The notes beneath the pieces were generated by a model. It had not been told where the DNA came from. It saw only the letters and a list, made by a program, of their open reading frames with translations, and made no database searches. Shown here piece after piece: positions 1 to 52,633 of a stretch of DNA of 52,633 nt. Made by a program: the position numbers and the translations under genes. Location of the stretch: NCBI GenBank assembly GCA_001781035.1, contig MFKK01000034.1, positions 1 through 52,633 on the forward strand, written 5' to 3'. Within the stretch, counting starts at the first letter, position 1. Each line of letters opens with the position of its first letter. This DNA is from Candidatus Jorgensenbacteria bacterium RIFCSPLOWO2_01_FULL_45_25b (GTDB taxonomy: Bacteria; Patescibacteriota; Minisyncoccia; UBA6257; GWB1-50-10).

Positions 1-1
1 T

Positions 2-1216
2 GTTCCCCGCGATATTACGAGCGAGGAGGTGAAGGGAGCGAGCGGGGAGAACCTTCGGAGTCTTATTGAATCCAAAACTTCGGAACTGCAAAAAATTCAG
101 GAGGAGCGCGAACGGCTTCAGACGGAGCTTCGCGAGGTTAGTAAGATTAAAGGAGTGCTTACAAAGGATATTCGGGCGATTGAGAACAATATCAAACAAT
201 TAGACCTCTCTGTTAAGTCAAACAAGCTGACCTTAGAAAAACTTGAACTTGAAATTGAATCGCTCAATAAAGACATGAAGAGCGTTGAGGAGAGCGTTGT
301 TGTGAAGAAGAGCACGATCGGTAAGCTTATTTTTGAACTTGACCAGATGGACCAGGAGACCTTTTTGATGGTTTTTTTGAAGAGCGGGTCTCTCGCGGAG
401 GGATTTTCGGAACTTCAATCTATCGTTTCCTTTAACAGTGACCTTGTATTAAATGTTCGCGAACTGCGGGACTTTCAAAGCGATATTCTTTTGAAGTCGG
501 CATCGGTTCAGCGCAAAAAAATGGAACGCGAGGCGGAGAAGGGGAATCTTCTGAACAGGCAATATATTGTTCAGGACCAAAAAAAGGAGAAGGAAAAGCT
601 TTTGCTTACCACAAAAAATCAAGAGCAGGTGTATGCGGGACAGATAGCCGAGCTTGACCGCCAGCAGGGAGAGATAAGCAAGGTTATTGACCAGATTGAA
701 GCAACATTACGCGAGAGTTTTGACCCGACGCTTTTGCCGATAAAGCGAGCAGGGGTGCTTGCCTTTCCGGTTCAGAATCCCCGCGTGACCCAGAAGTATG
801 GCAGTACGCCCGACGCGCAAAAATTATACAAATCAAAAATTCATAACGGAATTGATTTCGGCGTTCCGCTCGGCACGCCCGTATACGCTTCCTATGACGG
901 CAAAGTTGTCGCGGTTGATAATAACGATAAGGGCATATCCCGTTTTCAAAAATATCAATACGGAAAACATATCGTAATTGAACATCAGAATAGTTTGGCG
1001 ACGCTTTATGCTCATCTTTCCCGGCAGGTTGTTACGAAGGGCCAGGAAGTAAAGAAGGGGGAGCTTATCGGATATTCGGGAAACACGGGATATTCCACCG
1101 GACCGCATTTACATTTTACGGTTCTTTGGGCGCCGAGTGTTCAGTATAAAAAAATCGCGCCCGCCGCGGGGCTTGTGCCGATTGGCATAACGATAGATCC
1201 GGAGGAGTACCTTTAG
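2..1216 (+). CDS. Coiled-coil / M23 (LytM-type) peptidoglycan endopeptidase, probably 5'-partial
   Basis: The C-terminal motifs 'HNGIDF' and 'GYSGNTGYSTGPHLHF' are the M23 metallopeptidase signature. The N-terminal ~230 aa are heptad-rich and EnvC-like. The frame stays open to the window edge upstream of the GTG at 29. Confidence 0.8.
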   Translation, partial: VPRDITSEEVKGASGENLRSLIESKTSELQKIQEERERLQTELREVSKIKGVLTKDIRAIENNIKQLDLSVKSNKLTLEKLELEIESLNKDMKSVEESVVVKKSTIGKLIFELDQMDQETFLMVFLKSGSLAEGFSELQSIVSFNSDLVLNVRELRDFQSDILLKSASVQRKKMEREAEKGNLLNRQYIVQDQKKEKEKLLLTTKNQEQVYAGQIAELDRQQGEISKVIDQIEATLRESFDPTLLPIKRAGVLAFPVQNPRVTQKYGSTPDAQKLYKSKIHNGIDFGVPLGTPVYASYDGKVVAVDNNDKGISRFQKYQYGKHIVIEHQNSLATLYAHLSRQVVTKGQEVKKGELIGYSGNTGYSTGPHLHFTVLWAPSVQYKKIAPAAGLVPIGITIDPEEYL

Positions 1217-1404
1217 CGAATTTCTAATTTCTAAAAAACAGTTTTTTAAGAATTGTTTTGTGGGGGAGAGGGAAGGGGGACGAAATTTCTAATTGCTAAT
1301 TTCTAATGACTGGTTTTCCACAAGGGAGGGTGGTTTTGTGGTTTTGGTGTGGTATTATAAAAGAACATAAAGTTCGCATAATTTAAGTTAATATACCTTA
1401 TATT

Positions 1405-2769
1405 ATGAAACAAAGCCAAAAGCCACTCCCCTCTCACTTAGAAGATTTTTTGGATTGGTTGGTTCGTAAACGTAATCTTACTTTGAAAACTCAAGCCAAC
1501 TATGCCCGGTTCTTGGAGAAATTTTTTTCTTGGCTTGGCTCTAATTACCTTTTTTCCTTAAGGCCGCATGAACTTACTTCAGACCATTTGGAAAAGTATC
1601 GTTTTTTTCTTGTCTCTGATAAACATCTCAAGTCCTCAACTCAAAACATTTATCTTATAGCCCTTCGTTCCCTCTTAACGTATTTTGTTGAAAATAATAT
1701 TTTCGCTCCTTCTCCAGAAAAAGTACATTTACTGGGAAGTGTTTTGACCAAAAAACCTCGTTTTTTAAGTTTTCAAGAATTACGGTGCTTATTAGAACAG
1801 CCGGATGTTTCTATGATTCGAGGACTTCGAGATAGAGTAATTATGGAATTATTGCTTGCGACAGGCCTTCGGATAAGTGAACTTGTTCGCTTAAATAGAG
1901 ATTTTCTTTCAAGTGATAAAATTTCAGAAGATTGCCATTATTGGATAGGTCGTTATATGGCCGTTCGTCTTGATAAGAATGAGGCGCTTTTTGTTTCTTG
2001 GCGAAATGAAAAGAAACAATTATCACCGAAGCGTTTGAGTGTGCGAACGATACAGCATTTTTTTAAAAAATACGCCACTGAGGCGGGAGTGCCTTTTGCT
2101 ATCACTCCGCACATATTGCGTCACACGCAAGCACAAAATTTATTCACTAGGTCTGTTGACTTAAAACCGCTTTATCGGGCGTGTGGTCATTCTCAGATGT
2201 TTTCCGGTGAATATGTTGCTCCTGTTGGGAATATTCGTTCCGCTCTTCGAAAAAACGAATTTGTATGGCATGATGTTGAAAAACGTATTCAGGATGAAAT
2301 TTGCTGGCTTCGGGAAGTAATTTCAACCTTTCTACGCGAAGAAAAACATGCGCCTGATGGATGTAGCCATTGTTTTTTGCGTTCCATCGCTATTTTGATT
2401 GTGCAAGGGATTATAAGTGCGACGGAAATTCGTTTTGACCACACTCAAGTTTCTTTTTGGAAAAATCCTCATACTAATTCTTATCCGCAAGAGATTTATC
2501 ATGGAAAAGATTGGCATCATAGGACAATGAGTCAAATCGAGGGTCATTTTATTGTTCAGGGCTATAAAGTTGTTCGCCAGCCGATCCTACAACAAGGGCG
2601 GGCAGACCTCGGTGTTTCTGATTTTGGAGGTATGGACTTATTTATAGAAGTAGGAACGGTCTCGCTATACAAGCTTATAATAAATTTTTTAAGCATGGAT
2701 AATTTCGTGTATCTTATTGCTCCACACGAAGGAGTCTTGGTAGAGTTTATAAAGAAAAAGAAAAAATGA
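1405..2769 (+). CDS. Degenerate tyrosine-recombinase-like protein with a ~170 aa C-terminal extension (possible PD-(D/E)xK-like fold)
   Basis: The N-terminus aligns residue by residue with the neighbouring Xer ('FLDWL..K.LS.KTQ.NY.RFL..FF.WL', 'LRPHELTS.H'). It retains 'ATGLRISEL', 'HILRH', 'GH' and a late Tyr. It lacks the 'GKGGRTRTV' beta-hairpin that carries the catalytic Lys. The extension contains 'GRADLGV...DLFIEVGT', which resembles a D...E-x-K nuclease core. Confidence 0.6.
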   Translation: MKQSQKPLPSHLEDFLDWLVRKRNLTLKTQANYARFLEKFFSWLGSNYLFSLRPHELTSDHLEKYRFFLVSDKHLKSSTQNIYLIALRSLLTYFVENNIFAPSPEKVHLLGSVLTKKPRFLSFQELRCLLEQPDVSMIRGLRDRVIMELLLATGLRISELVRLNRDFLSSDKISEDCHYWIGRYMAVRLDKNEALFVSWRNEKKQLSPKRLSVRTIQHFFKKYATEAGVPFAITPHILRHTQAQNLFTRSVDLKPLYRACGHSQMFSGEYVAPVGNIRSALRKNEFVWHDVEKRIQDEICWLREVISTFLREEKHAPDGCSHCFLRSIAILIVQGIISATEIRFDHTQVSFWKNPHTNSYPQEIYHGKDWHHRTMSQIEGHFIVQGYKVVRQPILQQGRADLGVSDFGGMDLFIEVGTVSLYKLIINFLSMDNFVYLIAPHEGVLVEFIKKKKK

Positions 2770-2781
2770 TGTGACATAATT

Positions 2782-3729
2782 ATGAAAAACTCAAATAAAA
2801 GTATACAACAATACGTTTCTGATTTTCTTGACTGGATTGATGTGGAAAAGGGCCTAAGCTCAAAAACCCAGGAAAATTATTCGCGTTTCTTGAAAAGATT
2901 TTTTGTTTGGCTGGAAGAAAAGAAAATTCTTGATTTAAAGCCTCACGAACTTACTCCGGAACATATATGGGAGTACCGTATTTATCTTGCTCGCAAGACC
3001 CATTCTCGACGAACTGCGACCTCTTTAAAAAAATCTACTCAAAATTATTATCTCATCGTTCTTCGTTCGCTTCTCGCGTATTTTGTGGAGAGAAATATTC
3101 CCTCTCTTCCTCCTGAGAAGGTGAAGTTGGCACGGGATAAAGACGACAAGGAGATTCGTTTTCTGACCTTGGAGCAATTGGAGAAGCTTTTTTTTGTGCC
3201 CGATATTTCCTCTCCTGCAGGTGTTCGAGATAGGGCTATTTTGGAGACATTTTTTTCTACTGGAATGCGTGTTTCGGAGTTAGTTGCCCTGAATCTTGAT
3301 CAGGTAAGGTCGTCGCTCCATTTGGATTCGCTGGAACTTGGAATTGTGGGAAAGGGCGGCAGAACACGCACAGTGTATTTTTCAAAACGCGTGCTTTCCT
3401 GGATCGAAAAATACCTTGAGATGCGGGGTGATTTTGAAGAACCGCTTTTTATTAATTATCGTTCTCCGAAAACATCTTCCCGACGGCTTAGTGTTAAATC
3501 TATAGAGAATCTTGTGAAACGCTACGCTCTCCGAGCGGGTCTTCCTAAAAATACTACCCCACACGTGCTTCGACATTCTTTTGCTACTGATTTATTAAAT
3601 AAAGGTGTTGATATTAGAATTTTGCAAGAGTTTCTTGGTCATAAGAGTATTACTGCTACCCAGATATATACGCATGTCACGAGTAAAAAACTACGGGAGA
3701 TTCATAAGAAATTTCATGGTACTATATAG
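2782..3729 (+). CDS. XerC/XerD-family site-specific tyrosine recombinase (canonical)
   Basis: The full catalytic set is present: 'STGMRVSEL' (Arg), 'GKGGRTRTV' (Lys), 'HVLRHSFAT' (His-x-x-Arg) and 'LGHKSITATQIYTHV' (His, Tyr). Confidence 0.9.
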   Translation: MKNSNKSIQQYVSDFLDWIDVEKGLSSKTQENYSRFLKRFFVWLEEKKILDLKPHELTPEHIWEYRIYLARKTHSRRTATSLKKSTQNYYLIVLRSLLAYFVERNIPSLPPEKVKLARDKDDKEIRFLTLEQLEKLFFVPDISSPAGVRDRAILETFFSTGMRVSELVALNLDQVRSSLHLDSLELGIVGKGGRTRTVYFSKRVLSWIEKYLEMRGDFEEPLFINYRSPKTSSRRLSVKSIENLVKRYALRAGLPKNTTPHVLRHSFATDLLNKGVDIRILQEFLGHKSITATQIYTHVTSKKLREIHKKFHGTI

Positions 3730-3737
3730 AAGTATTT

Positions 3738-5192
3738 ATGACTAAAAAACACGTACATTTTGTGGGGGTTGGAGGCATAGGAATGAGCTCTCTTGCCCGA
3801 TGGTATTTGGCTCAAAATTGGGCTGTTTCGGGGTCTGACCTCTCCCCCTCTGAAATTACCAAAGAGCTTGAAAAGGAGGGCGTACGGGTCAAAATTGGGC
3901 ACAATTCCTCAAATTTGCCTCAAAAATTGAATGTTTTGGTGTATAGCAACGCTCTTCCGCAGAATACCCCTGAAATTGAGGGGGCGCGGAAATTGGGGGC
4001 TTCTGTTGTGAGCTATTCCGAGGCGTTGGGCGCTATTGCCAAAACATATACGACGCTTGCGGTTGCGGGGTCGCATGGAAAGAGCACGACGACCGCGCTT
4101 TTAGGTTTGTGTCTTCTTTCGGGCGGTTTTGACCCAACCGTTATTGTCGGAACGAAGGTGAAAGAGTTCGGCGGGAAAAATTTTCGTTTTGGAGGAGGCA
4201 AGTTTTTTGCGCTTGAGGCGGATGAGTATAAGGGAGCGTTTTTTCAATATGTTCCAACCTCTCTTATTATCACGAACATTGATAAGGAGCATTTGGATTT
4301 TTACAAGACGTTCGCGAACGTGAAGAGGGCGTTTTTGAGGTTTCTTGGGCAGGCGGTGCCGGGTGGGAAGTTTGTTTTCAATAGAGACGATGCTGTTTTG
4401 TGGGGATTACGGGCGCAGATTTTGCGTATCGCGAAAACGAAGCATTCGGAGATTCTTTGGTATTCGCTTCACTCCCCCATGGCGAAGAAGATTGAGCGAG
4501 TGTTGCGAATTCCCGGCAGGCACAATGTTTCAAACGCGCTCGCGGTTTATACGCTTGCCCGCGCGCTTGGCGTATTGGAGAGACGGATTTTTTCTGTCTT
4601 CCGAACATTTTCCGGTACGTGGAGGAGGATGGAGTACTGTGGCGATCTAAGGATCGCCACCGCGGATGAGCGCGGACTTGTACGCGGAAAAACGCGGAAA
4701 GAAACAAATGTTGAGGTGTACGATGATTACGCGCATCATCCGACGGAAATAAAGGCGACACTCTCTGCTTTTAAGCAATCCCCGTTAGAAGCAAAGCTTC
4801 TAACGGGGCAAGCCGCGAACGAACGCAAAAAGCGGAAGATTGTGTGCGTGTTTCAGCCTCATCAGGCGCATCGATTAAAATCGCTTTTTAAGGAGTTTGT
4901 TGATTCATTTCAAGATGCGGACGGACTTATTCTTCTTCCAACGTATCAGGTTCCTGGTCGGGATATTGCTTTGGACAAGCGATATTCATCCGAGGCGCTC
5001 GCGAAAGCAATCATCAGAAAGTATCCCCGAAAGCGTGTGTTGTATCTTGAAGACCCAAAAAGGCTGAAAGAGGAGATTTTCAATATGTTGCGCGGACTCC
5101 CCTCTTCGGACGGAGTTTTGGTTATGATGGGAGCGGGAGACATTTTTCAATTAACTTCGGAGTTGATTAAAAAAAGAATCTCTAATATCTAA
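3738..5192 (+). CDS. murC: UDP-N-acetylmuramate--L-alanine ligase
   Basis: Motifs 'HFVGVGGIGMS', 'GSHGKSTT', 'DDYAHHPTEI' and 'VFQPH' are present. The last codons and the stop lie inside a heptamer-repeat element. Confidence 0.9.
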   Translation: MTKKHVHFVGVGGIGMSSLARWYLAQNWAVSGSDLSPSEITKELEKEGVRVKIGHNSSNLPQKLNVLVYSNALPQNTPEIEGARKLGASVVSYSEALGAIAKTYTTLAVAGSHGKSTTTALLGLCLLSGGFDPTVIVGTKVKEFGGKNFRFGGGKFFALEADEYKGAFFQYVPTSLIITNIDKEHLDFYKTFANVKRAFLRFLGQAVPGGKFVFNRDDAVLWGLRAQILRIAKTKHSEILWYSLHSPMAKKIERVLRIPGRHNVSNALAVYTLARALGVLERRIFSVFRTFSGTWRRMEYCGDLRIATADERGLVRGKTRKETNVEVYDDYAHHPTEIKATLSAFKQSPLEAKLLTGQAANERKKRKIVCVFQPHQAHRLKSLFKEFVDSFQDADGLILLPTYQVPGRDIALDKRYSSEALAKAIIRKYPRKRVLYLEDPKRLKEEIFNMLRGLPSSDGVLVMMGAGDIFQLTSELIKKRISNI

Positions 5193-5324
5193 TATCTAAT
5201 TTCTAAATCCTAAACAATTTCAAAATATTAATCTCAAAAACGTAGTTTGATAGGCTCATTATAAAGTTTTGAATTTTGACATTTGAGATTGTTTAGAAAT
5301 TGGGGTTTAGAAATTAGAGATTTT
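5176..5324. repeat. AATTTCT-family heptamer-repeat hairpin element filling the murC / nuclease-gene spacer
   Basis: The left arm is 'aatctctaatatctaatatctaatttctaaatcctaaacaatttcaaaat'. The right arm is 'attttgacatttgagattgtttagaaattggggtttagaaattagagatt', an imperfect inverted repeat of the left. Confidence 0.8.
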
Positions 5325-5325
5325 T

Positions 5326-6087
5326 ATGTTGGATTATAAAAATGTTGAGGAATTTAAATCCCAATGCGGGTATGAAATTGACGGCGTGTGGTATCCGCGG
5401 GTGACGAAAATTGTTGATATTAAGTCAAAGCCCGCGCTGTATCGTTTTTACGGCGCGATGAAGAGTTATCAGGACGCCGAGCGCATGAAGGAGCAGTCCG
5501 CGATTGAGGGGACGCTTGTGCACGATACGATTGAGGCAATATTAACCGGACAGGAGCCTTCCATTCCTCTCTTAATCAAGCCTTCGGTGGACGCCTTTTT
5601 GAAGTTTTTAGAAGACAATTCCATTGAGGTTCAGACTCAATACGTTGAGTATCGTCTTTTTCATCCCACGCATCGCTACGCGGGAACGCTTGACGCTATC
5701 GCGACCATTCACGGCAAGACGGGAATTTTGGACATAAAAACGTCGCAGGCGATTTATAGGGATTATAACTTACAGACATCGGCCTATATGGCGGCGATGA
5801 TAGATAAGGTGCCGTCGCTTCAGGCGCGATGGATTTTGCGCATTGACCAGAATCAGAAGTGTCTTCAGTGCGGAGCCGTGTTGCGCACCAAGGGAGGGAA
5901 CGGAAAGATTCGCACCCAGTGGAATAATTATGTTATGCAGACGTGCGCGCATGAGTGGGGGCCGGCTCGCGGGCTCATTGAGCTTAAGGAGTTTCCTTTT
6001 TGGGAGAATGATTTTGAGGCGTTTTTAGGAGCGAAACGACTGTGGGAGTGGGAACATGAGGAGATGTTGAAGAAGATTGGGTATTAG
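5326..6087 (+). CDS. PD-(D/E)XK nuclease, RecB/Cas4-like
   Basis: The motifs 'GTLDAIA', 'GILDIKTS' (D...D-x-K) and 'QTSAY' (the Q-x-x-x-Y of RecB-family nucleases) are present. There are four Cys residues: one N-terminal, plus 'CLQCG' and 'TCAHEW'. Confidence 0.7.
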   Translation: MLDYKNVEEFKSQCGYEIDGVWYPRVTKIVDIKSKPALYRFYGAMKSYQDAERMKEQSAIEGTLVHDTIEAILTGQEPSIPLLIKPSVDAFLKFLEDNSIEVQTQYVEYRLFHPTHRYAGTLDAIATIHGKTGILDIKTSQAIYRDYNLQTSAYMAAMIDKVPSLQARWILRIDQNQKCLQCGAVLRTKGGNGKIRTQWNNYVMQTCAHEWGPARGLIELKEFPFWENDFEAFLGAKRLWEWEHEEMLKKIGY

Positions 6088-6145
6088 GTTTATAAAAGTT
6101 TTCTTTCTTTTCTGTCGCGACTAGTTATTTTTGTATAATGTTGAA

Positions 6146-6380
6146 CGTTCGCGACACGTTCCTACCGGGACCGGCGGTTGGTTTGCTCTAGTGGCAAGCA
6201 ACCATTGTTTCTATAATCACTGCTCCATGTTTTTGAATTTCCCCCGCCACACTCCCTTCACTCGGGCGCTCCGGGGCGCTAGCCCAAGTCTTACCCTCGT
6301 TCAAGGAGTGTGGCAGGGGAAATTATGTTGTTGTGGCGATAGAGTGTAACGCTTTTGGCGTGCGGACCCCGTGTGATCCA
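6146..6380 (+). ncRNA. Candidate structured RNA, enlarged variant of the 'CCUACCGGGA' family (copy C)
   Basis: A TATAAT box lies at 6134-6139. The 5' part 'GUUCCUACCGGGACCGGCGGUUGGUUUGC...GCAAGCAACC' matches copies A and B, including the hairpin with a bulged nucleotide. A long internal stem pairs 6237-6256 with 6305-6324. The closing pair is ACACG (6154-6158) with CGUGU (6370-6374). Confidence 0.35.
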
Positions 6381-6468
6381 TAAGCTCGCGTATGAGAAGA
6401 AAGAAACCCCCCAATCTTCTTTTTTGTGGGGAGGGGTGAGTTGGAAACCATGCCCCGAGTCCTTCCTC

Positions 6469-7221
6469 CTAGAGAGTCCATGAGAGCGCGTCTTGCGCTC
6501 TAATCATGGAGGATTGGATTTCTCCTCCGCAGAAACGGAAGAGGTGGTCTTTTATGAGATTCGCCGATCCCAGTATCGCTTCATCCGTGATTGCCAGACT
6601 TGTCGCTTCGCAGAAAAGCGCGATGTCTTGAGAACTCTCCGTGATTTTCGCCGTGTCGCTGTCTTTGTAGTTCCATCGGCGCGTGAGCACTTTTTTGCGG
6701 TCGGCGTACACCACCTCTCCTTTTTGTGTCGTTTCAGGCTCGCCACCGCCCAGCGGAAGGAATTGTTCTTCTCCCTCGCTGAATCGGAGAGTAATGTCGT
6801 CCTCTATTTGCGACAGGTCATAACCGCCTACCGGCAGGAACCATTCCAGTTCCGCGAGCAGATAGCAGTTCACCACCACATTGATGATGGGGGCGCTGTT
6901 TCCACGGACGATGCGCCGTAGAAGCGCTTCCGCGGTTGGTCGATGATCTTTCGGGTTCACTCCGAAACTGCGGTAGGTTTCCCGCCAAGCAAGCACGGTT
7001 GGATGCGTGTTGACGTCTTCGGGCGAGTATTGCGCTCGAAACTCATTCTCCATCTTCGCTTTGAGCGCGGATAGTTCTGGGTTTTCGCGCGCGTTCTTAA
7101 TACCTCGCGCGATTACGACGCCAATGCGGAGCGCCGGATACTTCTCGGCGACTTCCTTTTGGATTGAGAAATGGAGCTTGTTGTTTATAATTGCAGTTTT
7201 TGGGCAATAAGGGCGGCACAA
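6469..7221 (-). CDS. B3/B4 (PheT-like tRNA-binding) domain protein; start uncertain
   Basis: The homologous part begins near 'KLHFSIQKEVAEKYPALRIGVV'. No ATG or GTG lies upstream of it, so I took the TTG at 7221. ATT/ATA at 7191/7188 are alternatives. The long ORF-track N-terminus (to 7443) overlaps the upstream kinase gene and is not credible. Confidence 0.55.
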   Translation of the reverse strand: MCRPYCPKTAIINNKLHFSIQKEVAEKYPALRIGVVIARGIKNARENPELSALKAKMENEFRAQYSPEDVNTHPTVLAWRETYRSFGVNPKDHRPTAEALLRRIVRGNSAPIINVVVNCYLLAELEWFLPVGGYDLSQIEDDITLRFSEGEEQFLPLGGGEPETTQKGEVVYADRKKVLTRRWNYKDSDTAKITESSQDIALFCEATSLAITDEAILGSANLIKDHLFRFCGGEIQSSMIRAQDALSWTL

Positions 7222-7724
7222 TCTTTTGGAGGAAGGTTGGAATTGTCTATGATTGTCGCGGGACGAGACGCAGACGCCTTTGCATTCGGCTGTTCCAAAA
7301 ATTCCTGAAGCTCTTCTTCTGTTGAAATTTTTGTATGAAGGAGGCGGGAGGGTTCTTTGATTCTTTTTACCAGTTCGTCCATAGAACATTGAAGTTCCAC
7401 CAGATGAATCGCGCCGTTGTGTGTTTCCGCGCAAGCAACACATTCTTTGATAAATTCTTCCGCGCCGGAACTGCCACCCGTGAAGGTTATAATCATCCCC
7501 TTCAGTTTTGTTTTTAAAACGCCGTTTAGGAGGTCAATTCGGAAGCCCTTTTCCACCCCTTTTCCTTCAGGAAATTCTTTCGGAATAAATTTTTGTACGA
7601 TATCCAGAACGAGATGATTGTTAAGAAGAGGGAGCCCTGTTAATTTTTCCAACTCCTCCCCTACCGTTTGCTTTCCCACTCCCGGCAAGCCGTAGAGAAG
7701 GATGATTGTTGTTTTTGTATCCAT
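7185..7724 (-). CDS. P-loop NTPase / small-molecule kinase-like protein
   Basis: The Walker A motif 'GLPGVGKQT' lies at the N-terminus. The size of ~180 aa fits AAA_33 / shikimate-kinase-like proteins. Confidence 0.6.
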   Translation of the reverse strand: MDTKTTIILLYGLPGVGKQTVGEELEKLTGLPLLNNHLVLDIVQKFIPKEFPEGKGVEKGFRIDLLNGVLKTKLKGMIITFTGGSSGAEEFIKECVACAETHNGAIHLVELQCSMDELVKRIKEPSRLLHTKISTEEELQEFLEQPNAKASASRPATIIDNSNLPPKDCAALIAQKLQL

Positions 7725-7748
7725 GCGTTTTATTATATCATATTATTT

Positions 7749-9200
7749 TTATATTAACGGTTCCTCTGTCTGGCTCTCGTGACTTTCCTTCTTTCCTTTT
7801 TTGCCGGTGATTGCGGATTTTTCCCGCGCGCTTCGGATGATACTTACCTCTTCTTCCATCATCAGGCGTTTCGCCTCTTCTATCGGCACCGCGAATTTTT
7901 TTCTTGAGGAGGCTATGATTTCTTCTCTTTCAGAGGCGTAGTTTGGTCTTGTTATGTTTAGGGTTTCCGCGGAGAAGGGGTCGTATGTTTCGCCGTCTAT
8001 CGTCATTTTTATGTAGAATTCACGGACGCCAAGGTTAATCATGTCTTTTTGGTCAAAGACGGGAACCATTTCCGGTTTCAATTTTATGGAATCCTCTCCT
8101 CCCACCCGAAAGATGACGATGGTTCCCACGTTTCCCAAGACTGCCGCCTGGACGCTTGATAGGAGTTGTTGCATGTATTGGTGCGCCATCGTAAGGCAGA
8201 GACCGTACTTTCTCGCTTCCGAGAGGAGGTTTTCAAATGTTTGGGTTACCACATTTTGAAACTCATCCACGTAAAGATAAAAATCGTGGCGTTTATTTTC
8301 CGGGAGCGCCGCGCGCGCCATGCCTGCTTGTTTTATTTTTGTTACGAACATGGAGCCGAAGAAGCTGGAGTTTTCCTCCCCTATTTTTCCTTTCGCGAGG
8401 TTGATGAGGACAATCTTTCTTTCATTCATGATTTTTTCCAAGTCAATTTTATTTTCCTTTTGTCCGAAGATGTTGCGGAGCATCGGGTCGGAAAGGAATT
8501 GTCCGAGCTTGTTTACCAGAGGGATGATGGCATCGGTATCAAATTTTTCCGACCAGTCCGCGAATTCAATCGCCCAGAAGCGTTTTACCATGTCGTCTTC
8601 AATGTATTCAACCACTTTTTGGCGGTAGTTTCTGTCCGTTAGCATTGAAATCATTCCGCGCATGGTCGCGTGGGGATAATCAAGAAGCGCGAGACAGGTG
8701 AAGCGGAAGACGTGTTCAAGGCGTGGCGTCCAATTCGCGCCGAACTGTTTTTCCAGTACCTCAATCAACCCTTGCGTGAGCTGGTGCTTGAATTCGGGCG
8801 CGATGTTTGAGAGCGGATTGAAGGCGACCGGGTAGTCTAGATCGGATGGGTCAATGATAATCACATCCTCCACGCGGTTTTTGGGAACGAAATCCAGTAT
8901 CGCTTCAATGAGGTCGCCGTGAGGGTCCATCACGCAGACGCCGTGACCGTAGGCGATATCCTGGCGAATCAAAAGTTCAATCAGTTTTGATTTTCCGACG
9001 CCGCTCTTCCCCACCATGTAGAGATGGCGTCTGCGGTCTACCCGCTTTAATCCGAAAACGAATTTTTTTTCTTCAAGCGCCGCCACATAGTTTGTTCTGC
9101 CGATGAAGGAGACTTCTTTCGGGTCGATTCTTCCATACATGGGAAGTTCCGGCGGGGGCGGAGCATATTTAATTCGTTGAATTTTTGAGCGTTCTTGCAT
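7749..9200 (-). CDS. Soluble VirD4/TraD/TraG-like (type IV coupling protein-like) ATPase
   Basis: Walker A 'VGKSGVGKS', 'DPHGDL', Walker B 'FYLYVDEFQN', 'RKYGLCLTMAHQYMQQL' and 'GNVGTIVIFRVG' are present. There is no N-terminal transmembrane segment. Confidence 0.75.
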   Translation of the reverse strand: MQERSKIQRIKYAPPPPELPMYGRIDPKEVSFIGRTNYVAALEEKKFVFGLKRVDRRRHLYMVGKSGVGKSKLIELLIRQDIAYGHGVCVMDPHGDLIEAILDFVPKNRVEDVIIIDPSDLDYPVAFNPLSNIAPEFKHQLTQGLIEVLEKQFGANWTPRLEHVFRFTCLALLDYPHATMRGMISMLTDRNYRQKVVEYIEDDMVKRFWAIEFADWSEKFDTDAIIPLVNKLGQFLSDPMLRNIFGQKENKIDLEKIMNERKIVLINLAKGKIGEENSSFFGSMFVTKIKQAGMARAALPENKRHDFYLYVDEFQNVVTQTFENLLSEARKYGLCLTMAHQYMQQLLSSVQAAVLGNVGTIVIFRVGGEDSIKLKPEMVPVFDQKDMINLGVREFYIKMTIDGETYDPFSAETLNITRPNYASEREEIIASSRKKFAVPIEEAKRLMMEEEVSIIRSAREKSAITGKKGKKESHESQTEEPLI

Positions 9201-9270
9201 GATTTATATTTTAGTTATCAATGGCTTTGGAAGAGATTGTAAAAAGGTTAGGTACTAGAAGTTTTATACA

Positions 9271-9412
9271 CTCTCCAACGCTTCCCTACCGGGACCGCTC
9301 TTCGTCCGCTCCTGCGGCGGACGAGAGCTTAACTCTCAATGCTCGGACTCGCTTTCGCGAGACCAAGCTCCGAGCATTTCCGAGATATCCTGTACGGGAA
9401 GCGTTGAAGAGA
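9271..9412 (+). ncRNA. Candidate structured RNA, 'CCUACCGGGA...UCCUGUACGG' family (copy A)
   Basis: The outer stem pairs 'CUCUCCAACGCUUCCC' with 'GGGAAGCGUUGAAGAGAG'. An inner helix pairs CGGGA with UCCUG. Hairpin 1 is 'GCUCUUCGUCCGC..GCGGACGAGAGC'. The second arm pairs 'AUGCUCGGA' with 'UCCGAGCAU' and encloses 'CUCGC UUUC GCGAG ACCAAGC'. A U-rich tract follows. The RNA is antisense to the flanking genes. Confidence 0.5.
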
Positions 9413-9445
9413 GTTTCTTTATTTTTTTAATTTTCAAATCGAATT

Positions 9446-9982
9446 TTAAACGATTCCGATTTCTTCCAGAAACGCCTGATAATCTTTTAGCGTTTCTTTC
9501 GCGTCTTCATCGCTTATTTCAAATCCGGATGTGTTTACGATGTCATTTTTTGTTCTATGCGCCCGCCAGAGCCTTTCCAATGTTCTTACGTTTTCTTTGT
9601 CAATTTGTTCTATGCGGTCTGCCATGTGTTCCCCTTTTAATTCCAAGAGCTGGAGGATTTCGTCCGTGAACTCATCCGCCTGAATGATTGCTTGCAGAAG
9701 CGAATCCGGAGGAGAGCTTTCCGATTTTTTCATGAGCGTTTCCCATCGGTGTTTTAGAGCCTTATTATTTTCCCCTTCCGTTATTGTTTTTTTACCGGGC
9801 TTATAATCGTAGGTAAATTGAGACTTGTATTTCCATGCTTTTGGAAGCACGAATACAAAACCAGCAACAAGAAAAAAAGTGATGGAAAGAAACAGATATT
9901 TTATACCGTTGTAAACACTCCACCACGGTATTCCGAAGAAGGCTTCTTTGAATGTTTGTATGAAGAAGGATATGTAGCTCAT
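9446..9982 (-). CDS. Membrane-anchored hypothetical protein (one N-terminal TM, helical C-terminal domain)
   Basis: A hydrophobic segment 'IKYLFLSITFFLVAGFVFVLP' is present. The gene starts 6 nt after the upstream membrane-protein gene ends, which suggests translational linkage. Confidence 0.6.
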   Translation of the reverse strand: MSYISFFIQTFKEAFFGIPWWSVYNGIKYLFLSITFFLVAGFVFVLPKAWKYKSQFTYDYKPGKKTITEGENNKALKHRWETLMKKSESSPPDSLLQAIIQADEFTDEILQLLELKGEHMADRIEQIDKENVRTLERLWRAHRTKNDIVNTSGFEISDEDAKETLKDYQAFLEEIGIV

Positions 9983-9987
9983 GCTTT

Positions 9988-11385
9988 TTATTGATATTTC
10001 GCTATGTCTTCCTCATCTCCGAATATCGGAAGCCCGGATTGAGCCCCCGCTCTTCTTGATTCAACTCTTCGGAGGTGGGGCGCGGTCATAACGAGAATGG
10101 TTGGCGGATGAAAGAGAGAGGCAATCGCTTCGGTGTTTAAAATTGAAGTTTTCATCATGAAGTTCTGATTAAAAAAATGGGACGTGAGAAGCTTTCCCCA
10201 GAAGGTGTCTTTCGGCATCTCTCTTGTAAAGTAGTTCATTAGAAGGCGCTGTTTTCGGAATTGAACGCGTGTTTTTGGAAAGATATACGGGAATGCCCAG
10301 AGCTTTGCCCTGGTACTCATCGGTTCATTTAATATGAAGCCGTTTCTTCCCGCATCGCTGTACTGATTGAAGGCGCCGCGGATTCCCCTTCTCGCGTAGC
10401 TGTCGTAGAAGCCTTCCTGCGGGGCGATGTAGAGAAATCTTATGACGGTGTTAAAGGCGACCTTCCCGATATTATTCTCCATTTCCGTGAGCTTTTCCGT
10501 CTCTCCCGGAGAGCGAATGGAGATGCTTGTTTTCGCCTCTCCTTCCGGCGTAATAATCTGGCGCTTCGCGGTGTCTTCCTTGAACTTATCAATTATTTTT
10601 TGAGCGGGTTCCACCCAATCGGCGCTTGCCGGACAGATGAGAATTTGAACTCCCGCTATTTCGTTTTGTTTTATCTTCCCGAATACTTCAAGGAAATTTC
10701 CCATCGGGTCAACCCGCTTTTCTTCTCCCGGGTCGTCCAGAAAATGTTGATATGTTTTTATGGGGTAGACGGGATCTTTTTTTAATATCATGTCCGAGCC
10801 CCACATTTCATTTCCCGCCTCGTATATTTCCTTTGTGGTTTGAGGAAGGTGTTTCATGTAGTCTTCGCTTTTGACGAGTTCAATTTCTGGATAGTGGGCG
10901 AAGAAGGCCGCCTCCAGGAGTGTTTTCGCTTTTTCATATCCGCGGAAGTAAAAGTGTACCTCTCCCCCAAAGCTTATGATTTCCAAAGACATGTAGCGGG
11001 TTACCTCTCCGTCCCAGTAGATTTCTTTCGGATCGTCCGCCGTGTTTCGCAGGGAGTGAAGGCTCGCGAGCACCTGCTCCATCGCTTGCGGGCCTTTTTC
11101 GGTTTCTCGGGGAATGCGGATTTCATATACGATGTATTTTGTGTCGGCTTGAAAAATTTCTCTTCTCCAGAAGAGCCAGATGGAGAGGAAGTTTTTTATC
11201 ACAAACAAAAATAACCAGAACCACCAGGTTAGTTCAATGAATTTCATAAAGGCATTTTCAATTCCCAGTGGGAGAAAGAAAAAGATTCCCGCGAAACCCG
11301 CAATAAAGAGAATAATCCACACCTCCTCTTTTTTAAAAAGCTCTTCACCGGCATCCAGAATTATCTCTATCAGTTTTTTAAGCAT
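9988..11385 (-). CDS. Membrane protein (two N-terminal TM helices plus a large soluble domain), hypothetical
   Basis: Hydrophobic segments 'IILFIAGFAGIFFFLPLGI' and 'WWFWLFLFVIKNFLSIWLFW' are present. The coding frame is long and clean. I recognised no family motif. Confidence 0.6.
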   Translation of the reverse strand: MLKKLIEIILDAGEELFKKEEVWIILFIAGFAGIFFFLPLGIENAFMKFIELTWWFWLFLFVIKNFLSIWLFWRREIFQADTKYIVYEIRIPRETEKGPQAMEQVLASLHSLRNTADDPKEIYWDGEVTRYMSLEIISFGGEVHFYFRGYEKAKTLLEAAFFAHYPEIELVKSEDYMKHLPQTTKEIYEAGNEMWGSDMILKKDPVYPIKTYQHFLDDPGEEKRVDPMGNFLEVFGKIKQNEIAGVQILICPASADWVEPAQKIIDKFKEDTAKRQIITPEGEAKTSISIRSPGETEKLTEMENNIGKVAFNTVIRFLYIAPQEGFYDSYARRGIRGAFNQYSDAGRNGFILNEPMSTRAKLWAFPYIFPKTRVQFRKQRLLMNYFTREMPKDTFWGKLLTSHFFNQNFMMKTSILNTEAIASLFHPPTILVMTAPHLRRVESRRAGAQSGLPIFGDEEDIAKYQ

Positions 11386-11514
11386 TTGGTTTATTATACA
11401 TTACTTTTGACGCAGAATATAGAAATTTATATTAAGACTCAAGACTCAAGAAAAAAGACTCAGGAAACGAGAAATGGGGATATGGGAAATGAAGAAATAT
11501 GGAAAATTCTTGAT

Positions 11515-11548
11515 GCCTCAAAATTTAACGTACGTTAAATTTTGAGGC
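11515..11548. repeat. Perfect 34-bp palindrome
   Basis: The sequence 'gcctcaaaatttaacgt|acgttaaattttgaggc' has 17-bp arms and no loop. Confidence 0.8.
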
Positions 11549-11602
11549 AAGTGTTGAGCGAGCTTGAAATCATACTACTTGCTTCACGATTTGTTTTACG
11601 AC

Positions 11603-11630
11603 AAACCCCGACCACACGGTCGGGGTTTGT
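11603..11630 (-). terminator. Intrinsic terminator-like hairpin downstream of the HTH gene
   Basis: The GC-rich stem 'aaaccccgacc acac ggtcggggttt' is flanked by T/A runs on both sides. Confidence 0.6.
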
Positions 11631-11635
11631 TTGCT

Positions 11636-12652
11636 TTATGCTTCGCGGATGTCGTATTTTCCGGTTTCCAGCCTTCTGAAACGTTTTCTGTTTTGAAGAT
11701 TCAAGAGAATGGTGTTTTCCTTCAGGAAGCGTTTTTGATTTACCAGTTCAACCACTTCTTTTGAGTTCAGGGGGCCGTTTTCTTTTATGAGGTTTACGAT
11801 GACCTCGCGCACCGTTCCCGGAAGATAGCCGTATTCTTTGAGTCCATACATTCCCCTTCCGACCAGGACGAAGCGTTTGTCTTTGATTAGTTCGTTATGC
11901 ACCGTTTGCGTGTTTACCGGCTTCGCGCTGATTTTATTTTCGTGAATGAGCTTCGCGATTTGCTCAAAGTGGAGAGGCTTTCCATGTTTTTTAATCGCGA
12001 GATAGGCTTTGTCGCGCACGTTTTTCGGCTTGATTTCCGCCCATGTCATAAGCCCAAAATCTCCGAAGGCGTTTTTACCGAATTTTTTGGAGATTTGAAG
12101 GAGGCTTGAATTCGCGTATTCGTTTATTTTTTCCCTTAGTTCGGAATTTCCGAATATGCCTTCCCTTCCCGCTTCTTCAAAGAACGCTATCGCTTCTTTG
12201 ATGTAGTTCAACAGTTTTTCTTTTTCCTCCTTTCCGAGATGCCAGAAGCCCTTTGTGTCCGTTCCTTCTTTTTCGTAGAGAGGCTCTCCCGCCGCGAAAA
12301 AGAAAAATTGAATTTTGTTTTCAATGTTTTTTGCCGTGGGGTCAATGCCCAAAAGACGGGCAATGTTTCGCATGAAACCATACTCCTCTTCCACTCCCTC
12401 GCCTTCCCGAAGATAATTTTTCGCGATGTCCACAATTTCCCCAAAGCTTTTATTGATTTCTTTTTGAATTTTCAGAAGGCTCTGATTTTCAATCTGGCGA
12501 ACCCGCTCCCGAGTGATCGCCAAGACATCTCCAATTTCTTGGAGTGTTTCCTGTTTTCCCGCTAACCCATACCGTTTTACCATAATCCGTTTTTGTTTTG
12601 GGTTCAGGCTTTGGAGAATATTTTCTATCAGGTTTTCCAGGTTTATGACCAT
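11636..12652 (-). CDS. Sigma-70 region-4-like HTH protein with two HARE-HTH-like domains
   Basis: The N-terminus 'RYGL..ETLQEIGDVLAITRERVRQIENQSLLKI' is a region 4.2-type HTH. The C-terminus 'KPLHFEQIAKLI...DKRFVLVGRGMYGLKEYG' matches the RNA polymerase delta / HARE-HTH pattern. A second, weaker copy follows. Confidence 0.65.
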   Translation of the reverse strand: MVINLENLIENILQSLNPKQKRIMVKRYGLAGKQETLQEIGDVLAITRERVRQIENQSLLKIQKEINKSFGEIVDIAKNYLREGEGVEEEYGFMRNIARLLGIDPTAKNIENKIQFFFFAAGEPLYEKEGTDTKGFWHLGKEEKEKLLNYIKEAIAFFEEAGREGIFGNSELREKINEYANSSLLQISKKFGKNAFGDFGLMTWAEIKPKNVRDKAYLAIKKHGKPLHFEQIAKLIHENKISAKPVNTQTVHNELIKDKRFVLVGRGMYGLKEYGYLPGTVREVIVNLIKENGPLNSKEVVELVNQKRFLKENTILLNLQNRKRFRRLETGKYDIREA

Positions 12653-12700
12653 GTTTTATTTATACCATAAGTGTTAAAATAAGTCAAACCACTCTTGTTC

Positions 12701-13588
12701 CTATTTTTCTTTTGCTCTCCAGATATAGATAAGGGGGCTTGCCACGAATATGGAAGAGTAGGTTCCTATGATTGTGCCGACAAGAATGGTCAGGATGAAG
12801 TAATACAGCGTTGATGGCCCGAAGAAAAGAACGGCGAGCAGTATCAGAACAAGCGTCAGCGAGGTGTTGATTGACCTTACCATTGTTTCTTGAACGCTTT
12901 TGTTAATGATTGTTTCCATGTCGTCTTTTTTGTCTTTTGTCGCCAGGCGCTCTCTTATTCTATCAAAGACCACTATGGTGTCGTGTACCGAGAAGCCGAT
13001 GACTACCAAAAGCGCCACGATAAAATTCGTGTCTATTTCAATTCCCTTATACCATCCAAGAAAGGCGAGAAGCCCTGTCGGGATGCTTACATCGTGGAAG
13101 AGCGTAAGGAGCGTTACCACGCCATACTTCCATGATGTAATCGGATTTGAGACCTTCCTAAACGCCCAGGCGATGTAGAGAGAGATGCCGAGGAGAACCG
13201 CGATGATTGCCTGAATGGACTGCTTTCTTAGTTCCGTTCCGATTGTTGGTCCGATGTTTGAGAAGCTTACCTCCTCCGTTTCTCCGAATGTTTTTTTGAT
13301 TGTTTCAAGGTATGCCTGATGAGCCTCTTCTTTTATTTCGGGCAGACGGACGACAAATTCATTTTTCTCCCCTGTTTTTATGATCGGGTTTAGTTCCGGA
13401 TGATTTGCCCGCAGGACGGTTTTTATTTCTTCCGCGCTTACGCCTTTTTGAATCGTCAGACGCCATTCCGCGCCTCCCTTTAAATCTATTCCCTGTTTCA
13501 GGTCGAGCGTTGCCACAAGAATCCAGCTTACGAGGACGAGAATACTAGATGCTCCAAGAAAGATATGTTTATGTTTGATGAGATTCAT
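12701..13588 (-). CDS. secF: Protein translocase subunit SecF
   Basis: It has six-TM SecD/F-type topology, lies immediately downstream of secD, and carries a conserved 'DTIVVFDRIRE'-type segment. Confidence 0.85.
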   Translation of the reverse strand: MNLIKHKHIFLGASSILVLVSWILVATLDLKQGIDLKGGAEWRLTIQKGVSAEEIKTVLRANHPELNPIIKTGEKNEFVVRLPEIKEEAHQAYLETIKKTFGETEEVSFSNIGPTIGTELRKQSIQAIIAVLLGISLYIAWAFRKVSNPITSWKYGVVTLLTLFHDVSIPTGLLAFLGWYKGIEIDTNFIVALLVVIGFSVHDTIVVFDRIRERLATKDKKDDMETIINKSVQETMVRSINTSLTLVLILLAVLFFGPSTLYYFILTILVGTIIGTYSSIFVASPLIYIWRAKEK

Positions 13589-13604
13589 AATTAAAATTTC
13601 TAAT

Positions 13605-14891
13605 TTAGGATTTTTTTAGAAATATTCTTAGGAGAGCGCGGGTTATCGTGATTGCGGAAAACATGCTTATCAGAACGCCTATCAGAAGAGCGAGCGCGAA
13701 ACCTTTTACGAAGCTTGATGTGAAGTAATAGAGAGTAAGCGAGGTAATGATTGTTGAAATGTTGGAGTCGCGGATTGATGTCCATGCCCGTTTGAAACCC
13801 TCCTCAATCGCCGTTTCCCTTTCCCTTCCTTTTTTCAGTTCTTCTTTTGTCCGTTCAAAAACGAGGATGTTCGCGTCTACCGCCATACCGATTGAGAGAA
13901 TGAATCCCGCGATGCCGGAAAGAGTGAGAGTGATGGGAATGATTTTAAATATCCCAAGCGTGAGAGCAATATACATAAGAAGCGCTATAGAGGCAAAGAC
14001 ACCCATCTTTCGGTAGTATCCAATCATGAAAAGGATAACAAGGAGGGTTCCTATGCTTCCCGCGAGGAGTGCTTTTTGGAGAGAATCCTTTCCCAGTTCC
14101 GGGCTGATTGTTTGCTGATTTACGAGTGTTATGGGAGCAGGCAGGGCTCCGGCATTAAAGCGTTCAACAAAACCCTTCGCCTCTTTCACAGTGAAATTTC
14201 CCGTAATTTGAGCGTTTCCTCCCTCTATCTTTGTTTGCACGGTCGGCATTTGAAGGAGCTCGTTGTCCAAGAATATCGCGAGAGGCTTTCCGATGTTTCT
14301 TTCCGTTATTTCCGCGAAGAGTTTCCCTCCCTCGTTATTGAATTGGATGTTTACCACTCCTTCGCCGCTTATGTTATCCAGCGAAACTTGGGCTCCTTTT
14401 ACAAACCTGCCGTTTAACGCCGTTGGAAGAAAATCAATAGTTGTTGAGGCGGAATTTCCGATAAGCTCCATTTCCCCCTCTTCGCTTTTTTCTTTCGGCT
14501 TTTCAATCACTTCCCGAAATTCCAGGAAGGGAGTTTCGCCGATTTCTTGTATCGCCTGTTTAATGTCTTTTACTCCCGCGAGCTCAATCACGAGCCGGCT
14601 TCGTTCCCCGCTTTTTGTTATGAAGACGCGAGGCTCGCTTACCCCAAAAAGGTTTACGCGCCTTTCTATCACGTCCCGAAGGCCGTTTAAGACACTCTCC
14701 CTTTCCACGCCGTTTATCTGGCTTGTGTCTACCTCATAGATGAGATAGCTTCCTCCCGCGATGTCTAGCCCAAATGTCCACGGGCGGAAGGAGCTTATTT
14801 TTGACCAAAAAGGCTGATACGAAAAAACGCCGGCTATGAGAGATACGGCGATTGTTATTGCGAGGAGGGTTGTTTTCTTTTTTTCTTGCAT
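13605..14891 (-). CDS. secD: Protein translocase subunit SecD
   Basis: It has an N-terminal TM, a periplasmic domain 'GLDIAGGS', and a C-terminal SecD/F TM bundle 'VDANILVFERTKEE'. Confidence 0.85.
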   Translation of the reverse strand: MQEKKKTTLLAITIAVSLIAGVFSYQPFWSKISSFRPWTFGLDIAGGSYLIYEVDTSQINGVERESVLNGLRDVIERRVNLFGVSEPRVFITKSGERSRLVIELAGVKDIKQAIQEIGETPFLEFREVIEKPKEKSEEGEMELIGNSASTTIDFLPTALNGRFVKGAQVSLDNISGEGVVNIQFNNEGGKLFAEITERNIGKPLAIFLDNELLQMPTVQTKIEGGNAQITGNFTVKEAKGFVERFNAGALPAPITLVNQQTISPELGKDSLQKALLAGSIGTLLVILFMIGYYRKMGVFASIALLMYIALTLGIFKIIPITLTLSGIAGFILSIGMAVDANILVFERTKEELKKGRERETAIEEGFKRAWTSIRDSNISTIITSLTLYYFTSSFVKGFALALLIGVLISMFSAITITRALLRIFLKKS

Positions 14892-14973
14892 ACTCTTTTT
14901 ATTTGCTCTCGCTTGTTGCTTAGACGGCAGGAATACAACGTTCTTTATTCTACGCCATGTTATTTCAAAAAAT

Positions 14974-15200
14974 CAACCCCGTTAGAAAGTTTCGTATGAA
15001 AAAGGAGATTTGGTCTTGGTTTTTTGAAAAAAAACCCAGCGTAGTTTTCTCACTCATTCTCGCTCGTCCAGCGTCTCGCTCCGAGGTTTTGGTCGTTTTG
15101 CCCCGCCAAGGTGGGTACTATGCCCCCGCACAAATCCCTTCGGGATTCTGCAGGGCAGGCGAAAATGACCTCAAAATCCGTTCGGAAATCATGTTGGATT
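14974..15200 (+). ncRNA. Candidate structured RNA module X (copy 1), directly upstream of family copy B
   Basis: It shares 'CUCaCUCAUUCUCGCU', 'CCGAgG..', 'GGuCGUUUUGCCCCGCC' and a closing 'GGCGAAAAUGACC' with the reverse complement of 31961-32106. A G-U pair in the GGUCG/UGACC stem favours the plus strand. It begins with the box 'ACCCCGUUAG'. Confidence 0.35.
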
Positions 15201-15205
15201 TTATT

Positions 15206-15349
15206 CATCCCAAAGATAAGCTCCTACCAGGATCGCGGTTGGTTTGCTCCAGCGGCAAACCACCGCTGCCTCTCAACGGCGCGCCTCCTTTGGGAGACCA
15301 AGCGCGCGCCGCTTCCGAGAGCTCCTGTACGGAGCATATCTTTGGGATG
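15206..15349 (+). ncRNA. Candidate structured RNA, 'CCUACCGGGA...UCCUGUACGG' family (copy B)
   Basis: The outer stem pairs 'CAUCCCAAAGAUAAGCUCC' with 'GGAGCAUAUCUUUGGGAUG'; its sequence differs completely from copy A but still pairs. The inner helix is CAGGA/UCCUG. Hairpin 1 is 'GCGGUUGGUUUGC..GCAAACCACCGC' with a bulged U. The second arm pairs 'CGGCGCGC' with 'GCGCGCCG' and encloses 'CUCC UUUG GGAG ACCAAGC'. A U-rich tract follows. Confidence 0.5.
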
Positions 15350-15419
15350 TTTTGATTTCTCCAATTTTCTCTTTTGTGGTGTGAAAGAATATGTGAAGAT
15401 ATGATTATGTTTATTCTTT

Positions 15420-17966
15420 CTAACCGGGTTTATTTTTCATAACCTTGTCCCTAAAGAGGAATTTTCCCAGCTCAACTCCAAGAATATTAAATATGCCGAA
15501 GAGCAGGACTCCTCCCAGCCACGCGGGGGGCAGGGGCACGGTTCCCAGTGTGTTTTGGAGAGCGGGTATGTATATCGCGGATAGCATAAGTAAGATACCT
15601 GTTCCAACTCCCCCAGTCAGATATTTGTTGCTTAGGGGATTGTATGTGAAGATGCTTGTTTCCAATTTGCGAATAGAGAGCGCGAGAAGGAGCGTGTATA
15701 TTCCAAATGTCGCGAATATAAAGGTTCTTACCAAATTTTCGTCTATTCCTCTTCCTAAGAGGACAAGATACATAACGAGAAGGAGGGCGCTTGAAATTGT
15801 TCCTATAACACCTATTAGAAAGATTGTTTTCGCGTCAAATATATCCTTCACCGGTTTTGTTGTTTTTTTATCTCCTTCCTCAAACGCAAAAGCGATTGCC
15901 GGAAAACTATCCGAGAAAAAATTTACCCATAGAATTTGAAGCGCGTTTATCGGGAGGGCGATTCCCATGAGGAGAGAGCCTCCAATCAGGAAGAGTTCGT
16001 TTAATGAGTCGGAGAAAAGATAGATGATTGTTTTTTTGATGTTTTCCAGCATTCTTCTTCCTTCGTGGATAGCCGTTTGAATCGTCTCAAAGTTGTTATC
16101 AAGAAGAATGAGGTCGGAGGCTCCTTTTGCCACATCCGTGCCTGACCCCAAGGCGATTCCCACATCGGCTGTCTGAAGGGCGGGGGCGTCGTTTACTCCG
16201 TCTCCCGTCATCGCGACAACCTCTCCCTTTTTTTGCCACATCCGCGCGATTCTTACCTTATCTTCCGGAGTTATCCGCGCGAAAATTTTTACGTTTTTTA
16301 TACTTTCTGCTAGTTCTTTGTCGCTCATGGAAAGAAGCCTGCTTCCCGTTACAACTTCTTTTGATTCTTCATTTATTTCTATGCCGACTTCTTTCGCTAT
16401 CGCGATCGCGGTGCCCGCGTGGTCGCCCGTAGCTATCACGATTCGTATTCCGTTTTTGAGCGTTTGCTCTATTGTTTTTCTTACCTCTTTTCGGACGGAG
16501 TCTTTGCATACTAGAAGCCCGATAAATTTTTTATATTCTGTGACTCCGAGAACCCGCTCTCCGATTCTCGCGAGCGTATCGGTTTCTTTGATGATTTTTT
16601 CTTTTTCTTCTTTTCCTAAATTTGCCCTCTCGCTTATTATTTCGGGCGCTCCCACGTATATCCATCTTTCTTTTTTTCCCTTTTCCGCGATTAATGTTTC
16701 GCTGTATTTCTCCCGTGAATTGAAGGGATGATGGTCTATTACTTGAATTTCTTTTTCTGTTTCGGAGAAGAGAATTTCGTGTTCTTCCGCCGCTTTGATG
16801 ATCGCTTTTTCAAGCGGACTTTTGCTTTCCAGCCACCTCTCCTTCGCTATCCTCTCGGTTTTTACTGAAATATTCATTCCCGCGAGGGCAAGCTTCAGCA
16901 CATATTCTTTTTTCTCGTTTGTGATAATTTGGGTAAGTTTTAGGTTTGCTTCCGTCAGTGTTCCGGTTTTATCCGTTATGATAACCGTTGTTCTTCCCAG
17001 TGTTTCCGCCGCGAGGAGTTTTCGCACCACTCCTTTTTTCTTCGCGAGACGCTCCACTCCCACCGCGAGTATAACGGTTAGCGCGATTGGCAAACCTTCC
17101 GGCACCGCGGAAACTCCTATCGCGATGGAAACGATGAACATTTCAAGCATATTCTTGCCTTTCCACACCCCCAGAGCGAAGAGAATGCTTATGAAGGCAA
17201 GAAGCGCCAATGATGCCCGTAGCGCGAATGTTCTGATGGTTTTTTGGAGAGGAGTCTCTTTTTTTCTTTCTTGGGAGATGAGACTTGCTATTCTGCCGAG
17301 TTCGGTTTGGAAACCTGTGCTTACAACCACTCCTTCTCCGAATCCTTCCTCTACGTATGTTCCGGCAAAGACCATACTAGTTTGCTCTACTATGAGAGAT
17401 TTTTCGTTTACCGGTTTCGGGTTTTTTTCCACCGCGATAGATTCTCCCGTTAAAATAGATTCATTTACGAGGAGTTCGTTTACGACAAGGAGGCGGGCGT
17501 CTCCCGCTATTCGTTTTCCCGCGCGTAGAATGATGATATCTCCCGGCACAAGCTTTTCAGCGTCAATTTCTATTTCTTGATTTTCGCGAACAACTTCCGT
17601 CCGTTCTTTGACGTAGCTTTTTATGTTTTGAAGCGCTGTTTCCGCTTTGTGTTCCTGATAGAATCCAAGCGCGGAATTCACAATAACCGCTCCGAATATA
17701 AAGAGACCGCTTTTGAAATCACGAAGAATAAGGGCAATACTTCCTGAGCCTACTAGAATGAGAATAAGAGGGCTTTTAATCTGATTCCAGAGGATTTCCA
17801 GATGGTCTATTTCTGTTTTCTTTTCAATCGTGTTTTTTCCAAACACGCTTTGCCTCCGCTTTATTTCGTCTTCGCTTAACCCCTTCTCCCCGACTTCTAA
17901 AAGCCCCAGTGTTTTTTCCGGAGTGAGCGACCAGAAGGGATGTTTTATGGATTCTTTGGAAAGCAT
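15420..17966 (-). CDS. Cation-transporting P-type ATPase (P2-type, Ca2+/Mg2+-like)
   Basis: Motifs 'TGES', 'DKTGTLT' and 'TGDGVNDAPAL' are present, and the protein has about 10 TM segments. Confidence 0.9.
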   Translation of the reverse strand: MLSKESIKHPFWSLTPEKTLGLLEVGEKGLSEDEIKRRQSVFGKNTIEKKTEIDHLEILWNQIKSPLILILVGSGSIALILRDFKSGLFIFGAVIVNSALGFYQEHKAETALQNIKSYVKERTEVVRENQEIEIDAEKLVPGDIIILRAGKRIAGDARLLVVNELLVNESILTGESIAVEKNPKPVNEKSLIVEQTSMVFAGTYVEEGFGEGVVVSTGFQTELGRIASLISQERKKETPLQKTIRTFALRASLALLAFISILFALGVWKGKNMLEMFIVSIAIGVSAVPEGLPIALTVILAVGVERLAKKKGVVRKLLAAETLGRTTVIITDKTGTLTEANLKLTQIITNEKKEYVLKLALAGMNISVKTERIAKERWLESKSPLEKAIIKAAEEHEILFSETEKEIQVIDHHPFNSREKYSETLIAEKGKKERWIYVGAPEIISERANLGKEEKEKIIKETDTLARIGERVLGVTEYKKFIGLLVCKDSVRKEVRKTIEQTLKNGIRIVIATGDHAGTAIAIAKEVGIEINEESKEVVTGSRLLSMSDKELAESIKNVKIFARITPEDKVRIARMWQKKGEVVAMTGDGVNDAPALQTADVGIALGSGTDVAKGASDLILLDNNFETIQTAIHEGRRMLENIKKTIIYLFSDSLNELFLIGGSLLMGIALPINALQILWVNFFSDSFPAIAFAFEEGDKKTTKPVKDIFDAKTIFLIGVIGTISSALLLVMYLVLLGRGIDENLVRTFIFATFGIYTLLLALSIRKLETSIFTYNPLSNKYLTGGVGTGILLMLSAIYIPALQNTLGTVPLPPAWLGGVLLFGIFNILGVELGKFLFRDKVMKNKPG

Positions 17967-18140
17967 ATCGGGCGAATTTCTAATTCCTAATTCCTAAATA
18001 GATATTGTTTTTTGAGTTCCGAGAATAGACCTATTGCGTAAAGATTGTTCTACTGCAATTTCAAAATCATGGCTGAAACTTGTCAAAAAAAGTTCACAAG
18101 ATACGTTGTATATTGCTCACTTTTTTTGATTTCGTTTCGC

Positions 18141-19379
18141 TCATGATTTTGAAATTTCGTGACGAAAATCTTTGCGCAGTAGGTCTAATTTATTTTCTTT
18201 AATTGCCGTTCGGATTTGTTCCATAAGGTTGTTGAAGAAGAAGACGTTGTGGATGGTCGCGAGGCGGGCGGCTGAAGGCTCTTTCAGCTTGAAGAGTTCG
18301 TGGAGGTCTTTGCGGCGGATGTTTTTTTCACCGCATGTTTCGCAGGCGCAATTCTTTTCAATCGGTTCGGAGTTTGTTTTTTGACCGCCTTTCATCATAT
18401 CAATCGCGCCGTTTTTCGTCCAAAGGCGTCCATGTCGCGCTTCGCGGGTCGGAATCACGCAGTCAAAGGTATCAATTCCCGCTTCCACGCCGTCAAACAA
18501 GTCTTCTATTTTTCCTATTCCAAGAAAGTGGCGCGGTTTTTCTTCAGGGAGTAGAGGGAGCGTCCAATCCAAAATTTCAAACATGTTGTTTCGCGATCTT
18601 CCAAGAGAGCCTCCTATCGCGAAGCCGTCAAATGGCAGAGAACCGATGTATTTCGCGCTTTCTTCCCGAAGGTCGCGAAATTCTCCGCCCTGTACAACTC
18701 CATAGAGCAACTGTTGTTGCTCTATGGAGTTGTAAGTTGAAAGTTGCAAGTTTGCTTTTGATTCGTGTTCTTCTAGGCAGATTTTTTCCCACGCGTGCGT
18801 GCGGGCGAGAGATTTTTTTGTGTATTCGTAATCGTGAAGCGGAGAGGTGCACTCGTCAAAGGCAATTATGATGTCGGCTCCCAATTTATGCTGAATTTGT
18901 ATTGATTCTTTGGGGCCTAAAAACTGCTCTTCTTTTTCCGTTGTCCCCCCCACATCGCTCGGGACAAGAAAATATGCGCCTTCATCCGTAATACGAACAC
19001 GAGATCGTAACTCGTAAGATTTACGAGTTACGATCTCGTAAGATTTTTCTATTTTCCCTACGCCGTGCTCCCGGCTGGAACCAAGGCTAAATACCTGAAA
19101 ACCGCCCGAATCGGTCATGATGGGGCCCTGAAAGCCAAGTTCGTTGTGAACTCCCTGGTATGTTTTTAACCCCTCGTTTCCCAGCCGTTGCCAGAGATGG
19201 TAGGTATTCGCAATCACAACCTGTGTTTTGGTTTTTATCAGGTCTTCCGGCGTTAGGGTGCGCACTTTCGCGTGGGTGCCGACAATGACATAGGCGGGGG
19301 TTTCAATGATGCCGTGAGAAGTGTGAATTGCGCCCGCGCGGGCGCGGGAGGTTTTGTCTTTTTTCTGGATTTCCAGCAT
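18141..19379 (-). CDS. tgt: Queuine/guanine tRNA-ribosyltransferase with two palindrome-derived in-frame insertions
   Basis: Motifs 'DSGGFQVFS', 'AFDECT', 'GVVQGG', 'FDGFAIGG', 'DCVIPTR' and the zinc motif 'CxC..C' are present. It aligns with E. coli Tgt except for extra segments of about 30 and 11 aa. Confidence 0.9.
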   Translation of the reverse strand: MLEIQKKDKTSRARAGAIHTSHGIIETPAYVIVGTHAKVRTLTPEDLIKTKTQVVIANTYHLWQRLGNEGLKTYQGVHNELGFQGPIMTDSGGFQVFSLGSSREHGVGKIEKSYEIVTRKSYELRSRVRITDEGAYFLVPSDVGGTTEKEEQFLGPKESIQIQHKLGADIIIAFDECTSPLHDYEYTKKSLARTHAWEKICLEEHESKANLQLSTYNSIEQQQLLYGVVQGGEFRDLREESAKYIGSLPFDGFAIGGSLGRSRNNMFEILDWTLPLLPEEKPRHFLGIGKIEDLFDGVEAGIDTFDCVIPTREARHGRLWTKNGAIDMMKGGQKTNSEPIEKNCACETCGEKNIRRKDLHELFKLKEPSAARLATIHNVFFFNNLMEQIRTAIKENKLDLLRKDFRHEISKS

Positions 19380-20425
19380 TATTTAAGAAGTCCCAGGTCT
19401 TTTACCGTTACTATAATCATAAGAAGGACGAGCGCAAGAAAGCCCGTCGCGTTTGTGATTGCCTGAACTTTGTGAGAAATGTTCCTTCTGGTTATTTTTT
19501 CAATAAGAAGAAAGATAAATCTTCCGCCGTCCAGGGCCGGAAAGGGAATGAGATTTAAAATGGCAAGATTTAATGAGATGAGCGCCATAAGTTGGGCGAG
19601 ATAGATTGCGCCCATTTTTCCCGTTTCATTCGCAACCTGAAAGATGCCAACCGGACCGGTTACCTGGCTTAGCACATCAGTCTTTCCAAACAGTCCCGCT
19701 ATCAGCGTGAGTATCCCCCCGCCTATGAGGCGTATGTTTTCAATCGTGCTTTTTGTTCCTTCTAAGATGTTTTTTGGAAAGGGACTTTTATCAAAACCGA
19801 TTTCAATCAGGTTTACTCCCAACGCTCCCTCTCCTTCGGGCGGATTTATTCTCGGCGTTATTTCTTTTTCCAACACCTCTTCTCCTCTTTGAATTGAAAG
19901 ATGAATCGTACTGCTTTCTTTTTTTATCAGCTCAACAAATATTTCAGAAACTATTGGGTCTTTTAAATTTTCCCTGTTTATTTTTGCTTCAAGAATAATG
20001 TCACCGGATTTCAGTCCGACTTGTTCGGCGGGTGAATCGGGCGCGATGTCGCTTATGATGAGATGTTTCGGAACGCCTATGGTAAATATGATGATTATGA
20101 TTATCCACGCGAGAAGTATATTTGAGGCGATGCCGGCAAGAACGATTACGGAGCGCTTCCATACGGGTTTGGAGGAAAAGGAAGTTTCGTTTTTTTGTTC
20201 CGAAGCTTCCGCGCCGTTTTCCCCGAATATTTTTACGAAGCCTCCCAGAGGGAAGAGATTTAAGCTATACACCGTTTTACCGATTTTTTTCGCGATGAGG
20301 CGTGGGGGGAAGCCGAATCCGAATTCTTCCACGCTTACTCCGCATGCTTTTGCGGCAAAAAAATGCCCAAGTTCATGAACCAGGACGAGGAGGGCGAGAG
20401 AGATGATTACTAGTAACAATATCAT
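19379..20425 (-). CDS. RseP-like site-2 (M50) zinc metalloprotease with PDZ domain
   Basis: The 'HELGHF' motif is followed by a PDZ-like segment and C-terminal TM helices. I took the ATG at 20425; a TTG at 20434 is an alternative. The stop overlaps the tgt start by 1 nt. Confidence 0.85.
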   Translation of the reverse strand: MILLLVIISLALLVLVHELGHFFAAKACGVSVEEFGFGFPPRLIAKKIGKTVYSLNLFPLGGFVKIFGENGAEASEQKNETSFSSKPVWKRSVIVLAGIASNILLAWIIIIIIFTIGVPKHLIISDIAPDSPAEQVGLKSGDIILEAKINRENLKDPIVSEIFVELIKKESSTIHLSIQRGEEVLEKEITPRINPPEGEGALGVNLIEIGFDKSPFPKNILEGTKSTIENIRLIGGGILTLIAGLFGKTDVLSQVTGPVGIFQVANETGKMGAIYLAQLMALISLNLAILNLIPFPALDGGRFIFLLIEKITRRNISHKVQAITNATGFLALVLLMIIVTVKDLGLLK

Positions 20426-20434
20426 AATTGACAA

Positions 20435-20496
20435 TCTCTAAATCCTAATTTCTAAATTCTAAACAATCTCAAAATTCAAATAATCAAAAAACATTT
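20435..20496. repeat. AATTTCT-family half element filling the frr / rseP spacer
   Basis: The sequence 'caatctctaaatcctaatttctaaattctaaacaatctcaaaattcaaataatcaaaaaac' shows the same heptamers plus the 'AAACAAT.TCAAAA.TCAAAT' core as the other copies. Confidence 0.75.
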
Positions 20497-21042
20497 TTAT
20501 TCTGAAATTTCTTTTATTTTGCGCTCAATAAGCTCCTCAATTTCTTGATTCGCTTTTTCCGTTGCTTTTTGTATTTCATTGCGCTCTCTGAATTTCTGGT
20601 CTTCATTTAGTTCTCCTCCTTTTTCCTGTCTCTCAACTTTTTTATTTGCTTCGTCTCTTGCTCCACGGATTTGAATTCTATTCTCTTCCCCCATCTTTTT
20701 TATATGTTTTGTGAGTTCTTCCCTTCTTTCTTTGTTTAATTCGGGCAAAAACACGCGAATTGTATTTCCTTCGGTATTCGCGGTGAAGCCAGTATGAGAT
20801 GACTCAATCGCTTGAGTTATGCTTTGGGCGGCTTCTTTATCCCACGCCTGAATTTGGATTTCCCGCGGGGGGAGAATACTGATAGAACCAAGTTGTTTTA
20901 TGAGCATGGATTGCCCGTAACACTCAGCTTTTATGTTTTCTATCATTCCCGCCGACGGCCTATTTGTGCGCACGGAGGATAGTTCATCTTTTATTTTTTG
21001 AACGATGCCTTTTGTTTGATGTTTAAATTCATCGGAAAGCAT
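20497..21042 (-). CDS. frr: Ribosome recycling factor
   Basis: The 181-aa protein shows the pattern 'VRTNRPSAGMIENI...LPELNKERREEL.K' typical of RRF. Confidence 0.9.
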   Translation of the reverse strand: MLSDEFKHQTKGIVQKIKDELSSVRTNRPSAGMIENIKAECYGQSMLIKQLGSISILPPREIQIQAWDKEAAQSITQAIESSHTGFTANTEGNTIRVFLPELNKERREELTKHIKKMGEENRIQIRGARDEANKKVERQEKGGELNEDQKFRERNEIQKATEKANQEIEELIERKIKEISE

Positions 21043-21055
21043 ATGTTTGAAAAAA

Positions 21056-21811
21056 TTAAATCATTTCGCTTATCGCTTTTCTTTGAAGTTTTTGATTAAG
21101 ATTCAGGCGTTTCGCGACCTCTTCTTTATGAAGGAGAAATGCCAGGCTTTTCGCGTTTTTTATCGGATGTTCCGAATATCTTTCTATGATAGCCGATTCA
21201 ATACTCTCGGCAAGTGTCGGCTCTTCGTTTTTTTCTATTGGTGGAGGATTCAGGAGATTAAGGGCCCTTCCGATGCTTCCAAAACTCTTTTTCGCTATTT
21301 CCGCCGCTTTTTTTTCTGAAGCGCCTTCCGCGAGAAGGCAGGATTCAATCTGTTTTTTTGATGAGGATTTGAAGTATATTTTTATGAGACGCGATCGCAG
21401 AGCTTCTGAAAGACTGTCGGGATGTTTCGCGATGAATATGATAAGTCCGCAGGGAGGCGGTTCCTCGGTTATTTTTAGCATCGCCGGAACGGCTTGTGGC
21501 GTCAGTTTTTCCGCGTTGTCTATGATGACGAGTCGTTTTGTTGACCGCAGAGGGGTTTTCCCCAAAAATCTTTTTACATCTCTTATTTCATCTATGCCGA
21601 TTCCTTTTTCTCCCTCAATATATGTCGTATCAAAAAGCGGACGGTTTTCCGCGTCAAAGATATTATATTCAAGGAAGTTCGCTATTCCTCTCGCGAATGT
21701 TTTTTTCCCCGCTCCTTTTTGGCCGAAGAAGAGGTAGGCGTCGCTTAATCCATCTTTTTCAATGAGATTTTTAAAAAGAGCGATTTTTTCTTCTAGGTCG
21801 TACAGCATCAC
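21056..21811 (-). CDS. holB: DNA polymerase III delta' subunit-like AAA+ protein
   Basis: The P-loop 'GQKGAGKKTFA', 'VIIDNAEKLT' (Walker B / sensor region) and 'TEEPP' are present. The protein is short at 251 aa. Confidence 0.7.
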   Translation of the reverse strand: MMLYDLEEKIALFKNLIEKDGLSDAYLFFGQKGAGKKTFARGIANFLEYNIFDAENRPLFDTTYIEGEKGIGIDEIRDVKRFLGKTPLRSTKRLVIIDNAEKLTPQAVPAMLKITEEPPPCGLIIFIAKHPDSLSEALRSRLIKIYFKSSSKKQIESCLLAEGASEKKAAEIAKKSFGSIGRALNLLNPPPIEKNEEPTLAESIESAIIERYSEHPIKNAKSLAFLLHKEEVAKRLNLNQKLQRKAISEMI

Positions 21812-21902
21812 TTGAGATTTATAGAGATTCGTAGAGATTTGTTGTTCATAAATCTTTATTGATTTCTACAAGCCTTACGAGCAAGGCGAGTTAGTTTCTA
21901 GA

Positions 21903-22913
21903 TTATCGCCTGGCGCTCAACAATGTTCGCTTGTAAACATCAATGTGGCTTAGCACAATCGCGGTGCCTTTGGCGACACAGAAGAAGGGGTCTTCCGCGA
22001 CGAACGCTTCCACTCCCAGAGAGCGTTTAATAAATTCGTCCAGGTAGCGGAGCTGGGAGCTTCCTCCCGAAAGAATCATTCCCTTTTCCATAATGTCCGC
22101 CGCGAGTTCGGGTGGAGTTACGTTAAAGACCGATTGTATGGAGTTTACGATTTCTACTAGGAAGGGATTTATGGCTTCCGCCACTTCGTTTGAGTTGATG
22201 ATGATATTTTTTGGAAGACCCGTCATAAGATCTCTTCCGCGCACCTTTACATCCGCCTTTGTTTTGTTGGGAAGCGCGGAGCCCGCCGTTATTTTGATAT
22301 TTTCCGCGGTACTTTCTCCTATCGCGAGCCCGTATTTCTTTCTCGTGTATTCCGTGATTGCCTGGTCAAATCTGTTTCCCGCGATTCGGAGACTTGACCA
22401 CGCGACGATTCCCCCGAGCGAGATGACGGCAACTTCCGTTGTTCCTCCCCCGATATTCACGATCATATTTCCTTCGGACGAGTGAATAGGGATGCCGGCT
22501 CCAAGCGAGGCGAGAAGGGGCTCTTTTACGAGAAAGACCTCCTTCGCTCCCGCTTCTTTTGCCGCGTTTGTAACCGCGCGCTCTTCCGTTGAGGTAATTC
22601 CGGCAGGAACGGAAATGACGACTTCGGGCTTGAAGATGTTAAACGCTCCAATACTTTTTTCAATAAAGTAACGGAGCATTGCCTGCGTGATATAGTATTC
22701 CGCTATCACCCCCTCTTTTAAGGGGCGGTAGGTTATGATGTTTTCCGGCGTTCTTCCCACCATTTCTTTCGCTTCCGCTCCAACCGCGAGAACGGAATTT
22801 TCCGGCTTTTTTAAGGCAACAACTGTTGGTTCGTTAATCACGATGCCCTTGTCCGGAAGAAAGACGAGCGTATTGGTTGTTCCGAGGTCAATTCCTATTT
22901 TTCTTGTAAACAT
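21903..22913 (-). CDS. mreB: Rod-shape determining actin homologue MreB
   Basis: Motifs 'IGIDLGTTNT', 'NIGGGTTEVA' and 'ILSGGSSQL' are present. Confidence 0.9.
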   Translation of the reverse strand: MFTRKIGIDLGTTNTLVFLPDKGIVINEPTVVALKKPENSVLAVGAEAKEMVGRTPENIITYRPLKEGVIAEYYITQAMLRYFIEKSIGAFNIFKPEVVISVPAGITSTEERAVTNAAKEAGAKEVFLVKEPLLASLGAGIPIHSSEGNMIVNIGGGTTEVAVISLGGIVAWSSLRIAGNRFDQAITEYTRKKYGLAIGESTAENIKITAGSALPNKTKADVKVRGRDLMTGLPKNIIINSNEVAEAINPFLVEIVNSIQSVFNVTPPELAADIMEKGMILSGGSSQLRYLDEFIKRSLGVEAFVAEDPFFCVAKGTAIVLSHIDVYKRTLLSARR

Positions 22914-22952
22914 ATTTCAAGCGTAAAACGTAAAATGAAAAGAGAAAAACAA

Positions 22953-24224
22953 CTACGACTTTACTCGCTGAATGCTGGCGCCGAGAGCGTTTAGGCGTTC
23001 CTCAATACGCTCATATCCGCGATCTATTTGGTAAATATTTCCAACTTTTGATTCTCCTTTCGCTGTCATGGCGGCAATTAGGAATGCCAGTCCCGCGCGG
23101 ATGTCGGGGCTTTCAATTTCTCTTCCTCGCAGTTCTGTTTTGCCCCTCACGAGCACGCGATGAGGGTCGCAGGTTGTGATTGTCGCTCCCATCCGGTTTA
23201 GGTCTTCAACATAGTTTAACCTCCCCTCAAAGACCGTTTCAAACACCATACACTCTCCTTCCGCCTGTGTCATTAGAACGGCGAAGGGAGACTGGAGGTC
23301 TGTCGGGAAGCCCGGGTATTCTTTTGTTTTAATATCAACGCTTTTCAGGCGCTTCGCGGCGGTAACTCGGAGCCAGTCCCCTCCTTTTTCTATTTCAACG
23401 CCTGCTTGTTCCAGTATCGCAATCGGTACCGCTATGTCTTCCGGACTACACTCCGTTATTTTTATCGGTTTCCCGAGAAGACTTCCTAGCACGAGAAAGC
23501 TTCCTGTTTCAATACGGTCGGGGATTGTTTTTATTGCTTTTCCGCGAGATTCAAGGAGCGTTCCTTCCGTCCCCTCTATTTCTATCGTATGCGTTCCCGC
23601 TCCCTTGATGCTTGCTCCGCACTGGTTTAAAAATTCGGCAAGCGCGGGAATTTCCGGTTCGCACGCGGCGTTTTTTAGGATTGTTTTCCCTTTCGCGAGA
23701 ACGGCGGTCATCATCAATGTTTCGGTCGCGGTTACGCTTATATTTTTAAATACGATTTCGGCGCCACGCATATGTTGAGATTCTATCCGATACCCGCTTT
23801 TTGTTTCTTCTATATTCGCTCCCATCGCGCTCCAGCCTTCAATGAAAAAATCTATCGGGCGTTTTCCTATCACGCATCCTCCCGGGTGCGGAAAGAATAC
23901 CTCTTTTTCTCTCGCGAGAATTGGGCCGGTCAGCACAACCGAAGCTCGGATTTTTTTTGCTATTTCCGGGTCAATGTCTTTTCCTCCCACTTTCTCCGGA
24001 TTAATTATCATTGTTTTTCCTTCAATTTTTATATCTGCTCCCAAATTTTCCAGCAATTCCGACATTCTTTTTATGTCTTCCACTAAGGGTATGTTTTCAA
24101 TGACGAGCTTGTCTTTAAACAACAAAGAAGCCGCCATTGATTTTAGCGCCGCGTTTTTCGCGCCGTTTATGCGCGTCTCTCCTTCTAACCATTTTCCTCC
24201 CTGAACGATAAAGTGTGGAAACAT
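22953..24224 (-). CDS. murA: UDP-N-acetylglucosamine 1-carboxyvinyltransferase
   Basis: Motifs 'GAKNAALK', 'PGGCVIGKRPID' (active-site Cys loop) and 'IDRGYERIEE' are present. Confidence 0.9.
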   Translation of the reverse strand: MFPHFIVQGGKWLEGETRINGAKNAALKSMAASLLFKDKLVIENIPLVEDIKRMSELLENLGADIKIEGKTMIINPEKVGGKDIDPEIAKKIRASVVLTGPILAREKEVFFPHPGGCVIGKRPIDFFIEGWSAMGANIEETKSGYRIESQHMRGAEIVFKNISVTATETLMMTAVLAKGKTILKNAACEPEIPALAEFLNQCGASIKGAGTHTIEIEGTEGTLLESRGKAIKTIPDRIETGSFLVLGSLLGKPIKITECSPEDIAVPIAILEQAGVEIEKGGDWLRVTAAKRLKSVDIKTKEYPGFPTDLQSPFAVLMTQAEGECMVFETVFEGRLNYVEDLNRMGATITTCDPHRVLVRGKTELRGREIESPDIRAGLAFLIAAMTAKGESKVGNIYQIDRGYERIEERLNALGASIQRVKS

Positions 24225-24297
24225 GAGTGTTTTTAATGTATCAGAAGGAATGGAAAAATGGAAATTTACGGAGAAAATGGGAGATGAAAAAAAGAGA

Positions 24298-24497
24298 AGG
24301 GGGAACCGATAGTTCTCCCTGACTCTTAGTTAGGCTTTAGGCGTTAGGCTCTAGGACGACTAGTATAAGAAGCTAACGCTTCTTCCATTGTTGGGTCGCT
24401 CACTCCATTCGCTCTTTGAAACCTTGCGGTTTCAAAGCTTCCACCACAGGGGAACCGATAGTTCCCCTGACACCCCTCCTTCCAACAGCGTAAGAAG
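24298..24497. repeat. Duplicated rpsI 3'-end / hairpin region with an inserted TAGGCTT-type array
   Basis: 'aagaagctaacgcttcttcca(c/t)tgttggg' occurs at 24492-24520, where it includes the rpsI stop codon, and again at 24367-24395. 'gg(g)gaaccgatagttc(c/t)cc(c)tg' occurs at 24449-24469 and 24298-24321. 'taggctttaggcgttaggctctagg' lies at 24330-24354. Confidence 0.7.
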
Positions 24498-24992
24498 CTA
24501 ACGCTTCTTCCACTGTTGGGGTCTTCTTGCCTTTCGGAAGCCCGGTTTTTTGCGCTCAACTTCTCGGGAATCTCTTCGGAGATACCCCGATGTTTTTAAC
24601 GGAAGGCGCCATTTTTCGTTCAAAGCATTTAATGCTCTGGAGAGTCCGAGGCGTACTGCTTCCGCCTGACTGGATTCTCCTCCGCCGCTTACCTTCGCGG
24701 TCATTTTGAAGGCGACGCTTAAAAGATTTAAAGGAGAAATCGCGATTTGCAGAAGTTTTTCTTTTTTAAAGTAGTCTTTTAAGTGTTTTTCATTTATCTG
24801 AACTTCCATGTCTCCTCCCGATATTAGGCGCGGATTTTTTTCATCTCTTGTCGCGACATCCTTTAGCGGTTTTGACGTGCTCGGGTATATCCGCACTCTC
24901 GCGGTCGCGGCTTTTCTTCTTCCAATTCCTTCCACGTATCGGTCTTTATTTTTTGGTTTTTCAACTGGTTTTGTTTTTGCAATTAGTGCCAT
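24498..24992 (-). CDS. rpsI: 30S ribosomal protein S9
   Basis: The motif 'GIGRRKAATARV' and the C-terminus 'GFRKARRPQQWKKR' fit S9. I placed the start at ATG 24992, 5 nt after the rplM stop, not at the ORF-track start 25019. Confidence 0.9.
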   Translation of the reverse strand: MALIAKTKPVEKPKNKDRYVEGIGRRKAATARVRIYPSTSKPLKDVATRDEKNPRLISGGDMEVQINEKHLKDYFKKEKLLQIAISPLNLLSVAFKMTAKVSGGGESSQAEAVRLGLSRALNALNEKWRLPLKTSGYLRRDSREVERKKPGFRKARRPQQWKKR

Positions 24993-24996
24993 ACGT

Positions 24997-25356
24997 TTAT
25001 TCTTCAGTTTTTGAAACATTCTCTATAATCAATTTTTTTAGGCGTTTTGCCTGAAGTTTGTTTTTTGGAAGCATGAGGCGTACCGCTCTTCGCAATACCC
25101 ATGACGGGTCTTTTTCAAATTTTTTCGCGTACGAAACTTCTTTTAAGTGTCCGAGCGCTCCCGCGTGGCGGTAGTATATTTTTTGTTCCCGCTTTTTGCC
25201 CGATACTTCAATGTGTTCAATATTTTTTACGATTACCCGATTTGTTCCCTCTATTCTTTTCTCGTACGAAGGGATTGTTTTTCCCTGCAAAATAACCGCT
25301 ATTTCCGTAGCTAGTCTTCCTAAGCGTTTTCCTTTTGCGTTTATGTTGTAATCCAT
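24997..25356 (-). CDS. rplM: 50S ribosomal protein L13 (short form)
   Basis: The pattern 'GKRLGRLAT.IA..L.GK...Y' fits L13, and the gene lies upstream of rpsI as in the conserved rplM-rpsI pair. Confidence 0.85.
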   Translation of the reverse strand: MDYNINAKGKRLGRLATEIAVILQGKTIPSYEKRIEGTNRVIVKNIEHIEVSGKKREQKIYYRHAGALGHLKEVSYAKKFEKDPSWVLRRAVRLMLPKNKLQAKRLKKLIIENVSKTEE

Positions 25357-25545
25357 AAGTATTTAATCTCTAATCTCTAATTTCTAATCTCTAAATAATC
25401 TCAAAACTCAAATATCAAATGTTTAAATACTTTTACGTTTTAATTTCTAATTTCTAATTCCTAATTTCTAAACAATATAAAAACTCAAATATCAAATTAA
25501 AACATTAGGTTCCTGCGCGACTTGAGGTTCCCCCCCCGTGCCTTT
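25357..25545. repeat. Two tandem AATTTCT-family elements filling the rplQ / rplM spacer
   Basis: 'aatctctaatctctaatttctaatctctaaataatctcaaaactcaaatatcaaat' is followed by 'taatttctaatttctaattcctaatttctaaacaatataaaaactcaaatatcaaat'. Confidence 0.8.
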
Positions 25546-25896
25546 TTATACGAATTCAATTGTTGCTTTTTTGCTTCCGTCGCCGACCCTTCTTTCGGTA
25601 TGTTTGATGATTCTCGTGTATCCGCCCTTGCGGTCTTTATATCGTGGCGCGATTTCGTGATATATTTTATAAACTGTTTGTTTCGGCAGTTTGCTTAAAA
25701 GAAGGCGCATGGCGCCGATGTTTTGTTTTTTGCCGTGCGTTATGAGGCGTTCCACGAACCTTCTTGTTTCCTTCGCCCTCGTTTCGGTTGTCGTCATCTT
25801 TCCATGTTTAATAAGGTTTACCGCCAAACCTTGCAAGAAGGCCTTTCTTTGCCCCTTCTTTCTTCCAAATTTTTTTCCTTCTTTTAGATGTCTCAT
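25546..25896 (-). CDS. rplQ: 50S ribosomal protein L17
   Basis: 'MRHLKEGKKFGRKKGQRKA...' is the L17 N-terminus. The ATG is at 25896-25894. The ORF-track extension to 26103 overlaps rpoA. Confidence 0.9.
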   Translation of the reverse strand: MRHLKEGKKFGRKKGQRKAFLQGLAVNLIKHGKMTTTETRAKETRRFVERLITHGKKQNIGAMRLLLSKLPKQTVYKIYHEIAPRYKDRKGGYTRIIKHTERRVGDGSKKATIEFV

Positions 25897-25972
25897 GCTA
25901 TCTCGCCGAATAACGAATTTCGTACGAATGTACGAATTTTCCTGGATTCGTATTTGATTTGATATTCGTTGA
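25897..25972. repeat. ACGAATA-family repeat filling the rpoA / rplQ spacer
   Basis: The sequence is 'gctatctcgccgaataacgaatttcgtacgaatgtacgaattttcctggattcgtatttgatttgatattcgttgatta'. The two halves are inverted relative to each other. Confidence 0.75.
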
Positions 25973-26767
25973 TTATCCTTTTTTCTTCGCGGTTTTCTTT
26001 GTTTTTGGTTCCTTCTTCTTTTCTTCTTTTTCGGTTTCCTTTTCGGTTGTTTCCTCTGATATGTTCTGTTTTTCGAACACTTCGGATGAAAGCATTTGTT
26101 CAAAGTGTTCTTTCAGAACGCTTGTCGCTTTATGAAGAGCCTCACTTGGAGTTATTGAGCCGTCGGTTTCAATTTCCAGTTTTATTTTGTTGTAGTCCGT
26201 TTTTTCTCCGACGCGCATGTTTTCCACATCAACATCAACTCTCATCACTGGAGAAAAGATGGCGTCCAGAACAATCGTTCCTATGGAGAGCCGTTCCGTT
26301 CTTTTTTCTTCCGAGGGGATATACCCAAGCCCTCTTTCCACGACGATTTCCATGTCCAACTCGGCTGTTTTTTTGGTGAGTGTGGCGATGCGCAGTTCGG
26401 GGTTTACAATTTCCACAAACGAATTTGTTTTTATGTCTTCCGCCGTTATTTCTCCCTCCCCCTTACCTTTTAGCGAAAGAGTTTGAGGTTCCTCTGTAAA
26501 GAGTCTAAATCTTACTTTTTTTAAATTCAGCGTGAATTCCACGATGTCTTCCATCATTCCCGGAAGCGTGGAAAATTCATGGTCTATTCCCTTGATTTTT
26601 ATCTGGGTAATTGCCGCTCCCGGCAGAGAAGAAAGAAGAACTCTGCGGAGCGAGTTTCCTACTGTTTGACCGTATCCGGTGTATAATCCTTCAATCGTAA
26701 ATACTCCGACATTTTTTTGTTCGGATATTTTTTTTACGCTTACCGATTCGTATAATGATTGGTTCAT
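25973..26767 (-). CDS. rpoA: DNA-directed RNA polymerase alpha subunit, N-terminal domain only, with a Lys/Glu-rich tail
   Basis: The alpha-NTD motif 'GNSLRRVLLSSLPGAAI' is present. The protein is 264 aa and ends 'EKEEKKKEPKTKKTAKKKG'. No alpha-CTD-like helix-hairpin-helix segment is present. Confidence 0.85.
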   Translation of the reverse strand: MNQSLYESVSVKKISEQKNVGVFTIEGLYTGYGQTVGNSLRRVLLSSLPGAAITQIKIKGIDHEFSTLPGMMEDIVEFTLNLKKVRFRLFTEEPQTLSLKGKGEGEITAEDIKTNSFVEIVNPELRIATLTKKTAELDMEIVVERGLGYIPSEEKRTERLSIGTIVLDAIFSPVMRVDVDVENMRVGEKTDYNKIKLEIETDGSITPSEALHKATSVLKEHFEQMLSSEVFEKQNISEETTEKETEKEEKKKEPKTKKTAKKKG

Positions 26768-26802
26768 AATGTTTAAAAAAAATTCTATATATGTTTGTAT
26801 TA

Positions 26803-27405
26803 TTATCTGCGAGCGTAGAATTCGCCGACCAGGCTTACGTCAAACGGCGATGACGCCTTATCTATTTCCGGTTTCGCGACTATCTCTCCCTCATGATTTG
26901 ACGTACGACGCAACCACTTGGGTTCCGTGTATTGCTTAAGATATGTTTCTATGTCTTCAAACATCTTAAGCTTTCGGGATTCTTCTCTGATTCCGACCTT
27001 GTTTCCTATGCTTGTTATGTATGACGAAACAGTCACTTTTTTCTTGTTTACCGTAATGTGTCCGTGAGAAACGAGCTGGCGCGCGACTCTCGTGGATTTC
27101 GCGAATCCGAAAAGAAAGACTACCCTGTCAAGCCGTTTCTCAAGTGCCTCCATGATTTCTTCGCGCTCATTTGATTTAAATATGTTCGTCATTTGACGGT
27201 TGGTGAGCCCGTAGGTAATTTGAAGTTTTTGTTTTTCCTGGAATTGGCGCCCGAACTCCGAGAGCTGTTTTTTGCGTTTTGCTCCGTGTACTCCCGGCGC
27301 GTGAGGTCTGCGAATCATCGCGCATTTCGGTGAATTGCAACGATCCGCTTTCAAAAAGAGTTTTGTTCCAAGCGCGCGTTCTTTTTTTTCTTTTACATTT
27401 CGCAT
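26803..27405 (-). CDS. rpsD: 30S ribosomal protein S4
   Basis: 'ERRLD.VVF..GFA.T...ARQLV.HGHI.VN' is the S4 domain. The operon position fits. Confidence 0.9.
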   Translation of the reverse strand: MRNVKEKKERALGTKLFLKADRCNSPKCAMIRRPHAPGVHGAKRKKQLSEFGRQFQEKQKLQITYGLTNRQMTNIFKSNEREEIMEALEKRLDRVVFLFGFAKSTRVARQLVSHGHITVNKKKVTVSSYITSIGNKVGIREESRKLKMFEDIETYLKQYTEPKWLRRTSNHEGEIVAKPEIDKASSPFDVSLVGEFYARR

Positions 27406-27440
27406 ATCAACGAATAACGAATTAGTTACGAATAAGCGAA
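27406..27440. repeat. ACGAATA-family repeat filling the rpsK / rpsD spacer
   Basis: The sequence is 'atcaacgaataacgaattagttacgaataagcgaattag'. Confidence 0.7.
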
Positions 27441-27896
27441 TTAGACGCGACGAGGTTTTTTTTGTCTCGGGCCGTTATGCGGAATCGGTGTTATATCTTT
27501 TAAGAGGCTGATTTGGAAGCCCTTGCTCGCGAGCGCCCGAATTGCCGAATCTCTTCCGCTCCCAACTCCTTTTACGTATACCTCCACGTTTATGGGGCCT
27601 GTTTTTTGGGTTTTTTCCGCGATTGCTTCGGCTACTTTTGAGGCGGCAAACGGAGTTGCTTTTTTTGGTCCCGAGAAGCCGAGCGATCCCGCGGACATCC
27701 ACGTTACAACGTTCCCCTTCTCATCCGTTACCGTCATCATGGTGTTATTGTATGTTGCCTGGACGTAAATTTTTCCTCTGTCGTGCTTTCTTTTTCCGCT
27801 TTGTTTTTCCTTTTCAGCAGTAATGACACCCTCAACGGTTTCCCGTTCTTTTATCAGCTCCTCATTTGTTTTTTTTATGACTCGTTTCTTACCCAT
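27441..27896 (-). CDS. rpsK: 30S ribosomal protein S11
   Basis: The S11 core 'YVQATYNNTMMTVTD..GN...W.SAGS.GF.G.KK.TPFAA' is present, with a basic N-terminal extension. Confidence 0.9.
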   Translation of the reverse strand: MGKKRVIKKTNEELIKERETVEGVITAEKEKQSGKRKHDRGKIYVQATYNNTMMTVTDEKGNVVTWMSAGSLGFSGPKKATPFAASKVAEAIAEKTQKTGPINVEVYVKGVGSGRDSAIRALASKGFQISLLKDITPIPHNGPRQKKPRRV

Positions 27897-28009
27897 AATT
27901 AGGCTTTAGGCTCTAGGCAACTAGGCTTTAGGCTTTAGGCTTTAGGCTTTAGGCTTTAGAAGCCGTACGCCTAGTCCCTAACGCCTAGCGCCTAACGCCT
28001 AGCGCCTTT
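27897..28009. repeat. TAGGCTT-family heptamer hairpin filling the rpsM / rpsK spacer
   Basis: 'taggctttaggctctaggcaactaggc(tttaggc)x4' is followed by the inverted arm 'gcctagtccctaacgcctagcgcctaacgcctagcgcc'. Confidence 0.85.
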
Positions 28010-28393
28010 TTATTTTAATCCTACTTTTTTCTTTCCGCTTCCGGCTGTTTTTCTTACGTTTCCCCGAACTGTTCTTGAATTTGTTTTTGTTCGCTGGCCT
28101 CGGGAGGGCAAATTTCTCATGTGCCGTATTCCGCGATATGCTTTTATGTCTTTTAATCTCGCGATGTTGTTTTTTTTAACTTGCCTTAACTCTCCTTCAA
28201 TCGTGTGGTTTTTCGCGAGCATCCCCGCGATGTTACTTATTTCGTCTCCTGTCAATTCTTTTGCCCGCTTTTTTATATCAATACCTGTTTCTTTGATAAT
28301 TTTTTTCGCGGACATCAAACCAATGCCATATATATATGTAAGCGCGATTTCTACTTTTTTTTCATCCGGAATGTCTATGCCTTGAATTCTCAT
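28010..28393 (-). CDS. rpsM: 30S ribosomal protein S13
   Basis: The motifs 'RI.G.DIP..K....ALT.IYGIG' and 'YRG.RH...LP.RGQRT.TN.RT' are present. Confidence 0.9.
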   Translation of the reverse strand: MRIQGIDIPDEKKVEIALTYIYGIGLMSAKKIIKETGIDIKKRAKELTGDEISNIAGMLAKNHTIEGELRQVKKNNIARLKDIKAYRGIRHMRNLPSRGQRTKTNSRTVRGNVRKTAGSGKKKVGLK

Positions 28394-28394
28394 A

Positions 28395-28511
28395 TTATCC
28401 TTGTCGTTGTTTGTGTTTTGGATTTTTTTTACAAATAATCCGCACCCGCTTTTTTCTGCGGACTGTCTTGCAATCTTTACAAATTGTTTTTACGGATGCT
28501 CGTACCTTCAT
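28395..28511 (-). CDS. rpmJ: 50S ribosomal protein L36 (not in the ORF track; 38 aa)
   Basis: Manual translation of the minus strand gives [38 protein letters not shown]. This is the L36 signature, in the expected position between infA and rpsM. Confidence 0.9.
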
Positions 28512-28614
28512 TAGTTAGGCTTTAGGCTCTAGGCTCTAGGCAACTAGGCTTTAGGCTCTAGGCTTTAGAAGCCGTACGCCTATAGTCCCTAACGCCTAGC
28601 GCTTAACGCCTTTT
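28512..28614. repeat. TAGGCTT-family heptamer hairpin filling the infA / rpmJ spacer
   Basis: 'taggctttaggctctaggctctaggcaactaggctttaggctctaggctttagaagcc' is followed by 'gcctatagtccctaacgcctagcgcttaacgcc'. Confidence 0.85.
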
Positions 28615-28839
28615 TTAAAAACGACGGATGATGCGGCCCCGGATGTCGTTTATGTTTGACATTTCTACGGCAACCGTATCCCCTGCCACAATTCGGATTT
28701 TGTGGATTTTCATCTTGCCACCAAGGTGCGCAAGAATTTGCTTTTGCCCCTCCTTGGTCCGCAATGTTACCCTAAAAAGAAGCCCCGGAAGAGCTTCTTC
28801 CACGATTCCTTCTACTTTAATCGCCGACGTATTTTTCAT
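28615..28839 (-). CDS. infA: Translation initiation factor IF-1
   Basis: The 74-aa S1-like OB protein 'VEG.V.EALP...FRV.L..G....AH..GKM....IRI..GD.V.VE.S' fits IF-1. Confidence 0.9.
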   Translation of the reverse strand: MKNTSAIKVEGIVEEALPGLLFRVTLRTKEGQKQILAHLGGKMKIHKIRIVAGDTVAVEMSNINDIRGRIIRRF

Positions 28840-28909
28840 CTTTTAAGAGCTTAGGTATTCTAATGGCTTTCTGTTTTTTCGTCAAGAACTGGAACCTATT
28901 AAGGGGAGG

Positions 28910-30595
28910 CTATTGGACAAGCAGTTTTCCCCTCTCAAATTCTATTACTTCCTTTTCTATTTTTCTGAAAAGAGGCCGTGATTCCTCAATGTTTATTTTT
29001 TGCAGAGCTCTTTTTAACTCGCCTTTTTGAGGCCAAAGCGAGAGAGTTATTCCCGTCATTTTTTCCATTTTTTGACATGTTTCTGGCAGGAGGGGCTTTA
29101 GGAGCGTTTGGACACCCAGAAGAATCATCGCGCAATTTGTCATCGTTTTATGAAAGATGTGGGTCGCGCTGTCCTTTTGTTTCCAGGGTTCGTGCTTGCT
29201 TAAGTATTTATTTCCCTCATCTGAAAGCGCGAGAAGCGTTTCCAGATATTTTTTTCCCTCTCCGTGAAGCATTGCTTCTTTTGCTTCCTCAAGCTTTTTT
29301 TCAACGTGATTTTGAATTTTCTTTTCCACGAGCTTTTCTTGAAACGTCGCGTCTCTCGCGAGCGTAAGAGTGCGATTTATAAAGTTTCCTAGATTTCCGA
29401 TGAGCACGTCGTTGTGTTTGTTTACGAATTCCGCCCAGCTGAAATTCGCGTCTCTTTTTTCCGGCGAGATGCTTGTGAGATAGAAGCGCACGGGATCGTT
29501 CCCGTAGGTTTCCGTGATATATTTTGAATCAATGATAATATTTCTGCTTTTTGAAAATTTTTGTCCTTCAAGGGTAAGAAACTGGTTGATAAAAAGATTG
29601 TCGGGAAGGTGTATGTGTTCGTCGTATCCATAGAGTTCACCCGGCCAAAAAAGCGCGTGGAAGGCAAGGTTGTCCTTTCCCATGAAGTAGGAGTGTTCCG
29701 CCCTCTCGTTACACCAGAAATCTTCCCAGCTTACCTTTTTCCCCTTCTTTGTTTGGTTGTGGCTCCACTCAATTGAGGCGGAGAGATAGCCGATGACCGC
29801 CTCAAACCATACGTATATCCGTTTTTCTTCAATGTGCCGTATTCTTTTGTCTTCTGAAATATCTTTGAGGGGAAGCTCTATGCCCCAATCAAGGTCGCGC
29901 GTTATCGCTCTTGGTTTTAGCCCCTCTTTTAACCAGCCAAAGGCTTCGTTCCACACCCATTCTCGCCACCTCCCCTTTCTTTTTTCCAGATATGACTTGA
30001 GAAAGGGTTCAAATTTTTGCCAGTCAATAAAATAGTGTTCCGTGTCCCGCAATTCCACCTTTTTTCCGTTTTCTTTGCTTTTCGGATTTATTAGTTCTCC
30101 TTGTTCCAGTACTCTTCCGCAGTTTTCGCACTGGTCGCTTCTTGTTCCTTCGTAATCGCAGTGCGGGCAGATTCCCTCAACATATCTGTCGGGAAGGAAT
30201 TTTTTTTCTGCCGGAGAGTAGTATTGAGGGGTCGTTTTTTTTATTACATACCCTTTATTTAAGAGCGCGAGAAAGATTTCCTGCGTTATATTCTTGTGAG
30301 TTTCTGTCGTTGTTTTTGTGTAGAGGTCAAATGAGATTCCCAATTCTTTGAAAAGACTTACGTTTTTCGCGTGATACTCGTCTATGATATCTTTTGGATG
30401 AAGGCCGCGCCTATCCGCTTCAATGGTGATGGGGGTTCCGTAGCAATCGGAGCCGGAGACCATCAACACGTCGTTTCCGAGAAAGCGGTGAAAGCGCGCG
30501 AAGATATCCGCGGGAAAAAGATAGCCAGCCAAGTGTCCGATATGAAGATCACCGTTTACGTACGGCCAGGCTAGTCCGATGAGGATTTTTTTCAT
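28910..30595 (-). CDS. metG: Methionyl-tRNA synthetase
   Basis: Class I motifs 'NGDLHIGH' (HIGH) and 'KFSKS' (KMSKS) are present, together with the zinc knuckle 'CPHC...CENCG'. Confidence 0.9.
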   Translation of the reverse strand: MKKILIGLAWPYVNGDLHIGHLAGYLFPADIFARFHRFLGNDVLMVSGSDCYGTPITIEADRRGLHPKDIIDEYHAKNVSLFKELGISFDLYTKTTTETHKNITQEIFLALLNKGYVIKKTTPQYYSPAEKKFLPDRYVEGICPHCDYEGTRSDQCENCGRVLEQGELINPKSKENGKKVELRDTEHYFIDWQKFEPFLKSYLEKRKGRWREWVWNEAFGWLKEGLKPRAITRDLDWGIELPLKDISEDKRIRHIEEKRIYVWFEAVIGYLSASIEWSHNQTKKGKKVSWEDFWCNERAEHSYFMGKDNLAFHALFWPGELYGYDEHIHLPDNLFINQFLTLEGQKFSKSRNIIIDSKYITETYGNDPVRFYLTSISPEKRDANFSWAEFVNKHNDVLIGNLGNFINRTLTLARDATFQEKLVEKKIQNHVEKKLEEAKEAMLHGEGKKYLETLLALSDEGNKYLSKHEPWKQKDSATHIFHKTMTNCAMILLGVQTLLKPLLPETCQKMEKMTGITLSLWPQKGELKRALQKINIEESRPLFRKIEKEVIEFERGKLLVQ

Positions 30596-30648
30596 GTTTT
30601 TTTGTCAGCTATATTCTTATTGTGAAAGGTTTTTTGATTTTACGCAAC

Positions 30649-30819
30649 CAAAAAACCGCCCTGAAGCGATTTTTTGAGGCCCTACTCGTAGATGGCTTCC
30701 CGGCTAGTATCCAGGTGGATTCCCGCAGTCGTAAGTTCCCGGACGAACCAGCGAACTTGCGACTATGTAAGGATTCCTTTGTAAACCATTTAATCCGGAA
30801 AATCTGACAGAGTAGGGTT
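30649..30819 (-). promoter_or_regulatory. Structured ~170-nt leader or small RNA immediately upstream of metG
   Basis: An extended -10 'TGgTATAAT' (complement of 30826-30834) precedes an RNA whose ends pair (CCCUACUC / GAGUAGGG). Further helices follow: GUCAGAU/AUCUAC, UUUUCCGG/CCGGGAAG, and GUCGCAAGUUC/GAACUUACGAC. It ends in the hairpin 'AAAAAAUCGC UUCAGG GCGGUUUUUU', 45 nt before the metG ATG. Strand call: two G-U pairs favour minus and one favours plus. Confidence 0.35.
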
Positions 30820-30840
30820 ACTTTTATTATACCATGTTGC

Positions 30841-31914
30841 TTATGTGGGAAGTATCGCGACAAGCTGTTTGATAAGAGAGAGCACAATCGCGGATGGCAG
30901 GAGGCTGTAAGACGGGACTCTTTCATCGTCTTGTATCACCCAGGGTTCTTGAATTGTTGTGACGGAGTTTGTTTTTTCATCTATTTCGTAGCGATACGCC
31001 GGGGTAAGCTCGTATTCATCCACATTGTTTTTTGCTTCGGAAACGGGAAGCGCGTTTCGGAGATAGATTTTCGGCACGCCTTCCAGCCTCAAAAGCGTTT
31101 TCATCACCTCCTTATCGGCTTCAATTCTTTCCCGCAAAGGTTCTATTCCGAGCTTATCCCCCTCTTTTCCGACGAGACGCGCTTTTTTGCATTCAGCGTT
31201 ATCGCAGATAAGATATATTTCTTTTTTTTCTGCGTCGTATTTTACTTCTTTTGTTTTTAAAAGTTTTATGCTTCTTGGCGTCTGGCACACCGGGCAAACC
31301 ACGCGATATTTCATTCGCTCGTCTATCACGCTTTCGGGAACATCTATGAAGGTGAAGAAGTCCTGGTCGTCGCGATATCCCATGAGCGCTCGGAAAAATA
31401 AGGAGTAGGATATTTGGTCAAGACTTCTCGGAAAGCCGTCAATAAATATCGCTTTCTTTTCGGAGCCCGCGATTTCCCGTTCCACGAGGGTGAGTATGAT
31501 TTCCGTCGGAAGGAGGGTTGTGGTGTTTCTTCCGAGGAGCGCGTCAATCGCGTCGTTTAGCGGAACGAGTCCCCGATAATTTTTTTTCAGATACTCAAGC
31601 AGTTCCGCTTTTTTTGCTTCATCTTTAAAGTCTTTGTGTATGCTTCGGACGATATCCCCAACCGATATGTGGCGGACGTGTTTTTCGCCTACGGCTTCTT
31701 TAAATAATTTGCAGTAGGTTCCCTTTCCCGAGTTTTTCGGGCCTAAAAGAAAGCCCACGAAGGTATTTTTTTCAAGATATGTTTTCAGCTTTTCAATTTC
31801 TTCGCCCGCTTTCGCTTCAAAGTATTTTTTTCGTTCCACGGGGTCGTCAAGATGAAACGTTTGCGTAACGCCTGGTGTTTTTGTTTTGAATATGGGAAAT
31901 TCGTAATTTTTCAT
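30841..31914 (-). CDS. Adenylate-kinase-family protein (long form with N- and C-terminal extensions)
   Basis: The P-loop 'GPKNSGKGT', 'ISVGDIVR', 'IDGFPRSLDQ' and the Cys4 lid 'CPVCQT...CDNAEC' are present. Confidence 0.7.
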   Translation of the reverse strand: MKNYEFPIFKTKTPGVTQTFHLDDPVERKKYFEAKAGEEIEKLKTYLEKNTFVGFLLGPKNSGKGTYCKLFKEAVGEKHVRHISVGDIVRSIHKDFKDEAKKAELLEYLKKNYRGLVPLNDAIDALLGRNTTTLLPTEIILTLVEREIAGSEKKAIFIDGFPRSLDQISYSLFFRALMGYRDDQDFFTFIDVPESVIDERMKYRVVCPVCQTPRSIKLLKTKEVKYDAEKKEIYLICDNAECKKARLVGKEGDKLGIEPLRERIEADKEVMKTLLRLEGVPKIYLRNALPVSEAKNNVDEYELTPAYRYEIDEKTNSVTTIQEPWVIQDDERVPSYSLLPSAIVLSLIKQLVAILPT

Positions 31915-31922
31915 ATCTTTCG

Positions 31923-31951
31923 TATTATGCAGAATTTTTCCGACCCGTCAA
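31923..31951 (-). promoter_or_regulatory. Sigma-70-type promoter for the adk-like gene, implying a (near-)leaderless mRNA
   Basis: On the minus strand: TTGACG, a 17-nt spacer ending in TGc, then ATAATA. The ATG follows 8 nt after the -10 hexamer. Confidence 0.45.
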
Positions 31952-31960
31952 TGCCTCGCG

Positions 31961-32106
31961 CTAAAAACCCGTTGCGGTTTTTGAATGGATTCTAAGGCCG
32001 TTTTTGCACGTTCCCGTCTTCGGCGGGGCAAAACGGCCGAAGCTTCGGAGTGAGTCCGTCAGCTGACGGACAAGCGAGAATGAGCGAGGAAGTCGTAACG
32101 GGGTCT
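31961..32106 (-). ncRNA. Candidate structured RNA module X (copy 2) in the aspS 3' region
   Basis: The minus strand reads 'GACCCCGUUACGACUUCCUCGCUCAUUCUCGCUUGUCCGUCAGCUGACGGAC..CCGAAGCUUCGG CCGUUUUGCCCCGCCGAAGACGGG..GCAAAAACGGCC'. It shares blocks and stems with 14974-15200. Confidence 0.3.
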
Positions 32107-32113
32107 CCTTCGC

Positions 32114-33523
32114 TTATTTATTTGTTTTGATGTGAAGTTCTTTTAACTGCGTATCTGATACGTCGGAAGGGCTATTCATAAGCAAGTCACGGCCATCGCC
32201 GGTTTTGGGGAAGGCGAATACTTCGCGAATTGTTGATTCGTTTTGAAGAATCGCGACGAAGCGGTCAAGTCCCATTGCGAATCCGCCGTGCGGAGGCACG
32301 CCGTATTCAAATGCTTCCAGTATGTGCCCGAATTTATCCTTAATATCCTCTTTTTTGTTTCCCATGACCTCAAAGACGCGCGAGAGAAGATTCGGGTCGT
32401 GAATGCGGATGGAGCCTCCCGCGATTTCATAGCCGTTTAAGACGATATCGTATTGGAAGGCGAGCATCGCACTCGGGTCTTTTTTGAACTGCTTTTCAAA
32501 GTCCTCAATGTCTTTTACCTGTGGCATGGTAAAGGGGTGGTGGACGGCGTCCCATCTTTTTTCGGATTCCTTCCATTCAAATACCGGAAAATCCACCACG
32601 AACACGAATGCCAGTTCGTTCGGGTCGTTTTTGTCCTTGCGAATGTCCGGTCTGTCTGTGTTGTAAGTTTTCGTTGCTTCCTTGTATGTCATACGAGGAA
32701 CATTTCCGTTTTCGTCCAAGGTTGAGATGTGTTTTTCGGGATATAACGTTTTTGCGACAGTGAGGCAGGTTTTTTGAATGAGAGCGAGTATTTCTTCCTG
32801 GTCGGTGAAGCTTATTTCAACGTCCAGCTGGGTAAATTCAGGCTGTCTATCCCCTCTTGTGTCTTCGTCGCGGAAACAGCGGACAATCTGAAAGTATTTT
32901 TCAAAGCCCGCGACCATGAGGAGTTGTTTATATTGTTGGGGCGATTGGGGCAGGGCGTAAAATTTTCCCGGGTGAAGGCGGGCGGGTACGAGATAGTCGC
33001 GCGCGCCTTCGGGAGTTGATTTTGAAATATATGGCGTTTCTACTTCAAAGAAACCGTCTTCGGTAAAGGTATCGCGAATGAGTTTTTCTATGTTTGCCCG
33101 CATACGAAGGTTTTCTTGCATGCGCGGACGGCGAAGGTCAAGGTAGCGATATTTCATTCTATGCTCCTCGCCGATTTCTTTGCCGTCCGTTGTAACGTCA
33201 AAAGGGGGTGTTTTTGATTCGGCGTATATTTCAAGACTTGTGGCTTGAATTTCGTGCGTGCCGGAGGGCATTTCCGTGTTTATTAGTTTTTCAGGTCGTT
33301 TGACAGATACACCTTTTATTTCCACCACCCATTCGGGGCGAAGCGTGTCCGCTTTTTTCAGCGCTTCGGCGTGCTCTGGCGAGAATACGATTTGAACAAG
33401 GCCTTCTTTGTCGCGAAGGTCTATGAAGATGAGTTTGCCATGATCGCGACGGGAGTTTACCCAGCCTTTTAGAATTACTTCCTTACCCTCTTCTTTTTTG
33501 ATGTCTTTTGAGTAGGTTCTCAT
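32114..33523 (-). CDS. aspS: Aspartyl-tRNA synthetase (compact form without the GAD insertion)
   Basis: An OB-fold N-terminus is present, with class II motifs 'FRDEDTRGDRQPEFTQLD' and 'GGFAMGLDR'. Confidence 0.9.
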   Translation of the reverse strand: MRTYSKDIKKEEGKEVILKGWVNSRRDHGKLIFIDLRDKEGLVQIVFSPEHAEALKKADTLRPEWVVEIKGVSVKRPEKLINTEMPSGTHEIQATSLEIYAESKTPPFDVTTDGKEIGEEHRMKYRYLDLRRPRMQENLRMRANIEKLIRDTFTEDGFFEVETPYISKSTPEGARDYLVPARLHPGKFYALPQSPQQYKQLLMVAGFEKYFQIVRCFRDEDTRGDRQPEFTQLDVEISFTDQEEILALIQKTCLTVAKTLYPEKHISTLDENGNVPRMTYKEATKTYNTDRPDIRKDKNDPNELAFVFVVDFPVFEWKESEKRWDAVHHPFTMPQVKDIEDFEKQFKKDPSAMLAFQYDIVLNGYEIAGGSIRIHDPNLLSRVFEVMGNKKEDIKDKFGHILEAFEYGVPPHGGFAMGLDRFVAILQNESTIREVFAFPKTGDGRDLLMNSPSDVSDTQLKELHIKTNK

Positions 33524-33600
33524 ATTATCTCGCCGAATAACGAATTTTGTACGAATGAACGAATTTGTTTACTCGTATTTTATTTGTGTCATTAACTAGC
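33524..33600. repeat. ACGAATA-family repeat immediately upstream of aspS
   Basis: The sequence is 'tatctcgccgaataacgaattttgtacgaatgaacgaatttgtttactcgtatttta'. Its first ~25 nt match the element upstream of rplQ. Confidence 0.7.
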
Positions 33601-33638
33601 TTATAGTTTTTTGTTTTTCGGCGCAAGGGTTTATTATT

Positions 33639-34544
33639 TCATTTTATGGTTTTGATTGTTAAGATTTTTCCGTTGGTTGTGATTTGAATCGTGCCATCGC
33701 GGTCGGTGCGGTAGATTTTTGCTCCGATTTCTTCCAGACGCTTCAGTGTTTGCGGTGTTGGATGGCCGTAAGTATTTTTTCCCACTTCTATGATTGCTAT
33801 TTTAGGACTTACCGCTTTTAGGAACTCTTTGGTTGAGGAGAAGCGCGAACCGTGGTGCGGAACCTTCAATATATCAATATTTGGGAGTTCGGCTTCCAAA
33901 TATTGGAGGAGGAGCTTTTCGGTTGTCGCGCCCGCGTCGCCAGTGAAGAGCGCGCCCACTCCTTTGCTTTTGAGTTGTAATACCAGCGATGATTCGTTTA
34001 TGTCTTTTATTTTTCCCGTGGAATTTGCCGGTGGATGAAGAACCGTTATGACGCTTTCTTTGTATTTTATTTTATCCCCTTTTGTTATCGCGATATTTGG
34101 TATGTTTTCTTTTTTCGCGGTTTTGACGAAAGTTTGATATATAGATGTTTCGCTTGTTTCTCCATTTGATAGAATTGCTCCTACTTTGTACCGCTTCATC
34201 ACTTCGGGCAGTCCGCCCATGTGGTCAAGCTGGAAGTGTGAGGGCGAGACGATGTCTATGGTTCTTTGAAAGGGCGAGAGGATTTTTGAGAGCTCTTCCA
34301 GCGCCTTTTTGTTTGGAGGCCCCGCGTCTATCAGGATGCTTGCTCCGCCGGGAAGGAGGATGAGTTCACTGTCTCCTTGTCCGACGTTTAGGAAGTAAAG
34401 ACGAAGAAGGTTGTTTTCTTTTCTTTCCTTTATAAGGTTTCCGTATAGGAGGAAGGTAAGAAGGAGGACAGAGCAGATTAGTATACCTGTTTCTGTTTTT
34501 CGTTTTTGTATTTTTTTCTGAATCACGTTTAAGATTTCTTCCAT
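33639..34544 (-). CDS. Metallo-beta-lactamase-fold protein (ComEC C-terminal-domain-like) with its own N-terminal TM
   Basis: 'SHFQLDHMGG' is the H-x-H-x-D-H-type MBL motif, and 'HHGS' is also present. The gene overlaps the end of the ComEC channel gene by 16 nt. Confidence 0.8.
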   Translation of the reverse strand: MEEILNVIQKKIQKRKTETGILICSVLLLTFLLYGNLIKERKENNLLRLYFLNVGQGDSELILLPGGASILIDAGPPNKKALEELSKILSPFQRTIDIVSPSHFQLDHMGGLPEVMKRYKVGAILSNGETSETSIYQTFVKTAKKENIPNIAITKGDKIKYKESVITVLHPPANSTGKIKDINESSLVLQLKSKGVGALFTGDAGATTEKLLLQYLEAELPNIDILKVPHHGSRFSSTKEFLKAVSPKIAIIEVGKNTYGHPTPQTLKRLEEIGAKIYRTDRDGTIQITTNGKILTIKTIK

Positions 34545-35959
34545 TTGTGTATGACGCGCGCTAAAAGCGCGTAGTAGCCGATTATGAAGGGCAGGGTGAG
34601 GCGCGGGTGGATTTCCACTGATAGGTTTGAGAACAGACTAATGATTCCAAGTTCAGTTTTGAGGGGCAGAAGAGAGAGCCAGGCGAGTATTTGCGCGAGG
34701 TTTTGTGATACTTGATGCGTCGCTATTTGCAGGAAGCCGAGCGCCATTGTTGTCGGTATCAGTTCCATGATTAAAATGTTGGAAATAAGCGAGGTTAGGG
34801 AGATTTTTTCAAATGTTTGAATAAGTATCGGAGCAACCATGAGTTGCGCCGAGAGTGTCATTGCTGCGTTTTCTTTCCATCGCAGGAAACCTCCCCGAAG
34901 ATTGGTGATGTTTTGAATAGCCGGAAAGAGATAGACGATTCCGAGGAGCGCGAGAAACGAGAGCTGGAAGCCGACATCAAATGCGAGGATGTTCGGGTTT
35001 TGAAGCGCCATCACGAGCGCGCTAAGCATGATGATGTTTCTTGGAGCGTATACCCTTCCCATTATGGGCGCCATGTTTACCGCGATTCCCATAATTGCGG
35101 CGCGCATGACGGAGCTTTCTCCTCCCGTCATTATCACGAAGGCAATGATTCCCAATATTGCCACGAAAAACGCTGTCCTTTTTCTCCATATCGTTCCTAG
35201 TCCCGCAAGGAGAGCGGTTATTAGGATTGTGATATTGTATCCCGAGAGCGCCACAAGGTGGGTGGTGCCACTTTTCTTCATATCGTCTTTCAGGGTTTTT
35301 GAGAATTCTTCTTTCGCGCCAAGCGTGATTCCGCTCATGAAGGCGGATTCATTGTACGGGAGCGTTTTTTGGAAGACTCGTATTGCCCGATTCCTTATAT
35401 GAAAGAGAGTTTTTTTAACTGACACGTCTCCTTTTTCAAACTTCTTTATTTTTGGGAAGGAGAGTTCACCAAGTATCTGTTCTTTCTTTTCGTAATAAGA
35501 ACCGTATGGTTTGGGAATTTTTTTGACTACCCCTTCAAGTTCCAACACATCTCCATATTCATACTCCTCGTCGTTTTGAAGATTAACCTTTATATTTCCC
35601 TCGTGTTGCTCCTCCAGTTTTATGTTTATTGTTTGCAGGGCTCCTCTTTCGGGATTGTTTATAATTTTTCCCCGCCATATTTGTTTTTGTCCAAAAGGTA
35701 TTTGAATTGTTATCATTTCTTTGTTTTGTTTCCATGTATAAAACATAGCTCCCACAGGAGCGAGGAGCGCGAGGCAGGAGAATGTCAGCAACCATGTTCG
35801 TTTTGTCTCTAAGCCGGGAAATAAGAGGACGGCTATAAGAGTTAGAATGATGAGTATGATTGTGAGTTCAAGCACGGCCTCTCCCCTCCCAATGCTTTTT
35901 ACATATATTCCAAGCAGAAAGAAACAGGAGGCATAAAAAAACTTGTCGTGGAGGAACAT
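34529..35959 (-). CDS. comEC: ComEC/Rec2 DNA-uptake channel (DUF4131-like plus competence domain), lacking the MBL domain
   Basis: The protein is polytopic and shows 'SGTTHLVALSGYNITIL', typical of the ComEC competence domain. Confidence 0.8.
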   Translation of the reverse strand: MFLHDKFFYASCFFLLGIYVKSIGRGEAVLELTIILIILTLIAVLLFPGLETKRTWLLTFSCLALLAPVGAMFYTWKQNKEMITIQIPFGQKQIWRGKIINNPERGALQTINIKLEEQHEGNIKVNLQNDEEYEYGDVLELEGVVKKIPKPYGSYYEKKEQILGELSFPKIKKFEKGDVSVKKTLFHIRNRAIRVFQKTLPYNESAFMSGITLGAKEEFSKTLKDDMKKSGTTHLVALSGYNITILITALLAGLGTIWRKRTAFFVAILGIIAFVIMTGGESSVMRAAIMGIAVNMAPIMGRVYAPRNIIMLSALVMALQNPNILAFDVGFQLSFLALLGIVYLFPAIQNITNLRGGFLRWKENAAMTLSAQLMVAPILIQTFEKISLTSLISNILIMELIPTTMALGFLQIATHQVSQNLAQILAWLSLLPLKTELGIISLFSNLSVEIHPRLTLPFIIGYYALLARVIHKWKKS

Positions 35960-36008
35960 ACGTTCAAATTCCTAATTCCTAATTTCTAAAACAATGAAGT
36001 GAATTGTT

Positions 36009-37169
36009 CTATAAGATAATGCCACCACCGAGGAGCTCGCCTTGTTTTGAATAGAAGACGGCGGACTGGCCGGAAGCTATTGCTTTTTGGGGGCTCTCAA
36101 AAATTAGTTGAAAGTTGAGAGTTGAAAGTTTATGGAGAGTTGCCAACACGAGAGGTTGGCGGTAACGGATGCGAGTTAAAAGTTGAAAGTTGAGAGTTGA
36201 AAGTTTTGTTTCAGTTTTTGGATTTATAAAATGGACGTTGGTGAGAATTAGTTCTTTGCGGTAGAGGGTTGGGTTTTCATCTCCTTCGGCGACTGTGATT
36301 GTGTTTGTTTTAAGGTCTTTTGCGGTTATGTAGTGAGGTTTTGTTTTGGGGGAGTTTGTTACCCGCAATTTTTTATTTTTTTCCCGCAAATCCAAACCGT
36401 GGCGCTGGCCTATGGTGTAGTAGTAAATTCCGTTATGAGTTCCCAAGATTTTTCCCTCGGTGTTTACGATGTTTCCTGGTTTTTGCGGAATGTATTCTTT
36501 TAAAAAGTCCTCCAGCGTTATGGAGCCCAAGAAGCAGATGCCTTGTGAGTCCTTTTTGTCGGCGGTTGGGAGGCCGGCTTTGCGGGCGATTTCTCTGACC
36601 TTCGGCTTTAGATAATCTCCTATCGGGAAGAGACAGTGTTTTAATTGATTTTGGGTTAGTGTCCAGAGGAAGTAGGATTGGTCTTTCGCACTATCGCGAG
36701 CGCTCATCAACGAATACCAAATTTTTTTTGAATTTACGAATTTACGAATACTGAATTTTTTTATTCGTTTATTCGTATTTGATTCGTTATTCGTTGATAA
36801 TTTTACATAATGGCCTGTTGCGATGAAATTCGCGCCCATCTTCAGGGCTTCGCGGAGAAATAAATCAAATTTAATTTCCTTGTTGCACATGACATCCGGA
36901 TTCGGCGTACTGCCGTTTTTGTACCCCTCAATCATGTATTCCACTACCCTCTTTTTGTATTCTTCTTCAAAATCAAACACATAGAAAGGTATTCCAAGAT
37001 GAGACGCGACACGGCGCGCGTCTTCCGCGTCCTTCTCGGCGCAACCATCAAGATTCAGGCAGCGCATGAAGACGCCTGTTACGTTGTATCCTTGTTTTTG
37101 TAATAACAAAGCGGCGACGGAGCTATCTACCCCGCCACTTAGGCCGACGAAGACTTTGTTTTTTCGCAT
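36009..37169 (-). CDS. mnmA: tRNA 2-thiouridine(34) synthase MnmA carrying repeat-derived in-frame segments
   Basis: Motifs 'GLSGGVDSSVAA', 'ATGHY', 'KDQSYFL' and 'SGQSAVFY...GGGII' are present. Relative to E. coli MnmA there are about 22 extra aa between ATGHYV and DSAKDQSYFL. Confidence 0.9.
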   Translation of the reverse strand: MRKNKVFVGLSGGVDSSVAALLLQKQGYNVTGVFMRCLNLDGCAEKDAEDARRVASHLGIPFYVFDFEEEYKKRVVEYMIEGYKNGSTPNPDVMCNKEIKFDLFLREALKMGANFIATGHYVKLSTNNESNTNKRIKKFSIRKFVNSKKIWYSLMSARDSAKDQSYFLWTLTQNQLKHCLFPIGDYLKPKVREIARKAGLPTADKKDSQGICFLGSITLEDFLKEYIPQKPGNIVNTEGKILGTHNGIYYYTIGQRHGLDLREKNKKLRVTNSPKTKPHYITAKDLKTNTITVAEGDENPTLYRKELILTNVHFINPKTETKLSTLNFQLLTRIRYRQPLVLATLHKLSTLNFQLIFESPQKAIASGQSAVFYSKQGELLGGGIIL

Positions 37170-37268
37170 ATATTGCTATGGTATTCGGTTTGATGTTTTG
37201 GCACAAGATATTGGTAGAGTTTTTATGTTCTCTTGATTTGCGCTTTTTTATTGGTTATTCTATGAGGC

Positions 37269-37838
37269 ATGTTGTCGTATACGGATTTGAAACAGGGAAC
37301 GATTTTTGTGCGAGACGGAGAGCCGTGCCGTGTGTTGGAATACGAGTTTATTCGGATGCAACAGAGAAAACCCGTTGTTCAGCTAAAGATTCGGAAGCTG
37401 ATTTCGGGAAAGGCTATTCCCATGACGGCGTATCCCAGCGACACGTTTGAGGAGGCGGAAATTTCAACCGGAGAGGCGCGGTTTATTTATGAGAGCCGGG
37501 GAACATATTGGTTTCATCCTGTCGGGAATCCAAAAGAACGCTTTTCACTTACGGCGGATGCTATCGGAGAACAGGTGAAGTTTTTAAAACCCGGCATTCA
37601 GATTAAGGCTTTTCGTTTTGGTGAACAGATTATCGCCGTAGAATTGCCCGTGAAGATAGAGGTTGCGGTTACGGAGGCTCCTCCTTCGGTACGGGGCAAT
37701 ACCGCGCAGGGCGGGATGAAGACTGTTACGGTTGAGACGGGCGCGAAGGTTTTAACCCCCCTTTTTATTGAATCAGGAGACTTGATTCGGGTGAACACGC
37801 AGACGGGAGAGTATTCGGAGAGGGCGCAGAAGAGTTGA
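37269..37838 (+). CDS. efp: Elongation factor P
   Basis: The 189-aa protein begins 'DLKQGTIF..DGEPCRVLE' and contains 'VETG..V.VPLFI..GD.I.V.T..GEY..R'. Confidence 0.9.
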   Translation: MLSYTDLKQGTIFVRDGEPCRVLEYEFIRMQQRKPVVQLKIRKLISGKAIPMTAYPSDTFEEAEISTGEARFIYESRGTYWFHPVGNPKERFSLTADAIGEQVKFLKPGIQIKAFRFGEQIIAVELPVKIEVAVTEAPPSVRGNTAQGGMKTVTVETGAKVLTPLFIESGDLIRVNTQTGEYSERAQKS

Positions 37839-37903
37839 AAGTTGAAAGTTGAAAGTTGAAAGTTGAAAGTTGAAAGTTGAAAGTTGAAAGTTGAAAGTTG
37901 ACA
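37834..37903. repeat. Tandem array (GTTGAAA)x9 plus GTTGACA; contains the efp stop codon
   Basis: The array is a perfect 7-nt periodicity over 63 nt. The efp TGA (37836-37838) lies inside the first unit. Confidence 0.95.
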
Positions 37904-37941
37904 ACATTTTTCTGATTATTTATCAGGTGTCAAGTTTATTT

Positions 37942-39786
37942 TCATTTTTTCGCGAGGGCTTCGCGGAGCGCTTTTCGGAGTTCGTTTACATCATCTTTTG
38001 ATGATTTTTCTTTTTCTTTTGGTTTCATATCTTTTGGTTTTAGGTCGGCGAGCCCTATTTCTTTTTGTTTTTCGCCGTATTTTATGGAGGCAAATTTTTC
38101 TTCCAGTTTATCAATGATGGACTTGTGACTGCCATCCCGAACTTCTCCTCCCCGCTTTTTTTCTTGAAAATGCTGTTTTTTTTGATTTTGTCGCTCCACT
38201 TCTCCGGATTTTTCTTTGCCATTTCCCTCTCCCGCTATTTTTTGTTTTTGCTTGCGCATTTCTTTTTCCTCTTCCACTTCAATTCCTATTTCTCCGAGGT
38301 TCGCGAAGTATTTGTTTTTCGCTTTTTTGAAATCTTTTTCGCTTGGAATCGCGGTTATTTTTCCCTCTTTCACTTTTTTCAGACAGTCAATGCAATAGAT
38401 TGGCTTTCCTGGCGTCGGTTCAAAATTTAAAACAGTTTCTTTGCCGCAGACGTCGCAGACAGCCTCTACTTTCGGCGCTACGTTGGTGTTGCTCCACTTT
38501 TCAATTTCACTCTCAACTATTTTTCTCGGGCGGGCGTAGAGTCTTCTTGAGCGTTCAATGATTTCTTCCGCAGGCAGTACCGTTCTGGGAATTTTGAAGG
38601 GCGGAAGGGTGGTCGCGGAGAAGGGTCTTGATGTGATGCCGTCTACCATGAGTTTCAGATAAATGTGATAGTTTGGAATTCCTACCATGTCTATGGGAAC
38701 GAATTCCGGTTCAAATTCGCTTTCCAGAAATTCAGCGTCTGTCGCGCCTATACGGAAGATGACCATAGTTCCCGCGTTTCCGAAGACGGCATCGCGGACT
38801 TTTGTTGAAATATCCGTTTCTAACTGTCCGATATATTGATGGGCAATTGTGAGATTTAGGCGGTACTTCCTCGCTTCGGAGAGGACGTTCGCGAACGAGT
38901 CTGTCGCGAAATTTTGAAACTCGTCCACGTAGAGATAAAAATCCAGGCGTTCTTCTTCGGGAATGCGCACGCGTTCCATCGCGGAGAGCTGGATTTTGGT
39001 GATAAGCATGCCTCCCAGAAGCGCGGAATTATCCTCCCCTATCTTTCCTTTGGAGAGGTTTATCAGAAAAATTTTTCCGCTGTTCATGATATCAAAGATG
39101 TCTATGGTGCTTTTGTTTTGCCCAACGATGTTTCGGATGAGCGAGGTTGATAAGAACTGTCCCACCTTGTTTTGAATCGGCGCGATTGCTTCGTTTCTGA
39201 ACTGGTCGCGCCATTCTTCATACTCATGCACCCAGAAGGCGCGGACGACGGGGTCTTTTATGTTTTCCACGATTCGTTGGCGGAAATCCTTGTCTACGAG
39301 AATCCGATTGATTCCGAGGAGAGTGCTTCCGGGCGTTTCTACGAGCGCGAGGATGGCATTGTTTAAGATATATTCCATGCGCGCCGACCAGACGTTTGAC
39401 CAGATTTTTGTAAAAATACTCATCAAGCCCGAGGCGACCAGATTTTTATATTGCGGGTCGGGCATTTCAAGCACGTTGAAGCCTATGTGATATTCGGTAT
39501 CCGAGGGGTTGAAGTATATTACGTCCTCTTTTCTTGACGCGGGAATTTTCGAGAGGACGCTTTCCACGAGCTCTCCGTGCGGGTCTACAACGCACAGGCC
39601 TTCGCCGTTTTCAATATCTTGAACAATGAGATTGTGGAGGAAGGTGCTTTTTCCCGTTCCGGTTTTTCCGACGACGTAGAGATGCTGGCGCCGATCTTTT
39701 CGCTTGATGCCGAAGAGCCTGTTTTGGTTTCTAAAGTTGGTTCGCCCAAAATACACGACATCATCCTTGTTGCGAGCCTTTTCCAT
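37942..39786 (-). CDS. Second soluble VirD4/TraD-like ATPase with a C-terminal zinc ribbon and a Lys/Glu-rich tail
   Basis: It is a paralogue of 7749-9200: 'VGKTGTGKS', 'DPHGEL', 'FYLYVDEFQN', 'RKYRLNLTIAHQYIGQL'. It adds 'CDVCGKE...PGKPIYCIDC' and a ~150 aa charged tail. I placed the start at ATG 39786; the ORF-track start is 39834. Confidence 0.75.
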   Translation of the reverse strand: MEKARNKDDVVYFGRTNFRNQNRLFGIKRKDRRQHLYVVGKTGTGKSTFLHNLIVQDIENGEGLCVVDPHGELVESVLSKIPASRKEDVIYFNPSDTEYHIGFNVLEMPDPQYKNLVASGLMSIFTKIWSNVWSARMEYILNNAILALVETPGSTLLGINRILVDKDFRQRIVENIKDPVVRAFWVHEYEEWRDQFRNEAIAPIQNKVGQFLSTSLIRNIVGQNKSTIDIFDIMNSGKIFLINLSKGKIGEDNSALLGGMLITKIQLSAMERVRIPEEERLDFYLYVDEFQNFATDSFANVLSEARKYRLNLTIAHQYIGQLETDISTKVRDAVFGNAGTMVIFRIGATDAEFLESEFEPEFVPIDMVGIPNYHIYLKLMVDGITSRPFSATTLPPFKIPRTVLPAEEIIERSRRLYARPRKIVESEIEKWSNTNVAPKVEAVCDVCGKETVLNFEPTPGKPIYCIDCLKKVKEGKITAIPSEKDFKKAKNKYFANLGEIGIEVEEEKEMRKQKQKIAGEGNGKEKSGEVERQNQKKQHFQEKKRGGEVRDGSHKSIIDKLEEKFASIKYGEKQKEIGLADLKPKDMKPKEKEKSSKDDVNELRKALREALAKK

Positions 39787-39927
39787 GTTTTTATTATAGC
39801 AGATAACTTCATTTGACCCCGTTAGAAAGAACAAATATTATTCTGTCTTTATATACTCTTCTTGTTGCGACACAGGGGGACTTTCTAACGGGGTTTGACT
39901 TTTTTTCGTTTTTTATGTTTAGTTTAT

Positions 39928-40430
39928 GGGCGAGTATATCAGGCAATAGCTCCGCTTTTGCGGAGAGGAAAGTCCGGACACTCGGCCTTATGCGCGGCAC
40001 AAGGAAATTCTAATTTCTAATCTCTAAACCGACCGAAATTCGCAGTCAGTTTAGAATTTAAGATATTAGATATTAGGATTTTCTCGTGCTGTGCGTGAGG
40101 CAAGGGTAGCGGGTAATGCCCGTCGTCCGCGAGGATAGAGGTGCGAACAGAGACGTCTGGGCGCGAAAGCGCCTAGAGAGCCCAATCCTAAGCTAGATGG
40201 CTTAATTCCGCCATAGGGAGAAAAAAGCGGAAGTGAAACGGTCCCGACGTTTCAGTCGGGACTCCGACCTCGTAAGAGTGTCGGATGCTAAATCCTTACT
40301 TGAGTGCAAGGTCGCGCCAGCAGTGCTCCGCACTGGTTGGAGAACCGCTTGATCTTGAGGGCAACCGAGAGACCAGATAAATTATTGCCGCTCTTTTGAG
40401 TACAGAATCCGGCTTACGATATACTCGCCC
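39928..40430 (+). ncRNA. rnpB: RNase P RNA (bacterial type A-like) with insertions
   Basis: P1 pairs 'GGGCGAGUAUAUC' with 'GAUAUACUCGCCC'. The P4 strands are 'GAGGAAAGUCCGGAC' and 'ACAGAAUCCGGCUUA'. A terminator 'CCCCCUUCGGGGGUUUUGUUUU' follows. At ~503 nt it is longer than the usual 350-400 nt. Confidence 0.9.
40003..40083. repeat. AATTTCT-family hairpin inserted inside RNase P RNA
   Basis: 'ggaaattctaatttctaatctctaaac ... gtttagaatttaagatattagatattaggattttc' sits on the stem GCACAAG/CUCGUGC, shortly 3' of the P4 5' strand. Confidence 0.8.
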
Positions 40431-40447
40431 CCTTCGGGGGTTTTGTT

Positions 40448-40885
40448 TTACGCGTCAAGCGCCTGATTTACAAGTTTATCCGCTTCTTTGTTTTTTTCCC
40501 GCCGGATGGCAACGAAGCTTATTTCCTTAAAATTTTGTTTTAACACTCCGATTTCCGCGGAGAGTTTTTTTAGAGATTCTTCTTTGATTTTGTATTCCCC
40601 TTTTTGCTGTTTTACGAGAAGCTCGCTGTCGGAACGGATTTCAATTTCGGTTTCTTTCGCTTTCGCTTTTCCAAAAAGTTCTTCCGCTTTTTTTATGGCC
40701 ATAATAACCGCTTTGTATTCGGCAACGTTGTTTGTCGTCTTTCCGATGGTTTCGGCGTATGTTTTACTTGCCCCGAGTTTATTCGAGGGGTCGCCGATTA
40801 CGGCTCCAATCGCGGCAGGCCCGGGATTTCCCCTTGCCCCGCCGTCGGTATAGATGATGATTTTATGATTTTGTTTCGTTTGCAT
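40448..40885 (-). CDS. rnhA: Ribonuclease HI
   Basis: 'IYTDGGARGNPGPAAIG', 'TNNVAEY.A', and the later 'DSELLV' and 'NKEADKLVN' fit the DEDD catalytic pattern of RNase H1. The start is uncertain (40885 or 40912). Confidence 0.8.
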   Translation of the reverse strand: MQTKQNHKIIIYTDGGARGNPGPAAIGAVIGDPSNKLGASKTYAETIGKTTNNVAEYKAVIMAIKKAEELFGKAKAKETEIEIRSDSELLVKQQKGEYKIKEESLKKLSAEIGVLKQNFKEISFVAIRREKNKEADKLVNQALDA

Positions 40886-41483
40886 GTTCCGCGGGCAGTT
40901 TTGTGAATTCAAGAAGATAAGAGCCTATTCCCACATATTCTCCTCTCATAAAAGGTTTGAATTGTTCCCGTGTTTTTCCTGTTGTTTCCAGCGGATCTTT
41001 CATGACTACTTTTTTTGTAAGCGCAAAACCGTTTTTTTCAAAAAGCAGTCGCACATCATCAGGTTTTTGCCAGTTAGGCGTGTACGTTTCAATAATGTGT
41101 ACCACTCCCCCGTCCTGTAGTACCCGATGTATTTCACTTATTATATCTTTTAACGATGTCTCAAGACCTTCCCTGTCGTCCTCTTTTTCTGTAATTCTTG
41201 GGTCGCCAATTACGTTTTGCAGAATCACCTCATTTATTTTTTCACTTGCTATCGGAAGCGCCTCGCCTCGCGCGCGTATCACATCTTTTCTTTCTTCATG
41301 ACGTAGCACGGCATTCAATCTTTTTGTTTTTGTCTGACTTGGTTCTATCGCAATGTATCGCGTGTTATCATCTGGCTTGTTAGACATTCCATAAGGGGAA
41401 GGAAATAATCCCGCGCCGACCTCCAGAATGATACGGGCTTTGTTTGTTTCCGGCTGTTCAATTGTTGGTTTTTCAATTGACAT
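40863..41483 (-). CDS. Class I SAM-dependent methyltransferase
   Basis: Motif I 'ILEVGAGLF' and a post-I acidic residue 'IAIEPS' are present. The protein is 206 aa. Confidence 0.65.
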   Translation of the reverse strand: MSIEKPTIEQPETNKARIILEVGAGLFPSPYGMSNKPDDNTRYIAIEPSQTKTKRLNAVLRHEERKDVIRARGEALPIASEKINEVILQNVIGDPRITEKEDDREGLETSLKDIISEIHRVLQDGGVVHIIETYTPNWQKPDDVRLLFEKNGFALTKKVVMKDPLETTGKTREQFKPFMRGEYVGIGSYLLEFTKLPAEHANETKS

Positions 41484-41488
41484 GATAA

Positions 41489-42334
41489 TTATGATTTCCA
41501 GGGCAATGATGTGTTTTTTGGAATACGGAAGCTCGCCGCCGCTTTGTGTCCTCCTCCGCCGTATTTCTCCGCTATTTTCGCGACGTTTACGTTTCCGTCT
41601 GAACGGAGGGAGACTTTTATTTTCTTTCCGTCGTCATGCCAGATGATGGCGATTTTCGCGCCGTGTCTCACCAGTTCATTTCCGATTTCAGAGGCGAAGA
41701 TGGGGCTGTTTATGACTTTTGCCTTGTGGCCGTGAAATTTCACTTCTTTTGACTTTGAAACAAGGCGTCCGATGGTTCGTTTTTTGTGTTCCAATACTAT
41801 ACCTCCCTTTTTGATGACTTCTTGTCTTGTTTTTCGGTTTTCCAATTTTTTCGCGAGATTGTCCCAGGATTTGAAATTGTGGTTTTCGTCGTCAATTACG
41901 GCAAGTATCTCTTTCGCACGCGGGAGATTGAATTTCCAAAGGTCGCCATCTTCCACATATTTTATGATTTGGGGAAGCGGTTTTTTCGGGTGAAAGTGTT
42001 GCCACGCGAGAACCGCGCCTGAATGTTCATTTTTTCCCACGATTTCAATGTTTACGAGGTCCGACTTCGTAAGTTTACGAATAGCTTCGTATGCCGAGGC
42101 GTGATGGTCTATGATGATAATTTTTTTGTTTTTTTCCGCGAGATTTTTTATGATTTCCGGTTTATAAACAAAATCAAGCATGTAAATTGCCCCTCCTTCC
42201 AAATTTTCGGGCGGAGGAGTTTGATGTTCCACGGGAAGGTATCGCGCCTTTGTTTTTAATTTTTTCCACGTGGCCCAGGCGGCGGAGAAGCCGTCGGGGC
42301 AGTTTGCGTGGTAGAGGATGGTGATGGGGATCAT
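41489..42334 (-). CDS. DHH-family phosphoesterase (NrnA/oligoribonuclease-like)
   Basis: Motifs 'HANCPDG', 'IIIDHH' and 'GGGGHKAAA' (DHHA1) are present. Confidence 0.75.
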   Translation of the reverse strand: MIPITILYHANCPDGFSAAWATWKKLKTKARYLPVEHQTPPPENLEGGAIYMLDFVYKPEIIKNLAEKNKKIIIIDHHASAYEAIRKLTKSDLVNIEIVGKNEHSGAVLAWQHFHPKKPLPQIIKYVEDGDLWKFNLPRAKEILAVIDDENHNFKSWDNLAKKLENRKTRQEVIKKGGIVLEHKKRTIGRLVSKSKEVKFHGHKAKVINSPIFASEIGNELVRHGAKIAIIWHDDGKKIKVSLRSDGNVNVAKIAEKYGGGGHKAAASFRIPKNTSLPWKS

Positions 42335-42604
42335 GGTAAGTTAAAATTCAAAAGGCAAAATTACAATTCAAAAGTTAAAGGTTTACGAAAATTAATAAGG
42401 GTTAAATCTTTACATTTTTTATATTAATTGGTTTTGTTTAGGAGGTCAATTTAGTTAAAAAGAAAAACCCTCGCTTGGGGGCGAGAGAGTGATATTTTTT
42501 TTTGCGCTATTATTGAAATAATGAATCAAATGCACGTTGAAGTCTGGAGTTTAACGATGATGGTGATGTCTTTGCCAAGGCGCCCCTGTTTTTTTTGTTT
42601 AGCT

Positions 42605-42745
42605 TTATTTAAGAATTTCCATAAAATGTTTTCGCGCGCCACTTCGTTCGCTCTTGTTCACTGATTTTTTGCCAACATACCGCGCGTGTTTCCACCATCC
42701 GGTATGCGATCGCGATTTTTTGCTTGCGTATTGCGGTTTTCTCAT
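42605..42745 (-). CDS. Small basic protein, 46 aa (not in the ORF track)
   Basis: Manual translation gives MRKPQYASKKSRSHTGWWKHARYVGKKSVNKSERSGARKHFMEILK. It starts 7 nt after its paralogue ends. A terminator-like hairpin lies downstream near 42465-42500. Confidence 0.35.
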   Translation of the reverse strand: MRKPQYASKKSRSHTGWWKHARYVGKKSVNKSERSGARKHFMEILK

Positions 42746-42752
42746 GGGTATA

Positions 42753-42893
42753 TCAATATGGTTCGCGGAGTTTAACGTGTTCACCGAAATCAGTAATAAA
42801 TAATCTTTTCAGAACTCGCGCCTTTTTGGTATGATTCATTTTCCATTTCTTATGTGGCTTACACAGTCCGCAGGCAGAAGTATTTTTTCTCAT
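42753..42893 (-). CDS. Small basic Cys-x2-Cys protein, 46 aa (not in the ORF track)
   Basis: Manual translation gives MRKNTSACGLCKPHKKWKMNHTKKARVLKRLFITDFGEHVKLREPY. It has the same length and the same MRK start as its neighbour, and shares His14 and Trp17. Confidence 0.35.
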   Translation of the reverse strand: MRKNTSACGLCKPHKKWKMNHTKKARVLKRLFITDFGEHVKLREPY

Positions 42894-43178
42894 CAAATAT
42901 AAAACGATATCACGATAAAATAGTTACTTTATGTTTGGGATTGAACGCCTTCCTTAAATCATTCCAACATTCTCAAGAATGTTGGAATGTTATTTTGTTG
43001 GTTGCGTGGACAGAAAGGTTTGGCCGCGAAGATTTTGTCGTAATGAAGTGGTGTGTTCTAACGAAATGGCTGCTGTTTTTTATATGATTTGAAGCTATGT
43101 GTCAATAATTTTTAAAATACTTTATTTGACATAAATTAGATTTTGTTTTACTCTATTTTTTAGAAAGGCGGGCCGGTC

Positions 43179-43427
43179 ATGGACAGGCTGATAAAGAGAA
43201 CGCGGAAGGCGCATGTTTGTCGCTATTGTAAAAGGGTGATTAATCCGAGTTCGACTTGCTATTATGGCGAGGGCGAGCGCGGATATTATCACAAAGAGTG
43301 CGCCGAGACTCTTCTTGAGTTGGGGGGCTTGGCAAAAAAAGGCGGTTACAAAAATGATGCCTTTACGGCGTTGGAACAGAAACTTGAACGCCTAAGAAAG
43401 GAGTCTGATGAGGACGGAGGCGAATAG
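43179..43427 (+). CDS. Small zinc-finger-like protein, hypothetical
   Basis: 'CRYCKR', a further Cys and 'HKEC' are present. The C-terminal half is charged and helical. A strong terminator follows. Confidence 0.5.
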   Translation: MDRLIKRTRKAHVCRYCKRVINPSSTCYYGEGERGYYHKECAETLLELGGLAKKGGYKNDAFTALEQKLERLRKESDEDGGE

Positions 43428-43440
43428 CCTCCGTTTTTTT
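43415..43440. terminator. Bidirectional intrinsic terminator between the small zinc-finger gene and pgk
   Basis: The stem-loop 'cggaggc gaata gcctccg' is followed by T7. The plus-strand stop codon lies in the loop. Confidence 0.7.
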
Positions 43441-44545
43441 ATTTATTTAACGCTGTAATTCCTGGAAGAGTTTTACCGGAGAGATAATCAAGCATGGCGC
43501 CACCACCCGTCGAAATGTATAGATTTCGCAAATCCGAAATCCGAAATCCGAAATCCGAAACTAATTTGATTGAAGCAGTGGTTTCGCCACCGCCGACAAG
43601 CGAAAAGGCGGTTTTATTTTTGATGATAGCCTGCCACACGCCTTTTGTGCCTTTCTCATAGCCGTGTTTTTCAAACATGCCTATCGGGCCGCTCCAGATA
43701 ATGGTTTTTGATTCGGAGATGATGTTTGCGAACTTTTGAATTGTTTTTGGACCAATATCAAGAATTTTGTTGTCGTGAAACTTAATATCTTCGGGCAGAA
43801 GAATGTTGTTGTAAAGGAGATAGTCTTTAATATCTTTGACCTCATCAACGATGGAGTTCTTGACGTCTTCGCCCCGAGCTTTTAAGAAGGTGTTTGCCAA
43901 TCCCCCGCCAATCAGAATGGTGTTCGCTTTTTCTTTGAAATACTTAATAATATCGCCTTTATCTTTTATTTTTATACCTCCCAAGATGAGGGTGAGCGGA
44001 GGTTCGTATGTTTTCACCGCGCGCTCCAAATGTTCTATTTCTTTTTCCAAAAGCAATCCTCCGTAGAAGGGCAGAAATTTTGTGATGGCGCACACAGAGG
44101 CGTTTTCACGATGGGAGACGGCGAAGGCGTCGTTTATGTAGATGTCGCCGAGACCAGCCAGTTCTTTCGCAAAGTTTATATCGTTTGCTTCTTCGCGAAA
44201 GTCAAAGCGGAGGTTTTCAAAGAGAACTATTTGAGTTTTTGTTTGTACTTCCCTCCTTTCGGGATTACAATAAGGGAAGAAGCCTACTTTTGAACCGACT
44301 TTTTTCGCGAGCAATTTGGCGAACGGTCTTAGGGAGAGTTTTTTGTCTTTTCCCTCGGGTCTGCCCCGGTGGCTTATGATGTGAATACGACACCCAAGCT
44401 TTTGCAGAAAGCGTATTGTCGGGATGGTGGAATCCAAGCGGTACATTTCTTCTTTTGTCTTTGTGTTGATGTTTAAGTCAACGCGCAAAAGGCATGTTTT
44501 TCCCGCTATGTTTTCGGGGTTGATGGCTGAAAGGTAGTTAATCAT
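43439..44545 (-). CDS. pgk: Phosphoglycerate kinase, with a heptamer repeat in the C-terminal region
   Basis: Motifs 'RVDLN', 'SHRGRP' and 'STGGGA' are present. I placed the start at ATG 44545 ('MINYLSA...'), not at the ORF-track 44623. Confidence 0.9.
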   Translation of the reverse strand: MINYLSAINPENIAGKTCLLRVDLNINTKTKEEMYRLDSTIPTIRFLQKLGCRIHIISHRGRPEGKDKKLSLRPFAKLLAKKVGSKVGFFPYCNPERREVQTKTQIVLFENLRFDFREEANDINFAKELAGLGDIYINDAFAVSHRENASVCAITKFLPFYGGLLLEKEIEHLERAVKTYEPPLTLILGGIKIKDKGDIIKYFKEKANTILIGGGLANTFLKARGEDVKNSIVDEVKDIKDYLLYNNILLPEDIKFHDNKILDIGPKTIQKFANIISESKTIIWSGPIGMFEKHGYEKGTKGVWQAIIKNKTAFSLVGGGETTASIKLVSDFGFRISDLRNLYISTGGGAMLDYLSGKTLPGITALNK

Positions 44546-44570
44546 TTTTTTATTATATCCTGTTTTTTTT

Positions 44571-45824
44571 ATGTCTACAAAAACTATTCTTATTGTCGGA
44601 GGAGGTTTTGGAGGGATTCGCACCGCTCTTTGTCTTCTACAAAAGCTTGCACGATACCATCTTCTTTCTCGTTATGAGATAGTGCTCGCGGATAAGAATG
44701 CCAGCCATACCTACACTCCTCTTTTGTACGAGGCGGCTTGTGTTCCTTCGGGCGCGTCTTCACGAGAAGAGATTCAATCGCTTGTTTCGTATCTTTTTTC
44801 CTCCGTCTTTTTTGGAAGGCGAATTACTTTTCTTGAAAAGGAGGTTTTGAGAGTTGATGTCGCGGGAAAAAAAATTATTTTTTCAACAGGAAGCCGTGCC
44901 TTTGACTATCTTGTGCTCGCAACAGGCCTAGAGGTTAATTATTTCGGTATTCCCGGAGCTTCTGAATATGCCCTGCCTTTGAAAACGCATAAGGATGCTC
45001 TCGCGATTAGAGATTCTGTTATACGTCTTTCGGAACAGAGCGAGCGGATTTCTCTTGTCGTTGGCGGTGGCGGGCCTACGGGGGTTGAGCTTGCTTCCGA
45101 GTTAAAAAACTGGATTCCGGAGGCTGATGTTGTTTTGCTTGAGGGAAAAGAGCGTATTTTGTCCGGGTTTGATGAACGCATTCAATCTCTTGTTTTAAAG
45201 AGACTTTCCCGATTAGGAGTTCAGGTCAAAACCTGTTTTTGCGTTTCTTCAGTTGAAAAAGACGTGGTTCTTTCCACGAATGGCGCGCGCGTTTCTTCCT
45301 CCCTGTTTTTATGGACTGCCGGAGTTGGAGCGGGCGGGTTTACGGAACGATTTCCATTTTTGAAGACGAAAGGAGGCTGTCTGGCTGTGGATCCTTTTTT
45401 AAGATGTTTTTCTTTGGATTCCGAGCAGAATGTGTTGGATGTTGTTTATGCTTTGGGCGATGTAAGTTTGTTTTCCGATTATCACGCAAAGCAAACACTC
45501 CCTCTTCTCGCGCAAATCGCTTTGGATGAGGCAAGGGTTGTTTCTTCAAATATTGTTGAGGATATTCGGCTTAAAGAGGGATTTATTCACCGCGCTTCTT
45601 TTTCTTCTTTTTTTCCAAAGAAGGAATATCCTTACGTGTTGCCGGTTGGGGGCAAGTTTGCCGTCGCGAAGGTTGGCGGAATTATTTTTTCTGGTTTTTT
45701 TGGCTGGCTCATGAAGGGGCTTGTTGAGTTAAGATATCTTCTTTCCATTTTTCGCGCGCGAACCGCGTTTCAAATCTGGTTTAAGGGACTTTTGATATTT
45801 TTGAAGGACGATAAGTTGGGGTAG
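44571..45824 (+). CDS. ndh: Type II NADH dehydrogenase-like FAD-dependent oxidoreductase
   Basis: Two Rossmann motifs are present, 'IVGGGFGG' and 'VVGGGGPTGVE', followed by 'GDV'. Confidence 0.8.
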   Translation: MSTKTILIVGGGFGGIRTALCLLQKLARYHLLSRYEIVLADKNASHTYTPLLYEAACVPSGASSREEIQSLVSYLFSSVFFGRRITFLEKEVLRVDVAGKKIIFSTGSRAFDYLVLATGLEVNYFGIPGASEYALPLKTHKDALAIRDSVIRLSEQSERISLVVGGGGPTGVELASELKNWIPEADVVLLEGKERILSGFDERIQSLVLKRLSRLGVQVKTCFCVSSVEKDVVLSTNGARVSSSLFLWTAGVGAGGFTERFPFLKTKGGCLAVDPFLRCFSLDSEQNVLDVVYALGDVSLFSDYHAKQTLPLLAQIALDEARVVSSNIVEDIRLKEGFIHRASFSSFFPKKEYPYVLPVGGKFAVAKVGGIIFSGFFGWLMKGLVELRYLLSIFRARTAFQIWFKGLLIFLKDDKLG

Positions 45825-45900
45825 AGTTGGGTAGAGGATTAAGGACTAAAGATTAAGGATTAAAAAAAACAGCCTCCGCTTTGGCAGGACTGTTTTTTTA

Positions 45901-46037
45901 GATCTTTTGTCTACCGGCATATCCTACTTTCCCAGTCAAAAAAGACAAGTATCATCAGACGAAAACGCTTTCACTTCTGTGTTCGGAATGGGAACAGGTG
46001 GATCTCGTTTACGCTAAACACCGGCAGGCAAAAGATC
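45901..46037 (-). rRNA. rrf: 5S rRNA with an extended terminal helix
   Basis: The reverse complement contains 'CCACCUGUUCCCAUUCCGAACACAGAAGUGAAAGCG'. The ends 'GAUCUUUUGCCUGCCGG' and 'CCGGUAGACAAAAGAUC' pair. Confidence 0.9.
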
Positions 46038-46450
46038 TAAAATGTTTTGTTGAAAGTAAACTTTTTAAGGTAGAAGTTTATCCTCTGCGTGAGGTATAAA
46101 AGTGTATTGCTCGAATAAGCAAGGTGGGATTTATTAGTACTCCTCGGCTCCATCCCTTGCGGGACTTCCACCTAGAGCCTATCAACCTGGTAGTCTTCCA
46201 GGAATCCATGATGCATTATCTTGGGAGGGGCTTCGTGCTTAGATGCCTTCAGCGCTTATCCCTTCCGAACATAGCTACCCAGCGATTCACCTGGTGGCAA
46301 AGCTGGTAGACCAGAGGTTCGTTCAACCCGGTCCTCTCGTACTAGGGTCAACTTCCCTCAAGCATCGTAACGCCGACAGTAGATAGAGACCAACCTGTCT
46401 CACGACGGTTTGAACCCAGCTCGCGTACCACTTTAATTGGCGAACAGCCA

Positions 46451-46483
<33 letters not shown>

Positions 46484-46497
46484 GTGAGCCGACATCG

Positions 46498-47331
46498 CAT
46501 CTTCTCTATTATTACTAATAGCGTGGACTATATCTTCATCCTTTTTATCTTAAAAAGGAGCTGACGTGTTAGCTGGAAACCATGTTTCCAACTCTGCCTC
46601 GTTGCAACCCAATGCATAAGGCAAGTCTCTACGGGGTTATAACTCAATTTTATATCTCATTGAAGGAATGATTTCTTTATCTAGTATTTTTCGCAATATA
46701 GCAAGTGAAGATTTTAGAAAACGCAACCGATAATACTGTTTATCTTTATTAAGAGTCGCTTTTAGATTGAGCTTTTGAAGTGCTCGCACTAACTTTTTCT
46801 GATCTTGAATGCTAAATTGTTGAGTATTCAGATATATGTCATTGGTTTTACAACGACTTCCATCATCCATGAACCAGACTGCTAAACTTGTTGGATCTAG
46901 GGTAAGGTTTGCAGGAATTACCTTTTTCGTTTTTCTATAAAAGAGTTGATGCAGAGCGGTTAGCTCTGATAACTGCTTTGAGTAGAAACGATAGGCAATT
47001 CTTGTTCCATTACTTTTCCGCATTTTGGGCGGAGAACCGGAAATATTTTTTAATATTTTATATTTCCAATCAACATATTCTTTTTGGGCAAAAGAATGAT
47101 TGATTTCCAAAAGAGCATGTTTTCTTTTTGGAATGATTCTTAGATAACCATCTCCCAAAAGCGTTCCAACAATCAATGATTTTTGTTGTTGAGTTAAACT
47201 TCCCACGGTATTGTCCATATAATGATTCTATCATTTCACTGTATGGAGTTCACCGTTATAAGTCAGATTTTTCTTTGATCGCATCACAGCGATCGGGAAT
47301 GAGATTACTCTCATTGCACCCCAATGTGTTA
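46498..47331 (-). mobile_element. Intron (group I-like) in 23S domain V carrying a LAGLIDADG ORF
   Basis: On the plus strand the conserved string 'gagccgacatcg|aggtgcc' is interrupted by ~834 nt. Joining the flanks restores the 'GGCACCUCGAUGUCGGCUC' consensus, at about E. coli position 2500. Confidence 0.8.
46637..47218 (-). CDS. LAGLIDADG homing endonuclease (double-motif)
   Basis: Both motifs are present, 'LIVGTLLGDGYL' and 'LAVWFMDDGS'. The gene lies wholly within the 23S intervening sequence. Confidence 0.9.
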   Translation of the reverse strand: MDNTVGSLTQQQKSLIVGTLLGDGYLRIIPKRKHALLEINHSFAQKEYVDWKYKILKNISGSPPKMRKSNGTRIAYRFYSKQLSELTALHQLFYRKTKKVIPANLTLDPTSLAVWFMDDGSRCKTNDIYLNTQQFSIQDQKKLVRALQKLNLKATLNKDKQYYRLRFLKSSLAILRKILDKEIIPSMRYKIEL

Positions 47332-47952
47332 AGGTGCCGAGCTCCGTCGTCGATGTGGACTCTCGGACGGAACCAGCCTGTTATCCCCGGAGTAGCTTTT
47401 ATCCGTTATCTCCGACCTTCCTATAAAGATTCGTCGGGTCGCTAAGCTCTGCTTTCGCACCTGCGCGACTTGTATGTCTTGCAGTTAAGCTGGCTTTTGC
47501 CTTTACGCGTCCAGCCCGATTTCCATCCGGGCTAAGCCAACCTTAATAGACTCCTCCGTTACTTTTTGGGAGGAATCCGCCCCAGATAAACTGCCCACCA
47601 GGCACTGTCTCCACGGCGTTTTGCGCCGCAGGTTAGATATTAACAACTAAAAGATGGGTATTTCACTGACGGCTCCATCCCATCCGAAAACAGGACTTCA
47701 AAGCCTCCCCACTATGCTACGCATCCAGACATTAATACCAATACCAAGCTACAGTAAAGCTTCCGGGGTCTTTTCGTCTTACTGTCGGTATCCCGCGTCT
47801 TCACGGGAATCGCATTTTCATCGGGCTCCTCGTTGAGACAGTTCTCCAGTCGTTACACCTTTCGTGCGCTCCGGAACTTACCCGGAAAGGAATTGCGCTA
47901 CCTTAGAACGGTTATAGTTACCGCTGACATTGACGAGGGCTTCGGACAGTAA

Positions 47953-48160
47953 GCCGCACCTCACTACGGTTCGGTGCGTACAGAAATAAATAGAAATTGA
48001 TAGAAATATGCTTCGCGAAATTAACCCCACCCCTCCCTCCCCTAAGACTTAGGGGAGGGAGACGGAGGGAGAGGTTAGTCTCTATTGAATTTCTATGAAT
48101 TTCGTCCCGAATAAAGTGAGGGACATATTTCTGTCGCATCGAACGATAGTGAGATGCGAC
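47953..48160. other. ~190-nt expansion segment at the tip of 23S helix 68 (E. coli ~1870)
   Basis: The conserved flanks 'GGUAAC..CCCUCGUC' and 'GGUUAACGAUGG' are separated by ~215 nt here, against ~28 nt in E. coli. The insert is a long imperfect hairpin with the apical stem 'cccctccctcccctaagacttaggggagggag' and the inverted arms 'acagaaata..' / '..tatttctgt'. Confidence 0.75.
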
Positions 48161-48830
48161 CTCCATCGTTAACCTTCTCGCATCGGTCAGGTGTCACCCC
48201 CTATACATCCTCTTACGAGTTCGCAGGGAGCTGTGTTTTTGTTAAACAGTCGCCAGAGAAACTTTCGCTGCGGGCGTGCTTACGCGCGCCAGGCCTTATC
48301 CCGAAGTTACGGCCGCTTTTTTGCCGAGTTCCTTAACGAGGACTCACCCGTTCCCCTTGGGCTTCTCGCCCTATCCACCTGTGGCGGTTTCCGGTACGGA
48401 TTCCATACTTCAACCTTAGAGGTTTTTCTTGAACGCGCGCTCTATCAACTTGCGTCGACACGTATGCCAACACTTGCCTCTACTCTGGAGTTTGCGACTA
48501 AACGCAGAGACGCGGATTTGCCTACGCCTCACTCTCGAGTCAAGGATGCCAAACCATTAAGACACTTAATGTACTGCGCGTTGTCCCCCCATCGGACTAT
48601 GAAATACGGAAGGGCTGGAATATTAACCAGCTGTCCATCAGCTTCGGCTTTCGCCATTGCCTTAGGGCCGCCTCACCCTCCGCCGATTCGCGTTGCGGAG
48701 GAAACCTTGGATTTTCGGGGAGCCGGTTTTTCACCGACTTTGTGATTACTCATGCCAGCATTCTCTCTTCCTAACGCTCCAGTCGCCCTCACGGATCAAC
48801 CTTCAGCGCATTAGGAATGCTCTCCTACCA

Positions 48831-49008
48831 CGCCTCGCGCTTTGCGCGAGGAAATCCTAAGCTCTAAATTCTAAATCCTAAACAATATCAAAACTCAAAT
48901 GACCGAAACTCAAAACATTTTGTTTTAAGTGTTTGGATTTTGAATTTAAAATTTGTTTAGAGTTTAGAGATTAGAATTTAGAATTTCCTTGTGCAAAGCA
49001 CAAGACAT
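48831..49008. repeat. Intervening sequence at 23S helix 45 built from an AATTTCT-family hairpin
   Basis: Between the conserved 'CCGAAG' and 'GGUAGGAGAGC' blocks lie three hairpins: CUUGUGC-UUU-GCACAAG, a ~140-nt heptamer-repeat hairpin, and CCUCGCGC-AAA-GCGCGAGG. Confidence 0.8.
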
Positions 49009-49684
49009 TCGCATCTTCGGTACCTTGCTTAGCCCCGGTAAATTTTCGGCGCCATCATCCTCGAATAGTGAGTTGTTACACACTCTTTAAAGGATGGCTA
49101 CCTCTGAGCCAACCTCCTATCTGTTTATGGATAATGACCACCTTTCACACTTAGCAACTCCGATACCCTTGCGGAGATCGGAGTCCCGACTTCACGTCGG
49201 GAGAATTTAGGGACCTTAGATGGCGATCTGGGCTCTTCCCCTCTCGACCACGGAGCTTAGCCCCCGCAGTCTGACTGCTAATGAACAACTCATGGTATTC
49301 GGAGTTTGATTGATCGTCCGAGCTTGCGCCCAGTGACGATCATCCAGTGCTCTACCCCCACGAGTCTATTTAATTAACGCTAGCCCGAAAGCTATTTCGG
49401 AGAGAACCAGCTATTACCAAGTTCGATTAGTTTTTCGCTCCTTACCCCAATTCATCCGAGAGTTTTGCACGGCTCACCGGTTCGGACCTTCATTCGATTT
49501 TACTCGAACTTCATCCTGATCAGGGCAAGCTCACCTGGTTTCGGGTCTTACACGTACTGCTTAATCGCCCTATTAAGACTCGCTTTCGCTACGCCTCCTC
49601 CCGCTTGGCGGGATTAGACTTGCAACACATGCAAACTCGCTGGCTCATTCTTCAATAGGCACGCCGTCACTCGCCGTTGCACAG

Positions 49685-49846
49685 CAGCGGAATTTCTAAT
49701 TTCTAATCTCTAATTTCTAAACAAACCCAAATGATAGAATGACTAATGACTAAAACAATTTAAGTTTAGACATTACACATTTTGACATTAGAAATTTATT
49801 AGATATTAGTAATTAGGAATTAGTTATTCCGATGCTGCGCATCGGT
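49685..49846. repeat. Intervening sequence at 23S helix 25, hairpin cassette copy 1
   Basis: The cassette reads 'gcacagcagcgg aatttctaatttctaatctctaatttctaaac ... gatagaatgactaatgactaaaacaattta ... attagaaatttattagatattagtaattaggaatt ... ccgatgctgcgc'. Confidence 0.85.
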
Positions 49847-50202
49847 TGAGCTCCGGCTCTTTGTAAGTAAGTGGTTTCAGATACTATTTCATCGCCCTCA
49901 CCGGGCTGCTTTTCACCTTTCCCTCACGGTACTGGTTCACTATCGATCACCAAATGTATTTAGCCTTACCAGATAGTACTGGCAGATTCCCTCAAGGTTA
50001 TCTTGGCCTTGAGGTACTCAAGAACAAGAACGATTGGTCACTTTGTTTTCGCCTACGAGGCTTTCACTCACTATGGCTGTCCTTTCCAGAACATTTGACT
50101 AACAAAGTGATTTGTAACCAATTACCAAATAAACTTCCGTAGCTCCGGAAATTTCCGAAGCTTCAGAAGTTTTTTGGAATGTTCTCGCCTTACAACCCCC
50201 GC

Positions 50203-50374
50203 CGCTGCACAGCAGCGGAATTTCTAATCTCTAATTTCTAATCTCTAATTTCTAAATAAATCCGAATGATAGAATGACTAATGACTAAAACAATTTACGT
50301 TTAGACATTTAAGCATTTTAACATTAGAAATTTATTAGATATTAGTAATTAGAAATTCCGATGCTGTGCATCGA
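50203..50374. repeat. Hairpin cassette copy 2 in 23S domain I (E. coli ~270-280)
   Basis: It has the same base stem, heptamer arms and central 'gatagaatgactaatgactaaaacaattta' core as 49685-49846. On the rRNA strand it lies just 3' of 'GUAGCGGCGAGCGAA..CAGCCC'. Confidence 0.85.
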
Positions 50375-50474
50375 CAGGTTTGGGCTGTTCCCTTTTCGCT
50401 CGCCGCTACTTGGGGAATACAAATTTGTCTCTTTTCCACCAGGTACTTAGATGTTTCAGTTCCCTGGGTGCGCT

Positions 50475-50631
50475 CCACTGCGTAGCAGCGGAATTTCTAA
50501 TTTCTAATATCTAATTTCTAAATAAATCCGAATGATAGAATGACTAATGACTAAAACAATTTACGTTTAGACATTAGAAATTTATTAGATATTAGTAATT
50601 AGGAATTAGTTATTCCGATGCTACGCACTGG
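50475..50631. repeat. Hairpin cassette copy 3 in 23S domain I (E. coli ~140)
   Basis: It is the same cassette, lying between 'CCGAAUGGGAAAACCC..' and 'GGGAACUGAAACAUCUAAGUA' on the rRNA strand. Confidence 0.85.
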
Positions 50632-51120
50632 TTACCGCGTTTTACACGGCAGGGTTTTCCCATTCGGAAATCTCCGGATCAAAGGTTGCTACACACCTCC
50701 CCGAAGCTTATCGCAGTTACGCCACGTCCTTCATCGCCATTTGGTGTCAAGGCATCCACCACCTACCCTTAACTTGCTTACATGAGCAATTTCACTTTTA
50801 TCTTACATATATGATATGCAAGAAACTTCTACCTTAGAAAGTTTACTTTCTTAACTGCCTATTTCGCCTGCTTGCGGGGCGAAATGAGGCTATGAAGTTT
50901 TCAAAGTTCAAGAAAGCATCCATACCGTCGGAGCGCCAATGTTGAGGTCGGCTTGTTTCGGCCGCAACATTGAGGCTCTTTTTCTGTCTTTGTTTCGCGT
51001 GTGAAGAAATAAAAATCCCGCCAGGTCTTGGCGGGCCGACACATCAATAATATAGGGCTTTCTTCACCCGTGTCTCCCACCTTGATATGTATTGGCTTTT
51101 TTCATTAGCAGTAAGTACCA

Positions 51121-51148
51121 ATTCTATTCATTATTTGAGGCTTGTCAA
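51121..51148 (-). promoter_or_regulatory. Candidate sigma-70-type promoter of the 23S-5S operon
   Basis: On the minus strand: TTGACA (51148-51143), a 16-nt spacer, then TAGAAT (51126-51121). It lies ~325 nt upstream of the mature 23S 5' end. Confidence 0.5.
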
Positions 51149-51200
51149 GCGGTGATAATCCCTTTTTTATCTAGCTTGGGAATGGCTTTGGCGAACAGGC

Positions 51201-51824
51201 TTATTTACGCGGTTTTTCGTCCGTAATAAGAGGCACGAAACGAAAGCCAGCGTACTCTTTTTTCTTGAATTCTTTTGCAGATTTTTTTTCAATTTGGATG
51301 ATGCTTTCTCCCACAGGAGCAACGACATACCCGCCTATTTTTAGTTCGGATTTCCATGCCGATGAAACGCGAACGCACGTTGCCGCCGCGATGATTTTGT
51401 CGTATGGCGCGCGCTCTTTATATCCTTTCGCTCCGTCGCCTTTTATTATTTTTATGTTCTCGTTTTGATATGTTGAAAGATTTTTTTCCGCTTGCCTCAT
51501 GAGTTCCTCTATTCTTTCAATTGTTGTAACGCTTCCCTCTTTTCCGACAAGTTTTGAGAGAAGCGCGGTTTGCCATCCGGAGCCGGTTCCGATTTCCAAA
51601 ATCTTTTCTCCTTGTTTCGGTTCCAAGAGTTCCAGCATGAACGCCACGACAAGCGGTTGGGAGATTGTTTGTCTGTAACCAATCGGAAGCGCCTGATTTA
51701 GATAGGCATGCTTCTTCATTTCTTCCGGTAGAAAATCTTTTCGGTCAACGTATTTGAACGCTTCTATAATTGAGGACGTTTTTAGGTAGCCTTCGGAGAT
51801 GAGTTGTTGAATAAGAGTTTCCAT
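51201..51824 (-). CDS. pcm: Protein-L-isoaspartate O-methyltransferase
   Basis: Motifs 'QTISQP', 'ILEIGTGSGWQTA' and 'YDKIIAAA' are present. Confidence 0.85.
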   Translation of the reverse strand: METLIQQLISEGYLKTSSIIEAFKYVDRKDFLPEEMKKHAYLNQALPIGYRQTISQPLVVAFMLELLEPKQGEKILEIGTGSGWQTALLSKLVGKEGSVTTIERIEELMRQAEKNLSTYQNENIKIIKGDGAKGYKERAPYDKIIAAATCVRVSSAWKSELKIGGYVVAPVGESIIQIEKKSAKEFKKKEYAGFRFVPLITDEKPRK

Positions 51825-51953
51825 AATAAACTATGCGAACCTACAAACGCTCGCTAATCTACAAATGAATGCGAATCTACAAATATCTACGAAACCTACG
51901 AATTTTTATATTGAAAGAAGGATGCCGGGAAGTTGTGAGTTGAAGGTTACTTA

Positions 51954-52325
51954 TCAGGCAATTTTTAGAACTTCTTTAATTTTTGTAATGTCTTTGTCGT
52001 GTCTTGCGACCGCGTGCGAGATGGCCGGGATTTCTTCTTGAAGGTCTCGCAAGATGGTTATCATTTCGTCTTGATTTTGAAGAATCTGCGCGGTTGAATC
52101 ATCTACTTTCTTTTCCAGTTGATCAAATCGAGTATCATGTTCCATCGCTTTTTTCGCAAGCACATCAATTGCCCTTTCGTGATTATCAAACCTCTTGTCA
52201 TGACTATCAAACCTTCCGTCGTGCTCAAGCATCTTCTTGGCAAGCAGATCAATCGCTTTATCTTGAGCGTCAAATCTTTCATCATGCTCCTCCAGTTTAT
52301 GTAAGATTTTTTCTTCGTTGTTCAT
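51954..52325 (-). CDS. Coiled-coil protein with repeated 'HD-x-RFD' motifs, hypothetical
   Basis: Four motif copies are present: 'EHDERFDAQDKAIDLLAKK', 'EHDGRFDSHDKRFDNHERAIDVLAKK' (two copies) and 'EHDTRFDQLEKKVD'. Confidence 0.5.
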   Translation of the reverse strand: MNNEEKILHKLEEHDERFDAQDKAIDLLAKKMLEHDGRFDSHDKRFDNHERAIDVLAKKAMEHDTRFDQLEKKVDDSTAQILQNQDEMITILRDLQEEIPAISHAVARHDKDITKIKEVLKIA

Positions 52326-52381
52326 GAGGGAATTATATCATATTTTAAGAACTCTGGTTCGCAGGTTGTTTTCAGCTTTTA

Positions 52382-52603
52382 CTAAAGCTTTTTTTGATTC
52401 TTCTTTGGATATTTTTTTTGAAAATACTTTTTGCCCGCTTGCCATAGGTATACATCTATTTCTTTGTAGGTATATCTTTCCAGATTAAAATATTTTATAA
52501 ATTTGTCTATTATTTTTTTAAATTTTGAATAATCTTTTAGATATTGGTTTGTAAAATTGTGAAATTTGCCAAAATCTGAATTTTCTTTCCAATGAACTAA
52601 CAT
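52382..52603 (-). CDS. Hypothetical Lys/Tyr-rich protein in an AT-rich stretch
   Basis: This is an ORF call only, with no recognised motif. The composition shifts towards AT at the window end. Confidence 0.3.
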   Translation of the reverse strand: MLVHWKENSDFGKFHNFTNQYLKDYSKFKKIIDKFIKYFNLERYTYKEIDVYLWQAGKKYFQKKYPKKNQKKL

Positions 52604-52633
52604 TTTTTCTACAAAATAATCATAAATTGGATA

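Follow-up and report, generated by a model that had tools for sequence, protein, structure and literature searches.

We found that a folded element of about 140 bases, which is real and previously uncatalogued, occurs in groundwater CPR bacteria (Paceibacteria). Its copies are scattered through intergenic DNA in both orientations, and they are also found in-frame within protein genes. For a palindromic repeat the element is unusual, in that it is branched, has conserved loops and retains covarying stems even within open reading frames (ORFs). Our preferred reading, to which we give about an even chance, is that the copies named A and B are members of a non-autonomous palindromic interspersed element family of about 140 nt, of the kind of the Rickettsia palindromic elements (RPEs) and MITEs, in CPR of the Paceibacteria type. 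An earlier sequence-only reading of the same DNA had described these copies and interpreted them as a family of functional RNAs on the plus strand; its observation was partly confirmed and its interpretation is partly supported.

Copies in the Window and Their Folds

The window is the whole stretch of DNA that was analysed, 52,633 nucleotides in length. Copies A and B lie exactly where they had been placed before, and both have one common three-way-junction architecture. The parts of the three copies are as follows.

9271..9412, plus strand: copy A, full element, from fold and covariance-model match
9271-9286 / 9396-9412, plus strand: copy A, closing stem P1
9287-9289 / 9393-9395, plus strand: copy A, internal loop UAC
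9290-9294 (CGGGA) / 9388-9392 (UCCUG), plus strand: copy A, P2
9297-9328, plus strand: copy A, P3 hairpin with loop UCCUGCG and a bulged U
9333-9337 (CUCUC) / 9382-9385 (GAGA), plus strand: copy A, paired strands
9340-9347 / 9369-9376, plus strand: copy A, P4
9348-9361, plus strand: copy A, P5 hairpin
9362-9368 (ACCAAGC) and inside 9377-9381 (UCC), plus strand: copy A, bulges
15206..15349, plus strand: copy B, full element, from fold and covariance-model match
15206-15224 / 15331-15349, plus strand: copy B, P1
15228-15232 (CAGGA) / 15323-15327 (UCCUG), plus strand: copy B, P2
15235-15266, plus strand: copy B, P3 with loop UCCAGCG
15270-15274 (CUCUC) / 15317-15321 (GAGAG), plus strand: copy B, paired strands
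15277-15284 / 15304-15311, plus strand: copy B, P4
15285-15296 and 15297-15303 (ACCAAGC), plus strand: copy B, P5 and the bulge
6160..6203, plus strand: copy C, partial, a B-like 5' third with the P2 5' strand and the P3 hairpin (loop UCUAGUG)

All the motifs that had been noticed in A and B were found: the UAC/GUAC internal loop, the helix CGGGA/UCCUG in one copy and CAGGA/UCCUG in the other, the bulged-U hairpin, the CUCUCAA strand, GAGACCAAGC and UUCCGAGA. The closing stems, as described, are unlike in sequence and paired in each copy. The minimum free energies (MFE) of A and B are −77.4 and −81.0 kcal/mol (z = −9.0 and −8.7), and none of 200 shuffles was equally stable. The covariance model (CM) scored copy A at 123.4 bits (R1) and 123.2 bits (R2) and copy B at 130.8 bits (R1), and the 20-nt 3' block occurs twice against an expectation of 0.02. 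Gene callers have annotated copy B as a 132-aa "hypothetical protein" (L003).

Copy C had been described as keeping the 5' half of the element and having a much larger second arm. Its 5' 44 nt (6160-6203) are indeed B-like, with 40 of 44 positions identical, but the rest of the interval (6204-6380) is a different long hairpin whose architecture is only loosely alike (CUAUA...UAUAG; a hairpin followed by CCCAAGU). The CM matched the 5' third alone, at 9.4 and 12.9 bits (E = 0.15-1.6), and the fold of copy C is unremarkable (z = −2.6). Because copy C scores so weakly, and a CM scan of the whole 52-kb window with filters off found no further copies, the window contains two full copies and one fragment, not the three paralogues counted earlier. 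Copy C lies where plus-strand and minus-strand gene blocks converge. GC skew and gene orientation switch near 6.1-6.5 kb, which is suggestive of a terminus.

A Covarying Family in CPR Bacteria

By pattern scans and CM searches beyond the window, homologues were found at about 12 independent loci in MAGs of Paceibacteria, Liptonbacteria and Azambacteria and in groundwater metagenomes. In an alignment of 17 sequences, standard pairs fill 90.8% of the pair cells, and changes on both sides are seen in 36 of the 41 pairs, a result that none of 500 shuffles attained. On this alignment, the structured, evolutionarily conserved and strongly covarying element claimed before is genuine. On both strands, Rfam 15 gave no match at A, B or C at the gathering threshold, and permissive scans of the region and of A and B alone gave only chance-level scores of 10-14 bits, in agreement with the earlier statement that no known RNA family fitted. 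ARAGORN detected no tRNA or tmRNA in the window.

The closing stem P1/P2 measures 17-26 bp (A, B, L017, L018, L019, L044, L053 and L054) and closes a three-way junction bearing two arms, and P1 sequences are unrelated from locus to locus. The conserved sequence is that of the unpaired parts, namely ACCG ahead of P3, the P3 loop UCCNGCG, CUCUC...GAGAG, a 7-nt bulge (A/C)CC(A/G)AGC and a 3-nt bulge UCC. Ten of the 17 sequences were retrieved by a pattern demanding three conserved blocks, so the conservation of those three blocks is partly an effect of the retrieval.

Two contigs, L054 and L063, have two copies each. Some copies are truncated, mosaic or decayed (C, L045 and L066); that of L045 resembles B in its 3' two-thirds only, where the identity is about 88%. 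Among orthologous copies we found no clean replacement of modules; the identity per module falls unevenly, and fastest in the P4/P5 arm.

Strand, Orientation and Transcription Signals

Wobble pairs had been said to favour the plus strand, which fails over the 17 members. Their pair cells include 587 Watson-Crick, 18 G-U and 23 A-C pairs, with one invariant U.G at the P3 loop excluded. Because the pairs are near-exclusively Watson-Crick and G-U is not commoner than A-C, pairing favours neither strand. The energy of the consensus structure favoured the other strand by a mean of 2.4 kcal/mol (p = 0.07), and the free MFE was lower on the strand opposite to the one first proposed in 15 of the 17 copies. 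The genes on both sides of A, and likewise of B, are minus-strand genes, so that the antisense placement reported for these two copies stands; however, it does not extend to the family, in which about five loci are antisense to the adjacent genes and six are sense (about 50:50). Relative to the local majority gene direction, orientation is about 4:4 across loci, by which a replication-strand bias was rejected.

These results bear on the explanation that the copies are trans-acting small RNA (sRNA) genes. A promoter of its own would drive each copy on the CUCUCAA strand, with the transcript ending at P1 and a U-tract, and the C/A-rich loops (UCC, ACCAAGC) would touch a protein or GGA-type mRNA sites. 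The strong covariation and the conserved unpaired blocks are consistent with this, and the conserved unpaired segments are C/A-rich on the CUCUCAA strand, as open loops should be. On the plus strand, neither A nor B can be a UTR of an adjacent gene. Boxes resembling a −10 lie a few nt 5' of P1 in L019 and in copy C, where the TATAAT seen previously is present at 6134-6139, and U-rich tails lie 3' of A and B. However, L017, L018 and L019 have no U-tails. The counts in a promoter/terminator scan equalled the shuffled expectation, and no promoter-like site adjoined A, B or C; with G-U pairs not in excess of A-C and energies without preference for the plus strand, neither a strand-specific sRNA signature nor an own promoter and terminator was found. 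The in-frame ORF copies, the antisense copy in a ValRS gene, the truncated and mosaic copies and the absence of the element from syntenic sites of relatives also argue against this explanation, which we regard as distinctly unlikely. In its ORF copies, its presence/absence pattern and its broken copies the family behaves as a dispersed repeat, and the former view that the element is a functional RNA and not a repeat is not supported.

Copies Inside Genes

A PIG-L deacetylase ORF contains the element on its sense strand in five species (L054, L061, L062, L063 and L064; CM scores of 95-121 bits), and the gene frame runs through it without stops. The lengths of these copies are 148, 148, 151, 148 and 148 nt, which differ by multiples of 3. 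In the protein alignment, a 45-48-aa insert appears that is missing from most homologues (197-205 aa). In the AlphaFold (AF2) model of the PIG-L protein P0001, residues 103-132 have pLDDT below 50 and form a low-confidence loop between a helix (78-100) and a strand (143-149), and the remainder is above 90. The insert is predicted to be a loop, which the protein may tolerate at its surface.

The ValRS gene of L045 carries the element antisense, with an insert of about 50 aa relative to 1gax: its residues 382-432 have only 9 counterparts in the T. thermophilus ValRS 1gax. This gene has a frameshift in this assembly. In-frame survival in protein surface loops may be attributed to the few stop codons in the element, and stop codons in the sense frames are below those of shuffles, though not decisively. 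A neighbour-joining (NJ) tree of the PIG-L insert was too poorly resolved to tell a single gain with several losses apart from gains that recurred. The idea that copy B is what remains of a lost PIG-L gene was rejected, as tblastn found no PIG-L remnant outside the element in the window.

In the orthologous PIG-L copies, compensatory double changes preserve the fold even as the peptide they encode drifts. P4, for example, reads CGCGGCGA/UCGCCGCG in L054 and UCCGCUGG/CCAGCGGA in L064, and it is fully paired in each. Such changes imply constraint on the copy where it resides, and simple selfish decay would not lead one to expect this. It is possible, if doubtful, that the fold and loops are under purifying selection at each locus, including the PIG-L and ValRS ORFs. 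The element would then be a CPR-specific functional RNA or ssDNA module that spreads in a mobile-like manner and is read through by the ribosome in genes; it might serve as a platform for protein binding, act as a processing signal or represent a ribozyme class yet to be discovered.

The changes in the orthologous copies within the PIG-L mRNA would also suit a domesticated cis-acting RNA module. Within a UTR, an operon spacer or an ORF, the fold would act on the transcript that carries it: it could mark a processing site (for RNase III, for example), influence stability or dock an RNA-binding protein specific to CPR. P1 forms a near-perfect duplex of 17-26 bp, and Correia and ERIC elements provide a precedent: the former are cut by RNase III and the latter alter mRNA decay (PMC10969869). 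We nevertheless consider such a module unlikely. In half of the loci the element runs opposite to the genes around it, and those mRNAs would therefore lack the strand that bears the conserved loops; moreover, the host genes are functionally unrelated, and the same site in close relatives dispenses with the element.

Presence, Absence and Mobility

Copy A is missing from the syntenic junction of TrwB and a 195-aa gene in L061, L065 and L067, whose TrwB is 75% identical and in which the site is a spacer of 6-50 nt. The SecD/PIG-L spacer contains a copy in L054, L063 and L068 but none in L061, L065 and L067; the filled and empty PIG-L sites have diverged too far for junctions to be defined. Ten contigs that share the SecD sequence match the window at 99.5-100% identity; because copy B is the same in every one of them, they are uninformative on polymorphism. 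For the element itself we found neither a transposase nor a conserved terminal repeat nor a target-site duplication, and no direct repeats abutting P1 were seen on inspection of A and B. As near-identical strains show no polymorphism either, we infer mobility from the between-species comparisons alone.

The genes at or next to copies are functionally unrelated (SecD, P-type ATPase, GlmS, GAPDH, PilB-like ATPase, ValRS and PIG-L), and no partner gene was found near the element at any locus examined. Because the neighbours are unrelated and the orientation varies, a leader or riboswitch of adjacent genes was rejected. A phage-borne element was rejected after two scans of viral contigs gave only chance matches in coding DNA, and a retron msr-msd after no RT was found beside the element, whether in the window or at any of 15 loci. 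Integron attC sites have the boxes R''(RYYYAAC)/R'(GTTRRRY) at the stem base and lie downstream of cassette ORFs. Copy A alone loosely resembles these boxes (CCAAC...GTTGAAG), B, L017, L018 and L019 being unlike, and an attC site could not lie in-frame in a gene as some copies do. An IS200/IS605-PATE or REP was rejected because a transposase gene near the element, conserved boxes at its ends and a GTAG tag are all lacking.

A further explanation is a DNA-level site, a hairpin or cruciform that would show its loops to a methyltransferase, an HUH/Y1 single-strand transposase or a replication/recombination factor. The near-pure Watson-Crick stems are equally good on either strand, and the orientation is independent of transcription, as such a site would allow. 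The IS200/IS605 transposase TnpA recognises imperfect hairpins. The conserved bulged base and loop of P3 recall those hairpins and the loops of the Caulobacter CIR elements, on which a methyltransferase has been proposed to act (PMC2229807). However, there is no partner gene in the vicinity at any locus and neither a GTAG/CGTC tag nor R'/R'' boxes, and asymmetric bulges that are conserved would be unusual in a cruciform site; we judge this explanation unlikely as well.

Comparison with Known Elements

As outlined in PMC2229807 and PMC10969869, the Rickettsia palindromic elements (RPEs; Ogata et al. 2000) are 105-150 bp long, have a closing stem between their 5' and 3' ends, and are both intergenic and in-frame. 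By this outline, the CPR element resembles them in size, in the long stem formed by pairing of the two ends, in having several copies dispersed through a small, reduced genome, in having no known transposase, and in lying between genes as well as in-frame in conserved, unrelated protein genes. RPE inserts are tolerated in the folded protein, and those of the CPR element may be as well. It differs in being a branched three-way junction, whereas the RPE so described is a simple hairpin; in its varying stems and conserved loops, while conserved sequence and peptide are what define an RPE family; and in that at least one in-gene copy (ValRS) is antisense. The likeness is one of kind and drawn from description, and we do not claim homology; no sequence relationship is expected, since the host phylum differs.

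MITEs and small palindromic repeats (Correia/NEMIS, ERIC, RUP and CIR) are alike in their 100-200 bp, stable stem-loop transcripts, intergenic location in both orientations and presence or absence differing between relatives. Conserved terminal inverted repeats (TIRs) are a defining feature of MITEs. In contrast, P1 of the CPR element is locus-specific without conserved TIRs, and no target-site duplication was seen. We know of no autonomous IS related to it. Classical MITEs and RPEs retain their stem and TIR sequences among copies. Stems that, as in the CPR element, have almost wholly diverged around conserved loops are the signature of a functional structured RNA and run counter to a repeat reading. 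As in CIR elements, a hairpin loop exposes a conserved motif (PMC2229807).

Multi-copy structured ncRNA families (the tRNA-like pattern, Rfam) share with the element conserved loops, covarying stems, a very stable fold and paralogous copies in one genome whose stems differ. However, the element has no Rfam match and no wobble asymmetry, lies in-frame in ORFs, has truncated copies and is dispensable at syntenic sites. Our literature searches turned up no account of CPR/Patescibacteria genomes with dispersed palindromic repeats or with repeats inserted in-frame.

If A and B belong to a palindromic interspersed family, the element would spread, or would formerly have spread, as a selfish repeat, and its folded single strand (DNA or RNA) may be recognised via the conserved loops by a putative trans-acting protein. 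Stem pairing could be upheld by selection for the fold and/or by hairpin-templated correction during replication, which would explain the near-pure Watson-Crick stems on both strands. The two full copies in the window are probably passive passengers, although transcripts spanning either copy would contain a very stable duplex of RNase III size.

Significance

The genomes of CPR/Patescibacteria are tiny and poorly understood, and a palindromic repeat family would be new for CPR. It matters for annotation, as copy B has already been called a hypothetical protein and the PIG-L and ValRS inserts inflate protein families. It also advises caution in ncRNA discovery, in which excellent covariation statistics alone are not proof of a trans-acting RNA. 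If it is true that selection maintains the fold within ORFs, the element would be a rare structured module working in both coding and non-coding contexts, and it would offer a route toward a CPR-specific partner protein.

Copies in the Window

We examined three copies that the sequence-only reading had assigned to one candidate structured-RNA family.

9271-9412, plus strand: copy A, full; MFE −77.4 kcal/mol, z −9.0
15206-15349, plus strand: copy B, full; MFE −81.0 kcal/mol, z −8.7
6146-6380, plus strand: copy C, partial; 5' part (6160-6203) like B; unremarkable whole-interval fold, z −2.6

Copies A and B agreed in sequence and coordinates with that reading and have one common architecture; for each of them, none of 200 shuffles was equally stable. 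The 3' block TTCCGAGANNTCCTGTACGG, common to both, occurs exactly twice in the window (0.02 expected). The third copy was upheld only for its B-like 5' third. Positions 6160-6203 of C are identical to B at 40 of 44 sites, the stem of hairpin arm P3 included; its likeness to A and B is limited to this part, and the remainder is a different long hairpin. Covariance model scores for C were 9–13 bits (E = 0.15–1.6), and the model, scanned with filters off, found no full members beyond A and B in the whole 52.6 kb.

Both full copies are well folded and lie in spacers of minus-strand operons, and we infer that they are resident copies of a repeat. Transcribed from either strand, each would fold into a stable branched hairpin containing a long duplex, with possible effects on processing or termination.

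A 132-aa ORF (14957-15355, plus strand) spans copy B and is annotated as a gene by JGI on the same contig (L003 2537-2935). A 69-aa ORF (9221-9430) spans copy A and has the same frame with respect to CUCUC. The two ORFs are probably spurious "hypothetical proteins" arising from a stop-poor element. Copy C sits exactly in a convergent gap (about 6090-6470): genes are all on the plus strand from 29 to 6087 and nearly all on the minus strand from 6469, and GC skew falls across the gap from +0.12 to near zero or below. This switch may mark a replication terminus.

Known RNA Families and Homologues

The only Rfam 15 matches in the window were the 23S and 5S rRNA genes, and permissive Rfam scans of 5.5–16 kb and of A and B singly gave only chance-level matches (10–14 bits). 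The proposal that this is a new structured family outside Rfam holds up. The window holds no tRNA or tmRNA genes. Its 23S rRNA gene (46115-50779, minus strand) has 4665 nt versus 2925 model positions, with several large insertions (e.g., 138 and 164 nt), one of which holds an ORF for a LAGLIDADG endonuclease (46637-47218, minus strand; Pfam E = 1.8e-42). Such a pattern is usual for the rRNA introns of CPR bacteria. The element model matched none of the insertions.

The CPR contig that forms the window comes from the Rifle aquifer, and 10 other contigs with the same SecD, 99.5–100% identical to the window, carry an identical copy B. We searched with a pattern of three conserved blocks, CTCTCAA...ACCAAGC...TTCCGAGA. 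Among GTDB genomes it found homologues in MAGs of Paceibacterota, Liptonbacteria, Azambacteria and one further Patescibacteria (L017-L020), and among metagenomes on contigs L044/L059, L045/L042, L046, L053 and L054. Other pattern matches were chance matches in coding DNA, and two scans of viral sequences gave chance matches only. A covariance model (R1) built from 10 sequences caught divergent copies missed by the pattern (L054 3046-3192, L063 5605-5744, L068 3452-3598; 56–66 bits).

Fold and Covariation

The consensus runs 5' to 3' from a closing stem (P1/P2) of 17–26 bp with variable imperfections, through "ACCG", to the P3 hairpin, which has a bulged base and the loop UCCNGCG. After a 3–4-nt linker, CUCUC pairs with GAGAG further 3', and AA pairs with the UU of UUUCC, which leaves a UCC bulge. 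Then follow P4, the P5 hairpin, a 7-nt bulge (A/C)CC(A/G)AGC, and the 3' strands of P4, P2 and P1. Not all members share the UAC/UAC loop seen in A and B.

RNAalifold on 10 sequences gave 41 pairs, 33 of them with compensatory changes. In a 17-sequence alignment fitted to the model, standard pairs made up 90.8% of pair cells versus 63.9% in shuffles, and sliding the partners by 1–3 columns as a control lowered this to 35–46%. Both sides changed at 36 of the 41 pairs; the observed values were reached by none of 500 shuffles. Because 10 of the 17 sequences came from the three-block pattern, conservation of those blocks is partly ascertainment. Their real variability is seen in independently found copies (CUCUCGG, AUCUCAC, ACCGAGC, UCCGAGC, CCUCCGAUAG); the P3 loop and "ACCG" are conserved although they lie outside the search pattern.

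Two orthologous copies downstream of a PilB-like ATPase gene (L046 414-551 and L053 568-713) are almost exactly alike in P2, P4 and inner P1, whereas their P3 and P5 stems are entirely different. Change along the element is therefore very uneven.

Strand Preference

A G-U pair had been read as evidence for the plus strand. We counted 587 Watson-Crick, 35 G-U, 23 A-C and 40 other mismatched pair cells in the family. Of the 35 G-U cells, 17 are one invariant U.G closing the P3 loop; without it, 18 G-U stand against 23 A-C, and P4 alone has 0 against 5. The consensus-structure energy was no better on the strand carrying CUCUCAA (mean 2.4 kcal/mol towards the complement, p = 0.07). Without constraints, MFE favoured the complement in 15 of 17 copies; the probable reason is that the conserved loops turn G/U-rich there. 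Thus, pairing identifies no functional RNA strand, and the plus-strand argument falls; the CUCUCAA strand is now favoured only by its C/A-rich unpaired blocks.

Strand-symmetric, almost purely Watson-Crick stems are more in keeping with a constraint at the DNA level, or with hairpin-templated correction, than with the ordinary evolution of an RNA. In quasi-palindrome template switching, correction templated by a hairpin at replication could keep stems paired without selection. Asymmetric bulges would not be preserved in this way; the folded strand must therefore be under some sequence-specific constraint. That the element is a DNA-level site seems to us improbable.

Copies inside Protein-Coding Genes

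On L054, a 247-aa ORF for PIG-L (LmbE-type deacetylase) continues straight through an element. PIG-L homologues (1,626) are mostly 197–205 aa; close relatives have a 45–48-aa insert between the helix ...LPEIRRR... and the strand FDYVFTH. The PIG-L DNA of four further orthologues (L061, L062, L063, L064) matched the model at 95–117 bits. In the five genes the element measures 148/148/151/148/148 nt and leaves the gene frame without stops, and empty sites (L067, L068) have 9 codons versus about 54 at filled sites. AlphaFold2 predicts the insert as a low-confidence loop (pLDDT <50 at residues 103–132) in an otherwise confident model (mean pLDDT 84).

Between the L054 and L064 copies, 5 of 8 P4 pairs differ and all 8 are intact in both. 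Orthologous PIG-L copies keep the fold through multiple compensatory double changes, and the encoded peptide drifts. A domesticated cis-acting RNA module might show such retention; we regard it, like the DNA-level site, as unlikely.

At the same PIG-L site, L066 (3820-4518) retains the 5' P1/P2 strand and has lost the 3' closing strand; other perfect hairpins replace P3 and the P4/P5 arm. It is a reshaped or decaying copy and remains in-frame. An 18–20-aa insert (e.g., GGSPSSSVGISARSL) lies exactly at this site in L065 10001-10672 and in proteins P0006, P0009, P0011, P0015, P0017 and P0022. It has no detectable likeness to the element and may be what a deletion left behind or else a second insertion into a loop that tolerates them. 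The poorly resolved NJ tree of PIG-L intermixes the full, short and empty states.

On L045, the element lies antisense within a ValRS gene. T. thermophilus ValRS (1gax) has only 9 residues that correspond to residues 382–432 of the reconstructed protein, and the extra residues fall between IPAW(Y/F)CE and the CxxC knuckle. In the assembly the frame shifts inside the element, exactly at a broken P3, and the sequence is identical in a second sample; this means damage to the gene or an error in the consensus sequence.

Genomic Placement

The genes beside the copies are unrelated; among them are those for a TrwB-like coupling protein and a DUF8128 operon, SecD and a P-type ATPase, DUF192 and GAPDH, prepilin peptidase, GlmS and subtilase, an MFS transporter, M50 peptidase and a PilB-like ATPase. 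Orientation is antisense to neighbours for A, B, L019, L044 and L045, and sense for L017, L018, L020, L046/L053, the PIG-L copies and those in the SecD/PIG-L spacer.

The window, L061, L065 and L067 have a common gene order (TrwB, a 195-aa gene, DUF8128, a sigma-70 region-4 protein, SecF, SecD; TrwB 75% identical). The site of copy A is empty in the other three (6–50 nt versus the window's 245 nt with A). L054, L063 and L068 carry the copy in the SecD/PIG-L spacer, and L061, L065 and L067 lack it. Mosaic copies also occur: besides C with its B-like 5' third, the copy on L045 shows about 88% identity with B along its 3' 97 nt and has an unrelated 5' part.

The cluster at 7749-12652, kept beside SecDF in the Liptonbacteria-like L061, L065 and L067, encodes a TrwB/VirD4-like coupling ATPase, a small 178–198-aa protein (only 22–27% identity between genomes), DUF8128 and a sigma-70 region-4/HARE-HTH protein. 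Between the last two genes, a strong 14-bp G+C-rich hairpin (11600-11631; GACAAACCCCGACC...GGTCGGGGTTTGTT) resembles a terminator on both strands and has no relation to the element. In L063 (4138-5945), no SecD is called between SecF and the spacer copy; a 71-aa ORF stands alone in about 1.8 kb, and SecD may be disrupted or frameshifted.

Nature of the Element

In-gene copies, syntenic presence and absence, mosaics, mixed orientation and strand-symmetric pairing together amount to the behaviour of a dispersed palindromic repeat. Covarying stems, conserved single-stranded blocks and three paralogues had been taken to indicate a functional RNA rather than a recent repeat; the claim of a plus-strand functional sRNA is not supported, and a true sRNA family is the least probable reading that we considered. 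The observation as a whole was largely right.

We put the chance that the element is a new variant of the RPE/MITE kind at about even. Among described precedents, the Rickettsia palindromic elements (RPE) come closest; they have 105–146 bp, with a long stem from paired ends, found in intergenic DNA and as in-frame fusions in conserved genes, whose encoded protein can stay active (PMC2229807, PMC10969869); size, end-pairing stem and siting are alike. Unlike a simple selfish repeat, however, the present element has locus-specific stems (the terminal stem too), conserved loops and bulges, a branched-junction fold, and a fold kept by compensatory double changes in orthologous PIG-L copies. The last of these is a signal of in-situ structural constraint within ORFs. 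The family is apparently the first such repeat described for CPR bacteria, and it matters for their annotation.

Follow-up and report, generated by a model that had tools for sequence, protein, structure and literature searches.

Perfect in-frame palindromes in two variable loops of a Patescibacteria tgt gene, probably built by local template switching

The 52.6-kb stretch of Patescibacteria DNA that was analysed here (the window) carries on its minus strand, at 18141..19379, a tgt gene encoding a tRNA-guanine transglycosylase of 412 aa, which hosts two perfect palindromes. The identification relies on the ORF, on the domain PF01702, which covers nearly the full length of the protein in a domain search (1.7e-112), on matches to E. 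coli-type Tgt structures in the PDB (3e-82), and on synteny, the gene order M50 peptidase–tgt–P-type ATPase being kept in relatives. A previous sequence-only reading of this DNA had taken the catalytic motifs of Tgt to be intact, which is borne out by both the alignment and the structure matches: the catalytic DSGGFQ, the Zn site CxCxxC...H and QGG are all present, residues D90, C344, C346, C349, H377, and Q230-G232 are invariant in the alignment, and QLLYG(I/V)VQGG is conserved in 22/22 aligned orthologues. Two loops, in contrast to these conserved parts, are hypervariable in length and sequence in all Patescibacteria Tgt in the alignment. Relative to E. coli Tgt, loop 1 has ~25 (+6) extra residues and loop 2 has 11. 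These sizes are close to the ~11 and 30 extra residues proposed before, although by our account their order is reversed relative to the listing of the palindromes. Most of these residues cannot be put down to the palindromes, because each palindrome supplies only ~4-6 codons and the two hypervariable loops are common to all Patescibacteria Tgt. In an AlphaFold2 model, residues 102-124 of loop 1 and residues 212-220 of loop 2, the latter followed by a strand at 224-229, have pLDDT values <50, and both palindromes map to these low-confidence loops. On the explanation favoured below, both palindromes arose in floppy surface loops that tolerate almost any sequence, and what the protein gained would be a short new, probably disordered peptide rather than a new activity.

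Palindrome 1 (18693..18734, minus strand) is a perfect 19+4+19 inverted repeat encoding Y216-V229 (YNSIEQQQLLYGVV) at the C-terminal edge of variable loop 2, in which arms 18693-18711 and 18716-18734 are 100% complementary around a 4-nt loop. Palindrome 2 (18999..19039, minus strand) is a perfect 19+3+19 inverted repeat encoding Y114-R127 (YEIVTRKSYELRSR) in variable loop 1, in which arms 18999-19017 and 19021-19039 are 100% complementary around a 3-nt loop. Both were therefore found in frame at the sites named by the sequence-only reading, with arms 2 nt longer than the 17 nt that it reported, and its translations, YNSIEQQQLLYGVV and KSYEIVTRKSYELRS, are correct. These are perfect inverted repeats in frame inside a functional protein-coding gene, and they have no consensus in common. 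Perfect arms reached at most 12 nt (loop ≤12 nt) when the window was shuffled 30 times under a Markov-1 model, and hairpins with arms ≥11 nt number 7 in the window vs. 0.17 expected from such shuffles. As RNA, palindromes 1 and 2 are predicted to fold at −32.9 kcal/mol (z-score −10.3) and −30.5 kcal/mol (z-score −8.9), respectively. Only three perfect palindromes with arms ≥13 nt lie in protein-coding genes, among ~40 genes, and in ~138 kb of Patescibacteria loci tgt accounts for 4/5 of the perfect hairpins (arms ≥11 nt) found in long ORFs, counting cases that are not phylogenetically independent. Elsewhere in the window, an in-frame palindrome lies in murC at 4780-4808, inside a 14-residue insertion.

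Perfect fold-backs in a metagenome assembly look like assembly or amplification artefacts, such as MDA inverted chimeras or fold-back reads, a possibility that had been raised from the start. The probability that the palindromes arose in this way is, in our view, negligible. The tgt DNA is identical (0 differences) in three other assemblies, which come from separate samples and pipelines (L001-L003: ENA ERZ4903055, JGI 3300002502, and JGI 3300025317), and a diverged strain from a fourth sample (L004, ERZ27254732), with 20 SNPs in tgt (1.6% different), keeps both palindromes intact; the four assemblies are independent. In addition, both palindromes preserve the reading frame mid-way along a long contig, and seven other organisms have related hairpins at these codons. 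In L004, 17 of the SNPs cluster at gene positions 632-834, where they flank palindrome 1 at 643 and 690 with 0 inside it. Avoidance of the palindromes by SNPs is not significant over the whole gene (P = 0.25) and only suggestive within the cluster (P ~0.02), where it would fit the template-switching reading given below.

Comparison with orthologues points to a local origin for palindrome 1. Its mRNA 3' arm (GTTGCTCTATGGAGTTGTA; 18693..18711, minus strand) is native and encodes the conserved (Q)LLYGVV strand leading into QGG, as is evident from the alignment of 22 orthologues and from a codon view. Its mRNA 5' arm (TACAACTCCATAGAGCAAC; 18716..18734, minus strand), which encodes YNSIEQ, appears to be derived when compared with L129 and L086, in which TAC AAC / AAT AAC runs straight into TTT CAA CTx. 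The stretch from TACAAC to GTG/GTA is exactly 12 nt (four codons) longer in the window than in L129; within the derived arm the outer TACAAC, common to L129, is ancestral, and the inner 13 nt are an inverted copy. The earlier proposal that palindrome 1 arose by inverted copying of native coding sequence next to it is thus upheld, one arm being the conserved β-strand QLLYG(V/I)V and the other being new. Palindrome 1 is unique to the window's lineage, the only one in which a GTTGTA partner for TACAAC is seen, relatives having ATC/ATA GTA/GTG. The outer end of the palindrome overlaps a heptamer tandem array (18728..18752, minus strand; AGTTGAA on the plus strand, TNCAACT on the mRNA) with a period of 7 and 3.6 copies according to TRF, which encodes ANLQLSTYN. 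The GTTGAAA-like heptamers mentioned in the sequence-only reading are therefore real, and L086 has a related TTTCAAC array at the same place. At the other edge of loop 2, L133 and L005 have palindromes of their own (TTTAGAGGTT-C-AACCTCTAAA and TGTTTAGAG-ATTCAAC-CTCTAAACA, respectively), whose left arms consist of native codons for QCLE in the conserved WEKxCLE helix.

These native arms bear directly on the analogy drawn in the sequence-only reading with Rickettsia palindromic elements (RPEs), according to which the palindromes would be small mobile elements, such as RPEs, REP, or MITEs, inserted in frame. Like RPEs, the palindromes are in frame and located in surface loops. Furthermore, a near-identical 30-nt module is found at two tgt positions in different orthologues (26/30 nt are common to loop 1 of L127 and loop 2 of L133 or L005), and the murC palindrome, an in-frame 13+3+13 repeat, is made from a motif (CCCCGTTAGAA) that is also present at three intergenic sites. 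Nevertheless, we consider a mobile origin very unlikely. RPEs are a dispersed multi-copy family of ~100-150 bp elements with a family consensus, whereas the tgt palindromes are far shorter (41-42 nt) and have no shared consensus. At up to three mismatches, an arm has no match in the 52.6 kb besides itself and its partner, no arm copies were found in the flanking DNA of relatives, and TTxxGAG...CTCxxAA hairpins are confined to tgt in all loci examined. The dispersed copies typical of RPEs, REP, or MITEs are thus missing from the ~52 kb of genome and the relatives' flanks that were covered. Neither are the palindromes foreign to their host gene, because in palindrome 1, as in the relatives' QCLE palindromes, one of the arms is the gene's own conserved coding sequence, which means that nothing foreign need have been inserted, and the other arms look like local copies. 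The gene is surrounded by housekeeping genes whose order is conserved, with no transposase or recombinase close by, and no tRNA or tmRNA gene of the kind used as integration sites is present in the window. On these grounds, the RPE analogy fails.

Palindrome 2 has a longer history. Its mRNA 5' arm contains an older inner palindrome, TTACGAG-ATCGTAA-CTCGTAA (19021..19041, minus strand), which encodes SYEIVTRK and is homologous to hairpins in loop 1 of relatives. The remainder (18999..19020, minus strand) is a lineage-specific inverted copy plus the loop, with mRNA 3' arm TTACGAGTTACGATCTCGT, which encodes SYELRS(R), ends in the ancestral CGT of RVRITDEG, and is absent in relatives. The L087 hairpin CTTACGAGGTC-C-GACCTCGTAAG (SYEVRPRK) has the same codons and phase as the inner palindrome, as do the hairpins in L005, L086, L127, L131, L133, and L134. 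L005 has GTC AGG AGA GAA AAT in place of the copy and is then identical to the window (CGT GTT CGT ATT ACG GAT GAA GGC). The form of palindrome 2, a-b-a', loop, a-b'-a', is what inverted duplication of an older a-b-a' hairpin would give, and judging from these comparisons its 19-nt arms are a secondary inverted duplication of the older loop-1 core. A homologous hairpin is present at the same codons in eight orthologues whose proteins are 51-69% identical. It is perfect in five lineages (arms of 19 nt in the window, 16 in L127, 13 in L005, 11 in L087, and 9 in L086) and decayed in L133, L131, and L134, while the close orthologue L129 has no such hairpin.

The two arms of this hairpin have changed together. 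In an eight-sequence alignment that was manually anchored on the hairpin, a choice that biases it towards the structure even though the codon frame and the flanks give it independent support, 9/13 pairs show changes on both sides, one pair occurs as all four Watson-Crick types and is paired in 8/8 sequences, and 82.7% of cells are paired. The covariation score of 0.505 compares with 0.186±0.043 in shuffles, 0/500 of which reach it, and with at most 0.134 in slid controls. Together, these alignments show a loop-1 hairpin that is old and clade-wide, with arms that change together. The view that perfect arms imply recent events hence holds for the 19-nt extent, which is specific to a species-level lineage, but not for the core, which is homologous down to 51% protein identity and shows paired changes, so that its perfection is being maintained rather than merely reflecting a young age. 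In more distant Patescibacteria tgt (L088-L093, L006-L017, and others), RNAfold z-scores of whole loop regions reveal no excess structure, so that the hairpin is confined to the clade nearest the window. A scan of genome contigs, used only as background, found no in-gene hairpins at the loops of distant tgt genes (≤45% identity) among the matches listed. A back-translation test on 124 Tgt homologues was rejected as evidence because its background is too high, arms of 12-22 nt being "possible" at many conserved Ser/Arg/Leu-rich sites; it gave only leads (P0003, P0005, and P0029), which were afterwards examined on real DNA.

Concerted change of this kind is what purifying selection on pairing would produce, were the hairpins functional nucleic-acid structures, either an mRNA stem-loop affecting translation rate, stability, or RNase III processing, or a DNA cruciform or binding site for a dimeric protein. 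The loop-1 hairpin kept at the same codons in eight orthologues with most pairs changed on both sides, the very stable predicted stems, the concentration of perfect in-CDS hairpins in tgt among the Patescibacteria loci examined, an L087 stem that two G-U pairs and a further Watson-Crick pair would lengthen, and the flagging of palindrome 2 as terminator-like on both strands are all consistent with such a role. However, the pattern is all or nothing, with perfect arms of 9-19 nt of differing sequence in five lineages and decay in three; together with the lack of a hairpin in L129, this decay argues that the hairpin is not a required element, which would not be lost so freely. Moreover, the loop sequences (AUC, C, G, A, and CGA) have nothing in common, and palindrome 1 is restricted to a single lineage. 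A terminator or attenuator was rejected, since the T-rich tails of palindrome 2 are weak, the tail after it is missing in relatives, whose hairpins have no T-tract, and palindrome 1 has none. Resemblance to the Tgt substrate would need a hairpin with UGU in a 7-nt loop. Such mimicry was also rejected, because the mRNA loops are AACA and AUC and the sole UGU is antisense of palindrome 1 in an even-sized loop. No match to Rfam was found in tgt at the gathering threshold, the sub-threshold matches being miRNA-like hairpins with 24-27 bits vs. cut-offs of 70-90. Finally, template switching yields the same paired changes without selection, according to PMC5941160 and PMC8794818. A selected structure therefore strikes us as unlikely, though far from negligible.

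The reading that we favour, and which the sequence comparisons make probable, is that the palindromes were produced by local replication template switching (fold-back or cross-fork copying) and 7-nt slippage in two tolerant Tgt loops. A short pre-existing inverted microhomology would let the nascent strand prime on a complementary copy. For palindrome 1 the seed would have been TACAACT...AGTTGTA, assuming an ancestral GTT GTA, and for palindrome 2 an ancestral TTACGAG...CTCGTAA hairpin plus ACG/CGT. The polymerase would copy the complementary strand and return, replacing the spacer with an inverted copy and leaving a long perfect palindrome with a 3-4-nt loop, and only frame-keeping events would survive (+12 nt for palindrome 1). 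Later, the same process could correct mutations or copy them from arm to arm, in which case the arms would keep their perfect match and change together even if they had no function. In E. coli, quasi-palindrome mutations are suppressed by the 3' exonucleases ExoI/ExoVII, RecJ, and mismatch repair, so an absence of these repair genes would fit an elevated switching rate. Similar hairpins in loops 1 and 2 could also convert one another, which would explain why a QCLEVxPLN module occupies loop 2 in some orthologues but loop 1 in another. Two signatures expected of template switching are found. First, one arm is local sequence and the other its reverse complement in palindrome 1 and in the QCLE palindromes of L133 and L005. 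Second, mutations are mirrored on both arms of the loop-1 hairpin, in the hand-centred alignment. On the other side, long retention with paired changes is also expected from selection on the hairpin, and mutation plus tolerance alone do not obviously explain the concentration of perfect in-ORF hairpins in tgt. A broader view, which we offer as a speculation that may well be wrong, is that hairpin-templated copying regularly builds and renews lineage-specific insertions in housekeeping proteins of these streamlined bacteria. The tgt loop-1 hairpin would then be a self-perpetuating "selfish" coding palindrome present since the ancestor of the 51-69%-identity clade, which jumps between loops and occasionally expands, and the murC palindrome would be a second example. 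In a stronger version, the hairpin may have been recruited to regulate the expression of tgt.

Under the template-switching reading, the tgt locus would be a clear bacterial example of fold-back errors and slippage making new coding sequence in an essential-type enzyme, and it would indicate that a perfect palindrome can persist for long in a gene without being mobile and without needing a function. It also carries a warning for comparative analyses, in which paired "compensatory" changes may be mistaken for selection on RNA structure, and clustered amino-acid replacements of the template-switch kind for positive selection on protein. If common in Patescibacteria, this process would provide a mechanism for insertions in conserved proteins, such as those in the loops of Tgt and MurC.

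Our literature searches turned up no account of such palindromes in Patescibacteria or in tgt, but there are parallels elsewhere. In Proteobacteria, inverted repeats are perfected and conserved through template switching (Lavi et al. 2018, PMC5941160), which also rewrites coding DNA in yeast (Abraham & Hazkani-Covo 2021, PMC8604942) and, as reported by Monttinen & Loytynoja (PMC8794818), can create and maintain hairpins with one-step compensatory changes. Like the repeats in these studies, the tgt palindromes are perfect inverted repeats built from adjacent sequence, with putative short pre-existing inverted microhomology at their outer ends, multi-nucleotide changes mirrored on both arms, perfect repeats conserved across species, and amino-acid replacements inside genes. 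The tgt arms, at 19 nt, are much longer than the 5-8 nt usual in these surveys, the changes include a gain of codons (+12 nt) and not substitutions alone, the hairpin is traceable through orthologues to ~51% protein identity, and one module is found in two different tgt loops. Perfect coding palindromes are also known from mitochondria of Nematomorpha, where arm conversion through template switching is proposed to keep them with no function required (2019, PMC6649704). There, as in tgt, the repeats are perfect and in frame in functional protein genes, they are perfect or decayed and seldom intermediate, and they are gained and lost between species. However, Nematomorpha repeats are many per genome, are up to 284 bp long, and have both arms encoding conserved regions, whereas tgt has two of 41-42 nt whose derived arms are in disordered hypervariable loops (pLDDT <50), and the host is a bacterial chromosome rather than mtDNA; many long repeats with both arms in conserved regions are thus not what is seen in tgt. 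With RPEs, the tgt palindromes share the tolerance of palindromic DNA in frame in surface regions of conserved proteins. The difference is that RPEs lose repeat identity over time (PMC6649704), while the tgt palindromes are restricted to a single locus, are at least partly native, through one arm of palindrome 1, and remain perfect.

This analysis confirms that tgt, a bacterial-type tRNA-guanine transglycosylase gene on the minus strand (18141-19379, 412 aa; PF01702, near full length, E=1.7e-112; best solved-structure matches also Tgt proteins, ~3e-82), carries two long perfect palindromes in frame. The sequence-only reading had already placed them there with arms of 17 nt; the arms are in fact 19 nt, two extra bases each. 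Palindrome 1 (arms 18693-18711 and 18716-18734, 4-nt loop AACA) reads TAC AAC TCC ATA GAG CAA CAA CAG TTG CTC TAT GGA GTT GTA on the coding strand and encodes Y216-V229, while palindrome 2 (arms 18999-19017 and 19021-19039, 3-nt loop ATC) reads (T)AC GAG ATC GTA ACT CGT AAA TCT TAC GAG TTA CGA TCT CGT and encodes Y114-R127. They are the longest of seven perfect hairpins in the window whose arms reach 11 nt or more with loops of up to 12 nt, against 0.17 expected from 30 Markov-1 shuffles, in which the longest perfect arm was 12 nt. On either strand, each has a predicted folding energy of about -30 to -33 kcal/mol (z-scores -8 to -10), and a period-7 array on the tgt strand (18728-18752, 3.6 copies) overlaps palindrome 1 at its outer end.

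These sequences are real and not a chimera or assembly artefact. The exact Tgt protein occurs on at least nine contigs, and tgt was identical in all three that were read (ENA ERZ4903055, JGI 3300002502 and JGI 3300025317), which come from different samples and different assemblers. A strain variant from a fourth sample (L004, ERZ27254732) has 20 SNPs in tgt and leaves both palindromes untouched, with changes just upstream (gene positions 632, 633 and 643) and just downstream (690) of palindrome 1. Within its SNP cluster at 632-834, the probability that none of 17 SNPs hits the 42-nt palindrome 1 is ~0.02; when the entire gene is considered, finding no SNP in the palindromes is not significant.

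In the protein, the palindromes lie in frame in surface loops, as had been proposed, but most of the extra residues do not come from them. Compared with E. coli-type Tgt, loop 1 (between FSLG and ITDEG, with palindrome 2) is longer by about 25 residues and loop 2 (before QLLYG, with palindrome 1 at its C-terminal edge) by 11. Both loops are hypervariable in length and sequence among 22 aligned Patescibacteria Tgt proteins, many of which have simple repeats there, such as SHSHGHGH or KVSEVSKVS. The extra residues are thus not private insertions of this Tgt, and the palindromes supply only a few codons of pre-existing loops. An AlphaFold model (mean pLDDT 84, pTM 0.86) falls below pLDDT 50 at residues 102-124, 142-148 and 212-220; residues 224-229, encoded by palindrome 1's native arm, form a confident strand that leads into the QGG motif.

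A scan for perfect hairpins covered every tgt locus retrieved. Loop-1 hairpins are present in L086 (69% protein identity to the window; TTTTGAGGC-CGA-GCCTCAAAA, peptide VFEAEPQN), which matches protein P0004 in both variable loops, in L127 (P0005, 66%; TCAATGTTTAGAGGTT-A-AACCTCTAAACATTGA, peptide NQCLEVKPLNIE), in L005 (P0007, 64%; ACTTTTAGAGACC-G-GGTCTCTAAAAGT, peptide KLLETGSLKV) and in L087 (56%; CTTACGAGGTC-C-GACCTCGTAAG, peptide SYEVRPRK). Imperfect yet recognisable versions occur in L133 (P0003), L131 (P0011) and L134 (P0029, 51%), and the scan found none in L129 (P0006). All share one reading phase, in which a Glu GAG codon pairs with CTC. In an eight-sequence alignment, 82.7% of cells pair, nine of 13 pairs show changes on both sides, and one pair, formed in all eight sequences, occurs as AU, UA, GC and CG. 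Covariation scores 0.505, compared with 0.186+-0.043 after shuffling (none of 500 as high) and at most 0.134 with partners slid by 1-3 columns; this alignment was hand-centred on the hairpin, which favours the structure, while codon frame and flanks independently support homology. As judged from these sequences, the relatives' hairpins are homologous and occupy the same codons as the window's. Perfect arms had been taken to imply recent events; with a homologous hairpin traceable to 51% identity, and arms that changed together, they are not simply recent. Such paired change might suggest a functional hairpin under selection, which we consider unlikely because it has been freely lost in L129, L131, L133 and L134, its stem varies in length and sequence among relatives, and palindrome 1 is unique to the window lineage. 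More distant Patescibacteria tgt genes have no excess structure in loop 1.

How the 19-nt arms arose can be inferred for both palindromes. The proposal that palindrome 1 duplicates native sequence in inverted orientation was borne out, its native arm being the QLLYG strand codons before QGG. The counterpart in L129 is TAC AAC TTT CAA CTC TTA TAC GGA ATA GTG (30 nt), so that the window, with 42 nt, is longer by 12 nt, or four codons. The outer TACAACT would pair with AGTTGTA as a seed, and the resulting 7+16+7 quasi-palindrome, filled by complementary-strand copying, would give exactly 19+4+19. This seeding step is assumed, since the GTT GTA it needs (VV instead of IV) is found only in the window lineage. 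The array upstream, GCAAACT TGCAACT TTCAACT TACAACT, and its L086 counterpart of TTTCAAC repeats look like slippage seeded on CAA CTT of QLLYG. Palindrome 2 contains, within its mRNA 5' arm, an older hairpin, TTACGAG-ATCGTAA-CTCGTAA (SYEIVTRK), which aligns codon for codon with the SYEVRPRK hairpin of L087. Its 3' arm would be an inverted copy of that hairpin, and the pattern is a-b-a', loop, a-b'-a' with KSYE duplicated (detected as a period-24 repeat). The 3' arm terminates in the CGT of RVRITDEG, whose 24 nt are identical in the window and L005, where VRREN stands in place of SYELRS; this identity hints at mosaic tgt alleles. Protein P0002 (396 aa, SRR3989344) equals the window protein over roughly its first 140 residues except S121I, palindrome-2 peptide included, and is identical to P0007 in the remainder; it reflects either natural recombination or chimeric assembly.

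Palindromes also occur elsewhere in tgt. The opposite edge of loop 2 carries palindromes in L133 (TTTAGAGGTT-C-AACCTCTAAA) and L005 (TGTTTAGAG-ATTCAAC-CTCTAAACA); the left arm in each is native QCLE, part of the conserved WEKxCLE helix, and the right arm encodes PLN. This 30-nt module matches the L127 loop-1 palindrome at 26/30 positions, whereas loop 1 of L127 matches that of L005 at only 17/30, and was therefore probably copied or converted between two loops ~290 nt apart. In L134, a perfect in-frame 11+7+11 palindrome (3211-3239; AATGTAACGTC-TTGCGAT-GACGTTACATT), encoding NVTSCDDVTL (SHNVTSCDDVTLE), lies in a third variable region after WQ, at residues ~70-80. Upstream of tgt, long spacer-less perfect palindromes (17 to 22 nt arms) are seen in L091, L127 and L129. 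A CA-spaced palindrome upstream of tgt in L129 (5863-5894, CCATTCTCACGTTCT-CA-AGAACGTGAGAATGG) resembles an intergenic perfect palindrome in the window (42960-42989, CATTCCAACATTCT-CA-AGAATGTTGGAATG), and the two may represent a conserved operator motif of the clade.

The suggested analogy with Rickettsia palindromic elements fails on both dispersal and foreign origin. At up to three mismatches, each arm has no match in the window other than itself and its partner arm, TTxxGAG...CTCxxAA hairpins were not found outside tgt in any locus examined, and an arm of palindrome 1 is native. Around tgt lie genes with housekeeping roles (M50 peptidase, RRF, pol III delta', MreB, P-type ATPase); relatives keep the gene order, and no transposase or recombinase occurs among these neighbours. 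Rfam gave no match at gathering thresholds, only sub-threshold miRNA-like ones. Palindrome 2 was flagged as terminator-like with weak T-rich tails, but the relatives' hairpins are without such tails, and a mimic of the Tgt substrate was rejected because the palindrome loops contain no UGU within a 7-nt loop.

Protein genes of the window contain three perfect hairpins with arms of 13 nt or longer: the tgt pair and one in murC (plus strand, CDS 3738-5192). This last one (4780-4808, perfect 13+3+13, CCCCGTTAGAAGC-AAA-GCTTCTAACGGGG) encodes SPLEAKLLTG in frame, within an insertion of 14 residues that solved MurC structures lack, and may be a second case of the phenomenon. Its origin is possibly different, because its arm motif also occurs at three intergenic sites. 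Across ~138 kb of loci from Patescibacteria, long ORFs hold five perfect hairpins whose arms reach 11 nt or more; tgt accounts for four, and these cases are related by descent. The motif, (A)CCCCGTTAGAA(AG), occurs six times in the window at up to one mismatch (14977-14987, 39817-39827, 39883-39893, 4780-4790, 4798-4808 and, with one mismatch, 15418-15428) against 0.9 expected, and none of 100 shuffles gives as many. The three intergenic copies, two of which form a divergent pair (39816-39894, 51 nt apart), by eye sit immediately upstream of promoter-like -35/-10 elements; the motif may bind a regulator or be associated with promoters. A minus-strand ORF at 37942-39834 matches TrwB_AAD_bind, TraG-D_C and a treble-clef zinc finger in Pfam, the domains of a VirD4/TraG-like type IV coupling protein, in otherwise housekeeping surroundings. 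A spacer-less perfect 36-nt palindrome (11514-11549, TGCCTCAAAATTTAACGT-ACGTTAAATTTTGAGGCA), intergenic between genes 9988-11385 and 11636-12652, looks like a candidate operator and is adjoined by a terminator-like 13+4+13 hairpin (11601-11630). The 23S rRNA gene (46115-50779, minus strand; 5S rRNA at 45912-46025) spans 4665 nt against a 2925-position model and hence has ~1.7 kb of insertions, a pattern typical of Patescibacteria rRNA genes that bear introns; within it are ORFs at 46637-47218 (minus) and 48191-48745 (plus) and a perfect 14+1+14 hairpin (48033-48061).

We think it probable that the tgt palindromes belong to a known kind, coding inverted repeats that template switching creates and maintains. 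A native arm, in-frame gains in tolerant loops, a perfect-or-decayed state, mirrored changes and an inter-loop module together form the pattern that template switching yields. Two features merit follow-up: a long-lived hairpin whose arms evolve in concert, and a module common to two loops. Template switching is reported to perfect and conserve inverted repeats in Proteobacteria (PMC5941160) and to rewrite several adjacent codons in yeast genes (PMC8604942), and a further study describes hairpins that it creates and maintains through compensatory changes made in one step (PMC8794818). The nearest described parallel is found in nematomorph mitochondrial genes, which contain perfect coding palindromes and share the perfect-or-decayed pattern with the tgt hairpins, and for which the authors argue that arm conversion preserves the repeats by itself, without function (PMC6649704).

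Follow-up and report, generated by a model that had tools for sequence, protein, structure and literature searches.

Tandem arrays of seven-nucleotide units are known from the intergenic DNA of several bacterial groups, for example GGGAATC in Xanthomonas, GGGGAYT in Nostoc and TAACTGA in Beggiatoaceae, cyanobacteria and Bacteroidetes (PMC4679880, PMC4692102). Such heptameric simple sequence repeats (SSRs) can stand upstream of start codons, including those of ribosomal-protein operons (PMC4679880), and STRRs have been reported inside cyanobacterial RNase P RNA genes (Vioque 1997). Rickettsia palindromic elements (RPEs), about 100-150 bp long, inhabit a reduced genome, where they insert in frame in housekeeping ORFs and also occur in non-coding RNA and between genes, with no transposase known (PMC10969869); the same source gives Correia elements as repeats that are cut by RNase III in mRNAs. 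In 23S rRNA, helices 25 and 45 are sites of intervening sequences (IVSs) that RNase III excises (PMC2672173), and short ORF-less insertions, presumed to be IVSs, have been reported at these sites in CPR bacteria (PMC11270868).

We compared these systems with the repeats in a contig of Candidatus Jorgensenbacteria RIFCSPLOWO2_01_FULL_45_25b (MFKK01000034.1, assembly GCA_001781035.1), the whole 52,633 nt of which we call the window. Like STRRs and other heptameric SSRs, they consist of tandem 7-nt units, fall into several families per genome, show a strong intergenic bias, vary in length among close relatives, occasionally form inverted pairs, and stand directly upstream of starts (also in ribosomal-protein operons) and in the RNase P RNA gene. 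On the other hand, the unit sequences and the phylum are different (the window is from a CPR bacterium), the arrays are typically paired as arms of a single long hairpin whose clamps and loops are conserved non-repeat sequence, and elements also lie in 23S rRNA and in frame in ORFs. RPEs are alike in size, in genomic setting and in the range of their sites, but their arms are not tandem heptamers, no sequence relationship is expected, and the window copies are mostly intergenic or in rRNA. As in the 23S IVSs (helices 9, 25 and 45), ORF-less extended stem-loops take the place of helix tips, whereas no classical IVS is known to belong to a repeat family that is spread over the genome and also fills operon spacers. 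REP, BIME and REPIN sequences and MITEs (Correia, ERIC, BOX) are likewise dispersed, co-transcribed intergenic hairpins with terminal inverted repeats, some known members of which undergo RNase III cleavage or affect how stable the mRNA is; the window elements, however, are much longer than REPs, mostly AT-rich, internally periodic in their arms and not confined to extragenic DNA, and they have no visible target-site duplication, RAYT or parent IS. A preliminary description of this DNA had likened the repeats to STRRs and REPs, which is apt in view of the tandem 7-nt units, the several families, the intergenic enrichment, the inverted arms and the RNase P copy. It had also supposed them unreported for such genomes, and our literature searches found no paper that links CPR bacteria with heptamer repeats.

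The best reading, to which we give a probability of about 0.6, is that the operon spacers hold lineage-specific, non-autonomous palindromic hairpin repeats that colonised a Paceibacteria-type CPR genome, that is, MITE-, RPE- or IVS-like repeats whose arms grow by STRR-like heptamer slippage.

Period-7 repeats across the window

Tandem Repeats Finder placed period-7 arrays in the operon region at 28516-28568, 27899-27959 and 27977-28007, and further ones at 25364-25394, 25441-25471 and 24330-24355. A strict lag scan of the window gave 13 runs at lag 7, with the harmonic lag 14 as the sole other lag with repeats. With looser settings there were 25 runs at lag 7, 0-3 at other lags within 4-13, 19 at lag 14 and 3 at lag 15; first-order Markov simulations gave a mean of 0.49 runs and a maximum of 4, compared with the 25 observed. 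The period-7 repeats are real and well beyond chance. Spacer enrichment, which the preliminary description implied, holds across the window: arrays cover 9.06% of the intergenic bases and 0.35% of the coding bases, and 13 of the 18 arrays outside RNA genes are intergenic, where the intergenic share of that DNA is 10.9% (P = 1.5e-9).

The three unit families named earlier (TAGGCTT, ACGAATA and AATTTCT) are too few, since the window also has AGTTGAA, AAATCCG and AAGACTC. The elements share one design, an inverted pair of arms in which each arm is a run of 7-nt units, and a unit consists of a 5-nt complementary core and two variable positions (e.g. UAGGC/GCCUA or CUAAU/AUUAG). Complete elements, with their non-repetitive clamps and loops, recur in many places: between cistrons, at gene 3' ends, in the variable helices of 23S rRNA, in RNase P RNA and as in-frame segments of ORFs. 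What was presented as a feature of one operon is thus found window-wide.

Spacers of the ribosomal-protein operon

The operon lies on the minus strand and comprises infA (28615-28839), rpmJ (28395-28511), rpsM (28010-28393), rpsK (27441-27896), rpsD (26803-27405), rpoA (25973-26767), rplQ (25546-25896), rplM (24997-25356) and rpsI (24498-24992). Every one of its spacers had been described as filled. This is true of all those longer than 35 nt, but the rpsD-rpoA spacer (26768-26802, 35 nt) is free of repeats, and rpmJ-rpsM and rplM-rpsI are junctions of just 1 nt and 4 nt.

The infA-rpmJ spacer (28512..28614, minus strand) folds into a single hairpin with (UAGGCGY)n in the 5' arm and (UARAGCC)n in the 3' arm (-45.2 kcal/mol, z -2.75); outside the stem, 3 nt are unpaired on the stop-codon side and 5 nt on the AUG side. 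The spacer is unchanged in 8 other assemblies. A homologous TAGGCTT hairpin, 88% identical and with the same loop, makes up the rpsM-rpsK spacer (27897..28009, minus strand; -60.7 kcal/mol, z -4.81). For these two spacers, Tandem Repeats Finder and folding bear out the TAGGCTT arrays and hairpins of the preliminary description, and the stems begin 2-3 nt past the stop codon and finish 4-5 nt before the start codon. In all, 24 of the 26 spacers folded from the window and its relatives form one enclosing hairpin, and the well-folded ones leave 0-5 nt unpaired past the stop codon and 4-14 nt ahead of the start codon. Occupancy from stop to start is almost exact for the stems. In rplQ-rplM, 47 non-repeat nucleotides come first.

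The ACGAATA family had been counted among the heptamer repeats. Motif comparison shows that TTCG motifs are spaced 8-11-7 in all of its copies, so that it is a dispersed palindromic repeat and not a tandem heptamer. The rpsK-rpsD spacer (27406..27440, minus strand) has, by this spacing, the 3' half only of the palindrome, compared with a full 88-nt hairpin in the relative L018 (94% RpoA identity). By folding and motif spacing, the rpoA-rplQ spacer (25897..25972, minus strand) holds a degenerate hairpin of the same family with the conserved 3' end AAATTCGTTATTCGGCGAGATA, followed by 2-3 nt and the ATG. The ACGAATA spacer hairpins in the window are weak (z -0.9 and -1.35).

In the rplQ-rplM spacer (25357..25508, minus strand), Tandem Repeats Finder detects two tandem half-elements (UUUGAKN)n(UUAGARA)n, which are the 3' half of an AT-rich hairpin family. 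They fold via G.U pairs and on the sense strand only (-11.3 and -14.8 kcal/mol, compared with -3.4 and -4.1 antisense). Finally, a (CCUARAG)n array of 3'-arm type (24329..24355, minus strand), seen in the sequence and by Tandem Repeats Finder, had been listed as an operon spacer; it sits in the rpsI 3' UTR and not between cistrons. The 3' end of rpsI is duplicated here; the array lies within the duplicate, and the terminator hairpin follows just downstream.

Potentially, the units could be binding sites in RNA, arrayed at about 7 nt per protein subunit for translation control, with cold-shock proteins, S1-type OB folds or a HutP-like UAG-N4 reader as candidates. Many sense-strand units do read UAG or UAA plus 4 nt, as in (UAGGCGY)n, (UARAGCC)n and (UUAGARA)n; of the spacers with a single-arm array directly upstream of a start, 7 of 8 have it in the purine-rich UUAGRAA orientation; and a similar role has been proposed for TAACTGA repeats, with each CspB protein reportedly binding one heptamer (PMC4679880). 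However, the ACGAATA, AGTTGAA, AAATCCG and GGTCCTA families have no UAG motif and most arrays are sequestered in stems. Since copies also occur within rRNA and ORFs, a dedicated operator role is unlikely, and we regard the whole explanation as improbable.

Copies in structural RNAs and protein genes

Four heptamer hairpins interrupt the 23S rRNA gene on the minus strand. One lies between E. coli positions 130 and 178 (helices 9-10; 50480..50630), a second copy of it just after position 270 (50200..50372) and a third between positions 540 and 548 (helix 25; 49680..49842). The clamp TGCRYAGCATCGGAAT...ATTCCGCTGCTRYGCA and the loop recur in all three, which have 87% column identity with indels of whole 7-nt units and lack visible target-site duplications. 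The fourth, between positions 1162 and 1186 (helix 45; 48830..49009), belongs to a subfamily with the clamp GCACAAGGAAAT... and folds at -78.6 kcal/mol. A hairpin of the helix-45 subfamily, which has GCACAAGGAAATTCTAA...CTCTAAAC in common with the helix-45 copy, occurs in the RNase P RNA (39995..40090, plus strand; gene at 39931-40431, Rfam RF00010 score 94.9 bits, compared with a gathering score of 100). The alignment to RF00010 places it within a 156-nt insertion in a hairpin loop.

Among the protein genes, mnmA contains a full ACGAATA palindrome in frame at about aa 130-154 (36740..36810, minus strand), a stretch that has no alignment to MnmA in the PDB and that some Paceibacteria homologues have and others do not, and two (TTCAACT)n arrays (36105..36205, minus strand), each encoding KLSTLNFQL. 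In tgt, a (TTCAACT)n array is an 11-aa insertion (18728-18752, minus strand) and a palindrome is another of about 25 aa (18989-19067, minus strand); in pgk, an in-frame (CGGATTT)4 array encodes SDFGFRISD, a 6-aa insertion (43526..43562, minus strand). All these in-frame copies are insertions relative to solved homologues of MnmA, TGT and PGK, and the ORFs stay intact. Other copies lie at the edges of genes: a full AT-rich hairpin contains the murC stop codon in its 5' arm (5176..5325, plus strand; -42.9 kcal/mol), with outer arms (CTAATNT)n/(TTAGARA)n and inner arms (TCAAAAN)/(TTTGAKN); the first unit of an (AGTTGAA)10 array provides the efp stop codon (37830..37904, plus strand); an ACGAATA-family 3' module stands directly upstream of a class II aminoacyl-tRNA synthetase gene (33524..33583, minus strand); and an AT-rich half-element fills the rseP-frr spacer (20435..20496, minus strand).

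Could each array have grown where it stands, by 7-nt slippage with no copying between loci, and have become a hairpin through inverted duplication by template switching? Copies do differ in arm length by whole 7-nt units, the MnmA array peptide KLSTLNFQL resembles the ancestral KLKTKNYKL at that position, and in many prokaryotes heptanucleotides are reported to outnumber the other classes of long SSR, which has been attributed to polymerase slippage in work cited in PMC4679880 and PMC4692102. On the other hand, clamps, loops and the 8-11-7 spacing are common to distant loci, members of the same family in the window have more than 30 nt of non-periodic sequence in common, and the AGTTGAA heptamer is present at four unrelated loci. 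Moreover, at the exact 130/178 site of the 23S rRNA, the strain variant L147, whose flanks are 99.7% identical, has a different element, that is, the whole element was replaced between near-identical strains. The common non-repeat sequence argues for copies, not independent microsatellites, and we hold purely local growth to be very improbable.

The presence of the same repeats in 23S rRNA, RNase P RNA and protein genes makes it most likely that the elements are "selfish" mobile DNA, able to survive where a self-contained hairpin is harmless. Whole elements would reach new sites as copies, through transposition or recombination, replication slippage would alter the number of units, and intrastrand template switching may maintain the complementarity of the arms. 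Among the window genes, we found no IS-type transposase or RAYT as a mobilising enzyme, only two tyrosine recombinases. Copies would persist wherever a self-contained stem-loop does no harm, and the elements are probably tolerated because the stem reunites its two insertion ends, including stop and start codons. In a structured RNA, a helix tip would remain a helix tip after the insertion; in the operon, the stem would keep the upstream stop, which precedes it by 0-5 nt, next to the start codon 4-14 nt beyond it, so that a ribosome terminating there and opening the stem at its base could still re-initiate and translational coupling would be preserved. In transcripts, the imperfect duplexes of 30-60 bp are probable substrates of RNase III (not encoded in the window). 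By analogy with classical intervening sequences, the 23S copies would be excised, and cleavage between cistrons may split the polycistronic mRNA; changes in expression, if any, would then be a by-product, not the reason for the elements' existence.

Relatives, strains and assemblies

Relatives at 74-94% RpoA identity have the same kind of hairpin in this operon, in partly different spacers and with other units, so the spacers are not random low-complexity sequence, the finding that would have told against the preliminary description. At 74-77% identity, L020, L143, L144 and L145 have heptamer repeats in the operon (GGTCCTA, CTAGNNN, ATTCGCA and GTCATTG units), mostly as hairpins, although L145 has a short array only; relatives at 70% identity or less have no heptamer elements there. 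Hairpins of TAGGCTT units also occur in unrelated contigs of 32-68% GC, which neither vertical descent nor simple slippage explains.

The regular filling of this operon might also mean that the hairpins were domesticated as punctuation, i.e. kept by selection because RNase III processing, transcript stability or translational coupling at them determines how strongly the cistrons are expressed relative to one another. This takes up the preliminary description, which had named mRNA segment stabilisation, processing sites and differential expression as possible roles. The occupation of every spacer above 35 nt almost exactly from stop to start points this way, as does the spc operon of another genome, L039, with the same pattern, and the cleavage of Correia elements offers a precedent. 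The ACGAATA family has stayed at the rpoA-rplQ junction in the window, in L018 and in L143 despite deep divergence (74-100% RpoA identity), with a conserved 3' module beside the AUG, and eight population samples show no variation in the spacers; function could be an alternative cause of both. Against this, the occupied spacers and the unit families vary among relatives (at places where the window has elements, the genes of L020, L144 and L145 overlap or lie 0-9 nt apart), and the same elements lie in ORFs, rRNA and RNase P RNA and beside unrelated genes. The full hairpins fold equally well on both strands, hence selection at the RNA level is not demonstrated. Judged from these sequence comparisons, the differences in occupancy among close relatives and the swaps of elements between strains fit mobile, largely neutral DNA better than a regulatory design, and we consider punctuation unlikely.

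Note that several short contigs (L019, L151 and L158) end inside repeats, as might be expected if the repeats were an assembly or sequencing artefact of low-complexity regions. The chance of this is negligible: related but distinct elements occur in other genomes, in-frame copies leave ORFs intact, and the spacers are identical in eight or more assemblies made independently, from different samples and with different pipelines, which refutes the artefact. The one population variant has a single additional TAAAGCC unit (7 nt) in the rpsM-rpsK hairpin, while eight other assemblies are identical.

Heptamer repeats in the ribosomal-protein operon and across the window

The infA-rpmJ-rpsM-rpsK-rpsD-rpoA-rplQ-rplM-rpsI cluster lies on the minus strand of the window, with a promoter-like site upstream of infA (28885-28857, promoter scan) and a hairpin and T run downstream of rpsI. 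From infA to rpsI, its junctions measure 103, 1, 113, 35, 35, 76, 189 and 4 nt. Using Tandem Repeats Finder, we found arrays of period 7 in the infA-rpmJ, rpsM-rpsK and rplQ-rplM spacers and after rpsI. The hairpins of the first two spacers are homologous (88% identity across 95 nt); both have a 5' arm (UAGGCGY)n and a 3' arm (UARAGCC)n, and their predicted folds reach -45.2 kcal/mol (z -2.75) for infA-rpmJ and -60.7 kcal/mol (z -4.81) for rpsM-rpsK. The rplQ-rplM spacer contains two tandem half-elements, (UUUGAKN)n(UUAGARA)n. In the rpsK-rpsD and rpoA-rplQ spacers we see the ACGAATA repeat, in all copies of which the TTCG motifs are spaced 8-11-7, and this spacing rules out a tandem heptamer. 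Thus, of the three heptamer families named in the preliminary description, TAGGCTT and AATTTCT are indeed tandem repeats of 7 nt, whereas ACGAATA is a dispersed 8-11-7 repeat. That every spacer of the operon is filled was an overstatement, since the rpsD-rpoA spacer (35 nt) is without any repeat.

The TAGGCTT-type array after rpsI lies inside the second copy of a duplication: the 3' end of rpsI and a terminator-type hairpin recur approximately 130 nt downstream (24298-24520), with the motifs CAACA(G/A)TGGAAGAAGCGTTAGCTTCTTA and CAGGG(G/A)GAACTATCGGTTCCCC. The ACGAATA element is closed by a conserved module, AAATTCGTTATTCGGCGAGATA, with an ATG 2-3 nt further on, at 25897-25918 and 33524-33545 of the window and at 100-122 and 1625-1649 of L018, a contig of a close relative. 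The genes that follow it are rplQ, rpsD and one for a class II aminoacyl-tRNA synthetase. In L143, the contig of another relative, a related module precedes rplQ and rpsI, and a shorter variant ending in TTGAT precedes frr; all genes downstream of the module and its variants are translation genes. The module may carry a weak ribosome-binding signal of the GAG type or a regulatory site. A weak match to 6S RNA on the minus strand (30678-30818; 24.1 bits, E = 0.019, gathering score 46.4 in Rfam) lies in the structured spacer between adk and metG, one block of which is conserved in L143 as well. Rfam gave no match for positions 9150-9500.

When the whole window of 52.6 kb was scanned by strict autocorrelation, repeats appeared only at lag 7 and at its harmonic 14. 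With a looser scan we found 25 arrays at lag 7, compared with a mean of 0.49 in simulated sequences, 0-3 at the other lags from 4 to 13, 19 at lag 14 and 3 at lag 15. The idea that such repeats favour spacers and fall into families holds in the window: the arrays cover 9.06% of the intergenic, 0.35% of the coding and 3.86% of the structural-RNA bases, of the 18 arrays outside RNA genes, 13 lie between genes (intergenic share of that DNA 10.9%, P = 1.5e-9), and there are at least five unit types, several of them forming families. The arrays are spread through the whole window, beside unrelated genes such as murC, rseP-frr, comEC-mnmA, efp and a P-type ATPase gene.

AATTTCT arrays at 1217-1320 stand directly upstream of the first of two adjacent tyrosine recombinase genes; these and the genes for two coupling-protein ATPases of the VirD4/TrwB type are found at 7749-9200, 37942-39834 and 1405-3729. 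Just upstream of rnpB there is an 88-nt palindrome, GACCCCGTTAGAAAG...CTTTCTAACGGGGT (39813-39900), with a 98.9%-identical copy elsewhere in the same organism (4254-4340 of L147, a contig of a strain variant). We count this palindrome as a further dispersed repeat, which may serve as a promoter or terminator module.

Copies in RNA genes and in open reading frames

The 23S rRNA gene is 4665 nt long, against 2925 nt of the Rfam model. Alignment to the E. coli 23S rRNA places repeat insertions at E. coli positions 130/178 in helices 9-10 (window 50480-50630), just after 270 (50200-50372), at 540/548 in helix 25 (49680-49842) and at 1162/1186 in helix 45 (48830-49009). The first three are copies of one element (87% column identity). 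They have terminal inverted repeats, TGCGCAGC...GCTGYGCA, and a common clamp, TGCRYAGCATCGGAAT...ATTCCGCTGCTRYGCA, and they differ by whole 7-nt units; no direct repeats are visible at the flanks of these three sites. The helix-45 copy forms a second subfamily with an element that lies within a 156-nt insertion in a hairpin loop of the RNase P RNA (39931-40431). Because of this insertion the RNase P RNA scores 94.9 bits, just under the Rfam threshold of 100. Could the arrays have arisen by purely local microsatellite growth? Clamps and loops that are common to separate copies speak against it, and we regard it as highly improbable: judged by their sequences, the relationship between the copies extends past the periodic part.

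At 130/178, 540/548 and 1162/1186, an extended stem-loop stands in place of the helix tip (helices 9, 25 and 45), as in intervening sequences (IVSs) of 23S rRNA; the predicted folding energies are between -48 and -79 kcal/mol. IVSs at helices 25 and 45, the classical sites, are excised by RNase III (PMC2672173); no rnc gene is found in the window. A survey of CPR rRNA genes described many short insertions without ORFs at such sites, presumed to be IVSs, and made no mention of repeats or hairpins (PMC11270868). These "uncharacterised" insertions (PMC11270868) would gain an identity as members of a genome-wide population of hairpin repeats; the component phenomena have precedents, and the function is a proposal.

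The gene carries further insertions. A GC-rich palindrome of 224 nt without heptamers, at E. coli 1854/1889 (window 47945-48168, predicted fold -113 kcal/mol), is a different kind of IVS-like hairpin. An insertion of 834 nt, presumably a group I intron, lies at E. coli 2502/2503 (46497-47332) and encodes a LAGLIDADG_2 homing endonuclease (ORF 46637-47218 on the minus strand, E = 1.8e-42). In the stretches 45912-50779 and 51201-51824, the 5S and 23S rRNA genes are adjacent, and upstream of the 23S gene there is a PCMT methyltransferase gene and no 16S rRNA gene, so that the rRNA genes appear to be unlinked.

Three proteins contain translated repeats. In mnmA we find a complete ACGAATA palindrome in frame and two (TTCAACT)n arrays, each encoding KLSTLNFQL; TGT has a palindromic insertion of approximately 25 aa and an 11-aa insertion from (TTCAACT)n; and PGK has (CGGATTT)4 inside its ORF. 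Compared with PDB homologues, these segments are insertions or local replacements. Some Paceibacteria homologues have the palindrome-derived segment of MnmA (TNKRI...FVNS), and others lack it. Another Paceibacteria MnmA, P0123, has a serine-rich insertion with extra residues within SSGSSSHSLGITHSSSLGVS (alignment columns 57-73), which resembles a short-period repeat translated in frame and suggests that ORFs with inserted repeats are frequent in this clade.

Genomes of CPR/Patescibacteria are viewed as streamlined and repeat-poor. To those who see them in this way it will be surprising that one kind of repeat makes up ~9% of the window's intergenic DNA and is also present in the RNase P RNA, in three or more housekeeping ORFs and at four sites of the 23S rRNA gene, the only one seen. 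The repeats affect the annotation of metagenome-assembled genomes, in that the RNase P RNA falls below the Rfam gathering score and proteins are lengthened; they also break short-read assemblies, and several contigs end within them.

Turnover among relatives, strains and populations

The source organism belongs to the Patescibacteria, is of the Paceibacteria/Minisyncoccia type and stands near Jorgensenbacteria. Its close relative L018 (94% RpoA identity) has ACGAATA elements in the rpsK-rpsD and rpoA-rplQ spacers and a repeat-free rpsD-rpoA spacer, as in the window; where the window has a half-element of 35 nt, L018 has the full hairpin of 88 nt. Relatives with 74-77% RpoA identity (contigs L143, L144, L020/L021 and L145) have heptamer repeats in this operon too, which is syntenic, and for the most part these are hairpins, with a short array only in L145; the short arrays of L020 were missed by a first, stricter scan and found by reading the spacers. 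In these relatives the occupied junctions are partly different, the units are GGTCCTA, CTAGNNN, ATTCGCA, GTCATTG and ATTAGAA, and at several junctions where the window has an element, the genes overlap or lie 0-9 nt apart. No period-7 arrays were found in the genome-collection relatives with at most 70% RpoA identity (L001-L017), which bound the distribution of the elements but are of no use for comparing spacers.

In the strain variant L147 the flanks are 99.7% identical, yet a different element, of the helix-45 type, occupies the exact helix 9-10 site. The operon hairpins are identical in eight independent assemblies, and one population sample has exactly one additional TAAAGCC unit. These comparisons exclude an assembly or sequencing artefact, to which we give a negligible chance. 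They show, as far as sequences can, slippage by whole units and rapid swapping of whole elements: copies change in 7-nt steps and are gained, lost and exchanged between close relatives.

On the other hand, some features of the elements would fit a selected role as "punctuation". The ACGAATA element persists at rpoA-rplQ across 74-100% RpoA identity, its conserved 3' module abuts the AUG, and the operon hairpins are invariant in the population samples. With the turnover of the elements and the copies in ORFs and rRNA weighed against these points, we consider such a role possible but unlikely.

Architecture, proposed origin and wider occurrence of the elements

The elements are 60-180 nt long and mostly AT-rich. 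A complete AT-rich element, such as that at 5176-5325, consists of outer arms (CTAATNT)n/(TTAGARA)n, inner arms (TCAAAAN)n/(TTTGAKN)n and a loop between them; the rplQ-rplM and rseP-frr spacers contain its 3' half only. The true heptamer unit is a complementary core of 5 nt (UAGGC/GCCUA, CUAAU/AUUAG) and two variable positions, and the predicted stems are therefore segments of 5-6 bp split by a regular mismatch. Most units contain TAG or TAA, so that three units close all three reading frames, and the stop codons of efp and murC fall within the first array units; the units inside ORFs (TTCAACT, CGGATTT) are without stops on the sense strand. Full hairpins fold equally well on both strands; folding is specific to the sense strand in half-elements alone, perhaps simply because these are rich in G and U. 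A covariation test on seven copies of the ACGAATA hairpin, with two of the sequence ranges ill-chosen, gave one compensatory pair only; as MAFFT is also unreliable on periodic arms, we draw nothing from this result. The UAG-N4 pattern and the biased orientation of those single-arm arrays that precede start codons could point to arrays of protein-binding sites, read 7 nt per step, but such sites would not cover all families, and we find this explanation very unlikely.

The terminator scan left the heptamer hairpins unflagged, and start codons follow directly after them, so that they do not qualify as intrinsic terminators; its only hit in the repeat-filled spacers is a weak inner stem of the ACGAATA element (25919-25936). 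A promoter role of the AT-rich elements was also rejected, as the scan predicted no promoter in them.

We propose that the elements are non-autonomous mobile or recombining palindromes, the arms of which would grow by slippage; the excess of heptamer SSRs in general is attributed to polymerase slippage in literature cited in PMC4679880 and PMC4692102. They occur only where a stem-loop can be accommodated, and the stem would re-join the ends of its insertion. Among the folded spacers of the window and its relatives, 24 of 26 were reported as one enclosing hairpin in the predictions; in the well-folded ones, 0-5 nt separate the stop codon from this hairpin, and 4-14 nt separate the hairpin from the start codon. 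If a terminating ribosome melts the stem at its base, the start site next to it would thus become exposed, and stem rejoining may explain how a junction that measures 0-4 nt in relatives can bear an insertion of 100 nt. RNase III probably acts on stems of such length, in analogy to IVSs and Correia elements. To the overall picture of mobile palindromes that are grown by slippage, re-joined by their stems and cut by RNase III we give a probability of roughly 0.6; the coupling step and the RNase III step are each less certain. It offers a testable rule of persistence, namely a self-closing stem that restores the original geometry, tightly coupled stop-start junctions included.

In their behaviour the elements are a hybrid of STRR-type SSRs, palindromic repeats of the RPE (Rickettsia palindromic element) or MITE type and 23S IVSs, and they join three phenomena that are usually treated separately. 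With STRRs they share the 7-nt tandem unit (TAGGCTT, AATTTCT, AGTTGAA and AAATCCG, but not ACGAATA), several unit types per genome, an intergenic excess and the presence in rnpB. Canonical STRR units are CCCCAGT, TTGGTCA and CAACAGT and their hosts are cyanobacteria, whereas here we see TAGGCTT, AATTTCT and others in a patescibacterial host. As in MITEs, there are terminal inverted repeats and dispersed near-identical copies (the three 23S copies, the helix-45/RNase P pair); a Pfam search of the 52.6-kb window found two tyrosine recombinases and no IS-type transposase. REP/BIME elements are GC-rich imperfect palindromes of ~20-40 nt, strictly extragenic and tied to the REP-associated transposase RAYT. 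The elements described here, with their greater length, AT-richness and copies inside RNA genes and ORFs, are not of this kind. In-frame ORF insertions (MnmA, TGT, PGK) and RNA-gene copies (rnpB, 23S) are shared with RPEs, as a functional analogy only. We were not able to find, in the literature searched, a paper that pairs CPR with heptamer repeats or contains these repeat strings.

A metagenome scan with (GCCTARA)3GCC matched at least 120 contigs of 29-72% GC. The bare heptamer is not diagnostic, because several of these contigs carry arrays of AAACCCT, a telomere-type repeat, and look eukaryotic. Among the matches listed, 14 contigs have an inverted TAGGC arm nearby, and only these are comparable. 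Since hairpins armed with TAGGCTT/AAGCCTA occur in unrelated contigs of 32-68% GC, one may read these "heptamer-armed palindromes" as a new self-propagating class that has spread across phyla and was co-opted in CPR as transcript punctuation, which seems to us distinctly unlikely. If it were true, rRNA IVSs, the RNase P expansion and intercistronic RNase III sites would be one family, and stems would bridge stop and start codons such that translational coupling survives insertions of at least 100 nt.

One of the 14 contigs with an inverted arm, L039 (44% GC), is an spc ribosomal-protein operon that has TAGGC-armed hairpins between rplE and rpsN and between rplR and rpsE, as well as a (CTAAAAG)n hairpin between rplO and secY. 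Hairpins with TAGGCTT/AAGCCTA arms are also present in L036, L057, L089, L120, L127 and other contigs of 63-68% GC that are clearly unrelated to CPR; at least the hairpin of L036 appears to lie between convergent genes.

Follow-up and report, generated by a model that had tools for sequence, protein, structure and literature searches.

In-frame copies of two dispersed repeat families in an intact mnmA gene of a Patescibacterium

The reading we favor, at odds of roughly six in ten, is that mnmA of a Paceibacteria-type groundwater member of the Patescibacteria is a working gene harboring in-frame members of two repeat families found throughout its genome, and that these repeats are essentially selfish or neutral passengers, with selection filtering where they survive. 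One family is a palindrome of CGAAT blocks (the ACGAAT element) and the other consists of arrays of the heptamer AGTTGAA. The window, by which we mean the whole stretch of DNA analyzed, is the 52,633-nt contig MFKK01000034.1 of Candidatus Jorgensenbacteria bacterium RIFCSPLOWO2_01_FULL_45_25b (GCA_001781035.1).

The gene lies at 36009..37169 on the minus strand and encodes a tRNA 2-thiouridine(34) synthase of 386 aa. Its identification as mnmA in a first-pass annotation of this DNA was borne out by the complete three-domain architecture, with PF03054 (tRNA_Me_trans, 247 bits), PF20259 (_M, 80 bits), and PF20258 (_C, 57 bits) all far above their cut-offs, by a match to MnmA in the PDB at E = 1e-84, and by a confident AlphaFold (AF2) model (pLDDT 91.2) that superimposes on the solved MnmA structures 2hma, 2det, and 2deu with Foldseek TM scores of 0.85-0.90. 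The PP-loop (S11-S17, SGGxDS) and both catalytic cysteines (C95 and C212) are kept, and these are invariant columns both in an alignment of 29 sequences and in one of 118, where V18 is nearly so. The reading frame is open, as annotated, and the identical protein is encoded on 15 contigs, of which the six shown represent six different samples; the identical ORF is present in PRJNA268031 assemblies, and a strain of ~99-99.5% identity retains all of the mnmA repeats. No premature stop or frameshift was found on the 15 contigs, which derive from several samples and assemblers, and no essential residue has been lost. The gene is intact and not a pseudogene. An intein or intron in mnmA was considered and ruled out by size and by the absence of a motif. 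Among the matches listed in a scan of genome contigs, the best was 60% identical, and the source genome itself did not appear.

The ACGAAT element in mnmA (36705..36798, minus strand; nhmmer 62 bits) is a 93-nt imperfect palindrome of CGAAT blocks, in frame as residues ~125-155 (STNNES...IWYSLM). Its arms, at 36706-36741 and 36763-36798, are 36 nt long, 72% complementary, and 21 nt apart, with an inner pair of 16 nt that is 88% complementary. As mRNA, it is predicted to fold at -27 kcal/mol (z = -5.35), which none of 200 shuffles equaled. The element encodes STNNESNTNKRIKKFSIRKFVNSKKIWYSLM between GHYV and DSAKDQSYFL, so that the hairpin annotated between ATGHYV and DSAKDQSYFL is real, although the coordinates first given for it (36715-36812) were about 10 nt off. 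In solved MnmA structures, residues 130-154 stand opposite five residues, a net gain of ~20 aa that agrees well with the ~22 residues estimated earlier. The palindrome is genuinely an insertion, adding about 20-25 aa, and this insert is probably translated. A structural model, which the first-pass annotation had proposed as a check, places the hairpin part in a loop: in MnmA, the host protein that was modeled, pLDDT falls below 50 solely at residues 130-145, between strands 122-126 and 152-156, at the tip of the beta-hairpin 122-156. The insert would form a largely disordered tip of ~25-30 aa where a surface beta-hairpin in the PP-loop domain turns. The corresponding loop ranges from 11 to 93 aa in 118 homologues, and many of these carry unrelated low-complexity or hairpin-type peptides there. 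The motif xNNExxTNKRIxxFVNSxxIRYSLM recurs at this same loop in 8 of the 118, a distribution that requires seven parsimony changes, which are weak evidence for gains and losses since the neighbor-joining tree of these homologues is star-like and poorly resolved.

The mnmA palindrome belongs to a dispersed, sequence-conserved family, most copies of which lie in spacers. A profile of the whole element found four copies in the window by nhmmer, the one in mnmA and three in spacers: a full-length copy between rpoA and rplQ (25901..25974, minus strand, E = 2.6e-10, fold z -1.8), a degenerate copy that is 79% identical to it (33528..33598, minus strand, E = 7e-6, fold z -0.8), and a half copy between rpsK and rpsD matching model positions 1-40 (27405..27465, no strand assigned, E = 5e-5). 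Together with the spacer array of AGTTGAA described below, these copies confirm the earlier assignment of the mnmA repeats to families found in spacers. The bare heptamer ACGAATA is weakly enriched across the window (15 occurrences versus 7.7 expected, a count reached by 2 of 100 shuffles). The same profile detected copies in mnmA of the relatives L002, L003 (twice, at separate sites of the gene), L004, and L011. Family members are 66-93 nt long, begin and end with ATCARCGAATRACGAAT...ATTCGYTATTCGYTGAT (ends ATCA...TGAT), carry four CGAAT/ATTCG blocks per arm, and resemble one another at 60-88% regardless of host gene or genome; the loop copy of L003 is nearest to the tsaD and nifS copies of other genomes and not to other mnmA copies.

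A single metagenome scan returned at least 120 stretches containing the element. Of 123 copies among the matches listed, only 14 fall within long ORFs; for ~40% of the 123, no ORF spanning the element could be called. The long-ORF hosts among these matches are MnmA (five times), TsaD (twice), UppS, GT4, a class-V aminotransferase with two elements, and QueA, which fall by Pfam into six families (MnmA, TsaD, QueA, Aminotran_5, Prenyltransf, and Glycos_transf_1), and four of the six are tRNA-modification or sulfur-relay enzymes, in what is a small sample drawn from that one scan. A doubled peptide profile gave only four matches, all in tiny ORFs, and an exhaustive peptide-profile search of representatives gave four at E <= 0.001. 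Every coding-region copy examined (12 copies in four protein families) lacks stop codons in the frame of its host and has a length divisible by 3 nt. One frame of the core unit, read directly from the sequence, always contains TAA or TGA, and different hosts use different frames, yielding peptides such as RITN...FVIR and ...SLFA. The suggestion of the first-pass annotation that the elements are selected to be translatable finds no support, given this stop-bearing frame, the differing host frames, and the small share of listed copies in long ORFs; the in-frame copies look like survivorship after landing in a permissive frame, orientation, and site. Direct matches flanking 121 copies had the same lengths as in a permuted control, giving no sign of target-site duplication, and no transposase was seen among the Pfam hits of the window, so that mobility is inferred from distribution only. 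Two tyrosine-recombinase ORFs at 1405..3729 are the only recombinases in the window, and nothing ties them to the ACGAAT element.

Two AGTTGAA arrays lie near the 3' end of mnmA. The 26-nt sequence AGTTGAAAGTTGAGAGTTGAAAGTTT is identical at 36106-36131 and 36181-36206, and the two repeats flank RIRYRQ as annotated, at a length of 26 nt rather than the 24 nt first given. Both read KLSTLNFQL, on either side of LTRIRYRQPLVLATLH, their 75-nt spacing placing them in the same frame. Site 1 (36174..36206, minus strand, 4.6 units, including the exact repeat at 36181-36206) encodes KLSTLNFQL(LT) (residues 322-330) before RIRYRQ, with a pLDDT of 84 over the block 321-330 and a strand at E328-333; site 2 (36106..36131, minus strand, TRF period 7, 3.6 copies) encodes KLSTLNFQL (residues 347-355) as a turn and strand just before IFESPQ, with strands E341-347 and E352-362 at pLDDT 95-97. 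The arrays encode confidently modeled barrel strands and turns (pLDDT 84-97), and at 16 aa (site 1) and 18 aa (site 2) both segments are within the commonest lengths among the 118 homologues. The arrays overwrite, and do not lengthen, the C-terminal barrel segments that flank the RxRYRQ strand. Three repeat insertions had been proposed in this gene; the hairpin does lengthen the protein, and the two arrays do not. That the 26-nt repeats might flank an inserted segment was rejected, as no strand of the domain is more conserved than the one encoded by the intervening 49 nt (RxRYRQP). The region of the pair folds below its shuffles (z -3.6), and no pairing of the direct repeats accounts for that fold. 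The predicted peptides of the element- and array-bearing proteins include LSTNNESNTNK, FVNSK, IWYSLMSAR, LSTLNFQLLTR, and LSTLNFQLIFESPQK.

The 24-mer of the array, with up to three mismatches, occurs 11 times in the window against an expectation of 0.00, and 26 of the 28 arrays with at least three copies have a period of 7, compared with ~0 in random sequence. TRF reports head-to-tail 7-nt units at 36106-36130, 36174-36205, 18728-18752, and 37833-37901, the last being a perfect spacer array, (AGTTGAA)x9.9 (plus strand, TRF score 138), whose first unit contains the efp stop codon TGA at 37836-37838. Copy number in this spacer array varies by whole units between strains: strain L205 differs by one unit (7 nt) at 37839, the sole indel in 21 kb, and several contigs end inside the array. 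The mnmA arrays are invariant on the 15 contigs. One strand of AGTTGAA includes TGA. The three arrays in coding regions all run antisense to it, which is the only stop-free orientation, and comprise ~3.6-4.6 units, three units being 21 nt or 7 codons. The two mnmA arrays share even a variant unit, a sign that they arose by copying and not by slippage at each site independently.

Repeats of this kind enter other genes of the window. In tgt, an AGTTGAA-type array (18728..18752, minus strand, ANLQLSTYN) is in frame and forms part of an 11-aa surplus relative to solved TGT, and the unit occurs at the same site in two other genomes. The same gene contains two perfect 19-bp hairpins on the minus strand, one at 18693..18734 (-34.8 kcal/mol, z -8.2), one arm of which encodes the conserved LLYGVV and the other YNSIEQ, and which is absent from the 79%-identical homologue P0126, and one at 18999..19039 (-30.5 kcal/mol, z -8.1) within a 25-aa insert relative to TGT in the PDB (residues 105-129). 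In pgk, a (CGGATTT)x4.4 array (43530..43560, minus strand, 100% matches in TRF) is read in frame as SDFGFRISDLR and accounts for a surplus of ~6 aa in the PDB alignment. These in-frame arrays and hairpins of tgt and pgk sit where solved homologues have gaps. Hairpins with heptamer arms also occur within the 23S rRNA and RNase P RNA genes, and several units coexist in the genome (AATTTCT, TTAGGCT, AGTTGAA, AAATCCG, and others), often paired as the arms of long hairpins. What looked like a rearrangement in L215, at window position ~24330, proved to be a scaffold gap of Ns.

Taken as passengers, copies of the ACGAAT element inside unrelated genes would persist only where frame, orientation, and protein architecture allow. 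They may spread by copying that leaves no target-site duplication, such as slippage, template switching, or short-patch conversion between scattered copies, and selection would merely filter the sites of survival, the same logic as that of the Rickettsia palindromic elements. The elements themselves would be essentially selfish or neutral.

The nucleotides of the element are, however, conserved beyond coding needs. Across eight orthologues, whose synonymous sites are saturated, codons for the same amino acid are identical in 448 of 506 cases (88.5%) within the element and in 2036 of 4996 (40.8%) outside it. Mismatches per codon position are flat and low in the element (0.18/0.21/0.22) and higher and periodic in the rest of mnmA (0.35/0.26/0.63). 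The four CGAAT/ATTCG blocks do not vary among 12 coding-region copies taken from different genes and genomes, and variation is confined to the internal loops. A protein segment conserved without DNA-level repeat similarity, which the first-pass annotation had set against its own reading, is not what this pattern describes, as DNA similarity exceeds any protein constraint. Conservation of this strength would not be expected of a passenger that decays neutrally, and it counts against the passenger view. So does the fold of the mnmA copy, which is better than that of the spacer copies in its own genome. The bias of host families toward tRNA-modification and sulfur-relay enzymes, in the small sample among the matches listed, is likewise not predicted by a model of random passengers.

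Both observations leave some room, which we would put well short of even odds, for the hairpin being a cis-acting nucleic-acid module that is selected in ORFs and spacers alike, its peptide a tolerated by-product. Such a module might be an RNA structure, a protein-binding array of CGAAT blocks, a site for processing, stability, or regulation, or the recognition site of a still-active mobilizing enzyme. The frozen synonymous sites, the family similarity that is independent of host, and the strong fold of the mnmA copy are in keeping with this, as are the copies between genes of the ribosomal-protein operon, which would be co-transcribed. Yet the structure is a predicted one, and none of the 24 predicted pairs of the consensus hairpin varies on both sides, leaving no compensatory change; the spacer copies of the window are degenerate and fold no better than shuffles; and many relatives have an 11-aa loop lacking the element, or unrelated elements at that place. 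A wider conjecture, which we offer with a little more reserve, is that the CGAAT-block hairpin is kept by nucleic-acid-level selection across Patescibacteria, in tRNA-modification and sulfur-relay ORFs (mnmA, tsaD, queA, and a cysteine-desulfurase-like gene) and in spacers, either as a common signal for cis-regulation or processing that lies within ORFs, or as the footprint of an unrecognized, still-active mobilization system that has a site preference and leaves no target duplications; the same machinery would also have given rise to the heptamer arrays and the hairpins in rRNA, RNase P RNA, and enzymes.

It is improbable that the insert is a functional, lineage-specific protein module under protein-level selection, for example a basic appendage that holds RNA. 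The recurrence of the peptide motif at one loop, its richness in Lys and Arg, and the tRNA-binding of several hosts would suit such a role. Against it, the segment is predicted to be disordered, its variation is amino-acid-changing with no codon-position periodicity, other hosts read other frames into different peptides, and the loop is dispensable or filled with unrelated sequence in most relatives. The flat divergence and the differing host frames together argue that the peptide is under no protein-level constraint.

We give very little credence to the idea that the protein lacks what the DNA contains, the element being lost by translational bypassing, excision from the RNA, or something similar. 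Known bypass elements, namely T4 gene 60 and the mitochondrial 'byps' elements, are marked by stable hairpins in coding regions, and the heptamer-arm hairpins of 23S rRNA and RNase P RNA must be tolerated or removed at the RNA level; but the 12 coding-region copies examined are stop-free and in multiples of 3 nt, neither take-off and landing codon pairs nor splice-like boundaries came to light, and in the model the residues on either side of the element form both strands of the beta-hairpin. The proposals that mnmA is a decaying or very recent pseudogene, the latter raised by the first-pass annotation, or that its repeats are assembly artefacts, prompted by the unusual sight of repeats in a coding region and by contigs that break within the adjacent spacer array, are effectively refuted by the identical, undamaged ORF on 15 contigs, the retention of every invariant family residue, the confident model with its TM scores of 0.85-0.90, and the same repeats in a 99.5%-identical strain.

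If the passenger reading holds, the phenomenon of selfish DNA inside proteins, known from Rickettsia, would gain an independent second example, and apparently a far broader one. Genomes of Patescibacteria are tiny and streamlined, and repeats in essential enzymes, 23S rRNA, and RNase P RNA are at odds with a simple picture of streamlining. Such repeats are a concrete source of lineage-specific insertions and of protein length variation in the group, and in practice the inserts make proteins look more diverged than they are, give rise to spurious small ORFs, and interrupt assemblies. A literature search of incomplete coverage found no report of such elements in Patescibacteria/CPR.

Several known systems share features with these repeats. 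Bacterial heptanucleotide tandem repeats have been described, with long simple sequence repeats, the cyanobacterial STRR, and the TAACTGA repeats of Beggiatoaceae, in PMC4679880 and the work reviewed there; as in those, the period of 7 dominates here, the arrays are mostly intergenic, and copy number shifts by whole units. Stop codons in one orientation of a heptanucleotide repeat mean that only the other orientation can enter genes. In cyanobacteria, the RNase P RNA gene also contains STRR heptamers, and in the present genome that gene has a heptamer hairpin. The present arrays differ in that many units coexist, often as arms of long hairpins, in that they lie inside enzymes (MnmA, TGT, and PGK) and 23S rRNA, and in that the two mnmA copies match down to a variant unit.

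MITEs and REP/BIME sequences are likewise small, non-autonomous-looking, hairpin-forming, multi-copy, and occasionally inserted in frame into genes. The ACGAAT element differs from MITEs in having no excess of target-site duplications among 121 copies, and from REP/BIME, defined as 20-40-bp extragenic palindromes that carry a GTAG or CGTC tag and have a RAYT, in lacking either end tag, in its ATCA...TGAT termini and length of 66-93 nt, and in lying inside genes as well; the window showed neither a cognate IS nor a RAYT. The coding palindromes of Nematomorpha mitochondria (PMC6649704) are long, near-perfect inverted repeats in conserved genes with both arms translated, and the tgt hairpin at 18693-18734, one arm of which encodes a conserved segment, resembles them. 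Those are gene-specific inverted duplications in animal mitochondria, whereas the mnmA element belongs to a dispersed family that crosses genes and genomes.

By analogy of features, the closest counterpart appears to be the Rickettsia palindromic elements (RPEs; Ogata et al. 2000, 2002), which, as far as the summary in PMC10969869 goes, form a dispersed palindromic family found in spacers and in frame in unrelated housekeeping genes, where the insert fits the host fold; in that summary no transposase or obvious function is known and the peptide is a by-product of the DNA. The ACGAAT element is similarly multi-copy, dispersed, hairpin-forming, present in intergenic copies and in frame in unrelated protein families, and, in MnmA, placed in a loop, a likeness that does not extend to a claim of membership in the RPE families. 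It differs in its unrelated host group, the Patescibacteria, in its length (~66-93 nt compared with the ~100-150 bp summarized for RPEs in PMC10969869), in being built of CGAAT blocks spaced 7-8 nt apart, in being read in several frames where RPEs, by the same summary, have one conserved ORF, and in a nucleotide conservation across deeply diverged genomes that is far above that of its host gene.

The mnmA open-reading frame (36009..37169, minus strand), which the first-pass annotation took either to carry repeats selected to be translatable or to be a pseudogene in the making, encodes a 386-residue protein that matches three MnmA Pfam domains far above their cut-offs and solved MnmA/TrmU structures at E = 1e-84. 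The PP-loop (S11-S17) and the catalytic cysteines C95 and C212 are invariant alignment columns among relatives, and an AlphaFold2 model made with 118 homologues as input (mean pLDDT 91.2, pTM 0.88) superposes on 2hma, 2det, and 2deu with TM 0.85-0.90. The identical protein is present on 15 contigs, the six shown being from six samples, and every repeat is retained in 99.5-100% identical contigs. Given these domains, invariant residues, model, and identical copies, mnmA is no pseudogene, which contradicts the second proposal, and its repeats do not stem from faulty assembly. The neighboring ComEC, efp, ribosomal-protein operon, and 4.7-kb 23S rRNA gene harboring a LAGLIDADG ORF, together with named relatives (Liptonbacteria, Jorgensenbacteria, and Wolfebacteria), assign the window to Paceibacteria-type Patescibacteria. 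Seven differences within mnmA separate the window from strain L001, six of them within 28 nt (37062-37089; mnmA nucleotides 81-108), a cluster that looks like a short recombination patch. The homologues P0002 (MnmA) and P0126 (TGT) are identical or nearly so to the window protein in their N-terminal part and clearly diverged in their C-terminal part; both are without a contig on record and must have arisen by recombination between related populations or by chimeric assembly.

The hairpin reported in the reading frame was confirmed as an inverted repeat on the minus strand with arms at 36706-36741 and 36763-36798, folding as RNA at -27 kcal/mol (z = -5.35) and coding for STNNES...IWYSLM between GHYV and DSAKDQSYFL, a stretch at which solved MnmA proteins are ~20 residues shorter. 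A profile of this ACGAAT element, built from five copies, matched copies between rpoA and rplQ (25901-25974) and in a spacer (33528-33598), and a half copy between rpsK and rpsD. The element occupies the same mnmA loop in other genomes whose MnmA is only 60-66% identical; the mnmA of locus L003 has a second element at a different site of the gene, and that of locus L011 has one at this same C-terminal site. With a pattern requiring both termini, at least 120 stretches were found in metagenome contigs. Well inside long ORFs were 14 of the 123 copies analyzed; three of these ORFs look spurious, and the other 11 hosts are MnmA (5), TsaD (2, same site), UppS, a GT4 glycosyltransferase, a class-V aminotransferase (two copies), and QueA. 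The extended termini, ATCA...TGAT, are 88-92% conserved, the copy centers are diverse (median identity 0.52) with 60% still folding at z < -2, and flanking direct repeats showed no excess at the copies. The ACGAAT element thus has the anatomy of a dispersed palindromic repeat able to reside in frame in genes, a pattern described for Rickettsia palindromic elements (RPEs; PMC10969869). Four of the six protein families hosting in-frame copies (MnmA, TsaD, QueA, and class-V aminotransferase) are tRNA-modification or sulfur-relay enzymes, a count from a small sample of non-independent orthologous copies (loci L101, L104, L133, L175, L200, and L203 plus the mnmA loci).

Residues 130-145, the only low-confidence stretch of the MnmA model, lie between strands 122-126 and 152-156; the insert is accordingly predicted to lengthen the turn of a beta-hairpin. 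In the 118 homologues this loop measures 11-93 residues and holds many unrelated low-complexity peptides, such as KIQNSKFKIQNDNSKFKI, LVTSNQ...LVTSYQLL, and GVSGATPKSYP, which look like translated repeats. The ACGAAT motif is found in 8 of the 118, scattered across a poorly resolved tree, and the short-type loop copy of L003 has its nearest counterparts among the tsaD and nifS-like copies from other genomes (82-85%), not among other mnmA copies. These observations mark the loop as a permissive site with a history of repeated occupation. A fourth variable site (36355-36389, residues about 258-275) has seven more residues than solved structures (pLDDT 75-77); relatives have KNKELGIRG or a similar peptide here, reminiscent of GAATTAG heptamers in translation.

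Where eight mnmA orthologues share an amino acid, they also share its codon in 448/506 cases (88.5%) within the element compared to 2036/4996 (40.8%) elsewhere, and the mismatch rates at the three codon positions are 0.18/0.21/0.22 for the element compared to 0.35/0.26/0.63 for the remainder of the gene. The 12 copies compared from coding regions of four gene families have invariant CGAAT/ATTCG blocks (four per arm) and vary only in the internal loops, and no hairpin pair shows a compensatory change. Codon identity, flat mismatch profile, and invariant blocks together indicate that the conserved entity is the DNA or RNA sequence of the element and not its peptide. This may reflect selection on a nucleic-acid function, homogenization among copies, or recent recurrent insertion. 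It is mainly this conservation that keeps us from greater confidence that the repeats are selfish or neutral passengers, with selection merely filtering where copies survive.

The second repeat family in mnmA consists of AGTTGAA heptamer arrays at 36174-36206 (site 1) and 36106-36131 (site 2). The 26-nt string AGTTGAAAGTTGAGAGTTGAAAGTTT occurs twice at a spacing of 75 nt, reading KLSTLNFQL each time and flanking LTRIRYRQPLVLATLH. The arrays add no length, the 16 and 18 residues at sites 1 and 2 being within the commonest values of relatives; they are modeled as helix end plus strand and strand-turn-strand (pLDDT 84-97), and the site 2 peptide, HKLSTLNFQLI, matches the family pattern YKLxxxxYKLI. 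Both copies have the variant unit AGTTGAG, which points to copying of one from the other or of both from a shared source. Replacement without change of length suggests that arrays would overwrite coding sequence not by simple insertion but by short-patch conversion or template switching. Other mnmA genes (L002 at site 1, L004 at both) have different perfect in-frame hairpins just before RVRYRQ, for example GGACATTCTGACGTTCTTGAGAACGTCAGAATGTCC, coding for GHSDVLENVRMS, and a recurrent HSxILxNVxM peptide in many MnmA homologues suggests yet another repeat family.

Period 7 characterizes 26 of the 28 arrays of at least three units in the window and none in random sequence; the density of such arrays is ~8-fold above that of 1.28 Mb of related loci, in which period 7 again outnumbers every other class. 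Among the various units are AATTTCT, TTAGGCT, AGTTGAA, and AAATCCG, and many of the arrays make up both arms of long hairpins. A perfect (AGTTGAA)x9.9 array directly follows efp (37833-37901), whose TGA stop falls in the first unit; the sole indel between strains in 21 kb is one such unit, which L205 lacks, and contigs L001, L206, and L208 terminate within this array. Because the unit contains TGA, it can enter genes only antisense; the three arrays in coding regions, two of them in mnmA and the third in tgt, all have this orientation.

The phenomenon is genome-wide. The tgt gene (18141..19379) has, besides its array, two perfect 19-bp hairpins in frame: one (18999-19039) makes up a 25-residue insert, and the other (18693-18734), missing from the 79%-identical P0126, has one arm encoding the conserved LLYGVV, so that its second arm resembles native coding sequence duplicated in inverted orientation. 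Two other genomes have the AGTTGAA-type unit at the same tgt site, and in tgt as well it substitutes residue for residue (FQLSTNNFQ compared to the relatives' IQPLNKKEQ). In pgk, a perfect (CGGATTT)x4.4, or (AAATCCG)x4.4, array (43530-43560) encodes SDFGFRISDLR in frame, at a position at which solved PGK proteins are ~6 residues shorter. RNA genes are also affected: the 23S rRNA gene (46115-50779, minus strand; LAGLIDADG ORF at 46637..47218) measures 4665 nt compared to 2925 nt in the family model, with three near-identical ~165-nt hairpins and a fourth related one (about 49668-49850, 50196-50376, 50469-50636, and 48834-49004), the three having AATTTCT/AGAAATT arrays as arms and common flanks GCAGCGG...CCGATGCTGC. 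The class-A RNase P RNA (39931-40431, plus strand; 94.9 bits, just below the Rfam gathering score of 100) has a 156-nt insert around 40005-40085 compared to 11 nt in the model, including an AATTTCT-family heptamer-arm hairpin. Two copies of a ~100-nt hairpin with TTAGGCT/AGCCTAA-type arms, one folding at -58.6 kcal/mol (z -4.6), lie either side of rpsM in the ribosomal-protein operon (27897-28009 and 28516-28610). Apart from the repeats, the window has a 357-residue adenylate-kinase ORF (30841-31914) that matches the ADK domain at residues 131-247 only, the remainder being extra, and two adjacent tyrosine-recombinase (phage-integrase family) ORFs at 1405-3729, the first of which (454 residues) covers the catalytic domain only in part.

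The choice between translatability under selection and gene decay is thus unsupported, and our analysis is best read as an intact mnmA that tolerates members of two repeat families in frame. A more interesting reading is kept alive by the nucleotide-level conservation and by a possible bias in host genes. The searchable literature yielded no account of such elements for Patescibacteria. As repeat-family members tolerated in frame, the mnmA repeats resemble RPEs, and bacterial heptanucleotide repeats offer a second analogous system.
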